Under the pieces are notes generated by a model. The model was not told where the DNA came from, searched no databases, and saw only the letters and a program-made list of their open reading frames with translations. From Nemertoderma westbladi (taxonomy: Eukaryota; Animalia; Xenacoelomorpha): DNA of 64,000 bases. Positions 1-64,000 of the stretch are shown here, piece by piece. Numbering within the stretch: the first letter of the stretch is position 1; every line of letters begins with the position of its first letter. The stretch is from positions 1-64,000 of the forward strand of contig JAUCBJ010004074.1 of the NCBI GenBank assembly GCA_032718475.1, given 5' to 3'. A program made the position numbers and the translations under genes.

Positions 1-2975
1 ATAATAGGCCTATCGTAAATACCGGTATATCAATTATTTTAAATAATTGAATTTCTGAATTTTAAGGGTTACTTGGTTACTTTAACTTACTTTATTACCG
101 TTATTTAAGCAGTAGTCCAACTGATATTGAGACCTAATTGTTGTATGGCAGGCCTACTATTTATAAATCGTTTGAGTTGATTTATAATATATATATACCC
201 ATTGAAATGGGTTTTGTCAATGTTGAAATAAATGTTATTATTTCTGGGGGAGTCACTACACATAAGCTGTGCGCTCTCAGTGGAGTGCTACTTGTTAGAC
301 ACTAAAACAAATAATTCTAATTTACCTAAGTTACTTAATACAACAAATTACGTACAATTCGGGTTGAGATTACAATCTCTAAATAAACACAAAAATTTAA
401 TTACAAATACACAAATACAAATTTTTAGGGTAATTTTACAAGAAGTCTACTAACCAGCCTAACAAAGGGTTAGAATATCTGGTTATTACAACGGACAGGT
501 TACTACGGTATTTGAAAATAATAAGTAGTAGTAAATATACTGCGTTGTCCAGATAGGAAAATACCACCGTCTGACGACCTATAACCGTATTGCTATAGGT
601 ACTACGTTATGTATCACGGAGTGTCCCTACCTAGAAGTTAATTACCGCGGTCTACCAGAACCAACGTGCCTATTAACCACTTTACAACACAAATATACTG
701 CCTACACACTAATCACCTTCGGAAAGCACTGTACACTAAACCCTAAATTAGGTACAAGTACTTGTATAACAAATAATTAGTAGTTAAAAATACTTGAACA
801 GCTAAAAGAACCACGGCATCTGCTGGAGTGACCGGTGCACAAAATCACCAGTCTTTACCTACGCCGAGCAGCCCTGATGTAGTACCGGGGTTAGTTTAAC
901 TATAACGGTATGTATAACAAGCACAATTACTGTAGGAATAAACTTGGGGATATGAATGTTGCGAATAATAGCATAAACTCTGAATAATAAATATTACGCT
1001 ACGCGTACAAACCATTCAAACAAAATGCAGACCAAATACTGACAGACTACTATCAAGCCTAAACAAACTACGGTATATGCAGACTCCGAAATGGTTAAGT
1101 AGTATGCGTTCTAACCCAGTAGTACGACTTATTCTTTAGATGGGGATTTACCTTACAGCTATGGCTGCCCCTACTTCCTAACCGTTCTTTATCGGACAGA
1201 TGCTCTACACACACCGAAATTTCCTCAAACCCAACAACAGCCAGACAACTATCCAGCCTACAAATTATCTAAATAAAATTATACGCTACCCGTACAGACT
1301 ACACAAACAAAGTACAGGCCAAACGATGGCAGACTACTATCAAGCCTAAATAAACCACAGGACATGCAGACTCCGAAATGGTTAAGTAGTATGCGTTCTA
1401 ACCCAGTAGTACGACTTATTCTTTAGATGGGGGTTTACCTTACAGCTATGGCTGCCCCTACTTCCTAACCGTTCTTTATCGGACATACACTCTACATGCA
1501 CTGCAATCCGTTCAGACCTAATCAACAGTTAGCCAACAGTCAAGCCTACAAATTATCTGTACAATCTGAGCAGGCTTACACGCCTTCTGCTCAATACTGG
1601 CTTACAAATAAATAAAACTGACAGAAATAGGCTTAAGTAAAATCCCAATAAAAACCAGGCGTCCCCGATTAATTATTAAGACCTACCGGCATATAATAAT
1701 CAAATCGAATAATACTGCTGTACCTGTACTGTTGTAGGTACCGGTCCGGATGATCAGGCAGTCAGGCCTACTGGTTACCGGTCGACCGGTACTTTCGACT
1801 AGATTGCTTACACCGCAATCCAGAAGCTATATCTGTTATTGTTTGCGCTTTTAAGACCTTTGACAGTTTAACCTGCCAAATTAGGATGTCTTTTAGATGA
1901 TATATATTCTTTAGCTTATGACGAGTATTTGATACACTACATTAGCCGAAGCCAGTCTATGCGCAATCATTCACCCGTTGGATATACCCGGGAGACTGAG
2001 TTCGGAGCTTAATGATTGATGGTGTAAGCCTACCGTATTATTCGACTGATCGTAATATATAATCTCTGACAAATATTATTCACTTTCGGGAAATATTAAC
2101 AGTTCCTTTAGGACGTGGCGCTCTAAATATGTAAACAGAGTTATGACTTAAACTAGACACAACGAAAAGGCTATAGATTTACGTATATGGCGCATTCTTT
2201 AGGAGATGCTTTGTTATCAGTTACAATCATACACAATGCTGCACAATACTGCACACTAATCTGCCGACCTTCACTAAATTTGGTCACGTATAAAGAGAGC
2301 AACATACAATTTATGTCGGGCATATGAAATAGCATTAGATTCACTTCAAACCACTTAACATAGGTCGCAATCGTTTATCTGTAACCGGTCTCTCTAACCT
2401 TTAGTATATCAAGAAGGTGGGGTGTCTGACTATTGATCAGTATTCCGATATAATATTTCATCAACCAATATAATGAATAACCGACAGTAAAAGCAGTAAA
2501 GTTAAGGTATGATTCGGTTTGTTGAGTAAGATAACAGATATACGCTCTATAATTAAGCCTACTAATGTAAAGCTAAAGAATGCTGATATACGGAGGTGCC
2601 AAAAGCCGATGTTCTTAGGCTCTGGGCAAAAACATAACACTGAACTACTGAGTTCTGTATCCACCTCCAACACAGAGACAAAAAACGCTCTGATTGGTCA
2701 ACCGAACAACTAGAGAACAAAGAAACAAAGAAATGTCGATGTGGCAATATCAGCTGTTAGCCGTCGTCATGGTAGCGACACTGTTTTCAAGAGTATCTAG
2801 CTTATCGCGTCACGAGATTGCGGATTATGTCCTCTAAAGTACAAATACAGAAGAAATGACTTTTATGTCCTCTAAAACACCAGTACAGCAAGGACACGGC
2901 CTTTTTATGCCTGGTAAACCAACTACAGAGTACTTTAAGGGAAAATAACCGGTTAATGACGCAAAAGCTTTTACA
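1..2975 (-). mobile_element. 5' end (long leader + 5' LTR) of large BEL/Pao retrotransposon, copy D; continues off the left edge of the window
   Basis: 1-1839 aligns colinearly with the leader of copy A (37521-39428). The LTR ends at AAGCTTTTACA (2975). The flank AAATGGGGAAATATTATGAAATC occurs without the element in the paralogous segment at ~41254. Confidence 0.9.
1840..2975 (-). repeat. 5' LTR of copy D (~1136 bp)
   Basis: Minus-strand termini TGTAAAAGC...AAAGCGCAAACA; homologous to LTRs at 17628, 39429 and 62645. Confidence 0.9.
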
Positions 2976-3059
2976 AAATGGGGAAATATTATGAAATCAA
3001 GAAATCTAGTCGAAATTTATTGAAGCTTATGAAATTACCTCTCATATAAATAAAAAAAT

Positions 3060-3380
3060 GCAAAAAACTGTTAACGGGTTTTATCTCCCCTACGGTTTCA
3101 TCTTATTTTGTACATGTCTCTAATGTGGTTGAAAAATGTCTACCAAAAAACGGTTAACGGGTTTTATCTCCCTGCGGTTTTATCTTATTTTGTACATGTC
3201 TCTAATGTGGTTGAAAAATGCAAAAAACGGTTAACGGGTTTTATCTCCCCTACGGTTTTATCTTATTTTGTACATGTCTCCAATGTGGTTGAAAAATGCA
3301 GAAAACGGTTAACGGGTTTTATCTCCCCTACGGTTTTATCTTATTTTGTACATGTCTCTAATGTGGTTGAAAAATGCATA
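3060..3380. repeat. ~78-bp tandem repeat, ~4 copies
   Basis: Unit AAAACGGTTAACGGGTTTTATCTCCCCTACGG...ATGTGGTTGAAAAATGC repeats; a single copy is present in the paralogue at ~41340-41420. Confidence 0.9.
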
Positions 3381-4173
3381 GAAAACGATACCATAGAAAA
3401 GAGGATCATCAAAGTACATAAAAATTTGAAAAAATATTATTTTTTGGCGCCCCCTAGCGGCCTTTGTATGATTTAAAAAATTTCACTAAAAAGACGATTT
3501 AAAAAATTTCACTAAAAAGTATTTTTCATTTTTATTTTTCGATACCACAATTTAGGAATTTTGGGGCGGGGGGCGCCGGCGGGGGGCGGGGAGGCTACCC
3601 CTCTGGGTGCAATAAAAAACAAATTTCTGTAATTATTAACGAGACGGGATATTTTCGCACTTAATCAGATCATCAATAAATATACATCTCTCTCTAGGGG
3701 AAACTCGACGCAAATAACAGATAATTGCTCTCAAAAATAAAACCTCTAACCTGTTATAATGAGTTTCATTTATTGTTATGGTTAGAATATAGTGCCACTA
3801 ATAACCTGCTCCTCTCCCTAAATAGTGAATTTAACTTAATTAATTTAAATATTAATTCGCCGAGATTGGATTTGTGTACAGTTGTTGTCCTCCATCTCTA
3901 ATAATCGGTATTGATCGAGTGTCTGCCAATGTTTGTCTCAACTCAGTCTGTCAGTAGGACTCATCTCAAAACTATCCACAGTTGTTAGACCTACAGTGTT
4001 AGACCTACAGGTATTAGGCTACCTGCCATACCTGCATACCGGTACTGAAGAAATATACTGCAGTACAGACTGTACTACACCACACCAGCACACCACAACT
4101 ACTGCACTACCGCAGTACCGTTCTGCCGTTACCGGTACCGAACAACCAGACTACATTCATTCACATTGCAGCA

Positions 4174-5877
4174 ATGGACCGGGAGCAACTGGAACGAGAG
4201 TTCGAATGTTCCGTATGTCTACGACTTTTACATCAGCCTCGACTTTTGATCAACTGCTCCCACTGTTTCTGTTACAAATGTATCGTAAAATTTTCTAAAC
4301 AACGCGGTGATGGATTTTCGTTGGAATGTCCTCGTTGTCGGAACCCCACCGAGGTAGAGAAACTGGATTCTTTGCCGACAGTAGGTCATGTCGTCACCAT
4401 GATTGATATGATTCGAAAAGAAAAAACATGCGACGAGTGCAGAAAAAACAAAGGAACGAATCCCTGCGAACGTTGCGACACCGAATTGTGCAGAAAGTGC
4501 GAACTTTACCACGTCTGTGACGTCAATCCACCTAATTCGGGAGCAGCTGGAGAACCGACGCCGACGGGATGCTGGTATAATGACGTAGATCTCGATAAAC
4601 AAGGAGCTGTTGGTGGATCTAAAGAACCGGATCCCGATCTGTGCCTAACCCACGGTCTAAACATACGCCATTATTGCGAGAAATGCGAATGTGTTGTTTG
4701 TCGCCAATGTCATTCCGTTGACGATGTTTCTAAAGATCACGAGGTCGGGTATACGAACGAAGTCTGTAATTCAATCAAACGAAACTTAGTAGAAGGTCCG
4801 GGACAGTTGAGAACACGATTGGAGACTAAACTATCAGTGTTGGAAGGAATTCTGGGGGATTTAGAGGACGTCACTAAAGTTTCAACCGACGACATCCGCA
4901 AACACTTCCAATATTTATACAACGAATTAAAAGCAGCTGAAGATACAATGATGAAGCAGGTCCGGGATTTAAATACCAAAGCGGCGGGAAAAATATCAGC
5001 AGCGCAGGAAATTCTCTCTAATATCGAAATTCCTAAAGAAAACGAATATTATAAGAAGATAAAGAATTCCGAGTTGATCAAAGAAATAGCGGAAGCCAAG
5101 AAGATCCTAAAGAAATACAAAGAAATCGAGCAGCGGATTTCTGAGATCGAAGTTGTAGAGGTACCGGAAATTCGTTTCGTTCCGGTCGAGTTACAGAAGG
5201 ACCTGGAAGGGATTACCGGCCGCGTCGATATTATAGATAGCGGCGATGGAGGAGAGAAGATGGCGGTTCCAGTAGAAGAACTGGAGGTTGAGAAACGTTT
5301 TGACCTCCGCCAATACGAAGATATTTTATTAAGAGATCCGCCGCTAAAGGAAACATGTCGGATCGACTGTCGGAGAATGGGAATCGGTAAAGTCGGTACC
5401 ATTGGTGGTCGTTATAGGAAACTGGGGATAACCGATTCCGTAACTAACAGGGTTTATATTTACGAATTCAACGACGACGAGTCTTTATCTTTACGTGGTG
5501 AACCTATTATTATAGAACGCGACTGCAACGCCGAAAAGAAACAGATTAAGTTTCTAGATAATTACTACGAGGAAACCTGGATCGCCGCAACGGAAGAATG
5601 TGTATTTGTAATAAACACAGACGAAGGTGATGTCAAACATTTGTGTCTTGGTAAAGAGAGATACCGGGGTCAACCAATAGGCCCAATGGTCGGTATCCAT
5701 GGTGATTATCTGCTAACGTCAAACAACTGCGTGATTAAACTGGACCGGCGCGATTGTTCTAAGGAATGGATATCCCGTATCGAAGAACCCGGGAAACTCC
5801 TTCCCAGCTGTAGTTCACTGGGCTATTTATACGTCGGATTATTCCAACCTAACGAACATAAATTATCCCTATGTTGA
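4174..5877 (+). CDS. Intronless TRIM/RBCC protein (RING, two B-boxes, coiled coil, partial beta-rich C-terminal domain); 3'-truncated copy 1
   Basis: C3HC4 RING CSVC..CSHCFCYKC..CPRC; B-box-like CDEC..CERC..CRKC..H and CLTH..CEKC..CRQCH..H; then a heptad-rich helix. Similarity to copy 2 stops at HKLSLC, where the DNA jumps to the equivalent of ~45972. Confidence 0.85.
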   Translation: MDREQLEREFECSVCLRLLHQPRLLINCSHCFCYKCIVKFSKQRGDGFSLECPRCRNPTEVEKLDSLPTVGHVVTMIDMIRKEKTCDECRKNKGTNPCERCDTELCRKCELYHVCDVNPPNSGAAGEPTPTGCWYNDVDLDKQGAVGGSKEPDPDLCLTHGLNIRHYCEKCECVVCRQCHSVDDVSKDHEVGYTNEVCNSIKRNLVEGPGQLRTRLETKLSVLEGILGDLEDVTKVSTDDIRKHFQYLYNELKAAEDTMMKQVRDLNTKAAGKISAAQEILSNIEIPKENEYYKKIKNSELIKEIAEAKKILKKYKEIEQRISEIEVVEVPEIRFVPVELQKDLEGITGRVDIIDSGDGGEKMAVPVEELEVEKRFDLRQYEDILLRDPPLKETCRIDCRRMGIGKVGTIGGRYRKLGITDSVTNRVYIYEFNDDESLSLRGEPIIIERDCNAEKKQIKFLDNYYEETWIAATEECVFVINTDEGDVKHLCLGKERYRGQPIGPMVGIHGDYLLTSNNCVIKLDRRDCSKEWISRIEEPGKLLPSCSSLGYLYVGLFQPNEHKLSLC

Positions 5878-6539
5878 TTATAATCCCTAAGCTACATCCC
5901 TAAGCTGATTCTTGGCTTGACAAATATGTACTAGACTACAAGTTGCGACTTTATGAGGAGGTTGATCGGCCAGCAGTTCTTCAGTCAACTGTCACTGTCA
6001 ACAATTCTGACGAGTTGCCAAGGCATATAGAAACTAAAACGTATTGCATATAGTGATTAATATAAAAGTAAATTGAGTTTATTGGAGTAAATATTCAAAT
6101 ATTATAATATATTTCGAACCGACTGGCGGCGCTTCATCAGATACAAGTTATAACGATTAAAAAGGAACACAAAACTGCAAAATTGTGGTAAAATACAGAG
6201 ATAGGATTACCGGTATTTCTGTACGAAACTCGTAGTAACAGTTTACTTTGTATTAACTTCTTATTAATTATTGTTATTAAATGTATTAATTTCATATTAA
6301 CTTGTTATTTATTACCTTCATGTTAGATAATCAATTAATAATCGATAGTCAACTTATAAATTATTATTTTCGCGCAACATTAAAGAAATTGACCTTCTTT
6401 CTTTTTGTAATTTTAATCGCATTATGATAGAGTGATATTATTATTTCTGTGTTCTACTGTAAATTTATTTTAATTTATTTATTATTTAAGCCAGGAGTTT
6501 TCCACACCCTTAATACGTAAGTCAGTCCGTTCAGAAATG

Positions 6540-6790
6540 TCAAGGGCTTTATTAACGTAGATAGCGGTGCCACCTCGATGGAGCCTACCAGTAGTTCTAT
6601 TGTGGAAGAAAGGGTCACAGTATCCAAGGGAATCTAAGTTCAAAATGTCAGTTAAGTCGCCGTCACTAATAAATGTCTCGGTGAAAGTGAGGATGTCAAA
6701 TTTAGCAGTGACATTGAGTAGGAAATCAGTTATAGCTGGTAGGTTAGCAGGAAGACTACGGCAATTTAAGTTAAACTTGGATTTTTGCAG
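6540..6790 (-). pseudogene. Non-LTR retrotransposon AP-endonuclease N-terminal fragment (not in ORF track)
   Basis: Manual translation gives NLNCRSLPANL...KFDILTFTETFI...LGY...HNRTTGRLHRGGTAIYVNKS, matching the APE motifs NxRSL, TET and GGxAIYV. Confidence 0.75.
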
Positions 6791-7349
6791 TCAGACTTGA
6801 TCTGTTTGATATCGCCATGGAGGTCAGGAAGGCATTGTAGAAGTTTAGGGCCACATTCCTTCCACGAACCGCTGGTTGGTAAATCGATCTCTGATTCGGA
6901 CTCGCTCATATTCCTTAATTAACTGGCGAGAATTTAATATTGTAATGATTCTTCTGTCTAAGAGCTGAAGCGAGGATTTAATGCTAATCGAGACACCGTG
7001 AACGGTACCGGTAGTTAAACGCGTCCAGATAGCAGACTGTTTGGACTCTAGGACAAGGCCATCTAAATTATTGGTAAATTAAATGTCAAATACAAAATGG
7101 ATAATCTACCGAGGCGATGTAATAGATGCCGCCACTATATCGAATCGTGGTTCTCATCACGTACCTACCGCGGGCGATACTAGCGTACCTAATACACACT
7201 CAGCGCGAACGTTTTACAGATCGAATGGCCCCGCATCTAATCGACAGAATGACAATAGACGATCACCAATTGAGCGTGTCCTTCATTCCCCCTACTCAAC
7301 TGGATGAGGGACAGTCAGATTGACTGTTGCAATACACAATACCAGTAAC

Positions 7350-8330
7350 GGTTGCTGCTTGGTCCCCTGCACCCATAACCATCGCTGCTGCGTCCCCCGC
7401 ACCCACAGCCGTCGCTGCTGGGTCCCTCGAATCCACAGCCATCGCTGCTGGGTTCCCCCCGCACCCACATATGTTGCTGCTGGGTCCCTCGAATCCACAG
7501 CCATCGCTGCTGGGTCCCCCGCATCCACAGCCATCGCTGCTGGGTCCCCCTCATCCACAGCCATCGCTGCTGGGTCCCCCGCACCCATAACCGTCGCTGC
7601 TGGGTCCCCCGCACCCACAACCGTCGCTGCTGCGTCCCCCACACCCACAACCGCCGCTGCTGGGTCCCTCGTATCCACAGTCATCGCTGCTGGGTCCCCC
7701 GCACCCACAACCGTCGCTGCTGGGTCCCCCACACCCACAACAGTTGCTGCTGGGTCCCCCGCACCCACAACCGTCGCTGCTGCCTCCCCCACACCCACAA
7801 CCGCCGCTGCTGGGTCCCTCGTATCCACAGTCATCGCTGCTGGGTCCCCCACACCCACAACAGTTGCTGCTGGGTCCCCCGCACCCACTACCGTTGCTGC
7901 TGGGTCCCCTGCACCCACAACAGTTGCTGCTGGGTCCCCCACACCCACTACCGTTGCTGCTGGGTCCCCCGCACCCACTACCGTTGCTGCTGGGTCCCCT
8001 GCACCCACAACAGTTGCTGCTGGGTCCCCCACACCCACTACCGTTGCTGCTGGGTCCCCCGCACCCACTACCGTTGCTGCTGGGTCCCCTGCACCCACAA
8101 CAGTTGCTGCTGGGTCCCCCACACCCACTACCGTTGCTGCTGGGTCCCCTGCACCCACTACCATCGATGCTGGGTCCCCCGCACCCACAACCGTCGCTGC
8201 TGGGTCCCTCGCATCCACAACAGTCGCTGCTGGGTACCTCACATCCACAACCGTCGCTGCTGGGTCCCCCGCATCCACTACCATCGCTGTTGGGTACCAC
8301 TCACCCACACATGTTGCTGTTGGGTCCACA
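7350..8330 (+). repeat. 30-bp minisatellite (~32 units) encoding TTVAAGSPAP
   Basis: Unit CCGTCGCTGCTGGGTCCCCCGCACCCACAA is directly visible and stop-free in several frames. Confidence 0.95.
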
Positions 8331-9339
8331 ACCGCATCTAATTCAACCACTGCCGTCCCAACTCTGTTGTTATACAACACTCGTAGCCTTCTAAATCTAC
8401 ACAGGCGATGCAAACTGGCAAATTCAATTCTGATCCGAGACTACAATATAATATGCATAACTGAAACTTGGCTTACTCCTAAGATACTCGATAGCGAATT
8501 ATTCCTCACTGGTTACAACTTAATACGTACGGAGCGTAGCTCAAAATTTGATTGTATCTCAACACATGGAGGTGTCCTTATTGCTCTACAAAATGGAATT
8601 AACTACACGCCAGAATATATTAATGGTGCTTCTGATAGAGTATCAAGTTCAGTTACTGCCTGTTTGTGCAATATTAGCAGTTTAACATATTTACTTGTAT
8701 GTATATACAACCCACCTGACAAAAGCCCATACCGCTTAGAAGTTGCTGATTTTTACAAATTACTAGACTACATAATAACATTTAAGGATCACGTTGACGA
8801 CGTGATCATATGTGGGGATATCTTATCTTAAATCTAAATTTAATTATTAAACATCTGGATTATTGGTAATGACGATCACACCTACAAGGAGAGACTCATA
8901 ATATTAAACATTCTACCGATCTCATTATACTTACAATTATCCGACACACTAACCTTGTCAAAGATAATAAATAATAAATACGACATTGACTGGTCGCCAC
9001 ATCTAAAGATGAAGCAAACAAACCTCAGAAGAAACACTCGTAGCGCTAACCGAACCTCGTTTGATCTCACACACCCCCTAAAGTGCATATCAAAGCAAAA
9101 TTTCTGCTTTCGCGCACCACAATTGGCAAATCAGCTTCCCCTTCAGACAGAGTATTTTAATCACGTTGGTTTAAAGGCGCGCCTATTGAATCTGTTCTGG
9201 GCCCACTTTCACCAACATTACGATGTTGACATCACTTGCAGTTGGAAAATTAACTGTGACTGTACACAGATGAACTGCAACCTCCGCATATTGAACCTTA
9301 ACAACTTACTCACTTGATTTTATTACTTGCTAAAATATT

Positions 9340-9690
9340 TATATTTTCATCACTTGCTCTGTTGCTGTATTTATAATTTTATCACCTGCTGTACCTTCTG
9401 TTGATGTATATACAGTATATTTTCATGACTTGCTCTGTTGCTGTATTTATAATTTTATCACTTGCTGTATATATACGTCTGCTGTTGCTGTATATATATA
9501 TTTTTATCACCTGCTGTACCTTGTGTTGATGTATATATATTTTCATCACTTGCTCTGTTGCTGTATTTATAATTTTATCACTTGCTGTATATATACGTCT
9601 GCTGTTGCTGTATATATATTTTTATCACTTGCTGTATATATATTTTTATCACTTGCTGTATACATATATTTTTTATTTATCACTTTCAGT
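9340..9690. repeat. Degenerate ~118-bp tandem repeat in LINE 3' UTR
   Basis: TCACTTGCTCTGTTGCTGTATTTATAATTTTATCAC recurs at ~9350, ~9427 and ~9546. Confidence 0.75.
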
Positions 9691-10221
9691 ACGTACATTG
9701 CACAACATATGAACAAACATGATTAAACATAAATATATTTTAATTTTCTCGGATAACGAATACTGGATTGATTTTATTTTAATAGTGCTACTCAGTCTAA
9801 ATTGTATATTTTTGTTAGTCTCCATGAATTACGTTTTTATTTCAGGGGGCGACCCCTACACTATGTGTAAATCCTTAATAATAATAATAATAATAATAAA
9901 ATAACAGGCCATGACAAGGACCTAGCCTGCAAAATTATCGTAGACTGACTGCTGAATTATCAAATATTATATTTTCCACGAATGCAGGGTCCATATTTAA
10001 AAGAAGATAAGTAGATTTTCGTAAATAATTTAATTCAAACTGTATTTAATAATGAATGAATTAATTAATTATTGCTCGAGTTCATGCAGCTTTTATTTGT
10101 TTGTGGCTGTCTCTGACTATGTTTGTGGCAGGGATGTTTTGAACGCTAATAAGTCGGTCAATCATGGATGAAATGGAACCAAACTTGGTACACTTGTAGT
10201 CTACCAAAAGGGTATAAATTC

Positions 10222-11193
10222 GGAAGCAGGACAATTCGGTCCCGGACAATTCGGTCCGGACAATTCGGTCCCGGACTATTCGGTCCGGGACAATTCGGTC
10301 CCATTAATTTTGTGTTTTGGGACCGAATTGTCCGGGACCGAATTGTCCGGATACTGTCTAGGACAATACGGTCCCAAAACATGCATATTAATGGGACCGA
10401 ATTGTCCGGGACCGAATTGTCCTGGACCAAATTTAATTGGTACTACTGTAGTATATAATGGTGAATGTTCTAGAACCTTAATATATATTATTATATGGTA
10501 GCTAGTGTTTTCTTTACTAGCTAATATTTTTTTGAAAATAAAAAAAATTTCACTTTTTTTTGTTAACATTATTAGTTATGGTAGCTATGGTGTTTTTATG
10601 GAGCTTGTGAATTATCTACTAGCTAGTAATAGTATGTATTTAAAATGTTTAAAACTGATTTTTTTTATATATTGCGTATGTATACTGTACGTTGTTGGTT
10701 GGTTAACAAGCCTAAATTATTATCCTAGATAATAGCTGAATCTCATTCAGGGACTGTTATAATATCATCAATATTGTTGGTAATTAATATAATCAGCAAC
10801 AGTTAGGCCTAATTCTGAAATATCAATGTTTTCACAAGTGTTTTTTTTAATTTAAAGGAAATGCTAGCTAGTAAAAAAAACACTAGCTACACCTTAATAA
10901 ATAATATATAATAATGTTCTCGAACACTACCAATAACAAAAAAAAAATACCGTATTTTTTAAATTTCAAAAAATTATAGCAAGTAAATAACACTAGCTAC
11001 CATAAAAAAATATCTCTACTAATGTTCTAGAACATTCACCAATATCAAAAAAGCACTAAAAAATTGCTATTCTGACAATCCGGACAATTCTGTCCCGGTC
11101 AATTCGGTCCCGGACAATTCGGTCCCATTTATTTAGTGTTTTGGGACCGAATTGTCCGGACCGAATTGTCTGGGACCGAATTGTCCTACATCC
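10222..11193. mobile_element. Non-autonomous foldback / Mutator-like TIR element with 15-bp subterminal repeats
   Basis: 9-bp TSD TATAAATTC at 10213-10221 and 11194-11202. Termini GGA(A/T)G(C/T)AGGACAATTCGGTCC are inverted. Arrays of GGACAATTCGGTCCC in both orientations at each end. Confidence 0.85.
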
Positions 11194-11494
11194 TATAAAT
11201 TCTACACAGAGAAAGACTTCTATAGTTCCTCTGTCTGCCGCTAGAGGGCGAATTTACAGAATTTAGTAGTAGTTACCTAAGAGCATTGCTTAATTAGAAA
11301 TTCTGCAGAGACTTTTACAGTTCCTGTTTGCCGCTAGGGGGGGAATTGTTAGAGCTCCAGTCCAACGTGCTTAGCACGGTTTAATAAACAATAAATTAAT
11401 TATTTTATTCAATACAGTAATTATAACAGTATAATGCAATGTATTTTTTAGTGATAAATCAAGAGACATGAGGGGGGGGGGGGAGACTGGACGC

Positions 11495-11685
11495 AAATCC
11501 CATCTTGGCGAATTAATATCCCGCCTCAATGTTAATTTCTCAATTTAGGGAAAGGAGCAGGTGGCACGATATTTTAACCAAAACAATAAACTAAACACAA
11601 TAGAACAGGTTACAGTTTTATTTTTGAGAGTAATCAACTGTTATTTCTATTTGCGTCCAATTACTCTGGAGAGGGATACATTTTT
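11495..11685 (-). repeat. Diverged inverted copy of the sequence upstream of the TRIM genes
   Basis: Reverse complement aligns with ~3680-3870 and ~41720-41905 (CTCTCAAAAATAAAAC, CCTGCTCCT, CCCTAAAT, TATTAATTCGCC). Confidence 0.65.
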
Positions 11686-12049
11686 ATTTTATTTGTTTAA
11701 ATAATCAAATGGCACTAGACTGAGCCCAGTCAGCCAGTTGTTAATAATATAAAAATATCGGCTGTAAAGTGTAAATACAGTTTTACACAAGATGACAGGG
11801 GCGTTACATCCTGTTGTATAAGAAATATAAAAATGTAACACAAAATACAAGACTATCGGCTAATCGGGAGGAATAACTAAACCTCCCCGACTGTAGTTCT
11901 CCAATAATTACCATGATTATTATTCACAAAATAAGTATCATCGTGGTCTCTTTGAATACTACCGGTACCTGGTATTTGCGCTTCACCACTTCATCAATGT
12001 CGACTTCTTCCAATTCCGAGTATAAATACACAACAATAACAAAAAAACA

Positions 12050-12575
12050 TAATTATAAACAGATCAGAGCTATCGGTATCTCCGCCCAACACGTCAACCA
12101 AGTCTCTATCCGCCTCGAGCATCGAGAATACGAGAAACTCGATCGAAATACCTGCTTATCCCAGTATCCGTCCGTAGTCACCGGACCGCTGCGGTTTACT
12201 CCCGTATACCAGTAGAATTCCCGCAGCTTCCGACACAATTCAACAACGAATTCGCCTCACACTTTCGCGTCGCAGAGAACGTAATCCAGTGCGATACACG
12301 TCTGCCCGACGTTCAACCATTTACCCCAGGCGATCCCAGGATCCGGGCCGCCACTAAACTCAGATCGCAATCCTCGTCGAGTCTCTGCCCTGTCTCTGAG
12401 TGTAGTAAATACCCAAATAAAATCGTACTGACAAACAAGCAATTCCGTAGTATTCCTCCGTTAATCACCTCTTGTAGCAACTCGGCTGCTCGGGTCCAGA
12501 CCAGATACATCGGACTGTCGGAAGCGTTTCAGCAGTAATGGAGCTGCATTTGCAGATTTGCGAATATTTCCAATG
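12050..12575 (-). pseudogene. Aldehyde dehydrogenase family 3 fragment, frameshifted
   Basis: [13 protein letters not shown].., [25 protein letters not shown] and REFY are split over frames. This matches the ALDH3 catalytic-Cys motif WGKxxNxGQTCIAPDY. Confidence 0.8.
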
Positions 12576-12710
12576 CTGCAATGGTTTTATAATAAATAAG
12601 GGGATTCATATAATAAGGGGATAATGGCCTTGCTCTAGGTCTACTTTACGACATCACCGTACAGCAGTAAACTCTTACTCATGTCAATGAGTAAGCTCTT
12701 ACTCTTATCA

Positions 12711-13215
12711 TGTGGGACGAGCCACGAAGTTGGCGGAGCCTTAGCGAATTGACACTGTTAGGGGGTGGGTCAATTTATGCAAATAGTTGTCGTCGTCGTC
12801 GTCGTCGTCGTTGTCGTCGTCGTCGTTGTCGTCGTCGTTACGATTTTGACATGCTAATAACTTTGTCGGATTTAAAGCTGCCTAGTTGAAAATTTGTAGG
12901 TATCAATATGAGCAAAAGTTGAGATTTTTGAGAGACTTTCAGACACCATCAGTGCAATGGTCTCCCGCTAGAGGGCCACATGTCTAAACATTAAATGCCC
13001 TCCCATTTCTTTGCTTTTAATCCGTTTAAGCTGAAACTTGGCAGATATGTATTAGACCATTAGCTGTGACTTTCAAAGGAGGCGAATCCATCTGCAGTTC
13101 TCCAGTCTGCCGCTAGAGGGCCAACGTGACTATTTGCATAAATTGACCTACCCCCTAACAGTGTCAATTCGCTAATGCTCTGCCAACTTCGTGCTGCGCG
13201 AAGTCCCCACTTCGT
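12711..13215. mobile_element. Short non-autonomous element with ~65-bp inverted repeats enclosing a (GTC)n microsatellite (HINE/DINE- or MITE-like)
   Basis: CACGAAGTTGGC...GGTCAATTTATGCAAATAGT (12723-12787) is inverted at ~13129-13193; (GTC)n at 12788-12838. Related TG(T)GGGGCGAGCCAC starts occur at ~16484 and ~46862. Confidence 0.55.
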
Positions 13216-13354
13216 GTATTGTAGGTGTAGAAGTGGAAGTGGCCTAGAAGGGGCTACAAATACTGTATGTGGATTATTTGTCCTATTGGAGACTTTGTCA
13301 TAATGATTTGACATTCAATACCATCTAATCTGAGACTACCTGTGTATAGTGCCG

Positions 13355-14945
13355 CGAACGCAACGGGTAACCCGTGGATTCCATCCAACCCGTAGACCCA
13401 ACCGGTAACCCATGGGTTCCATGCAACCCGTCAACACAATGGGTAACCCGAGGGTTCCATCCAACCCGTAGACCCAACCGGTAACCCATGGGTTCCATGC
13501 AACTCGTCAACGCGAATGAGCAACCCGTGGATTCTATTCAACCCTTCAACCCTACGGGTAACCCGAGGATGCCATCCAACCCGTCAACACAACGGGTAAC
13601 CCGTAGATTCCATCCAACCCATCAACCCAACGGGTAACATGTGGATTCCATCCAACCCCTCAACCCAACGGGTAACCCGAGCATTCAATCCAACCTGTCA
13701 TATCAAAGGGTAACCCGTGGATTCCATCCTACCCATCAACAGAATAGGTAACGCGTGGATTCTATCCAACCTGTCAACACAACGGGTAACCCGTGAATTC
13801 CATCCAACCTGTCAACACAACGGGTAACCCGTGAATTCCATCCAACCTGTCAACACAACGGGTAACCCGTGAATTCCATCCAACCCCTCAACCCAACGGG
13901 TAACCCGAGCATTCCATCCAACCTGTCAACACATCGGGTACCCCGTGGATTCTATCCAACCCGTCAACCCAACGGGTAACTCAAGGATTTCATCCAACCC
14001 GTCAACACAACGGGTAACCCGTAGATTCCATCCAACCCATCAACCCAACGGGTAACATGTGGATTCCATCCAACCCGTCAACCCAATGGGTAACCCGCAG
14101 GTTCCATCCAACCCGTCAACCCAGCTGGTAACCCATGGGTTCCATCCAACCCTTAGACCCAAAGGGTAACCTACGGGTTCCATGCAACCCGCAGACCCCA
14201 AGGGTAACCCATAAGTTCCATGCAACTCATAGACCCAAAGGGTAACCCACGGGTTCCATCCAGCCCGTAGACCCAAAGGGTAACCAAGGGGTTCCATCCA
14301 ACCCGTAGACCCAAAGGGTAACCCATGGGTTCCATACAACCCATAGACACAAATGGTAACCCATGGGTTCCATTCAACCCGTAGACACAACGCCTAACCC
14401 ATGGGTTCCACGCAACCCGTCAAACCAACGGGAAAACCATGGGTTCTATCCAACCCGTAGACCCAACGAGTAACCCATGGGTACCATGTAACCCGTAGAC
14501 CCAACTGGTAACCCATGGGTTCCATCCAAACCGTAGACCCAAAGGGTAACTCACGGGTTCCATCCAACCCATAGACCCAACGGGTAACCCATGGGTCCCA
14601 TGTTACCCGTAGACCCAACGGATTAAACATGGGTTCTATCCAAACCGTAGACCCAAAGGGTATCCCATGGGTTCCATCCAACCCGTCAAACCAAACGGGG
14701 GTAACCCATGGATTCCATCCAACCCGCTGACCCAGAGGATAACCCATGGCTTCAATGCAACCCGTCAACCCAGCTGGTAACCCATGGGTTCCATCCAACC
14801 CTTAGACCCAAAGGGTAACCCACGGGTTCAATGCAACCCGTAGACCCTACGGGTAACCCATGGGTTCTATGCAATTCGTCAACCCAACGGGTAACCCATG
14901 GGTTCTATCCAACCCGTAGTCCCAGCAGTTTCGGGTTCCATCCAT
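13355..14945. repeat. ~40-bp satellite array
   Basis: Unit CAACCCGT(C/AG)ACCCAACGGGTAACCCATGGGTTCCATC repeated about 40 times. Confidence 0.95.
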
Positions 14946-15485
14946 CGATAGATAGATAGATAGTTTATTGACCGTATAACAGTACATAATATACAAATAA
15001 TACAGTCCAAAATAATACACAATTTCAATACAATAAAACAAATATTACACATTTCAATTTCAATACATGTTCAATACTAAATTAATTCGAACTAAATTCA
15101 TACTCAAAACAATTCAATGAAACAAAATACAAATTTTGTTTTCGATACTAGTTCAATATACTAAGGCTCAAAACAATTCAATGAAACAAATAATACACAT
15201 TTCAATTTCAATACATGTTCAATACTAAATTAATTCTAACTAAATTCTTACACAAAGTCAAAACATTACATTTCAGCAAGCTTAAGTTACCATATCCCTC
15301 TCATCAACATCTTGTCAACTTCATTTCAATTACCAATCATTATCCACCAAAACGAATACCTTAAAAATGTACTTCGCCACCACGGACTGGTCATACATTT
15401 CAAAAAGGTCCTTGAGTGACGTTGGTATGTTTGTTTTGAAAAATTTTTCCCGTACATTCGCCAGCAGTGGACACTCTATGAAAAC
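14946..15485 (-). mobile_element. 5'-truncated non-LTR retrotransposon 3' end
   Basis: Minus translation IECPLLANVREKFFKTNIPTSLKDLFENV resembles the residues after the C-terminal zinc knuckle of LINE ORF2. An AT-rich UTR follows, ending AATAAA-(CTAT)n. Confidence 0.55.
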
Positions 15486-17627
15486 ATCGAAACGCCTTCC
15501 GTCTTTTAATTAAAGGAAAGGGACATATTGTGGAGTAGGCACCCTATTTAATTAAATTAAGAGTTTATTATTTCTTCAGTAAGGATAATATAATTCGGCT
15601 AATTAGGAGCCCGCTTGACAGCGGGATACTTACTGTAAGAATCTCAGGGATACTTTCTGTAAAAATCTCAGGATACATTACACTGACTGAGTGACTGACA
15701 TACTGACTGATAATTATCTAGGTTAAGGCACTTCCTGCCTGGCGATTTTGATAAAATTTTGCAAGTACATTGCTTTGGTGGTTCATAATTGGTGGTTCAT
15801 GGTGGTTCTATGTGTGGTATTCGATATATTTAGTTTTTTGACATTGTTTTGTCGCGAAATTAAAAGCAATGGTAAAATAACAGCTGGTGTTCATGATGAA
15901 ATATGGCTTAATATGTTATACACAGTCATAGAAAAACGTGTTGGTTGCCAAGTTTTACTAGTAGGCTATAAGGAAAGGCAATGTTTACTCACACATAAGC
16001 TGTTGGTTTCTAATGTATTACCCCATAAGCTGATTGCTCTCCCAGTGCTTCCTAAGGGTATATCTACAATAAGGTTACTCACTCTGCTATGTTAGGGGGT
16101 GGATCAGGAGAATGAATTTTAGTTACACAAAGCAGTGTGTTGTGCCCTATTGCAGTCGATACTCACTGTGGATTGCAAAATGTTTTATAGTTGACCTACA
16201 CTATAATACAGTAGTTGCATGTATTTAAGGAGCCCGCTCTGGCCTACCGCCTAAGGAGTACCTATATTACATATTCACATAGAATTCACTGGGAAGAGAT
16301 ATTCCGCTTGACGACGGGGTAATACCTTTAGAAGGAAACTAAATTTGTTATTTGGTGCATCATGGGCATTTTTTATAAATATTCGGTAATCGCATCTTAT
16401 ATCTTGTAAACGTTCTTGATAATGAAATTATTTGCTTCATATTATATTTTTGTTAGTGGTAGCTAAGTTGCATTTTTTATTATGTGGGGCGAGCCACAAA
16501 GTCAGCTAGCCTCGCGCCTTGCAGTTTAGACAATTTTAGTTTACTTACTGCTGACTGACATAGTTCTTTGTAATAGTCTTGGCTAGTAGATTAATATTAT
16601 GTTACAGTACTTACCGATATTACTGTAGTTATTATATTTAGTCTCTTTAACTTGAACTCAATAGGAATCAGATCTTGGATAATCGTTTGAGCGGCTGCAC
16701 GTTGGGTTCACATAGAACATCATCATTCTTAAATATATTCTGACATCAACAATATAATGACGTAGAGATTCAACTTTAACTGTAGGCCTTTCACTCTACT
16801 GTAGGTGATACTAGAATATTAAATAATATCTACCGAACTGCAGCAGTAATAATAGTTTGGTACACTGGTGTAAACACGAGATGGGAAACTGAAAGTAAAA
16901 TAGTACCGGTATACTTATGGAAGGGGTTACCTAAACGAGTGATAATAGAATACAGTATACAGTAGAGAATGATAGGAGGATTAGGCCCTACATCATATGG
17001 TACACTGGCGGCAAATTGCCAATTGGGGTGTCGTTTCAGCCTTCTCATAGGGTTAATGTTAAATATTGAAAAATTAGTGCCCATAAGTAAAAATTTAACT
17101 GTAAACTGTGTTCCTGAATTTAGTTTATTGTTTTGATTAGAGCCATTATAACATGTTACTTTCCTTTAAAGGGTACCTTAAATGATAAATATCGCAATTA
17201 AATATTCACCCCAATTGGTAATATGCGCACTGGTGTGTTGGCCTAGGACCGGAGTGTAGAAACTGAAAGTAAATAGGACCGGTATTAGTTATAATTACCT
17301 AAGACGTATTGTATATACAACTACATATATACATATATATATGTACATGTACATATATATATATATGTATTCCAAAACTGGAGGTAAAATTATTTATCCA
17401 ATCAACGAGATAAAGGTTCATTCTGTTGAATTCGCATTAATTATTCTAGACCAGTAATAACGTTGATAATTATTAATTAATTTAGCATCAAAATGGGCAT
17501 CCAAGAAAATACGCAACGCAAAGAAACTTTGGCGCAACTCAATGGTGCGAAAACGCAACGAGAATTACTCAATGTTTTTATTGTGAGCTGTTTAATTATA
17601 CTGAAGGATAAATTCTGGTTACCGCAG

Positions 17628-18793
17628 TATTCGCGCTTTCAGACCTTTGGCAGTTTAACCCGCCAAATTATGATGTCTTCTAGATAATAAATCACTTTTA
17701 GCCTATGACAAGTATTTAATTCACTACACTAGTCGAAACCAATCTGTGCGCGATCATTCACCCGCTGGATATACCCGGGAGATTGGGTTCGACGGCTTAA
17801 TCTTATTGCTATGTAAGCTTAATGTATTATTCGACTGACAGTATTATATAATCTCTGACAATATTATTCACCTTCGGGGAATATTAACAGTTCCTTTAGG
17901 ACGTGGCGCTCTATCTATATAAACAGAGTTATGACTTAAACTACTCACAACGATATGGCTTAGTTATAATTCACATATATGGCGCATTCTTTAGGAAATG
18001 CTTCGTTATCAGTCTCACTCATACACAATGCTGCACAATACTGCACACTGATCTGCCGATCTTCACTGATTTTAGTTATATATAAAAGGAACACGGACCG
18101 ACTCATGTAGGGTCTATCAAATAACATTAGATTCACTTCAAACCACTTTAACATAAGTCACAATCGTTATATGTAACCTTTCTCTCTTACCTTCGGTATA
18201 TCAAGAATATTGGGTTTCGGGGTTATTTATCGTTATTCCAAATATAATAATTCATCAACCATATTATGAAGAACTGACAGTAAATAGCAGTATAACAATA
18301 GAAAGACCAAACATCAGTTTGATAAATCAGTTTGGTTTGTTTTGATAACGGATATATGTCCTTATAATTAAGCCTACTAGTGTTAGACTAAAACAGAAAA
18401 GCACAAAATATTTCCAAGCCGTTCTCTCCTGGCTCAGGACAGAAAGACCAACAACACTAAAAACTGATAAGAATAACCTTATTTACAAAATCTTCCACCC
18501 ACCACAGAGAATGAGCATACAGATAGGAAAATTCAGTTCAGTAGATCTGTGATAGGTCGAAATCAAAACCAACTCAAATCCTATTGGCAGATACAGAAAG
18601 CAGGGCTGTGGGGCAACCTTCCCAAGCTGGTTGGACGATCAAACGTAGCCCAGATCCCTTCGCACAGCAAATCAGCCAATCAGCCGGTAGCTTGCACTAT
18701 TCGAGTTATAGATCCCTTTTTAGAGTATTCCAGCGCCTGGGGGGAACTGGTTAGCAAGGCAAACGAATCAGTTATCCCACAAAAGCTTTTACA
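17628..18793 (-). repeat. 3' LTR of copy A
   Basis: Near-identical to 39429-40594 (only a few differences seen by eye). Preceded on the minus strand by the purine-rich tract TCTGGGAGCGG. Confidence 0.95.
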
Positions 18794-18871
18794 CCGCTCC
18801 CAGAAAATGGGATTTAAGTCTATAAAATATACAAAATCACAATTTCTAATATACATAAATACTCTAAACAG

Positions 18872-20202
18872 TTAGTCTTTCTTGCGCGGACGGCGTTTAC
18901 GCAGTTTTTTAAAGCTAGCCAGAGTCTTTTTCTCTTTGGGGCGAGCCACTTTACGAGGAGGGCTGTAGCTCCTAGGCGAAGGGTGCAATATAATTGCATC
19001 AGAAGGTGCAGGGTTACGATCGGTGTCTCGTCCATTTCGATATGCTTCTCCTCGAGCTGATTTTCCTCCGCTTGTCATGGGATACGTTCGTCCAAAACTC
19101 TCGCAGAGAATAGGGTTTTCTAAGCTTGATATCTTCTTAGAGATTCGAGATTTCCCAATCGAACTGAGATAAGGCCAATTCGTTTATCGATTGGACTTAC
19201 TGTTATAACTTACGTTTATCTGAACAAACGCAGGTTTCTTTTTTGATCTTTATAGAATAGCGTTTAACTCGTTTCGTACAACGCTCTCCTTCACCTTGAT
19301 GAAGGGTTGTATCGCGTTAATCGGGGACGACCATACGGTTGGATAGTGATATTAGGTGTCCGCGTCACAATCCGGCTAGGTAAGATGGGCGGCTAGCTAG
19401 AAATCACTGTCGGAGTGTTACCGATTAATTGTTAGGGTAGCACTAGATCTTTGAACAGTGAATACAGTCCGCGAGGATCCGCGACACCACCAGGATCGTA
19501 GGTCTGAGGTCCAACTAAGGAATGAGGAGGTTTGACCGAGTATTCCGGGACTCTGATCGTAGGTTTACTCCAGGATCGTTCGAGCCGAGTGAGCATAGGT
19601 GGTACGTCAAACAAGTTTCGCTCGAAACTCCAATAAATATAACGAGCACAACTGTGTTTAACACAACGTTTCCGTGGATGTTTATGTCTTTCCGTTTATT
19701 GGCTGGGTCTAGGGCATTTATCGTAATAATACCAAAGACGCACGTCTTGTAGGGGAAACGCGGATGATATTTATTTGTTGTTACAATGCTTCTATCAAGA
19801 ATTCCAAATATATGTTGGAGTTACCGCGTTTATTTGTTTCTTTAATGTCTTTTCTTTCGAGTCGATTTCGAATAGGATTTTCGCATTAGAATTTTGGTTT
19901 ATCGTTTCGACTCCTCTGGGTAGGATATGTTCGACATAGTCCGTATCGTGTAAATCGATAGAATGGTCAATGGTTAAGAAGTCCATATATATACCATTAC
20001 AATGCGTGTAGCGAGCGGTGAATTTTCCATAGTCCAATTCACGCGTAAGTTACTTCCAGGAAATCGTAGGTTCGATATAACAACCATCATCCTTCGTAGT
20101 AGTTGGATCAGCGTCGCCGCGTATCAAGCTATCGACAAACGCTTGTAAAGGTAGAGTATATCTCTCCCTGATACCAAGATCATCTTCTATTAATTCAGTC
20201 AT
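18872..20202 (-). pseudogene. Decayed, internally deleted accessory ORF of copy A
   Basis: Begins MTELIEDDLGIRERYTL and ends KKLRKRRPRKKD*, like 58315-62567, but is only 1.33 kb with stops and frameshifts. A junction at ~19025 joins the equivalents of ~59688 and ~62413. Confidence 0.9.
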
Positions 20203-21857
20203 ATCTGCTATACGAGTTCACCAATATTATAATGAGTTTATATATTTATTAGGCGAGCGGGCGTCGCTGCCTACTTCTCCCTTGCCCCCGGACAGTGTGA
20301 GATTCTCAGCGCCGATGTACCGCTGTCGCTATACTTTCGCCAACGACGTAGCCGTACAACGACAACGATAACCGGCACAAGTCACTCAACTGTCCGTCCC
20401 AAAGGCTTAGATGTACTTCGGTTTTCCTTGGAGAGTTAGGTTACTTTCACGATTGCGACTAGCTACTGTAAACACACTTTAGCAGTAACATTCACCTATA
20501 AACTCACAAACACCACACAACTGGTCACAACTACGCACATTCGGGCCATTTGTCCGTTAGTCAATGCCTTCCAGAATGTCACTGTATTATTATGTATCCT
20601 TGGATACTAGCAGTGCGCTATTTATTCCCTATGCTATTCAATGGGACAAGCTTTCTATTGTTCTTTTAACTCAATTCTAATTCTAGCGTGGTTGTTGCTA
20701 TGGTGACATTATGCAAAGCTAGCGGTAGAATTAGGGTAATTCCAATGCATACAGATCTGGGATGTTATTTAATAGTATTCTTTAATAGTCAATGTTCTGT
20801 TTTATACATGACTTTATGAATTTTATCGGCTATTGACTATGTTTGGGAGACTTTCGCACACTCATATGCATAATAAGATAAATCTCCGCTCCCTTGATCT
20901 ATTAATTAATGGAATTTTGGGAATGTTATAAATTGCGCAAAAATGGCAATTTATTAAATTCATTAAAAGGCATGAATTTAAATTATTCCCTGAAATTTTA
21001 TTATTTACTAATTAGATGGACATATTTTGATTCTAGAATATGTCTGGGGACACAAGATCCTTAATTCTATGACAATTGTCTTTTTAAGAATATCGGTAAA
21101 TGCTACGATATCTTAATTGACTAGAATTGTTGAAGGATCTGAATTTTACAGATTTTGATTTATTGGATTTGCAAATATTAAATAATTAATATTTGAGATG
21201 GGCACCGATTTATTCCAGAACTTGTCTGGGGACGTTAACCACTGATTCTAAAATTTGTCTTTCAAGTATATCGGTGGGTGCCGCGATATCTTAATCGACT
21301 AGAATTACAGATGGTCAAAGGGTTTAACAGATTTATTTTGCGTTATACGCTACTGTTAAAGGGACATCACGCTACTATATGTATTATTTAATATACGGTA
21401 TGTGTCATAAAATATATATATTCAAGTAGGGAAATAAAGTTAGTTTGTTTTCGTTAATGATTTAATGTTAATGTGCATAGTACAGTAGTTGGCAACAGCA
21501 GGGGTTCATTGACATCAACTCATACATTATATCATTGATATACATACAGTATCGTCTATATTATTATCTATTGTTTGTACAACGCTAGAATTACCTCATC
21601 GTTTGGACGACATGCCCCTGCTGTTCGTCCTAATTAAAAGGGTCAATTAGTATTGCTACAATAATAGGAGTATACATATAGTGTTGGTGCGGTGATGGTA
21701 AAACCAGTTGCTAATTGTCGTTGTAATATGTGTCATTTTTGTAAATAGTTAGTTAATTATTAAATTAGAGAAATATGTAATCATAATATTGTGTTTTTTA
21801 AACTGTTCATGGGCGGTTCAACAATCAGAAGAATATACATTCATCCCGTTCATGACA

Positions 21858-21868
21858 TGGCGCCCGAT
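21858..21868 (+). promoter_or_regulatory. Primer-binding site of element B (tRNA-Lys-like)
   Basis: TGGCGCCCGA directly follows the 5' LTR. Confidence 0.75.
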
Positions 21869-22199
21869 GTTAAACGGCAGTAATATTCAACTGGGTAAGT
21901 CAAACTTCATTAGGATTACAGAATCACAGTAATTATATTCAAGTTGCTCAATGGGTTGTTCAAAGATATTCAAGTTGCGTTGGTATCTTCTATCTAATTG
22001 CAACAACCAAGGACAATATGAAATTATCGAAATCTGTTAATGCAAATTAGCGTCAACTACAGTAACTTCATAAACGTCTGACTTACTCAATTGTACTGGT
22101 ACGTTACAGTAAGCACCAGTGCGATGCAAAACAGGATTGCTTCTGTCGCTTACATATTAATTCACAGGTTCAACACAGGATTTCCCAACATCAGCAAAC

Positions 22200-25100
22200 A
22201 TGTCAGAAATGGACGGGGAATTAACACAACTCAAACGTTCTCGTGGAATACTACGGGGAAAAGTCACTAGAGCGCAGAAGAGACTGAATACGCAACTTGA
22301 CGAAGCTGAGAGGACAACATTGATGGAGACGTTTAAAGATTTGAATCAACGACTCTTAGAGGCCGATATGCAAATCGGTATACAGCTCGAAGATGACGAA
22401 ATGGAAAGCGATCTGGACTATTCAGATGAGTATCAAACAATAATAAACAATGCAATTGCTTTCTTACGCAAGTCTATGCCCACCAATCAGCATCATGCTG
22501 GTTATCACTCAAATACCACACTCAATGAACCTAGTTTTCAAGGTGTACATAATTCAACAGAATACATGTCCCACTTATCTATAATTCAAAATCAAACAGA
22601 AGGGAGAGTTTTAGCACGTTCAATGCTGTCCAAACTAAAACCCCCTACATTTGGTGGTAATTTGTTGGATTTCAAAGGCTGGCATGAAGCATTTCTCACA
22701 GCTATTGATGAAGCACAGGTGCCTGATGTTATAAAATTTCAGTACCTACGTCAGAGTCTCAAGGGAGAAGCCCTTAAGACTGTTGGAGGGCTAGCAGTAA
22801 ACGGAACTAATTATTCAATAGCCATGAAATTATTAACTGAAAGATTTGGCAATGAAAGACAAATTATCAGGGCACACATAGAGCAAATAAGAGCCATTAG
22901 AAAAACCAAAACAACGTTACGAGAAATTTATGATCATTGCCAATCGCATGCAAGGGCTTTAGAAGCACTAGGTGTTTCAACTGACAAATATGAGCTGACA
23001 GTAGTTCCAGATGTGTTAGCTGCACTTCCAGAGAGAATTGCACTAAGATTTTGTCGTAAAAATAAAGAGAAAGTCGAAAACCTTGAATGGATAATGGAAC
23101 AAATCAAGGGGGAGTTGGAAGTGTAAAAGCCTTTGCTGAATTGCCCCGTTATTTTTATTATCTTTTACATTAAAATACTCTGTAGTTGACATTCTAATTT
23201 GGCGGGTTAAACTGCCAAAGGTCTGAAAGCGCGAACAGGAAGCTCAGGAAATGCTATCCAATACAATAAACCCACCCCATTCAATAGACACTTTGTTGAG
23301 CAGTGATGGCCAAAACAGCTATCAACAATCGGTAGAAACCCCCAATGCACCCTTTCGTGATAAACTTAAGGAAAAACACGTCAACAGACACACATACGGC
23401 GCAACAGCTGCTAATTTTGTGGCTAGTGTAACAAATGATGGAAAGGCTCACTTAAATGCCCAGTCGAGCTCAGGTACAGCAAAATTGGGATCAAAACAAA
23501 CAATTGTACCACATTGTTTGTTCTGTAGACAAATTCATTACTCAGCTGATTGTTCGACAGTAACTGACCCTTTGGAAAGAAAGGAAATACTAAAAGAAAA
23601 AGGCCGTTGCTATATATGTTTAAGCAAAGAGCATATGGCAAATAAATGCCAATCGATAAAACAATGCAAATTTTGCAACAATCGTTTTCACCATCCTGCA
23701 ATCTGCCTGAAACGAGGTGTAGGCCCACAACGTCAATCTACAGTACTTGTTACTTCAACAGAAACAACCAATACACAACTGGAAGTACCAAAACCTACAA
23801 ATATTACGTTGTCATCCACAACAAATTCTAACACAACCTTACAAACGGCGACTATCAATGCATACGATGACCAAAATAACGTTTTTACTATCAATTCTTT
23901 GTTCGACCCCGGCGCTCAACGCACTTTTATTTTACGGGAAGTGCTCGAACGACATTCATTAACAGTGATAGGAAGTGAAGTATTGGCACCGCAAGGTTTT
24001 GGATCAAGTGCAAAAGCTTCGGAATGTTTCACAATTGTTGAAATAAAATTACAGTTGAGGAATTTGGAATTTGGAACAATTAAAGCATTAGTTATAGAAA
24101 AGATTTGTGATCCAATCTACAACATGGTTCCACATAACGTTATAAAACAAAGTAAAACGCTAAGCTCTCTGCAATTAGCAGACGCAACTGTAACCAATGC
24201 TGCATTGTTTAAAATCGAGCTTTTAATAGGTGTTGACGAGTATTGGAACATAGTTTCTGGTTCCATAATTCGGGGCGCCCAAAACGAGCCGGTGGCCATA
24301 GACAGCGCCGTGGGCTGGTTATTATCCGGCCCCGCATATATCCCTGACTACGAGGAAACTCTTGTAATCAAATCGAACCAACACCTTTCCCCATCAACCA
24401 CCTTAACGCTTGAATCGCGGTTGATTGCAAACCAATGCGTTGACATCGGTGACTCAGTTAAAGATCCTGAGTCACAAATTCTAACTATGTTAAAACTATT
24501 CTGGTCCCTAGAGTCAATCGGAATTACAACACTTGGCGAAGAACTCAAACCCATAATAACTGACATTAAATTCAAAGAGGGAAAGTACGTAGTTCGTTTA
24601 CCATGGAAGTTGGATCCATTCCAATTACCAGAACACTACCATAGATGCGCTACTCAACTGAAATCACTCATAACGAAATTGTCAAAGACTGGGTTGTTGA
24701 TTAGCTACAATGACGTCATTGAGGACCACTTCAGTAAAGGGTATGTTGAGCTAGTCGATATTACGCAGCCGACTACCAATCCAATTCACTATGTACCTCA
24801 TCATGGGGTAATAAAAGAAACACGCCAGACAACAAAACTCAGAGTGGTATTCAACGCGTCAGCTATAGACACAAAGTACGGCATTAGTTTAAATTCATGT
24901 TTAAATTACGGTCCTAATTTCTTACCATTATTGTTTCAAGTATTAGTACGTCTTAGAACCAACCGCATTGCAATAGTCGCTGACATTGAAGCAGCATTTA
25001 TGCAATGCGTAATACATCCTGACGATAGAGATATGCTACGTTTTCTTTGGGTTAAAGACATAAATGACATCGATGTAAATAACCCAAAATTGCAAGCATA

Positions 25101-27909
25101 TCGCTATACGCGGGCGATGTTTGGACTCTCGCCATCACCAGATATTTTATTTTCTATTGTCAGGAAACATTTACAAAGTAAATTAGATACTGCCAACGAA
25201 AACAAACGTATTGTAATTGAAAAACTATTGCGGGATATGTATGTAGATGACTTTGCGTCTGGTGCAGACACTGTGTCGTCTGGTCTTCTCTTGTATGAGA
25301 ATGCAAAGCAATTGATGTTAGAGGGTGGATTTAATTTAAGAAAATGGCTTACAAATTCTGTCGAGCTACAACAAATTATAGATCAATTTGAAAAACCCAA
25401 AATCGTAAGTTTAAAAACAAATTCTGTACCAATATTATCAGAGGAAGACCAGACGTACGCAAAGGAGTCATTGTGTTTATCAACACCACCTAGCGGTGAA
25501 ACAAGGATTTTGGGACAAGTGTGGGATATAAGTAAGGATTACTTTGGGTATAACCTTGACCACGTCATATCCTTTGTTAAGAATCTAAAACCAACGAAAA
25601 GGGCTATATTGCAACTAACGGCTCGGATCTACGATCCATTAGGGCTTATATCTCCCTTTTTAACGCCCTTACGAATCGTATTTAGGGAATTAGCTAACAG
25701 TAAGGTAGACTGGGACGAACCACTACCTACTCATTTATTGAGCAAATGGGAATCATGGTTAAACAGTTTAGAAATTTTAAATAGCATTACAGTACCTCGA
25801 TGTACAAACTTACTATGTAGTAAAGTTAAACTGGCACCTAAACAAAAACAATCAGTACCACGGTTAGAATTACTTGGCGCACTAATACTGGTAAGACTAG
25901 TACTGTTAGTGTATCAAGGTTTGGTACTACAAATAACACGTTCAGTATTTTGGACCGATGCATTAGACGTACTGTATTGGATACGACCAACAAATAATAC
26001 TCACAAACAATTTGTACACAATAGAGTACAGGAAATCCGTGACGTAACACAGAAATTGGGAGCAGAATGGAGGTGGTGTCCAGGGCCGTGTAATCCAGCG
26101 GACATTCCAACAAGGACAATGGCACCAGACAAATTATTAAATAACAAACTATGGTATGAGGGTCCAGACTTTATATCGGGGGAGGAATCTGGTTGGCCAG
26201 AGTCACCAGTGATTACTGAGGCTCAAGTATCCAAGTGTGCTCTGTTAGATATAAAGTCCACCCTCATAATGACAACGACAATTAAGACAATCAATACAGA
26301 CGATACAGGATTATCTCAGATAATTAATGTAAATAATTTCAGTACAAAAAGGGACGTACAACACAGAATAGCTTGGATTCTACGGTTTGTAGAAAATATT
26401 AAAGCAAAACGTTTACACAAAGACCCCGTGTTATTACCATACTTAACAGCCAAGGAACTACATTTAGCCGAAATTAAAATAATTCTAGATTCACAACGTG
26501 TAAACTATTCTCGGGAATTGTCTTATCTTCGTGATAAATCAACTCAGTGTCCTAACGTTGTTAAACAATTAAATCTTGTGTTAGATGAATTAGGTATTAT
26601 CAGATGTCAGGGTAGAATAATCAATGATACTATCCCATTCCATACCAGAAATCCTATTCTTCTTGCACCAGGTGACCATTTTACAAAACTCGTCATATTA
26701 AACTCACACGAGCGCGTTTCACATTCCCGAGTGAGAGACACACTAGTAGAGGTTCGTGAGAGATTCTGGATACCATCCGCTAGACGGAAAATTCAACAAA
26801 TTTTGTCTTCGTGTGTCATTTGTAAAAGGTTTCAAGGAAAACCCTATACAATGCCAGCAATCAGCCCCTTGCCAGTTTCTAGAACGATTGAAACGCGCGG
26901 CCCCTTTGATCATTGCGGAGTCGATCTTTGTGGACCACTTCATACAGTTGCCAAACCAACCGAGACCGAGACTGAGACAATACAACCAACAGAAAAGGCG
27001 TGGATTGTTATGTTTACGTGTGCTGTAATAAGAGCCGTTCATTTGGAAGTAGTAACGTCTTTATCAGCGGTCGCTTTCATTAACGCATTTCACAGATTCA
27101 TAGCCAGAAGAGGAATACCGAGTATTATGTTTAGCGATAATGCTACAAACTTTAAGCGCAGTGCCAAGGAGCTAAGAGCGTACCGAATATTCTTGACAGA
27201 TCCTGAGGTAGTCAGGATTTTTGGAGATCATAATATTACCTGGGAAAACAATATTGCAAACAATCCAGCAGCGTATGGATTCATAGAACGTTTAATTGGC
27301 ACTTGCAAATCCGGAATTCGTAAGTTAATAGGACGAGCTGTCTTATCACTTGACGAGTTACATACTGTTGCGCTTTCGGTAGAAGCATCAGTAAATAGCA
27401 GACCAATCACATATGTTTACAGTAAGTTAGATGACGATGTACAGCCTCTCACCCCGAGTCACTTTCTTGTAGGAAAACGGCTCTGTGCAATACCAGATTT
27501 ATCAGATAAAGGGATTCTACCAAACCCTGAATCTAAATCTAAATCGGCAAGAAGAATGATACTTGATAGGGTTAAATATCAAGAGGCAGCGAAAAATTCA
27601 GTGTGGAAGTTGTGGCGTACAGATTATTTGAGAGAGTTACGTTCTTCTCACATTAGTAACAACGTAGCCCCCAAATCAGACATCATCCCGAAGGTAGGCG
27701 CTATGTGTCTATTACATAACGAGTCTATTCCCCGTTGCATGTGGAAGTTGTGTAGGATAGATGAATTAATTGTTTCAAGGGACGGCCGTGTGCGGTCTGC
27801 GAGAATTTCAATAGCGCCCAGAAATAAGGAAGCGAGATCACTCGTTAAATCCATACTACAATTATATCCATTAGAGGTATCTACTACAAATACACCACAA
27901 ATAGATTAA
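22200..27909 (+). pseudogene. gag-pol polyprotein of element B, interrupted by a mini-LTR
   Basis: Gag motif LKPPTFGG..KFQYLRQSLKGEA, three Cys/His knuckles, protease-like LFDPGAQRTF, RT YVDD, integrase GVDLCGP / SDNATNF / IERL. Removing 121 bp (insert + TSD) fuses ORFs 22200 and 23251 in frame. Confidence 0.92.
23122..23237 (+). mobile_element. 116-bp miniature solo LTR of the A/C/D family
   Basis: TGTAAAAGCCTTTG...TTTGGCGGGTTAAACTGCCAAAGGTCTGAAAGCGCGAACA, flanked by TSD GGAAG (23117-23121 and 23238-23242). Confidence 0.9.
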
Positions 27910-28099
27910 AATAGTCATAAAGAAATACAATACGAACATTCTTCATACTTTATCATATTTGAAAATTATAATGTGCAATTAATTACACTAAACAATATAA
28001 CATATTGTTTACTGTATATTAGTCATTTTTTGAAATTTTTTAAATGCAATAATGTATAACCCCACGTGGTGAAGGTTATGATTTGAAACTATTAGTTTC

Positions 28100-28108
28100 A
28101 AGGGGGAG
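28100..28108 (+). promoter_or_regulatory. Polypurine tract of element B
   Basis: AAGGGGGAG lies immediately before the 3' LTR. Confidence 0.75.
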
Positions 28109-29011
28109 TGTCATAAAATATATATATTCAAGTAGGGAAATAAAGTTTGTTTTCGTTAATGATTTAATGTTAATGTGCATAGTACAGTAGTTGGCAACAG
28201 CAGGGGTTCATTGACATCAACTCATACATTATATCATTGATATACATACAGTATCGTCTATATTATTAACTATTGTTTGTACAACGCTAGAATTACCTCA
28301 TCGTTTGGAAGACATGCCCCTGCTGTTCGTCCTAATTAAAAGGGTCAATTAGTATTGCTACAATAATAGGAGTATACATATAGTGTTGGTGCGGTGATGG
28401 TAAAACCAGTTGCTAATTGTCGTTGTAATATGTGTCATTTTTGTAATTAGTTAGTTAATTATTAAATTAGAGAAATATGTAATCATAATATTGTGTTTTT
28501 TAAACTGTTCATGGGCGGTTCAACAATCAGAAGAATATACATTCATCCCGTTCATGACAGTATGAGAGCAATATCGCACGAAGCAATGTCAGTGTGAAGA
28601 GGCAAGTCGTTTCCAAGGTCTACCCAGAGCTTGGTTTAGCCGAGACACGAGGATCTGAACTTTGCATTCCTAATACTCTGCCTACCAATAATACTTGAAT
28701 ATAGTAGTGGCTTTATTGTACTTTAATAAGTACGGACATTTCATCTTACTGTAGTTACGTATTTATAATATGATACGGACAGTAAGGAAAAGAAAGAATT
28801 ATTTCTCGCCGTCGCACTAAATATATAATATAAGTAATTACGTACGCAATAAACACGAATATATTGCACTATTCTACTAAATAATAGCTAAATAATATTC
28901 TACTAAATTAAATAAAACGATTATAATAAAATTACATAGCAATACATACATAAATATAAAAATAATAAAATAATATAAAATAATAGAGTCACACGCCCAC
29001 TCCGAACGATA

Positions 29012-32000
29012 TTAAGTTGGGGAGTCCCTAGATGTCGGTTGGATTAGGGAAGTGGTCGTGGGAAGAGTTTCTTGCCTTCCATAGTTTCCGGAGAGCTCTC
29101 TGTCTCTTTCCAGTAAACATAAACGACCCACTGGGCGATTGAGCTGTTGAGTCTCAAAGACTATCCCTGGTTTCTTAAAGTTACGTCGCATGACGACGAG
29201 TTCTACTGATCGCACCAAACCATCGCTCGAGATATGAGTCTCGATGATACGTCCTGTTTGCCATCGCTTACGTGGGAGATCGGGGTCCACAATAAGCACC
29301 ATGTCTCCAGCGCTGACGTTTTCTTGCTGCGCAAACCACTTAGTTCGAAGTTGTAGAGTGGGCAGGTAATGTTTCTCGAAATGGTCAGCGAAACGACGGG
29401 ATAGCAACTGCATAAGTTGCCAGGTTCGACGGCAGTACTCGTCTCCGTCTGAGATCTCCGATCGTGGGAGCATGGCTACGGGTTTCTTCAGTAGAAAGTG
29501 CGCGGGTGTTAGCGCTTCCAGGGAATCAGGACTTGAAGAGACTGGCATGAGCGGTCTTTCGTTGAGATAAGCGGCGATTTCCTCCATTAACGTCCGCAAT
29601 AGTTCGTCGGTGAGATAAGCGCGACAAGGCACAATAAAGTGGAACGCAGTCTTCACGCTTCTAATCAATCTCTCCCAACTTCCTCCCCACCAAGGGGCGT
29701 CGGCGGCGTTGAAGGTCCAGCTAGACGCTGTTATCTTTAGTTGATCGTCCACCTGTCTTTTGTTCCAGTCCTTTACGTAAGCTTGAATTTCGTTGTTGGC
29801 GCCAATGAAGTTCGTTCCCTTATCTGATCTCATCGTGTTACTGGTTCCGAAACGAGCAATCTGTCGTCGTAAACTCAACACGAAGCTGTTGGTGGATAGA
29901 TCGTTTACCATATCGAGATGGATAGCTCTACAAGTCATACAAACGAAGATGACACACCATCTCTTAACTATAGTCCGGGCACGATATACTTCAATAGGGC
30001 CAAATAAATCCACACCGGTATTAGTAAAGGGTGGTTCATAAAAGCTTACTCTTTCCCTAGGTAATTCTGCCTCTCGCTGTGTCAAAGGCCTACTGAATGC
30101 CTTCCTACAGGGTATGCAGTTCCTAAGGACTTGGTTCAGAGCCCTACGGGGTTTATAAAAATAGTAGCGAGTTCGAATTTCGCTGAGAACTCGTTCTCTT
30201 CCAGCATGATACAGTTTGCTATGAACATCTACAATCATCTTGATTTGTATGTCAAGATTTCTAATGAGTATGGGAAACTTAGTGTCAAAGGATAATGGGG
30301 CGTTGGTAAGCCTGCCTCCAACACGTATTAACCCATCTATCATGGTACTAGAGAAGCGATCCCTTAAGCGCATCTGCGGATTTCTTAACAACAGGAAATA
30401 CTTATCGGAATCCTCATAGCATTGTAGGAGTCTCAGCATCTGTTTGTTGGTTTCATCATGCTCCTGGTAACTGATCTTCTCCTTTAGAAACCTGTCGGAT
30501 ATCTTGTATTTAGGAAGATCTTTAACAACATGGACTCGTGCAGATGTTGATGGAGCATCATCACTATTGGTCTTTGTCCCGGAGTAACGATGATGAAAAC
30601 ATCGTTTTAAATAGGTGACGGCTTTACAGAGCCGATTCCAGGAACTGTAGTGACGTATCGCTCTCTGCAAGAGGGGTGAGAGTCCTTGCGCGATATCTGG
30701 TATTCCAGATTTCCAATCCTTGTCACGGATTTCCAAGACTTCTTTAGTCGTGGCGGTGGGTTTCTGATCCAAAGCATCCTCTCCGGAAGTAAATAATACA
30801 GATAGATCAACCGCAGGTTTAAACAACTTCGATTTACTCGCTCGAGTTTTGGGTTTAACTTTCTCCGCTCCCTTGGCCTGTCTGATCTCTGCTGTTGTGA
30901 GATGGGGAGGCCATTCTTCTTCTTCTTTGTAGAGAAAGTCGGGTCCACCTAACCATTCGGGAGTATTTACCAATTCCTTTGGAGTAGCTCCTCGGGAAGC
31001 GATGTCTGCTGGATTAATCGTTCCGGGGCAATGTCTCCATTGGTCCATCGTCGTGCGACTAAGTATGATGGCTACTCTGTTGGTAACGAAGACGCTGAAC
31101 TGACAGACTTCATTGGTTATATACTCTAACACGAGTAAAGCGTCGGTCCAATAGACAGTTTTCTCTAATGGATAGTCAATCTGTTCGGTTACATTCCGGC
31201 CGATGGCTGTAGCGTATAGAGCCGCTTTTAACTCCGCTCGAGGAACTTTCAACTTGTTGTTGATTAATGCCTTAGAAGTAACCAGGGCGACTTTGATTCC
31301 ATCCGGAGTTTCCACTCTTAGATAGGCTACTATACCTATTCCCATATCGCTGGCGTCTCCAAACACATGGAGTTGATAGGAATACGTAGGGAGAACATGA
31401 CCAAAATATGAACGGGAAATTATAAAATCCTCGATAGCCGGCAGAGAATCTTCCCATTTCATCCACTTCTTCAATAATTCTCCCTTAAGTGGATCGTCCC
31501 ATGAGTGGTTTTCAAGCCACATTTGTTGTACCAAACTACGAGCAATCAATATAACTGGGCTAATAAATCCCAATGGATCGAAATAAGTGCTCAGTATACT
31601 TAAGCAAATCCGTTTGGTTCGAACTGGATTATCTCGCTGTTTTAGCTGGAAAAACAGGATATCTCGCTCTGTGTCCCATTTCAAGCCGAGTGTCTTGGTT
31701 TCTGGCAGATCATCTTTGATCAAATCTAGATCTTTCGCCCCTCGATCTTCCGCAGGGATCGACTCCAGAAACTCACGGGAGTTGCTGGTGAATTTCGTTA
31801 ATCGAAACCCACCTCTTTTTAAGCACTCTACCGTTCCTTTAGCGACCTCAATGGCTTCCTCAACTGATGGAAGGGACTTCAGATTGTCGTCCATGTATAT
31901 GTCTCTCTTGATGTTGTCGATCACTTCCTTAGAGAAGGCCTCTCGGTTGTCCTCTGCAGTGGTACGCACTACCGAACAGGCGTTGGAAGGGCTTGAGATT

Positions 32001-35000
32001 ATCCCAAAGGCCTGGATGGTCATCCAGTACTCCACCGGTTTCTGGTTGAGGTCTCCTTCGGGCCACCACAGAAATCGTAGACTATCTCGATCCCTATCTA
32101 ACACCTTGACTTGTAAGAACATGCCTTCTATATCGGAGGCGAAAGCAATCGAATATTGTCTCAATCTTAAAAGAATTCCCAACAAAGATTGAAGCAAGTT
32201 GGGTCCGGGTAACAATTCAGAGTTAAGGGATTGACCCATGTAAAGAGCGGAGCCATCAAACACTACTCTCACTTCATGTGGTTTACCGGGTTTAGGAACG
32301 TAATGGTGAGTTAAGTAATACGTTCTTTCAGTCACAGGTGTTTCTTCCGGTACTCTCTCCGCGCATCCCTTACTAATAAATTTCTCCAGCTGTGTTTGAT
32401 ACATTGCTTTAGCTGAAGAATTAGCCGTAAGGCGTCGATGGAGTTGCGCGATTCTTTTTTCCGCCAAGGGTCTGTTATTGATGAATTTCGGTTCTCTCTT
32501 GCGGAAAGGTAGACCGACTTCATACCTACCTTGATCTTTGAGGAAACGTGTAGTTGTCTCTTGGATCTGCTTGGCCCTTTCCTCTTCCACTGACAAGGCT
32601 TTATCGTAGGAATTGGGCTCTACCGCCTCTTGCGTAAAGAATCGTACGGCATGTTCATCTCGAGTCTTGGCATTACAACGCTCAATGACGTCATTTAACT
32701 CTTCGTTATAAGCTTCTCGTTCAGTTGGATAAAGAAGTTGACATAAGTTCACTTGGTTTTGCCAAGCCTCGATTTCCTTAAGGAGGTCGATGGTATTCTC
32801 CTCATCAAAAAGCTGGTGCACGTCGTCGTTATCTGAGGAGTATGGGGTTCCCTCAGTTAAATCGTCTCCCTCACTAGTATCATCTTCCCATTCACTCACC
32901 TGGTAGACGCGATCTTGCGGTAGTCTTTCTCTGAGTGTTCTACGGGAAGGGCCAGTAAAGTACCAACCTACTCTAGTTCTTACCGCATAGGTCTGTAGTG
33001 GCTGCGGTTGAGCAGGCCGTTTCTCCAATGTCTCCAGCGCCTCATGCGCGTTTTGGCCGAGGAGTATTTGCACTCCAGGATAATCAGTCTGGAATCGAGG
33101 TATCTTAAGATGTTGGATGCTCTCATCCTCGTCCCAATTATAAAGGTCTACTTGAGTAGTAGCGAAGTTCTTTATAGCCACCAATTTCACTGACCTTATG
33201 CTATGTTCTCCTAGTTCGTCTTGTGGGGTGGACAACGCGCCTACATAATAATCAGCTGTTACTGTAGATTTCCAAACTTGCATAATGCCTGACATATTTA
33301 GCTTGGTTCGGATCTTAGGTTGTCCAGCGAAGATGTCTTCGGCTAGTTCTTTATCAATGAATGTTCCTGTGCTGCCGGAGTCCAGGAGGGCGTTCACTAT
33401 ATAGCTTTTCTGAGGTCCATGGACCCGTAACTGGACTACAGGAAATTCTCGGATTCCTACATTGGAAGTTGGTGCTTTCCACGATGGTTGTCGCTCAGAA
33501 GTAGTTAGAGTGAAGTCGCTGTCTGTATCTTTTTCATATGTGAGTGCTCGATACACTGCGGTATTTATCATGTAACAGGATTCGTTTTCGTCGGAGAACT
33601 CGTCCGTATAGAATCCTTCCATCTCAGATTGATCAGTGTCGTTCACATCACTGAATTGGACATGTAGTTCGGAATCACTTACCTGATTAGGACTATTTCG
33701 ATCGAATTCAGCGTGCAACAAGATATGATGTTTCGCACCACACTTTGCACACCTTATGTCTGAGTAACAGGTTCGCCGTTGATGTCCTTGTCTGAGGCAA
33801 TTATAACACAACCGCTTGTCCCACATGACTTCACGTCTCTCAGTTAATGATTTCTTTAGAAATTCATCACACATATTCAAACGATGGGTCCCATCACATA
33901 GCGCACATTTTGGTTTGATGTTACTCACCTTAATCTGAGTCACATTGTGCACACTTGCCTTTTCTTTGGGCTTTCTCACCTGAATTCTCTTGGGAGACGT
34001 AGGAGGAGTTTTTCTTACCTGTTCTCTCCTGTCATTTGCTCGAGACTTGAATTTACTTACCTGATCTTTAGGCATTTTATTGACATAATAAGATCTATCA
34101 GTGTCTTTCCCGCTATCTTCTCCTTGAGAAGTCTGGCTTTCGCCGTCGTCTGTATAACACACTGGTGTTACCTTTCTTCTGGAGACGGGTTTTTCACTTA
34201 CCTTGTTTTCCGGTGTCTTCTCTCTGGACAGTTTCAGGAGCTGTAATTTCACTTCTCCATCTAGGAATGACATGAGATCAGCCATGGTAGGGTCTCGTCG
34301 TTGTTGTTCCATCATATATAACACTTTCTTATCCCAGCGTGTACCTACTCCACCCTTCGGTAAAGTAGAAGCCACTGCTCTAATAACCATAGTGTTCTGA
34401 TACTCATGAGACTTACCTAGCCAATCTAATTGTCTGCAGATCTCCTGGATCTCATCGGAAAACTCGATAATCCCGCTGCTAATAAACTTTCGGGGCGCTA
34501 CTAACTTTGCATACAAATACCCAGCGATGTTATTCCTATTACCATACCTGATGTTTAATGTATCCCAAACTTGTCTTAATCCGTCTGGATGTCCAATAAA
34601 CTTTAACGCCATTAACTTGGGAGATCCTTCCAAGCACTCGATGAGGTATCTAAGTTTCTCTCCATTAGATAGTACAGAGTTCTGTATGTTATCTTTGTAA
34701 TATTCATTAAAAGGTAACCATTTCATCTCATCCCCATTGAACTTGATGATCTCTCCCACCTTCACCGCTTGCCGGGCTTCGGTTCTAGCCATTTGACACG
34801 TAAAACTTTCTTGGGCCATCGTGTTATTTAATATCGAGTTATCGGTATATAAATTTCTCGGATTATGATCAGGTCTATAGGGAATGTCATTATCAACAGG
34901 TCTATAATTACCCTTAATAGGGTTCACTATAGGAGTTTCTACTTCGCTAGCAGTATATATGCGTGTAGGCTCCACACCTTGCGCATGAGATACTTCAGAC

Positions 35001-37165
35001 CTAACAGGTTGACACATTGTTACCGAGGGTGGTGGTATACCCTTTTGAGTATTTACTAATTTATCGCATTCTAGCGCGATACTTTGCTGCACTTCTTGCA
35101 ACTCTAGTCTACTTTCCCTTACTGTGCCCTTGAATTGCTGAACAGTCTCCTGCATCTGCCCGAGCAGGAGATCCATCCCCCGCTGTCTCTCGTCCACCCA
35201 TTCGACCGCCGAAGCGGGAGTCGCCAACGTTGTAGCGGGCGGACGAGGGACCACGGGCGACAAATCAGGAATATTTCGCTCGGGATCCAGGACCTGAACT
35301 GTCTCCTGGGCAGTTCTACTGGGCACAGGTAGCTTAGTGCTATGTAGAGGGAATTTAGAGTTAGCTTAAGGGAGCACAGGTGTGTCTATCACCGAAGGGG
35401 TGATTTCAAAAACAGGCCTAATTATTTCAGGCTCATCTACTATAGTAGGGAGTCTTTCTATTTTAATTATTTGGTCTGTAGGTTCTGTACTACCTAAGTT
35501 GGTGTTATTTAGTTGCCTTCTAACAGCTGGAGGCAAATCAGGCAATTTCTGACGGTGGAATGTTCTTTTACGTCTACTTAGACGAGATCTATTTCCCTTG
35601 CCTTCAGTATCGGTGGTATCGCCTTCCTCAGATGATGTATATCCCTGTCTTTTGGGAGTAGATCGATTCATCATCTGCATATTACTAGCTGTTAACTGTT
35701 TATTTATGCAGTCTTGATTCTCCTGAATGTTTTCCAATTCTAATTGGGTGGTTTCTTCAGTCGCTCTCCGTTCGGCTTCTGCCACTGCCTCTGCGGCCTT
35801 TCTTTCAGCCTCGGCCGCCTTTGCTTCTGCCGCTGCCGCTGCCGCTTTTGCCTCTGCCGCTGCCTCTGCCGCCTTTGCCTCTGCCGCTGCCGCTTTTGCC
35901 TCTGCCGCTGCCGCTGCCGCTTTTGCCTCTGCTGCTGCCTCTGCCGCTGCCGCTTTTCTTTCTGCTTCTGCAGCTACCACTGCTGCTTTCTTTCTGTCTT
36001 CTATACGTTTTTTCTTTACTTGTTCCTCCTGGACTCGTGTGATGCGGAGTTGTTCATCAAATTTAGCCTGGTTCGCAGCCCTCATTTCCACATCGATGGC
36101 ATCCAACACAAGCTTGGTTCCTTCACTATTAGGGCTAAGTCCCTCTAACCTTCTCCTCAACTCGTCATCACCTAAAAAACGTTGATAGTCTGACAGATAG
36201 ATGTCAATGGCATCCCTCTTATGCGGCTTCTCTGCCGTCGCTTCACTTTCCACTTGGGAAAAAGTAGCGTCTGTTGATTCTCCATGGGTTGAGCGCTCCT
36301 CTAGCTGAGCTTTCCACTGAGCTGTTCCTTGAACCTGGAGACTCACCCTTTGAAACCAAGTCTTTACGGCAACTTGCAACGACGTGTCTTGTCTTCGTTT
36401 AGAAGCTTCTTCAAAGGCCGATAAAATTAGCCTGATTCGCAGAATTCTTTCTCTAACTTGATAAAGCAGTTGTCCCTGCTCTTGAGGTCCTTGTGGTTGT
36501 TGAAACAGTTGTCCTTTTACTCGCTCCATAGAGCTGAAGAATCCCTGTGCGTATCCGGCTGCGGACCTCTTCCACACAGCTGGATCTATAGTTTCCTTGG
36601 CTACTCCCATCCGGTGTATGTCTTCCCAGGCAGCTTCTGATAAATCAAACGGGAGTCCGGGTCCGGGGAAGTTCCATTGCGACTCGACAATAGACTTCAG
36701 TTCTTCACTCGTGTATCCCGCATAATTATCTTTAGTTGATCGTTGACTTCTCGCCCAATCGATCTGGTGTTCTTCCACTGCAATCAATAACCTAGTGAGT
36801 ACGGCTGCAGGAAGGATGAGAAGGGGATCCGAATAAACCGCTTCCGTCATCTTTGCTCCGCGCTCGGGTGTCAGCTCTACAGTATCCTCACTACTGGAGC
36901 TGTTGGGCCGTTGAGAAATAAGTTCTTGGCTAGCGGGTTGTTGCTGTTCTGCTGCTTCTTGGTCCCGCTTGACCTGAGCTCGAGTGCCTATGATAGACCT
37001 ACGATGTTGGACCAGCCTAGGTTCTGTTATTACTACTGGAGGGATGACCTTCCTCACAGTGGGAGGTGAACTGAACTTAGGTGTAGACGGTTCTACACCT
37101 TTATCTGAGTCGCAGATAGTTACATCCAATAAACTGTCTGACAGGTTCTGCTTAGTATCAGACAT
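29012..37165 (-). CDS. ~2,700-codon BEL/Pao polyprotein of copy A (long N-terminal extension, gag, PR, RT, RNase H, IN) with one in-frame stop at 35366-35368
   Basis: ORFs 35366-37165 and 29012-35326 are in the same frame; the TAA corresponds to GAA (Glu) in copy C. Motifs: CALCDGTH / CYNCLRQGH / CAKCGAKHH, ALLDSGS, YMDD, LHVFGDAS, H..H..CIPC, GVDLFGP, SDKGTNF, WERL. Confidence 0.93.
35770..35990 (-). repeat. Coding Ala/Glu/Lys repeat, (EAKAAAAA)n
   Basis: GCAGCGGCAGAGGCAAAA-type units; the tract is much shorter in copy C (50180-50285). Confidence 0.85.
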
Positions 37166-38504
37166 GTTTGTTTACACAGTTGAATGTCTACCGCTATATT
37201 ACAGTCTAAGCAAGTCTAGTAATTCAGTGTTAACTGCTAGCCTAGTAATTAATTACCGATACTGCTACTCAGTGTAGCGTGATATATATATAATATATTA
37301 GAATACCGGTATGCTTATAGTATATATAACTATATAAGTACTATTACAGACTAGGTTTATCACAGAATACCGGTATAATTTTAGCACAAATATATATAAA
37401 TATATAATAGGCCTATCGGGAATACCGGTATACAGCTTACAGTTTGTAGTATATATAATTCTGGACTAGAATTAATTACAAGTACCGGTATAATTTCAGC
37501 CTAAGTTTATAGAAATAAAGATAATAGGCCTATTGTAAATACCGGTATATCAATTATTTTAAATAACTGAATTTCTGAATTTCAAGGGTTACTTGGTTAC
37601 TTTAACTTACTTTATTACCGTTATTTAAGCAGTAGTCCAACTGATATTGAGACCTAATTGTTGTATGGCAGGCCTACTATTTATAAATCGTTAGATTTGA
37701 TTTATAATATATATATACCCGTTTTAATGGGTTTTGTCAATTGTTTGAAATAAATGTTATTATTTCTGGGGAGTAATCACTACACAAAGCGGTGCGCTTT
37801 CAGTGAAGTGTTACTTATAGGACACTAAAACAAATAATACTAATTTACCTAAGTTACTTAATACTACAAATTACGTACAATTCGGGTGAGATTACAATCT
37901 CTAAATAAACACAAAAATTTACAAAAAACACAAAATCCGAATTTACAGGGTAATTTTACAAGAAGTCTACAAACCAGCCTAACAAAGGGTTAGAAATCTG
38001 GTTATTACAACGGACAGGGTACTGCGGTATTTGAAAATAATACGTAGTAGTAAATACACTGCGTTGTCCAGATAGGAAAATACCACCGCCTGACGACCTA
38101 TAGCCGTATCGCTATAGGTACTACGTTATGTATCACGGAGTGTTCCTACCTAGAAGTTAATAGAGCTAATCGAACGTGCCTATCAACCACTTTACAACAC
38201 AAATATAATGCCTACACTAATTACTTTCGGAAAGCACTGTACACTAAACCCTAAATTAGGTACGAGTACTTGTACAACAGATAATCAGTAGTTAAATATA
38301 CTTGAACAGCTAAAAGAACCACGGCATCTGCTGGAGTGACCGATGCACAAAATCACCAGTCTTTACCTACGCCAAGCAGCCCGTGTAGTACCGGGGTTAA
38401 TTTAACTATAGCGGTATGTATAACAAACACAATTACTGTAGGAACAAACTTGGGGAATGAATGTTGCGAATAATCGCATAAACTCTGAATAATAAATATT
38501 ACGC

Positions 38505-39065
38505 TATGCGTAAAAACCACTCAAACAAAATGCAGACCAAATACTGACAGACTACCATCAAGCCTAAACAAACTACGGTATATGCAGACTCCGAAATGAT
38601 TAGGTAGTATGCGTTCTAACCCAGTAGTACGACTTATTCTTTAGTTGGGGGTTTACCTTACAGCAATGGCTGCCCCTACTTCCTAACCGTTCTTTATCGG
38701 ACAGATGCTTTACACACACCGAAATCCGTTCAGACCTAATAGCAGCCAGACAACTATCCAGCCTACAAATTATCTAAATAAATATTATACGCTACCCGTA
38801 CAGACTACACAAACAAAGTACAGACTAAACGATGGCAGACCACTCTCAAGCCTAAATAAACTACAGGACATGCAGACTCCGAAATGATTAGGTAGTATGC
38901 GTTCTAACCCAGTAGTACGACTTATTCTTTAGTTGGGGGTTTACCTTACAGCATTGGCTGCCCCTACTTCCTAACCGTTCTTTATCGGACAGGTGATCTA
39001 CACACACTGCAATCCGTTCAGACTTAACAGCAATCAGACAGCAGCCCAGCCTACAAATTGTCTGT
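38505..39065. repeat. 287-bp tandem duplication in the element leader
   Basis: GACTCCGAAATG at 38588 and 38875; the same spacing occurs in copy D (1082 and 1369). Confidence 0.85.
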
Positions 39066-39428
39066 ACAATATGATCAGGCTTACACGCCTTCTGTTCAAT
39101 ACTGGCCTACAAATAAATAAAACTGACAGAAATAAGTAAGCTCCAAAAGAAACAAGGGGTGTAGAGTCCCTAATCTCTTAAACAGCCTACCGGTATACAA
39201 TAATCAAATCGAATAATACTAATGTACTTATACAGGAAGTACCGGTTAGGACAGTTAGGCCTACGGACCTACAGAAGTACCGGTTCTGGCAGTTGGACCT
39301 ACGGACCTACGGCAGTACCGGTTCTGGCAGTTGGGCCTACTGACCTACAGATGTACCGTTCAGGTTTACCGGTTGACCGGTACTTTCAACTGTATTGCTT
39401 ACTGCAATAAAGAAGCTATATCCGTTAT

Positions 39429-40594
39429 TGTTTGCGCTTTCAGACCTTTGGCAGTTTAACCCGCCAAATTATGATGTCTTCTAGATAATAAATCACTTTT
39501 AGCCTATGACAAGTATTTAATTCACTACACTAGTCGAAACCAATCTGTGCGCGATCATTCACCCGCTGGATATACCCGGGAGATTGGGTTCGACGGCTTA
39601 ATCTTATTGCTATGTAAGCTTAATGTATTATTCGACTGACAGTATTATATAATCTATGACAATATTATTCACCTTCGGGGAATATTAACAGTTCCTTTAG
39701 GACGTGGCGCTCTATCTATATAAACAGAGTTATGACTTAAACTACTCACAACGATATGGCTTAGTTATAATTCACATATATGGCGCATTCTTTAGGAAAT
39801 GCTTCGTTATCAGTCTCACTCATACACAATGCTGCACAATACTGCACACTGATCTGCCGATCTTCACTGATTTTAGTTATATATAAAAGGAACACGGACC
39901 GACTCATGTAGGGTCTATCAAATAACATTAGATTCACTTCAAACCACTTTAACATAAGTCACAATCGTTATATGTAACCTTTCTCTCTTACCTTCGGTAT
40001 ATCAAGAATATTGGGTTTCGGGGTTATTTATCGTTATTCCAAATATAATAATTCATCAACCATATTATGAAGAACTGACAGTAAATAGCAGTATAACAAT
40101 AGAAAGACCAAACATCAGTTTGATAAATCAGTTTGGTTTGTTTTGATAACGGATATATGTCCTTATAATTAAGCCTACTAGTGTTAGACTAAAACAGAAA
40201 AGCACAAAATATTTCCAAGCCGTTCTCTCCTGGCTCAGGACAGAAAGACCAACAACACTAAAAACTGATAAGAATAACCTTATTTACAAAATCTTCCACC
40301 CACCACAGAGAATGAGCATACAGATAGGAAAATTCAGTTCAGTAGATCTGTGATAGGTCGAAATCAAAACCAACTCAAATCCTATTGGCAGATACAGAAA
40401 GCAGGGCTGTGGGGCAACCTTCCCAAGCTGGTTGGACGATCAAACGTAGCCCAGATCCCTTCGCACAGCAAATCAGCCAATCAGCCGGTAGCTTGCACTA
40501 TTCGAGTTATAGATCCCTTTTTAGAGTATTCCAGCGCCTGGGGGGAACTGGTTAGCAAGGCAAACGAATCAGTTATCCCACAAAAGCTTTTACA
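39429..40594 (-). repeat. 5' LTR of copy A
   Basis: Minus-strand TGTAAAAGCTTTTG...GAAAGCGCAAACA, 1166 bp. Confidence 0.95.
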
Positions 40595-42285
40595 CGCAGG
40601 ATAAATAATCTCAGATGTTTGGAAGTAAGACGCAAACTACGAAGATACGCAGTCTTTGAAGTCTTACATCAGTACGAACAACACCAGACAGACCGGGTAA
40701 CGATCAAACCATACTGGGATAAGGACATCCGACAAGTGGGAGCCTAGACATAGCCCGGTCTCAGTCTTATTACAAGGCGGGGATGAATTCCCCAGGATGT
40801 AAAATTTAATGTAAAACTAACAAAGAAGAAATCCCGAACAAACGATTTTCTTTGCAATAAATGGCTCTCAGAACTCCAGACTTACAGTATAACTGTATAT
40901 AGGCTGTATATGCAGTACATGAAAGCTTGGTTAACATATCATTGCTTTCGCCGTGAGGACCAGCCTGCGCACAATCTTGAGGTTTAGCAGCCTCATAGAG
41001 AAAATAAGCATGGTGGACGGCCCACTTTCGGAAGACGTCTCCTAAATGACACTGGCCTTGAAGATTCGGATAATCTCGCGAAATGTCATTGCAAGCCGGC
41101 ATAGCATTCTTAAATAATGTACGTATTCTTAATATATTTTGCGATACGTTTTGTATTTTCATTTTCTATTTATGATAATTGGCAATTTTGTAAAAAATAA
41201 TTCAAAATTAAAAAAAAATGAAAAACCCATGTTTCTTCAAATTTTTCATTAAAAAATGGGGAAATATTATGAAATCAAGAAATCTAGTCAAAATTTATTG
41301 AAGCTTGTGAAATTACCTTTCATATAAATAAAAAATTGCAAAAAACGGTTAACGGGTTTTATCTCCCCTACGGTGTTATCTTATTTTGTACATGTCTCCA
41401 ATGTGGTTGAAAAATGCATAGAGAAACGATACCATAGGAAAGGGGATCATCAAAGTACATAAAAATTTGAAAAAATAATATTTTTTGGAGCCCCCTAGCG
41501 GCCTTTGTATGATTTAAAAAATTTCACTAAAAAGACTACTTCTCCGTTATTTTCCATTTTTATTTTTCGATACCACATTTTAGGAATTTTGGGGCGGGGG
41601 GCGCCGGCGGGGGGCGCCGGCGGGGGGCTTGGAGGCTACCCCTCTAGGTGCAATAAAAAACAAATTTCTGTAATTATTAACGAGGCGGGATATTTTCGCA
41701 CTTGATCAGATCATTAATAAATATACATCTCTCTCCAGGGGAAACTCGACGCAACAGTTAATTGCTCTCAAAAATAAAACCTCTAACCTGTTCTAATGAG
41801 TTTCATTTATTGTTATAGTTAGAATATAGTGCCACTAATAACCTGCTCCTCTCCCTAAATAGAGAATTTAACTTAATTAATTTAAATATATTAATTCACC
41901 GATTGGATTTGTGTACAGTTGTTGTCCTCCATCTCTAATAATCGGTATTGATCGAGTGTCTGCCAATGTTTGTCTCAACTCAGTCTGTCAGTAGGACTCA
42001 TCTCAAAACTATCCACAGTTGTTAGACCTACAGTGTTAGACCTACAGGTATTACTGTATTAGGCTACCTGCAAGGACTACTATTATAGTAGTCCTTGGCT
42101 ACCTGCCATACCTGCCTACCGCAGTACAGCAGTACCGGTACTGAAGAAATACTGAAATATACTGCAGTACAGACTGTACTACACCACACCACAACTACTG
42201 AACTACCGCAGTACCGTTCTGCCGTTACCGGTACCAAACAACCAGACTTCATTCATTCACATTCTGACATTGCAGCATTGCAGCA

Positions 42286-44147
42286 ATGGACCCAGAGCAA
42301 CTGGAACGAGAGTTCGAATGTTCCGTATGTCTACGACTTTTACATCAGCCACGACTTTTGATCAACTGCTCCCACTGTTTCTGTTACAAATGTATCGTAA
42401 AATTTTCTAAACAACGCGGTGATGGATTTTCGTTGGAATGTCCTCGTTGTCGGAATCCCACCGAGGTAGAGAAACTGGATTCTTTGCCGACAGTAAGTCA
42501 TGTCGTCACCATGATTGATATGATTCGAAAAGAAAAAACATGCGACGAGTGCAGAAAAAACAAAGGAACGAATCCCTGCGAACGTTGCGATACCGAATTG
42601 TGCAGAAAGTGCGAACCTTACCACGTCTGTGACGTCAATCCACCTAATTCGGGAGCAGCTGGAGATCCGACGGGATGCTGGTCTAATGACGTAGATCTCG
42701 ATAAACAAGGAGCTGTTGGTGGATCTAAAGAACCGGATCCCGAACTGTGCCTAACCCACGGTCTAAACAAACGCCATTATTGCGAGAAATGCGAATGTAC
42801 TGTTTGTCGCCAATGTCATTCCGTTGACGGTGTTTCTAAAGATCACGAGGTCGGGTATACGAACAAAGTCTGTAATTCAATCAGACGAAACTTAGTAGAA
42901 GGTCCGGGAAAGTTGAGATCACGATTGGAGACTAAACTATCGGTGTTGGAAGGAATTCTGGGGGATTTAGACGACGTCACTAAAGTTTCCACTGACGACA
43001 TCCGCAAACACTTCCAATATTTATACAACGAATTAAAAGCAGCCGAAGATACAATGATGAAGCAGGTCCGGGATTTAAAAACCAAAACGGCGGGAAAAAT
43101 ATCAGCAGCGCAGGAAATTCTCGCTAATATCGAAATTCCTGAAGAAAACGAATATTATAAGAAGATAAAGAATTCCGAGTTGATCAAAGAAATAGCGGAA
43201 GCCAAGAAGATCCTAAAGAAATACAAAGAAATCGAGCAGCGGATTTCTGAGATCGAAGTTGTAGAGGTACCGGAAATTCGTTTCGTTCCGGTTGAGTTAC
43301 AGAAGGACCTGGAAGGGATTACTGGCCGCGTCGATATTATAGAAACGATTCCCTAACTAACAGGATTTATATTTACGAATTCAACGACGACGATTCTTTA
43401 TCTTTACGTGGTCAACCTATTATTCTCGAATCCGACTGCAACGCCGAAAAGAAACAGATTAAGTTTCTAGATAATTACTACAAGGACCCCTGGATCGCTA
43501 ATAATCACTACGGGGCAACCTGGATCGCCGCAACGGAAGAATGTGTATTTGTAATAAACCCAGACGGAGGGGATGTCAAACATTTGTGTCTTGGTAAAGA
43601 GAGATACCGCGGTCAACCAATAGGCCCAATGGTCGGTATCTATGGTGATTATCTGCTAACGTCAAACAACTGCGTGATTAAACTGGACCGACGCGATTGT
43701 TCTAAGGAATGGATATCCCGTATCGAAGAACCTGGGAAACTCCTTCCCAGCGATAGCTGTAGTTTTCCACTGGGCCATTTAACCGTCGGATTATTCCAAC
43801 CTAACGAACATAAGTTATCCATATGTATCTATCCCGTTACCGGCACCGGACCCAACGTTACTCTCGTATTGGATAGAAGGATATCCGTTCTTGATTGCGG
43901 TAAATCCATCCCTATTGGGGCGATGGAACTACTGGATTATCCATCATGGCATTACTTAGTTCCTCTAGAAGAAGAAGGGAATCATTATCTGGGGATTTAT
44001 AAATACGTTCCAAGCGGAACTAAAGTATCCCGATTGGGTGCCGTGCCAGTAAACGGGTTCGGTGGGATGGCTGTTGTGAATAATAATAAAGGATTCATTC
44101 TGTACGAAACTCGTAGTAACAGTTTACTTTATATTAAATCTAACTAA
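42286..44147 (+). pseudogene. TRIM/RBCC gene copy 2, frameshifted by a ~190-bp deletion but retaining the C-terminus
   Basis: ORF 42286-43356 matches copy 1 up to GRVDII. The DNA then skips ~5238-5429 of copy 1. ORF 43584-44147 resumes the same protein and extends ~105 aa beyond copy 1. Confidence 0.88.
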
Positions 44148-45256
44148 ATCAGCTACACCTATCGATAAATTGAGTTTTAACTCGCTAACTATATATAACT
44201 GTTTACTTAACTCTTTCTTTCATTTAATACAGGCTCCAGTCTATGGCCCCGTATTTTATATATAACTGAGCTACCCCACATAGATATTTAGTAAAGATAT
44301 GAGAAATTATAAAAAATGTTCACCAAACGGTTCCGCTGGTTTTTTAGAGGGTCTTAAACATAGCAACGGAGGAAATCCCCATAGCAACAGCTCTTATAGT
44401 AGATATGACGAGTTACAACTAAACATAATAACAAAATAAATAACAAAATTATTATTTTGGATACGAAGAATTTAATGACATATTTCGTTTTTTGAAAATA
44501 CCATAGCAACCAAGTGAAAACGACCTTCAATATTAGCTGTATTGATAATGTCCTTAGCAACGGGCTTTAAACGGGTGTAAAGCATATGTAGTGGTCGTAG
44601 AGTTATGGAATCAGAGTCTACCACCAATATATCGAGTATAAGGAACAATATGCACTACTTTTCAGTTTCTAGTTGCCATGGCAACGGGTAACTTTGACTA
44701 GAAACTGGCTATATATTAGCCGTAGCGTCATTAAATAAACCTCCACCCCCCACTATATCGAGTATAAGGAAAAATATGCAATATGTTTCAGTTTCTAGAT
44801 GCCATGGTAACTCGTCAGAATTGTTAACAAAGTGTTTTTTATATCACTTGGCTGGTTTCACTACTTATAAGAGCGCATTTTGAAAGATAACTGAGATTTA
44901 CATGTTACGTATATTTAGAGATTTACATTTGTCATCACTTTATGCCCTATAACCATCTTACATAAATGAAATTACATTGTTTTAAGAATCGCAATTACGA
45001 CAGTAACCAGTGCACATAAACACCGTTAGGTCTACAAGAACAGTGCGCACACCAGCCGCTAGGGGGCTACATATGTAAACATTAAATGTTCTTCCATTTC
45101 TTTGCTTTTATTCCGTTCAAGGTAAAACTTAGCATTTATGTACCATCAGCTGTATATTTCAAGGTAGGCTAATCCCTATGCAGTTCTCAAGTCTACCGCT
45201 AGAGGGCGAAATATCTAATAGTGAAATCATTCTCATATTGTTTTAGTTATATATAA

Positions 45257-45852
45257 AGGGTGAGTGAGGGAGACTTAAACAAGATGCCACTTCGTCAGAA
45301 AGCGGCACATATCAATAGAATTTGAAGAAAACAATTAATATGTGCTTGGATTGAAAATTATACAAGATATTCATTAATAAAATGTACCTTCACGCGTTAA
45401 ATTTTAATGCGGTTCTAATGAACTATTATTTATTCAGTTCTTGTTGGTATTTTGTTGGTCTAAATTTGTATAAAGTTTTGGATAATAATTTAACAATTTA
45501 ACATTCGCATTTTTTGAAATTTTTCTGCTCTACTAGAAAATAGACATGTTGAACATGTAATTATTACACTTCTTCAGCATTTTTGAACGAATTTACAAGT
45601 ATGTGAGGTGGGGTTCAAGTTTCCCACCCTAGGTGTCAAGTCTCCCCCCATTGAGGGAGACTTGACGCTTTTTCGAAAATACGAATAATTGGTTTAATTA
45701 AGAAAGTTTAAGAGTTGAAATTCTCAAACTCTGACATAATGATAGCAATCATAAATGTAATGTGAAAAAGTTAAAACGGCATTGAGAAATTAATTTATCT
45801 GTTCTTTAGAGCGATTATAACTTTTGGGGTTCAAGTCTCCCTCACTCACCCT
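45257..45852. mobile_element. ~600-bp MITE
   Basis: Inverted termini AGGGTGAGTGAGGGAGACTT(A/G)AAC; internal copies of CAAGTCTCCC at ~45620-45665; TA-rich flanks. Confidence 0.7.
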
Positions 45853-46860
45853 ACTATGTGAGATATGTACTAAAACACAGTCTGTGTCTTTGTGGGGTCG
45901 GTAAACGATCTGCAGTTCTCCAGTCTGCCGCTAGAGGGCTAGATATCTGAAAATGATAAGCTTCCCCATTTCGTTGATGTTAATCCGTTTAAGCTGATTC
46001 TTGGCTTGACAAATATGTACTAGACTACAAGTTGCGACTTTATGAGGAGGTTGATCGGCCAGCAGTTCTTCAGTCAACTGTCACTGTCAACAATTCTGAC
46101 GAGTTGCCAAGGCATATAGAAACTAAAACATATTGCATATAGCGATTAATATAAATGTAAATTGAGTTTATTGCGAGTAAATATTCAAATATTATAATAT
46201 ATTTCGAACCGACTGGCGACGCTTCATCAGATACAAGTTATAACGAATAAAAAGGAATACAAAACTACAAAATTGTGGTAAAATACAGAGATAGGATTAC
46301 CGGTATTTCTGTACGAAACTCGTAGTAACAGTTTACTTTGTATTAACTTCTTATTAATTCTTCTTTTTAAATGTATTAATTTCTTATTAACTTGTTATTT
46401 ATTACCTTCATGTTAGATAATTTATTAATAATCAATAGTCAACTTATAAATTATTATTTTCGCGCAACATTAAAGAAATTTACCTTCTTACTTTTGTAAT
46501 TTTAATCGCATTATGATAGAGTGATATTTTTATTTCCGTGTTCTACTGTATATTTATTTTTATCTTTTGTAATATACAGTATGTAAATATTTATACTGTA
46601 TATTTTTATCTGCGCTATCGTTAGATTCAATCTGATATTTTTATTTCAGTGTTCTACTGTAAATTTATTGATCTGTTTTATATATGAATTTATCTGTTAT
46701 AATTCTAGTTATTTTATTTTACTGTTCTACTGTATGTTTCTTTCATCAGCACTACTGTTCTTTACTTGATTATTTAAATTACTATTTAATACGTTATTTT
46801 TATTTTTCTGGTTTCTGTAGGCCTATGTTTTTATCAGCCCTATCTGTACACTATTATATA

Positions 46861-47032
46861 CTGTGGGGCGAGCCACGAAGCGATTGAGCCTTAGCGTAGT
46901 GGTACCATTAATCAACCTGTGGGGCGAGCCACGAAGTGAGTGAGCCTTAGCGTAGTGGTGCCATTAATCAACCTGTGGGGCGAGCCACGAAGTGAGTGAG
47001 CCTTAGCGTAGTGGTACCATTAATCAACCTGT
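46861..47032. repeat. 56-bp tandem repeat, 3 copies
   Basis: CTGTGGGGCGAGCCACGAAG...CATTAATCAAC at 46861, 46917 and 46973. Confidence 0.9.
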
Positions 47033-47459
47033 CGTTCTGTCGCGTTTTTTTTCAGTATTTTATTTTAAACGTTAATAACTCGGCCAATCCTTGATGAAAT
47101 CTATCCAAACTTGGTACACATGTTGTTTGGCAAAAGTTTGAAAATTTTCCAAGTATAATTTGCGTGGGGCCTTCGTGCAGCATCAGTGTAACTGTTATTG
47201 CAGTAATAATACATTTGTTTTTCCAAATTTAAAATGCGTTAAATTATTATTACTGTAGGATAAATCAGCTGGGTTTTCTGACAAATTTTGCAATTCTGCA
47301 TGTAGGCCTACCATGTGTACCGGTACTGTCAGGCTGTACTCAATCCCTGAATCGAGAATCCTGCAAAGCTATATACTGTTAGTATATTGCTGTATTGGGG
47401 TGGGGTTAGGAATAATCCATTTGTTTTAGCATTGAACTGTTGAATCCCCTTATTTATTA

Positions 47460-47965
47460 TAAAACCATTGGAAATATTCGCAAATGCCGCTCCATTACTG
47501 TCTGAAACGCTCCCGACAGTCCGATGTATCTGGACCCGAGCAGCCGAGTTGCTTCAAGAGGTGATTAACGGGGGAATACTACGGAATTGCTTGTTTGTCA
47601 GTACCTACGATTCTATTTGGGTATTTACTACACTCAGACACTGGGAATACGACGGTCAGTCAGATCGTAATGCGGGCCACTGCCAAGTTCCTCATGCCTC
47701 ACTCCGGTCACCCACCGTGGAGTGCGGTGGGAAGAGTCCAACTTACGTCGACGACTGGACGAATCGACGAGGATTGCGATCTGGGTTTAGCGGCGGCCCG
47801 GATCCTGGGATCGCCTGGGGGAAATGGTTGAACGTTGGGCAGACGTTATCGCACTGGATTACGTTCTCTGTGACGCGAAAGTGTGAAGCGAATTCGTTGT
47901 CGAATTGGGTCGGAAGCTGCGGGAATTCTACTGTTCTACGGGAGTAAACCGCAGCCCCAGTAAAA
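47460..47965 (+). pseudogene. Aldehyde dehydrogenase family 3 fragment, second copy
   Basis: IVMRATAKFL.., ECGGKSPTYVD, DCDLGLAAARI and [12 protein letters not shown] across frames; inverted homologue of 12050-12600. Confidence 0.8.
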
Positions 47966-49000
47966 AATCCCCATGCGTAACGCATTCGTAGTTAACATTC
48001 GTAATTAACTTCTAGGTAGGAACACTCCGTGAAACATAACGTAGTACTTATAGCGATACGGCTATAAGTCGTCAGACGGTGGTATTTTTCCTATCTGGAC
48101 AACGCAATATATTTACTACTGCGTATTATTTTCAAATACCGTAGTATCCTGTCCGTTGTAATAACTAGATATTCTAACCCTTTGTTAGGCTGGTTTGTAG
48201 ACTTCTTGTAAAATTACCCTAAAAAATTCGTACTTGTAATTTTTGTGTTTATTTAGAGATTGTAATCTCACCCCGCAATTGTACGTAATTTGTAGTAATA
48301 AGTAACTTAGGCAAGTAGAATTATTTGTTTTAGTGTCCAACAAGTAGCACTCCACTGAGAGCGTACAGCTTCTGTGTAGTGACTCCTTCCCAGAAATAAT
48401 AACATTTATTTCAAATATTGTGACAAAAACCCATTATACGGGTATATATATTATAAATCAACTCAAACCGATTTATAAAATAGTAGGCCTGTCATACAAC
48501 AATTAGGTCTTAATATCAGTTGGACTACTGCTTAAATAACGGTAATAAAGTCAAGTAAAGTAACTAAGTAACCCTTAAAAATTCAGAAATTCAATTATTC
48601 TAAAATAATTGATATACCGGTATTTACAATAGGCTTATTATATTTATTTCTATAAATTTGAGCTGAAATTATATACCGGTATTCTGTAATTAATTCTAGT
48701 CTATACTTATACTTATATATACTATAAGTGTAAGCTGTATACCGGTATTCACGATAGGCTTATTATATATCTATATATTTGTGCTGAAATTATATACCGG
48801 TATTCTGTGACAAACCTAGTCTGTAATAATACTTATATATATACTATAAGTGTATTCCGGTATTCTAACATATTGTATATATATCACGTTACACTGAGTA
48901 ACGATATCGGTAATTAATTACTAGGCTAATAGTTGATACTGAATTATTAGACTTGCTTTAACTGTAATATAGCAGTGGGCATTCAACTGTACAAATAAAC

Positions 49001-52000
49001 ATGTCTGATACAAAGCAAAACCTGTCAGACAGTCTCTTAGATACAACCATCTGTGACCCAGACAGGAGTGTGGAAAGTGTGAGACCGAAGTTCAACTCAC
49101 CTCCTACTGTAAGAAAGATCATCCCTCCAGTAGTAGTATCAGACCCTAGGCTAGTCCAACACCGTAGGTCTATCATAGGCACTCGGGCTCAAGTCAAGCG
49201 GGACCAAGTAGCAGCTGTTAAACAGCAGCAACACTCGAGCCGAGAACTTATTTCTCAGCGGCCCGACAGCTCCAGTAGTTCGGATACTGTAGAGCTTACA
49301 CCCGAGTGCGGAGCAAAGATGGCAGATGCGGTTTATTCGGATCCCCTTCTCATCCTTCCTGCAGCCGTACTCACTAGGGTATTGATTGCGGTGGAGGAAC
49401 ACCAAATTGATTGGGCGAGAAGTAAGCGATCAACCAAGGACAGTTATGCGGGATACACCAAGGAGGAACAGAAGTCTATTGTCGAGTCGCAATGGAACTT
49501 CCCCGGACCCGGACTCCCGTTTGACTTATCGGAAGCTGCCTGGGAAGACATATACAGGATGGGAGTGACAAAAGACACTAGTGATCCAGCTGTGTGGAAG
49601 ATGTCAGCAGCAGGGTATGTACAGGGATTCTTCAGCTCTTTGGAGCGATTAGAAGAACAACTGTTTCGACAACCCCAAGGACCTCAAGAGCAGGGAGAGC
49701 TGCTTTATCAAGTTAGAGAAAGAATTCTAAGAATCAGATTAATCCTATCGGCCTTTGAGGAAGCTTCGAAAAGAAGACAAGACACGTCGTTGCAAGTTGC
49801 CGTCAAAACTTGGTTCCAGCGGGTGAGTCTCAGGGTTCAAGGAACGGCCCAGTGGAAATCTCAGCTGGCTGAGCGCCCAATCCATGGAGAATCAACAGAC
49901 GCTACCTTTTCTCAAGTGGAAAGTGAAGCGACAGCAGAGAAACCGCATGAGAGGGACGCTATTGACATCTATCTGTCAGACTATCAACGATTTCTAGGTG
50001 ATGAAGAGTTGAGGAGAAGGCTGGCTGGACTTCGCCCTAATAGTGAAGGAGCCAAGTTTGTGTTGGACGCAATATATGCGGAAATGTTAGCTGTGAACCA
50101 AGCTAAATTTGATGAACGCCTCCGCATCGCTAGGGTCCAAGAATAACAAGTAAGGAAAAAACGTATAGAAGACAGAAAGACAGCAGCAGCGGCAGTGGCA
50201 GCGGCAGAAGCGGAAAGAAAGGCGGTAGAGGCAGCGGCGGAGGCGGAAAGAAAGATGGCAGTGGCAGAAGCAGAACGGAGAGCGTCTGAAGAGACCACCC
50301 AACTAGAGTTGGAAAATATTCAAGAGAATCAAGACTGCATAAATAAACAGTTAACAGCTAGTCAAATGCAGATGATGAGTCGATCTACTCCCAAAAGACA
50401 GGGATTTACATCATCTGATGAAGGCGATACCACCGATCCTGAAGGCGGAGGAAATAGATCTCGTCTAAGTAGGCGTAGAAAAATGTCCCACCGTCAGAAA
50501 TTGCCTAATTTGCCCCCAGCTGTTAGAAGGCAACTAACTAGCACAGACTTAGGTAGTACAGAACCCACAGACCAAATTATTAAAATAGAAAGACTCCCTA
50601 CTATAGTAGATGAGCCTGAAATAATTAGGCCTGTTCTCGAAGCCACCCCTTCGGTGATAGAGACACCTGTACTCCCGGAACCTACCTCTAAATTCCCTTT
50701 GCACAGCACTAAACTACCTGTGCCCAACAGAAACGCCTCTGAGACAGTTCCTGTCCTGGACTCCGAGCGAAATATCAACGATTTGTCGCCCGTTGTCCCT
50801 CGTCTACCCGCTACTATGTTGGCGGCTCCCGCTTCGGCGGTCGAGTGGGTGGATGAGGGACGGCGGGAGATGGGTCTCCTGCTCGGGCAGCTGAGGGAAC
50901 ACCGTTTGTGTTCCTCTCAGCAGGTCTGGGAGATGGAAGGGACTGTTCAGCAGTTAAAGGGAACAGTCAGAGAGGGTAGGTTAGAGTTGCAAGAAGTGCA
51001 GCAGAATATTGCGTTAGAACGCGATAAATTGGTAAATATACAAAAGGGTATACCACCACCCCCTGTAACAATGTGTCAACCTGTTAGGTCTGAAGTATTT
51101 CATGCGCAAGGTGTGGAGCCTACACGCATCTATACTGCTAGTGAAGTAGAAACTCCTATAGTAAACCCTATTAAGGGTAATTATAAACCTGTTGACAATG
51201 ATATTCCATATAGACCTGATCATAATCCGAGAAATTTATATACCGATAACTCGATATTAAATAATACGATGGCCGAAGAAAGTTTTACGCGTCAAATGGC
51301 TAGAACCGAAGCCCGTCAAGCGGTAAAGGTGGGAGAGATCGTCAAGTTCAATGGAGATGAGATGAAATGGTTACCTTTTAATGAATATTACAAAGATAAC
51401 ATACAGAACTCTGTGCTATCTAACGGAGAAAAACTTAGATTCCTCAACGAGTGCTTGGAAGGATCTCCCAAGTTAATGGCGTTAAAGTTTATTGGACATC
51501 CAGATGGACTAAGACAAGTCTGGGATACATTAAACATCAGGTATGGTAATAGGAATAACATAGCTAGGTATTTGTATGCAAAATTGGTAGCGCCCCGAAA
51601 GTTCATTAGCAGCGGGATTATAGAGTTTTCCGATGAGATTCAGGAGATCTGTAGACAATTAGATTGGCTAGGTAAGTCTCATGAATATCAGAGTTCTATG
51701 GTTATTGGAGCTGTGGCCTCTACTTTACCAAAGGGTGGAGTAGGTACACGCTGGGACAAGAAAGTGTTATATATGATGGAACAACAACGACGAGACCCTA
51801 CCATGGCTGATCTCATGTCATTCTTGGATGGCGAGGTAAAACTACAGCTCCTAAAGCAGTCCAGAGAGAAGACAACGGAAAATAAGGTAAGTGAGAAACC
51901 CGTTTCTAGGAGAAAGGTAACACCAGTGTGTTATACCGACGACGGCGAAAGCCAGGCTTCTCAAGAAGAAGACAGCGGGAAAGACACTGAAAGATCTTAC

Positions 52001-55000
52001 TATGTCAACAAAACGCCTAAAGACGTAAGTAAATTCAAGTCTCGAACCAATGACAGGAGAGAACAGGTAAGAAAAACTCCTCCTACGTCTCCTAAGAGAA
52101 TTCATGTACGAAAGCCTGAGGAAAGAACGAGTGTACACAACGTTACTCAGAATAAGGTAAGTAACATCAAACCGAAATGTGCGCTGTGTGACGGGCCCCA
52201 CCGTTTGAATGTGTGTGATGAATTCCTAAAGAAATCATTAAAAGATAGACGTGAAGTCATGTGGGATAAGCGGTTGTGTTATAATTGCCTCAGACAAGGA
52301 CACCAACGGCGAACCTGTTACTCCGACGCAAGGTGTGCAAAGTGCAGCGCAAAACATCATATCTTGTTGCACACTGAATTCGAACGAAACAGCCCGAGTC
52401 AGGTAAGTGAGTCCGAACTACATGTCCAATTCAGTGATGTGAACGACACTGACCAAAGTTCTGAGATGGAAGGATTCTATACGGACGAATTCTCCGACGA
52501 AGACGAATCCTGTTACCTAATAAATACCGCAGTGTATCGAGCACTTACGTATGAAAAGGACACCGACATTGAGCCCCCCCTAACTACTCCCGCCCGACAA
52601 CCATCTTGGAAAGCACCAACTTCCAATGTAGAGGAGTCCGAGAATTTCCCGTAGTGCAGGTGAGAGTCCATGGGCCACGAAAAAGTTATATAGTGAACGC
52701 CCTTCTTGACTCCGGTAGGTTGGTACTTTACTGGCCCTTCCCGTAGAACTCTCATGGAAAGGTTACCCAAAGAACGGGTCTACCAAGTAAGTGAATGGGA
52801 AGTGGAGAGCAGTGAGGTGGACGACCCAACTGAGGGAACACCATACTCCTCAGATAATGACGATATCTACCAACTCTTTGACGAGGAGAATACCATCGAC
52901 CTCCTTACGGAAAACGAAACTTGGCAAAACCAAGTGAACCTATGTCAACTCATTCGTCCATCAGGACAAGTCAACTATAACGACGAACTGAATGACGTGA
53001 TAGATCGCTACAACGCGAAGACTCGGGATGAACACGCCGTACGATTCTTTACTCAAGAGGCTGTAGAGCCCAATTCCTACAATAAGGCCCTATCGGTAGA
53101 AGAAGAAAGAGCCAAGCAGATCCAGGAGACAACTACACGTTTCCTTAAAGATCAAGGTAGATATGAAATCGGTCTACCATTTCGAAAACGGGAACCTAAA
53201 TTCATAAACAACCGACCCTTGGCGGAGAAAAGAATTGCGCAACTACATCGACGCCTTACGGCAAATGCTTCAGCTAAGGAAATGTACAAGATTCAGTTGA
53301 AGAAATTTATTAACAAAGGATATGCGGAGCGAGTACCGGAAGAAACACCCATAACTGAGAGAACGTACTATCTAACACATCATTACGTTCCCAAACCCGG
53401 TAAACCCCATGAAGTCCGTGTAGTATTTGACGGCTCCGCCCTCTACATGGGACAATCACTTAATTCCGAGTTATTGCCTGGACCCAACTTACTCCAATCC
53501 TTGTTGGGAATACTCTTAAGATTACGACAATATTCGATTGCTTTTGCTTCGGATATAGAAGGCATGTTCTTACAAGTTAAGGCGCTGGAAAGGGATCGCG
53601 ACAGCCTATGATTTCTGTGGTGGCCTGAAGGAGACCTCAATCAGAAACCGGTGGAGTACTGGATGACCATCCAGGCTTTTGGGATCATCTCAAGCCCTTC
53701 AAACGCCTGCTCAGTGGTGCGAACCACTGCTGATGACAACCGGGACGCCTTATCTAAGGAGGTGATCGGCAACATCAAACGGGATATATACATGGACGAC
53801 AATTTAAAGTCCCTCCCATCAGTGGAAGAAGCCATTGACGTCGCCAAAGGGACGGTAGAGTGCTTGAAAAGAGGTGGATTTCGATTGACTAAATTCACCA
53901 GCAACTCCCGTGAGTTTCTGGAATCGATTCCAGTAGAAGACCGAGGAGCGAAAGATCTAGACCTAATCAAGGACGATCTTCCAGAAACCAAGACTCTTGG
54001 TTTGAAATGGGACACAGAGAGAGATATCCTGTTTTTTCAGCTAAAACAGCGAGATAATCCAGTTCGGACTAAACGGATTTGTCTAAGTATCCTGAGCACT
54101 TATTTCGATCCATTGGGATTTATTAGCCTAGTTATATTGATTGCTCGGAGTTTAGTACAACAAATGTGGCTTGAAAACCACTCATGGGACGATCCACTCA
54201 AAGGAGAACTCTTAAAGAAGTGGATGAAATGGGAAGATTCTCTACCATCCATCGAGAACTTTATAATTTCCCGTTCATATTTTGGTCATGTTCTCCCTAC
54301 TTATTCCTATCAACTCCATGTGTTTGGAGACGCCAGCGATATGGGAATAGGTATAGTAGCCTACCTGAGAGTTGAAACTCCGGATGGAATCAAAGTCGCC
54401 TTGGTTACCTCTAAGGCCTTGATTAACAACAAGTTGAAGGTTCCTCGAGCGGAGTTAAAAGCGGCTCTATACGCTACAGCCATCGGCCGGAATGTAACAG
54501 AACAGATCGACTATCCACTGGAGAAAACTGTTTATTGGACCGATGCTTTACTCGTGTTGGAGTATATAACCAATGAAGTCTGTCAGTTCAGCGTCTTTGT
54601 TACTAACAGAGTAGCCATTATTCTTAGTCACACGAAGATAGATCAATGGAGACATTGCCCCGGAACGATTAATCCAGCAGACATCGCCTCCAGGGGAGCA
54701 ACTCCACAAGAACTGATAGATACTCCAGACTGGTTAGGTGGACCCGACTTCCTAAGCAAAGAAGAGGATGAATGGCCTCCTCATCTTACTACGGCAGAGA
54801 TTAGGCAGGCCAAGGGAGCGGAGAAAGTCAAACCTAAAACCCGGGCGAGTAAATCGAAGTTATTTAAACCTGTGATAGATCTGTCTGTACTACACACTTC
54901 CGGAGACGACGCTTTGGATCTGAAACCCCCAGCCACAAATAAGTCTGTTGTGGAAATTCGAGAGAGAGATTGGAAATCTGGAATACCAGACGTCTCGCAA

Positions 55001-56674
55001 GGACTCTCATCTCTCCTGCGGGGAGCGATACATCACTATAGTTCCTGGAATCGGCTCTGTAAGGCCGTTACATATTTAAAGCGATGTTTTCATCATCACT
55101 ACTCCAGGACGAAGAACACTAATGATACCGCTCCACTGACATCTGCGCAGGTCCATGTTGTTAAAGATCTTCCCAAATACAAGATATCCGACAGGTTTCT
55201 GAAGGAGAAGATCAGTTACCAGGAGCATGAAGAAAGCAATAAGCAGATACTGAGACTCCTGCAATGCTATGAGGATTCCGATAAGTATTTCCTGTTGTTG
55301 AGAAATCCACAGATGCGCTTAAGGGATCGTTTCTCTAGCACAATGATAGATGGGTTAATACGCGTTGGAGGAAGACTAACTAATGCTCCATTATCCTTTG
55401 ACACTAAGTTTCCCATACTCATTAGAAATCTTGAAATACAAATCAAGATGATTGTAGATGTTCACAGTAAGCTTTATCATGCTGGTAGAGAACGAGTTCT
55501 TAGCGAAATTCGAACCCGCTATTATTTTTATAAACCCCGTAGAGCTCTGAACCAAGTTCTTAGGAACTGCATACCCTGTAGGAAAGCATTCAGTAGGCCT
55601 TTAACACAGCGAGAGGCAGAATTACCTAGGGAACGAGTAAGCTTCTATGAACCACCCTTCACTAATACCGGTGTAGATTTATTTGGCCCTATTGAAGTAT
55701 ATCGTGCTAGGACTATAGTCAAGAGATGGTGTGTCATCTTTGTTTGTATGACTTGTAGAGCTATCCATCTCGATATGGTGAACGATTTATCTACTAACAG
55801 CTTCCTATTGAGCTTACGCCGACAGATCGCTCGCTTTGGAACTAGTAACACGATGAGATCTGATAAGGGAACAAACTTCATTGGTGCCAACAATGAAATC
55901 AAGGCTTACGTCAAAGATTGGAACCAAAGACAGGTGGACGATCAGCTAAGAATAACAGCGTCTAGCTGGACCTTCAACGCCGCCGACGCCCCTTGGTGGG
56001 GAGGAAGTTGGGAGAGATTAATCAGGAGCGTGAAGACCGCATTTCACTTTATAGTGCCGTGCCGCGCGTATCTCACCGACGAACTTTTGCGGACGTTAAT
56101 GGAGGAAATCGCCGCCTATCTCAACGAGAGACCGCTTATGCCAGTCTCATCGAGTCCCGATTCCCTGGAAGCGCTAACACCCGCGCACTTCCTACTGAAA
56201 AAACCTGTAGCCATGCTCCCACGATCGGAAATCACAGACGGAGACGAATACTGCCGGCAAACTTGGCAACTTATGCAGTTGTTATCCCGTCGTTTCGCTG
56301 ACCATTTCGAAAAACATTATCTGCCCACGCTACAACTTCGAACTAAGTGGTTTGCGCAGCAAGAAAACGTCAGCGCTGGAGACATGGTCCTTATTGTGGA
56401 TTCAGACCTTCCACGTAAGCGGTGGCAGACAGGTCGTATCATCGAGACTCATATCTCGGATGATGGTTTGGTGCGATCGGTAGAACTCGTCGTCATGCGA
56501 CGTAACTTTAAGAAACCGGGAATTGTCTTCGAGACACAGCAACTCAATCGCCCAGTTGGTCGTTTATGTTTACTGGAAAGAGACAGAGAACTCTCCGGAA
56601 ACTATGGAAGGCAAGATACTCTTCCCACGACCACCTCCCTAATCCAACAAACATCTAGGGACTCCCCAACGTAA
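49001..56674 (+). pseudogene. Disrupted polyprotein of copy C
   Basis: Homologous to copy A throughout. Stops at 50144-50146 and ~53609, a frameshift at ~52630, and a ~400-bp deletion in the protease after ALLDS (~52714). Confidence 0.93.
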
Positions 56675-57224
56675 CAGCGTCTGGAGTGGGTGTGTGACTA
56701 TATTATTTTATATTTGTTCTTATTATTTTATATTTATGTATGTATTATTATGTAATTTTATTATAATCGTTTTCTTTAATTTTATTTAGTAGAATGTTAT
56801 TTTAGCGATTATTTAGTAGATTAGTGCAATATATATTCGTGTTTATTACTTAATTACTTATATATTATATATTTAGTGCGACGGCGAGAAATAATTCTTT
56901 TTCTCTTTCCTTACTGTCCGTATTACATTATAAATACGTGACTACAGTAAGATGAAATATCCGTACTTATTAAAGTACAATAAAGCTCCTACTATATTCA
57001 AGTATTATTGGTAAGTAGAGTATTAGGAATGCAAAATTCAGATCCTCGTGTCTCGGCTAAACCAAGCTCTGGGTAGACCTTGGAAACGACTTGCCTCTTC
57101 TCACTGACATTGCTTCGTGCGATATTGCTCTCATACCGTATATTAAATAATACATATAGTAGCGTGATGTCCCTTTAACAGTAGCGTATAACGCAAAATA
57201 AATCTGTTAAACCCTTTGACCATC

Positions 57225-57495
57225 TGTAATTCTAGTCGATTAAGATATCGCGGCACCCACCGATATACTTGAAAGACAAAATTCTAGAATCAGTGGTTAA
57301 CGTCCCCAGACATGTTCTGGAATAAACCGGTGCCCATCCTAAATATTAACTATTAATATTTATAAAATCTGTCAAATTTCAGATCCTTTAAAATTCTAGT
57401 CGATTAAGATATCGTAGCACTTACCGATACTCTTAAAAAGACAAAATTCCTAGAATCAAGGATCCCAGTCCCCAGACATGTTCTGGAATAAAATT
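57225..57495. repeat. ~164-bp tandem duplication in the pol-accessory ORF spacer
   Basis: TCTAGTCGATTAAGATATCG at 57231 and 57395; also present in copy A (~21020-21310). Confidence 0.75.
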
Positions 57496-58314
57496 GTGTC
57501 TATTTTAATATTAAATAATAAAATTTACGGGAATAAATTCTAATTCATCTCTTTTAATGAATTTGATAAATTGTCATTTTATACAATTTATAACATTCCC
57601 AAAATTCCATTAATTAATAGATCATGGGAGCGGAGATTCACCCTATTAAGTGTATTAGTGTGCGAGAATCTCCAATAGATAGTCAATAGCCGATAAAATT
57701 TATAAAATCATGTATAAAGGGGATATTGACAATTAAAGAATTACTATTAAATAGCATCCCAGATCTGTATGCATGAGAATTACCCTAATTCTACTGCTAG
57801 CTTTCCATAATGTCACCATAGCAACAACCACGCTAGAATTAGAAGTGAGTTAAAAGAACAATAGAAAGCTTGCCCCATTGAATAGCATAGGGAATAAATA
57901 GCACACTGCTAGTATCCAAGGATACATAATAATAACGTGGCATTCTGGAAGGCACTGACTAACGGACAAATGGCCCGAATGTGTACAATTTGTGACAGTT
58001 GTGTGGAATTTGTGCGTTTATAGGTGAATGTTACTACTAAAGTGTGTTTACAGTAGCGAGTCGCAATTGTGAAAGTAGCCCTAACTCTGCCAGTAAGAAC
58101 CTGAAGTAAATCTAAGCCTTTGGGACGGACAGTGGAGTGACTTGTGCCGGTTATCGTTGTCGTTGTGTAGCTACTACGTTGGCGAAAAACACAGCGACGA
58201 CGGTACATCGGCGCTGAGGATCTTGCACTGTCCGGGGGCAGAGAGGGGTAGGCAGCGACGCCCGCTAGCCTAAATATAAACTTATTATAATATTAATAAA
58301 CTCATATAGCAGAT

Positions 58315-61300
58315 ATGACTGAGTTGATAGAAGATGATCTTGGTATCAGGGAGCGATATACTCTACCTTTACAAGCGTTTGTTGATAGCTTGATACGCGG
58401 CGACGCTGGTCCAACTACTACGGAGGACGATGGTCGTTATATCGAACCGCCAATGTCCCAGGAGCAACTTACGCGTGAATTGGACTATAGAAAATTCACC
58501 GCTCGCTATACGCATCGTAATGGTACGTATATGGACTTCTTAACTACTGGCCATCCTATCGATTTACACGATACGGACGATGTAGACACCGAAAGGGAAA
58601 TGGTTTTATTTAAATATCATACCCAGCGGAGTCGGAACGATAAACCGAGAATAGAACACGAGAATTCTATTCGAAACCGACTCGAAAGAGAAGACGTTGA
58701 AGAGCCAGATAAACGCAGCGACTTCAACGATTATCTGGAATTCCTGAGAGAAACATATCTCAATATTGCCAGTCAACAAAATCTAGAAACTCGATATCCT
58801 CAAGGTATACATCATGACCCTATGATAGAACTCAAACGGCTCTATTTCACTATGATGTATCTTACCGCCGATCGACCGCTACCTGTCGTCCCAGATAGCT
58901 TCGAACAGATGGAGGAATATTGTAAAACTGGAGAACGATCACCCGCGTTTCCCCTGCAGGACATGCGTCTTTGGTATTACTGCGACGAATGCCCTAGACC
59001 CAATCAGCAAACGGAAAGACATAAACATCCGCGGAGACGTTGCGCTAAACACAGTTTTACACGATATACTTATGGGAGTTTCGAGCGAAACCTGTTCGAT
59101 GTATCACCTACACTCGCTCGGCTCAAACGATCCTTAAATAAACCAATGATCAGAGTTCCGGAATACTCGGTCAGACCTCCTCATTCCTTAGTGAGACCTC
59201 AAACGCTTGATCCTAATAGTATAACGGATCCCCCTGAACTGTACTCACTATTTAAAGATCTTGTGTTACCCGAACAATTAATCGGCGGCACTCCGGTAGT
59301 GGGCTCGCTAGATATTCGCCAACCCTACCTAGCCGGATTAGGACGCGGTCATCTAATATCGCCGTTTAACCCGTACAACCGTCCAGGCTTAACCCCGATA
59401 CAACCCGTTACCGAAGTCGAAGAGAGCGTTGTACGATACGCGTTAGACGCTATTCGGCAGAAGATCGGAAAAGGAACTTACGATTGTTTAGAGAAACGCA
59501 AATTGCAGCAACAAGTCCAAGCGGTGAAGGAATTAGCTTTACCCCAGTTCGATCGAGAAATCCAGAACCTCGAGGAAGACATCGAACGTGGACGAACCTA
59601 TTCTCTACAAGAGTTCCTAGACGAGCGTTTACAACAACAAGCGGAGGAAAATCAGCTCGAGGAGAAACACATAGAAATGGATGAGAGAGAAGAAGCAGCT
59701 TTAGCCCAGCCAGAAGCTCAAATCCTTATGACGGATCTCTATTCTAAAACCATCATCCATCCTTCGATGGTTCCCCATTTCGGAGACAAACTCTTCGCCA
59801 CGACACAGCCTCAACCGATTGATATCAACCTAAGATCTCGAAATCTTATCGCTGACGCTCCCATGTTGCAACGTCCGCCAATCGAGGCCGCTCGTGTCGA
59901 TGGTATACTCGTTGAACCTCCGGACAATAGAGCGGATCTTGTCCGTCGTATGGTACACGAGGTTAACATACGCGCTAGACCTTTACCGAACTCGTTTTAT
60001 GGGATTAAAGATCATCCTTATTATGTCAATCTAACGCAATATTACATGGTAAAACCTGAAGATCCTACACATAGTCTGAAGTTTCTACCACTAATAAATC
60101 CTCTCGATCTTGTCGAACTCGAACAACTACAGAAACATCTGGATCAGTTAGTGAAAGTAAACTCATTTCGAAAACCCTATAATGTTTCCAGAATAGAGAA
60201 AGAGACAATACCTCCGTATAATCTTGATGGATTCATCAAAACTCGATTAGTCCACTGGAATCTCGACGTGTTATTCGAGGAGGAAAGAATACAACGATAT
60301 GGAGATGTGGAAACATATACTACACAATATTTAAAGTATAGAGATCTACCTAATGCTAGCGAATGCGCTACCTTGTGGCATCCAGTGGGAATGACTCTAG
60401 AAAACGCCACTAAAGAGTGGAATGAGACTCTTAACGTTATCGAGATGTATGGAATTGTCACTTACGATAACGAAGGTAGCGTTCCGGTTGGAGAACTGGG
60501 AACTACGAGCATGATACATATACGAGGACTAGCTGGTTCTACCCACGTATTTACTCGAGCGTGTTCCGATGTGATTGATTATTCTTTTGAGACCCTTACC
60601 GAAATCCAAAGAAACTCTGACATGGACAATTCGAACTCGCGCAGCGTTACGTCACCGACACCGAGCGCAAACCGGCCACGGGTATCGATGGATCGATGTT
60701 ACCCCAGCCCGTGCTCGAGATGTTGTTTAACGAAAGAGTCCTTAAAATCGGCTCAGCTGTTTATGGAGATCTCCAAAATGACTTTCGGAACATGGAGAAC
60801 ATTCCATACCCTTTCGTCGATACTCAGCTGATTGCTCCCTGGGCAGAAGGCCGAGGTTTCTTCCGCACTATGTATGCAAATACACCCAGCGGCATCACTA
60901 AAGTACAACGAACCTCCATCGGACATCTTGCCTTTCAAGAATACGGATGGAATTTCAAGGTTGGAAATTCTATCAATTATCAACAAGTATATGGAGATCA
61001 TTATTCTCGATTATACTTTGACGGACCATTGACCGTACCTGGCGCTGTGTATAGCTTTATGAGCGTTCCACTTCGTCCCTCCTTAGCTATATACACAATC
61101 TTTGAAAACGCCGCACTTGCCGGTTGGCTAGCCGATGTGTGCAGTCGTACCATACGCGCCCATCCCTTAATACTTGGAACCAAACTCGTCAAGCTAGATG
61201 AACACAATAAATTCATCCGCTTCGAATGTTTCAGGCGCTTTCTGACTCCGTTCCGTAACGTTGATAGTCAGTTCAAGGACCGCGCTCTGACTAAGCTCAG

Positions 61301-62567
61301 CCTAAGAGACTCAGCTGCGGAGAAGTTAGACAGCGCGGGATTCGCCCTTTTCAAGGACGTTTGTATACAGAACTTACATTCATCTGTTATACAAAGACCT
61401 CGAATACCCACGGGTTATTCTGTCGTGGAAGTTCAGACAGTGGGTTCGCTTGCGGAGACATCCGCACCTACCTCAGCTATGCAATTGGAAGACGAACCAA
61501 TATGCTTAGAATCTGAGGAGATTCAGCCTACAGCGCCCCGGAGCAGCGATAACGACTACGTCTTGGAATGGTATCAAGGTCCACAATGTATCACCGCATA
61601 CGATTATCGGCACGCTAACTATGTTTCTCGAAAGCATTGCCGATTATGCGCATTGAGAGATCATTTCACCCCTATGGACTCAGACGCACCCTGCTCCTAT
61701 TTCCATGAACAACCGACGATGGAGATCTATTGTGCGTATTGCAGACTCAATAACTCGCACATTTTCGCAGTCTGCCCCCAATTTATGACTCAATGCCATC
61801 ATTGTCAACTTAAAGGACATGCCAGTTTTGATTGCCCTTTTAACCGCGATCTGGAAAGCGTAGATGAGATGATTACCCTGCGCTACATCCGAGCTTGGGA
61901 AGCAAATGCGGATTTACATTGTGAGTCACGCCATCGCTATTACCCTGGACGCGCCTACGAAGGAGTTTACGCATTCCATCCTTATCTATTCGCGTCTGTT
62001 GAACAAAAATCGCGCACACCGAGTTACGAACTAATGAAGCATATAGGTGAGTGTATTTCCACCAAATTTGTTCGTAAATATCTCAGGAACATCAATCCTA
62101 ACGATATTAATTCATACAATTTGATTAATTTCGTCCGTCAAGACCCCGAGTATGGCGATTTGTTCATCAACTCGCACCCTGAGTTACAGGAAGTACATCG
62201 ATGGCCCTACGAATATCGAGCCCGAGAAAGCGAGCTGGAAAGAACCATTAAACCGAGGAAGTTTCTCACCACTCGCGGTCCACCTACCGCTATTGTCCAG
62301 ACGACTCGTCAGGGACCAGTAGGAGCTGCGGTCCTAAGACGCACTCTAAAGGCTGTTAGACCTAGCTCCACTGAGGTTGATATCGATCAACCCGGTACCT
62401 CGACCGGCGGATATACCGATCGTAATCCTAAACCTTCCGATGCAATTGTATTGCACCCTTCACCCAGGAGTTATAGCCCTCCTAGTAAAGTGGGTCGCCC
62501 GAAAGAGAAAAGGACTCGTGCTAGCCTCAAAAAACTGCGTAAACGCCGTCCGCGCAAGAAAGACTAA
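58315..62567 (+). CDS. Accessory ORF (~1,400 aa, one frameshift at 60621-60695): unknown N-terminal region, coiled coil, DEDDy-type 3'-5' exonuclease, CCHC knuckles, basic tail
   Basis: ExoI IVTYDNEG; LPQPVLEMLFNERVLKIGSAVYGDL (ExoII); FVDTQLIA; SIGHLAFQEYG; PLRPSLAIYTIFE (ExoIII-like); CAYCRLNNSHIFAVC; CHHCQLKGHASFDC; KKLRKRRPRKKD. Called by motif recognition only. Confidence 0.75.
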
Positions 62568-62644
62568 CTGTTTAGAGTATTTTTATATTTTAGAAACTGT
62601 GATTTTTATATTTTATAGAATTAAATCCCATTTTCTGGGAGCGG

Positions 62645-63815
62645 TGTAAAGGCTTTTGCGGAATTAGCTAGTCATTTTCCCCGAAAAGTACTCTGTAGAT
62701 GTTTTAACGGACATAAAAAGCCGTTTCCTTACTGTACCGGTGTTTTAGTGGACATAAAAAGCCATTTTTTTGTATGTGTACTTTAGCGGACATAACTAGC
62801 GATTTTATGTCGCAATACGCCAAAATACTCTTAATACAGTGTAGTTCAGATTACGACATCTATCAGCTGATTTAGTGTACTCGTGGAGCTTTCTTTGTTT
62901 GGCTCAGCCAATCAGAGCGATTTTCATTTTATTTGCACAGAAGCCTCCGGGAAATCGCGCAATGCATGATGGTTTATGTTTACCTTTTTTCCTAATGCCA
63001 GAACATCGGCTGTGGAATTATCCTATGTTTCAGACTTTAGCCAAACATTAGAACGGCTTTGATTATAGAAACGTATAACTGTTATCCTGTCATCCTGTCA
63101 AACTTCATAACATAACATATTGTCATATACAAACACCGCATTATTTTACTGCTATTTACTGTCGGTTATTAATTGTATCAGTTGATAGAATATTGTTATA
63201 TTTGGATAATATCGATAAATAATCATAAAACCCCATCTTCTTGATATACTGAAGGTAAGAGACCGGTTACATATAGCAATTGCGACTTACATTATATTGG
63301 TTTTGGAGTGAATCTAATGCTATTTCATAGGCACTACATGTGTCAATTGCTGTTCTCTTTATATGTGACTAAAATTAGTGAAGGTCGGCAGATTGGTATG
63401 CAGCATTGTGCGGTAGTGTGCATGAGTGTGACTGATAACAAAGCATCTCCTAAAGAATGCGCCTTATACGTGAATCATAAGCCATCCCGTTGTGTTTAGT
63501 ATAAGTCATAACTCTGTTTACATATTTAGAGCGCCACGTCCTAAAGGAACTGTTAATATTTCCCGAAAGTGAATAATATTTGTCAGAGATTATATATTAA
63601 CGATCAATCGAATAATACAGTAGGCCTACACCGCAATAAGGTCAGAGCTTCCGAATCCAGTCTCCCGGGTAAATCCAGCGGGTGAATGGTCGCGCATAGG
63701 CTGGCTTCGGCTAATGTAGTGTATCAAATACTCGTCATAGGCTAAAGTCGATTTATAACCTAGAAGACACCTAAATTTGGCAGGTTAAACTGCTAAAGGT
63801 CTGAAAGCGCGAACA
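62645..63815 (+). repeat. 3' LTR of copy C (~1171 bp)
   Basis: TGTAAAGGCTTTTGCG...GGTCTGAAAGCGCGAACA. Confidence 0.93.
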
Positions 63816-64000
63816 CAACCCATCAACCCAACGGATAACCCAAGGATTCCATCCAACCCGTCAACACAACGGGTAACCCGTGAATTCCATCCAACCCGTC
63901 AACATAATGGATAACGCGTGGATTCTATCCAACCCGTCAACCCAACGGGTAATATGTGGATTCCATCCAACCCGTCAACCCAACGGGTAACCCGCAGGTT
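63816..64000. repeat. ~40-bp satellite, same family as 13355-14945
   Basis: CAACCCGTCAAC(C/A)CAACGGGTAACCCGTG(G/A)ATTCCATC units. Confidence 0.95.

Follow-up and report, generated by a model that had tools for sequence, protein, structure and literature searches.

The closest described counterparts of the gene reported here are the third ORFs (ORF3s) of bdelloid rotifer retroelements, which encode DEDDy domains in the gypsy-like LTR retrotransposons Juno and Vesta and in the Penelope-like Terminons (PMC5408684; PMC6431247, accessible part). A role in 3'-end processing was proposed for these proteins (PMC5408684). Rodriguez et al. point out that a silencing role could also act against the element, and inactive DEDD derivatives occur in piRNA biology (PMC5408684). 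BEL/Pao elements (Belpaoviridae) range from 4.2 to 10 kb and carry gag, pol, and sometimes env (PMC8742986; PMC3118150, accessible part). Literature searches gave no DEDDy third ORF in a BEL/Pao element. An earlier note on the DNA analyzed here had mentioned the bdelloid precedent in gypsy-type elements, and the published description bears it out (PMC5408684).

The window is a 64,000-nucleotide stretch of Nemertoderma westbladi contig JAUCBJ010004074.1 and contains a BEL/Pao family whose third gene has a predicted DEDDy domain. Like the bdelloid proteins, the window ORF3 is a separate, non-env ORF located 3' of pol with an RNase D-like DEDDy domain (PMC5408684; PMC6431247, accessible part). 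In both, the membrane segment is absent and one catalytic Asp is replaced by Glu; a Cys/His motif occurs in some of the bdelloid proteins, whose exonuclease activity is likewise only predicted (PMC5408684; PMC6431247, accessible part). The bdelloid motif is stated as DEED versus D-E-D-E in the window ORF3, and the bdelloid hosts are gypsy-like or Penelope-like whereas the window host is BEL/Pao (PMC5408684; PMC6431247, accessible part). Compared by description, the window ORF3 differs further in its length (~1,417 aa), which includes a 690-aa N-terminal part of no assigned family, and in having a basic tail and three knuckles.

Element copies and the architecture of ORF3

The features of the window are as follows.

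1..2975, minus strand: copy C, consisting of a 5' LTR (2975-1840) and leader, extending past the window edge
17628..40594, minus strand: copy A, with two LTRs (40594-39429 and 18793-17628)
48004..63815, plus strand: copy B, defined by colinearity with copy A starting at 48004
48968..56674, plus strand: gag-pol of copy B in four pieces, from Pfam matches and motifs
56675..58314, plus strand: non-coding spacer, by sequence, 7-10% diverged from copy A
58315..60380, plus strand: ORF3 N-terminal region, ~690 aa, from dN/dS against copy A
60385..61140, plus strand: predicted divergent RNase D/DEDDy-like 3'-5' exonuclease domain, from profiles, motifs, and homologue P0001
61638..61985, plus strand: three Cys/His knuckles and a conserved downstream motif common to P0001 and P0002
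62415..62567, plus strand: low-complexity tail with a basic, putatively NLS-like end, retained in copy A
62637..63815, plus strand: PPT and 3' LTR of copy B, by homology to both copy A LTRs and the copy C LTR

The gag-pol of copy B consists of a long N-terminal extension followed by DUF1759, knuckles, RT (YMDD), RNase H, integrase, and DUF5641, with Pfam E-values of 1e-11 for DUF1759, 6e-35 for Peptidase_A17, 4e-7 for Integrase_H2C2, and 2e-20 for DUF5641. Pfam matches and the motifs of copy A together give a Gag (DUF1759, knuckles) and a Pol with Pao-type domains in PR-RT-RH-IN order. Judged by these domains, the host element of ORF3 is BEL/Pao, in agreement with the earlier assignment. The gag-pol domain set and order, an LTR within 0.2-1.2 kb, TG..CA ends, a PPT, and a 5-bp duplication are all shared with Belpaoviridae (PMC8742986; PMC3118150, accessible part). 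The LTR size, PPT, and target duplication are found in copy A, which has LTRs of 1166 bp that are 99.8% identical across 1165 bp and a 5-bp target-site duplication (CTGCG). Copy A is a recent insertion. Its gag-pol has one stop and a pol dN/dS of 0.06-0.07, and a BEL element unrelated to the family is nested inside it at 21402-28559. Copy A measures 15.8 kb, not counting the nested element or the missing 2.7 kb of ORF3; this size, a third gene that is not env-like, and the absence of a tRNA-type primer site are unlike Belpaoviridae (PMC8742986; PMC3118150, accessible part). In neither copy A nor copy C is the 5' LTR followed by TGG, and by this sign the 18-nt primer site complementary to tRNA-Arg or tRNA-Gly is missing. 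Both copies have a 12-base complement between the primer site and their own LTR, with a matching change, and the family is apparently self-primed. No tRNA gene and no Rfam match were found in the stretch.

Copy B is dead. It is 5'-truncated with no 5' LTR, and its gag-pol has three in-frame stops and no protease motif. Of the LTRs only the 3' one (62645-63815, TGT..ACA ends) is present, preceded by a purine run/PPT (62637-62644). The spacer downstream of its integrase starts with a purine run and TGT that resemble a second or relic PPT and ends with an acceptor-like AG immediately before the ORF3 ATG; both functions are putative.

ORF3 extends from 58315 to 62567 on the plus strand (~1,417 codons with one frameshift), starting 1.64 kb past the integrase stop (56674) and ending 78 bp ahead of the 3' LTR, which confirms the ~4.25-kb same-strand coding region described earlier between integrase and the PPT/3' LTR, the place of the envelope gene in some relatives. 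Its two plus-strand frames, 58300-60831 and 60621-62567, overlap; the earliest ATG is at 58315. ORF3 is separate from Gag-Pol, with no fusion. The frame break lies at about 60620-60680, inside the exonuclease domain. The three contig pieces listed as crossing this zone come from two runs and have one gap each, so the break fits a change private to copy B. A programmed frameshift or intron was rejected from these gaps and from the lack of a slippery run by eye. Both ends of ORF3 are common to copies A and B, and therefore ORF3 belongs to the BEL/Pao element and is not an unrelated insertion into copy B. The remnant in copy A had been cited in the earlier note as evidence that the gene is part of the element. 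This stands for ORF3 but not for the exonuclease itself, because the remnant lacks the exonuclease and all knuckles through a deletion corresponding to 59687-62414 of copy B. It has 10 stops within the 376 compared codons and decayed long ago.

The ORF3 N-terminal region has no match in Pfam or NCBIfam and none that is convincing in the PDB. No membrane helix is present, as first noted, with top 19-residue hydropathy values of 1.07 and 1.19 in the two frames. ORF3 was rejected as an env because the membrane segment is absent; these hydropathy values show no signal peptide with membrane anchor, and Pfam and PDB searches gave no match to a viral fusogen. The "two or three" Cys/His knuckles of the earlier note are three, beginning at 61638, 61731, and 61794, and the first has non-canonical spacing. 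Their profile matches are HIV-1 NC (E 1.7e-5), Air2 (1.1e-4), and Lin28 (3.2e-4). The basic C-terminal tail is present as described and is retained in copy A.

The predicted exonuclease domain and its homologues

The motif residues are D60466, E60472, D60768, Y61092, and E61104, where Glu replaces the last Asp; the residues given in the earlier note were correct. An HMM built from 22 bacterial RNase D/PolA domains scores 15.3 bits on the exonuclease stretch compared with ≤6.0 bits over 224 decoy frames and ≤3.6 bits over 500 shuffles, and with 1,000 shuffles in all the stretch still ranks above every one. Local hhalign gives a probability of 92.9% and a score of 50.5 versus ≤22.6 across 60 column shuffles; this 93% alignment puts ExoI in the wrong place, and global mode gives 41%. 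The only two NCBIfam matches are both RNase D models (E 0.008 and 0.07). The significant HMM match spans only ExoII to DTQ (44 positions), and the support comes mainly from the ExoII and DTQ motifs; ExoI alone is not significant. The DEDDy pattern claimed earlier beats chance as a whole but not in its ExoI stretch, whose score in the window is reached by 13 of 50 shuffles. In a three-row alignment the ExoI DxE falls on the RNase D DTE, a marginal result reached by 1/50 and 0/50 shuffles. ORF3 has YxxxE rather than YxxxD, and the alignment of this motif with the RNase D ExoIII has low confidence. In 30 bacterial domains 29 ExoIII motifs were counted, and all 29 have Asp rather than Glu at the last position, using a pattern that required Asp.

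The order ExoI, ExoII, DTQ, ExoIII is that of the RNase D/Rrp6/WRN-exo/EXD2/Mut-7 group (PF01612), with RNase D as the best profile match. Unlike that group, ORF3 is sub-threshold in Pfam, has Glu at ExoIII, has knuckles in place of HRDC (no HRDC match in Pfam), and contains insertions after ExoI and before ExoIII. The Pfam check for DNA_pol_A_exo1 suggested earlier was negative, with no PF01612 match to the window ORF3 pieces. A profile from 8 stand-alone bacterial exonucleases does not recognize the domain, a PDB sequence search matched no DEDDy structure, and single-sequence AlphaFold2 models (pLDDT 31 and 33) gave no usable fold. The atlas match of the window exonuclease piece itself (score 0.80) is a lead only. 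The domain profiles are all bacterial, and the matches obtained are to RNase D. Taken together, the profiles and motifs make it probable that the domain has a DEDDy fold.

P0001 (ENA) is the top match among 1.84e9 proteins (E 1.3e-7) and has an unbroken reading frame, the same exonuclease-knuckle order, and YxxxE at ExoIII. It is only 30% identical to ORF3, yet both keep the tyrosine and all four acidic residues. For its exonuclease part, DNA_pol_A_exo1 clusters account for 25 of 30 atlas matches, with a score of 0.94 and 171 features shared, and its Pfam PF01612 match has an E-value of 0.2 and 11.9 bits, below the 23.6 cut-off. P0001 and P0002 share with ORF3 an exonuclease-like N-terminal part, linker, triple knuckle, and downstream motif; unlike ORF3 they have ~640 aa and no extended N-terminal region. 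In P0002 the knuckle module occurs twice and the nuclease part is degenerate; none of three exonuclease profiles recognizes this protein, and its 3.7-kb contig (FAOW01000007.1) carries no RT. Word-based protein searches returned nothing new (0/2240; 1/952, the query itself; 2/433, both inputs). Scans of viral_contigs found no relative, a metagenome scan found 1 of 141 stretches (the P0002 contig), plasmid tblastn gave one match judged to be chance, and profile A3 gave no signal in one E. coli genome.

Selection on ORF3 and its deletion forms

The dN/dS comparison proposed in the earlier note gave a signal for part of ORF3. Measured against copy A, the N-terminal part has a dN/dS of 0.33 (0.24-0.45; 376 codons of 58315-59685) and the tail 0.25 (0.07-0.78; 50 codons), compared with 0.75 and 1.23 in off-frame controls. 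ORF3 is under purifying selection in its N-terminal part and tail. The exonuclease itself shows no significant selection signal: of the 20 variant places listed, 10 fall on third positions (p 0.09). Other copies of the family preserve the ORF3 frame. In 23 listed contig pieces, gaps within ORF3 number 5 per 756 substitutions, compared with 19 per 130 outside it in 7 pieces of non-coding or mixed sequence; none of the 12 indels shown lies in ORF3. The exonuclease has a lower contig depth than its flanks, but such depth is no basis for ranking the parts of one gene and was left out of account.

Large deletion forms of ORF3 number at least two (joints 59677-62405 and 58683-61487), and the joint matching copy A is also present in run X3. 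Because copy A inserted recently without the exonuclease and knuckles, both are likely dispensable in cis, and the exonuclease probably serves as an optional helper and not as a core enzyme of copying. The same observation, together with the long-decayed ORF3 remnant, weakens the idea that the exonuclease is required for the processing of primer or cDNA ends, a role proposed in the earlier note. Silencing suppression, the other role proposed there, stands as a candidate only.

Candidate roles of the ORF3 protein

The tentatively preferred reading is that ORF3 encodes a soluble knuckle/DEDDy protein that acts in trans as an optional factor, binding and trimming host RNA aimed at the element. 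ORF3, as third gene of the multi-copy family, might be expressed through splicing or internal initiation of its RNA, given the AG just ahead of the ATG. The NC/Air2-like knuckles might capture single-stranded RNA, the basic tail could direct nuclear import, and the targets might be small RNAs or antisense or surveillance RNAs. Two-metal catalysis with Glu replacing the last Asp is slightly more likely than not. Copies lacking the domain would be helped by domain-bearing copies or manage without. A far more specific version is quite doubtful: a self-primed BEL/Pao lineage of ~18 kb would encode an active nuclear 3'-5' exoribonuclease with Air2/nucleocapsid-like knuckles and use it in trans to trim piRNAs, siRNAs, or surveillance RNAs of the host as a silencing suppressor, with exonuclease-less sisters free-riding and the exonuclease-knuckle cassette common to unrelated retroelements.

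It is possible, though unlikely, that the DEDDy fold has little or no catalysis and serves RNA binding, like EXD1, Maelstrom, and Egalitarian. The Glu at ExoIII in both ORF3 and P0001, the retention of the knuckle module in P0002 beside a degenerate exonuclease-like part, and the inactive DEDD derivatives of piRNA biology (PMC5408684) are consistent with binding alone. Conservation of the four acidic positions and tyrosine between such distant proteins argues for catalysis. Known inactive DEDD forms usually lose acidic residues outright and Klenow D501E reportedly retains much activity, which also speaks against a binding-only protein; a literature search gave no Klenow D501E data.

An active exonuclease that processes the element's own intermediates (the RNA 3' end, a primer that the element seems to make itself, or the ends of its cDNA) is rather unlikely. 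The missing tRNA-type primer site and the 12-base own-LTR match with its matching change in copies A and C fit such a role, as do the nucleocapsid-like knuckles and the processing proposed for bdelloid ORF3s (PMC5408684). Against it, copy A is a recent insertion that has a perfect primer match and a clean target duplication but no exonuclease, although the enzyme may be supplied in trans; a protein unfused to Gag-Pol leaves packaging unexplained.

A captured host gene decaying as a passenger is improbable. ORF3 is broken in copies A and B, has large deletion forms, and has a dN/dS (0.33) well above that of pol, but the value is clearly below 1 despite one decayed lineage, the frame is retained in family pieces diverged 4-16%, and no close host-type homologue exists among the 1.84e9 proteins. 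Chance likeness of one 45-residue stretch in a knuckle protein of another fold, to which the short HMM match, the Pfam and PDB negatives, and the low pLDDT would point, is equally improbable given that four kinds of test converge on one family and the ExoI and ExoIII motifs occur in order, with the ExoI DxE on the RNase D DTE.

A DEDDy-like ORF3 in BEL/Pao would extend nuclease cargo to a third class of retroelements beyond the gypsy-like and Penelope-like, and this suggests that a single type of helper was captured or exchanged repeatedly. Domain-bearing and domain-free copies in one genome provide a natural contrast for the question of the nuclease role, posed in 2017. Few animal retrotransposon proteins that counter small-RNA silencing have been described, and a positive assay would matter for this reason.

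BEL/Pao element and layout of ORF3

The open reading frames upstream of ORF3, the third gene of the element, hold DUF1759, Peptidase_A17, Integrase_H2C2 and DUF5641, the BEL/Pao set, which bears out the host class proposed in an earlier note. Domains and ends place the element in BEL/Pao, where its size, its primer site and its third gene are unusual. Three family members lie within the window.

Family members and features
48004-63815: copy B, carries the ORF3 with the exonuclease-like domain; lacks a 5′ LTR and a protease motif; three gag-pol stops
40594-17628, minus strand: copy A, LTRs 99.8% identical, 5-bp target duplication, one gag-pol stop
Copy C: 5′ LTR and leader
61638, 61731 and 61794, plus strand: starts of the three ORF3 Cys/His knuckles (sequence motifs)
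39428-39417, minus strand: 12 bases of copy A pairing with its LTR positions 438-449
1839-1828, minus strand: 12 bases of copy C pairing with its LTR positions 434-445

Without its nested BEL element copy A measures 15.8 kb; restoring the part that ORF3 has lost would bring it to about 18 kb. The nested element (21402-28559) is an unrelated BEL/Pao element with a pol about 30% identical and a TGG-type primer site. The two LTRs of this nested element share 98.5% identity, a lower value than in its host copy and opposite to the expected order. No tRNA-type primer site follows the 5′ LTR in copies A and C. The 12 bases at this place are perfectly complementary to a stretch of the copy's own LTR, a match equalled by 1 of 2000 shuffles, and copies A and C differ by matching changes on both sides, with cross pairs of only 5-6 bases. 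This complementarity is a putative self-priming signature.

ORF3 consists of two overlapping plus-strand frames (58300-60831 and 60621-62567) with a first ATG at 58315, ~1,417 codons and one frameshift at ~60620-60680. The motif residues of the exonuclease stretch (~60385-61140) all lie where the earlier note had placed them, the two or three knuckles expected behind it number three, and no membrane helix was found in the ORF3 protein, as had been claimed. A 1.64-kb spacer with an acceptor-like AG at its end separates ORF3, a gene of its own, from pol, an arrangement suggesting that its protein would be made from a subgenomic RNA. The spacer has no similarity to the LTRs. Directly after the pol stop, a purine run followed by TGT (56683-56693) resembles the true PPT/LTR junction and may be an ancestral 3′ end relic or a second PPT. 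Internal noncoding regions of copies A and B (56675-58314 and 48004-48960) differ by only 7-10%, against synonymous divergence of 0.3-0.9 and LTR divergence of 30%; constraint, recombination and composition effects are alternative explanations.

ORF1 has a long N-terminal extension ahead of DUF1759 (48968-51300) with no significant Pfam match, and purifying selection acts on the first 379 codons of ORF1 (dN/dS 0.18). A TRIM-like gene (RING, B-box) that looks intronless is present twice (4018-5877 and 42268-44147), each just downstream-opposite of a family 5′ LTR (copies C and A), which suggests a larger duplicated segment. A 30-bp tandem array and 38-bp satellite occur at 7336-8415, 13310-14900 and 63816-64000, and the satellite also adjoins the copy B 3′ LTR.

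Homology of the putative exonuclease stretch

Pfam, including the DNA_pol_A_exo1 family named for this check in the earlier note, does not recognise the exonuclease stretch. PDB sequence searches with ORF3 returned no DEDDy protein, and neither of two single-sequence structure models was usable for the fold. The only two NCBIfam matches of ORF3 are both RNase D models. Two of 1.84e9 protein representatives match ORF3. P0001, a natural unbroken homologue from ENA (E 1.3e-7, 30% identity over 171 aa), has the order ExoI, ExoII, DTQ, YxxxE, linker and triple knuckle. P0002, on contig FAOW01000007.1 (E 4.5e-4), has the knuckle module in common with ORF3; it is a single long ORF (L002, 79-2025) in which the exonuclease-like part is degenerate and the knuckle module occurs twice, and its 3.7-kb contig has no RT or integrase match. 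In the atlas, the P0001 nuclease part scores 0.94-0.95 and 25 of 30 matches fall in DNA_pol_A_exo1 clusters, a label carried by 34% of members in the cluster examined.

Three profiles were built from 30 bacterial PF01612 domains (30 loci of about 100 matches). The 22-domain RNase D/PolA profile gave 15.3 bits for the window stretch and 12.4 for P0001, compared with maxima of 6.0 for 224 other window frames and 3.6 for 1,000 shuffles. With the 30-domain profile the two scored 10.5 and 13.1 versus 4.7 for controls; the 8-domain stand-alone profile recognised neither, and P0002 was recognised by none of the three. The significant portion of the profile match runs from ExoII to DTQ. Alignment of window plus P0001 by hhalign (92.9%, score 50.5; 60 column shuffles ≤22.6) aligned ExoII and DTQ, placed ExoIII at low confidence and misplaced ExoI; global mode gave 41%. 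ExoI alone, in three rows, set its DxE on the DTE of RNase D (score reached by 1/50 and 0/50 shuffles), and the window ExoI alone was not significant (13/50).

DEDDy catalytic positions are D, E, D, Y and D, as set out for EXD2 in a section of PMC6648332. The last is Glu in both the window ORF3 and P0001, so Glu is likely a family trait. By homology the domain would be expected to work like a DEDDy exonuclease, but it departs from two formal DEDDy criteria, the Pfam cut-off and the ExoIII Asp. Of the proposed DEDDy domain with knuckles, the ExoII-DTQ homology stands beyond shuffles; Pfam and the window ExoI by itself do not support it. Judged by these comparisons, the stretch very probably has a DEDDy fold.

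Selection and loss among family copies

Copies A and B share the start and end of ORF3, which makes ORF3 a component of the element and speaks against its insertion into copy B, a reading that was rejected. Copy A lacks the equivalent of 59687-62414, the whole exonuclease and knuckles, so the remnant cited earlier as proof of belonging holds for the ORF3 ends and not for these domains. Between A and B, dN/dS was 0.06-0.07 for pol and 0.18 for gag. The selection check proposed earlier covers two parts of ORF3, the N-part (0.33, 0.24-0.45; 376 codons) and the tail (0.25, 0.07-0.78; 50 codons), with off-frame controls at 0.75 and 1.23 and the spacer at 0.83. The compared N-part of copy A has 10 stops and 7 gaps versus one stop in its gag-pol, indicating that ORF3 decayed in A's lineage while gag-pol was selected and insertion continued.

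The ORF3 stretch is present, whole or in part, in 5 of 7 listed sequencing runs. Contigs from 4 runs cover every one of the 30 bins of 56000-63810, with 63,177 contigs in run X1, where matched contigs do not equal element copies. The family is clearly multi-copy. Among the longest 32 of 82,681 pieces (23 in ORF3, 7 noncoding or mixed, 2 in pol), gaps per substitutions were 5/756 in ORF3 versus 19/130 in the noncoding or mixed pieces. Ten listed pieces in the span missing from copy A had 4 gaps per 405 substitutions; three of these gaps sit in pieces over the frameshift zone, which fits a frameshift present in copy B alone. The 12 indels listed (of 111) all lie outside ORF3. Among the 40 variant places listed of 1,595, third codon positions account for 14/25 in ORF3 (p 0.016) and 10/20 in the exonuclease-knuckle span (p 0.09). 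Two large deletion joints take out the exonuclease, one near copy A's joint. The joint at 58683-61487 (runs X4 and X5) is a second deletion form, with the exonuclease gone and the knuckle region kept.

Proposed function and relation to known elements

The ORF3 knuckles resemble those of nucleocapsid, Air2 and Lin28, which bind single-stranded RNA, and the basic tail suggests nuclear import. The best reading, held tentatively, is that ORF3 supplies an accessory exoribonuclease that would act in trans on host RNA restricting the element. Somewhat less likely, the DEDDy-like domain, with Glu in place of its last Asp, binds without cutting. That it works on RNA, primer or cDNA of the element itself is more doubtful still. 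Loss of the exonuclease in the recently inserted copy A speaks against any step for which it would be needed in cis. A passenger exonuclease is improbable, and a chance likeness equally so.

Putative exonucleases of this type, ORF3s with an RNase D-like DEDDy domain and the motif DEED, are described by Rodriguez et al. 2017 (PMC5408684) in the gypsy-like Juno and Vesta, agreeing with the DEDDy ORFs that the earlier note named for gypsy-type elements, and also in Terminons; PMC6431247, PMC5718144 and PMC6338049 repeat this bdelloid account. The ICTV profile (PMC8742986) puts BEL/Pao elements at 4.2-10 kb, their genes being gag, pol and in some cases env, whereas copy A has 15.8 kb and an ORF3 remnant. 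The word "exonuclease" is absent from the main text of the BEL/Pao survey PMC3118150; unannotated examples could be present in its supplements. Literature searches turned up, in listings outside subscription journals and Repbase reports and in the papers named here, no exonuclease gene in a BEL/Pao element. In contrast to the DEED described for the bdelloid ORF3s, ORF3 here has D-E-D-E plus a triple knuckle in a BEL/Pao host. Nuclease cargo of this kind is already known; its occurrence in BEL/Pao, its size and a layout of D-E-D-E with a triple knuckle appear to be so far undescribed.
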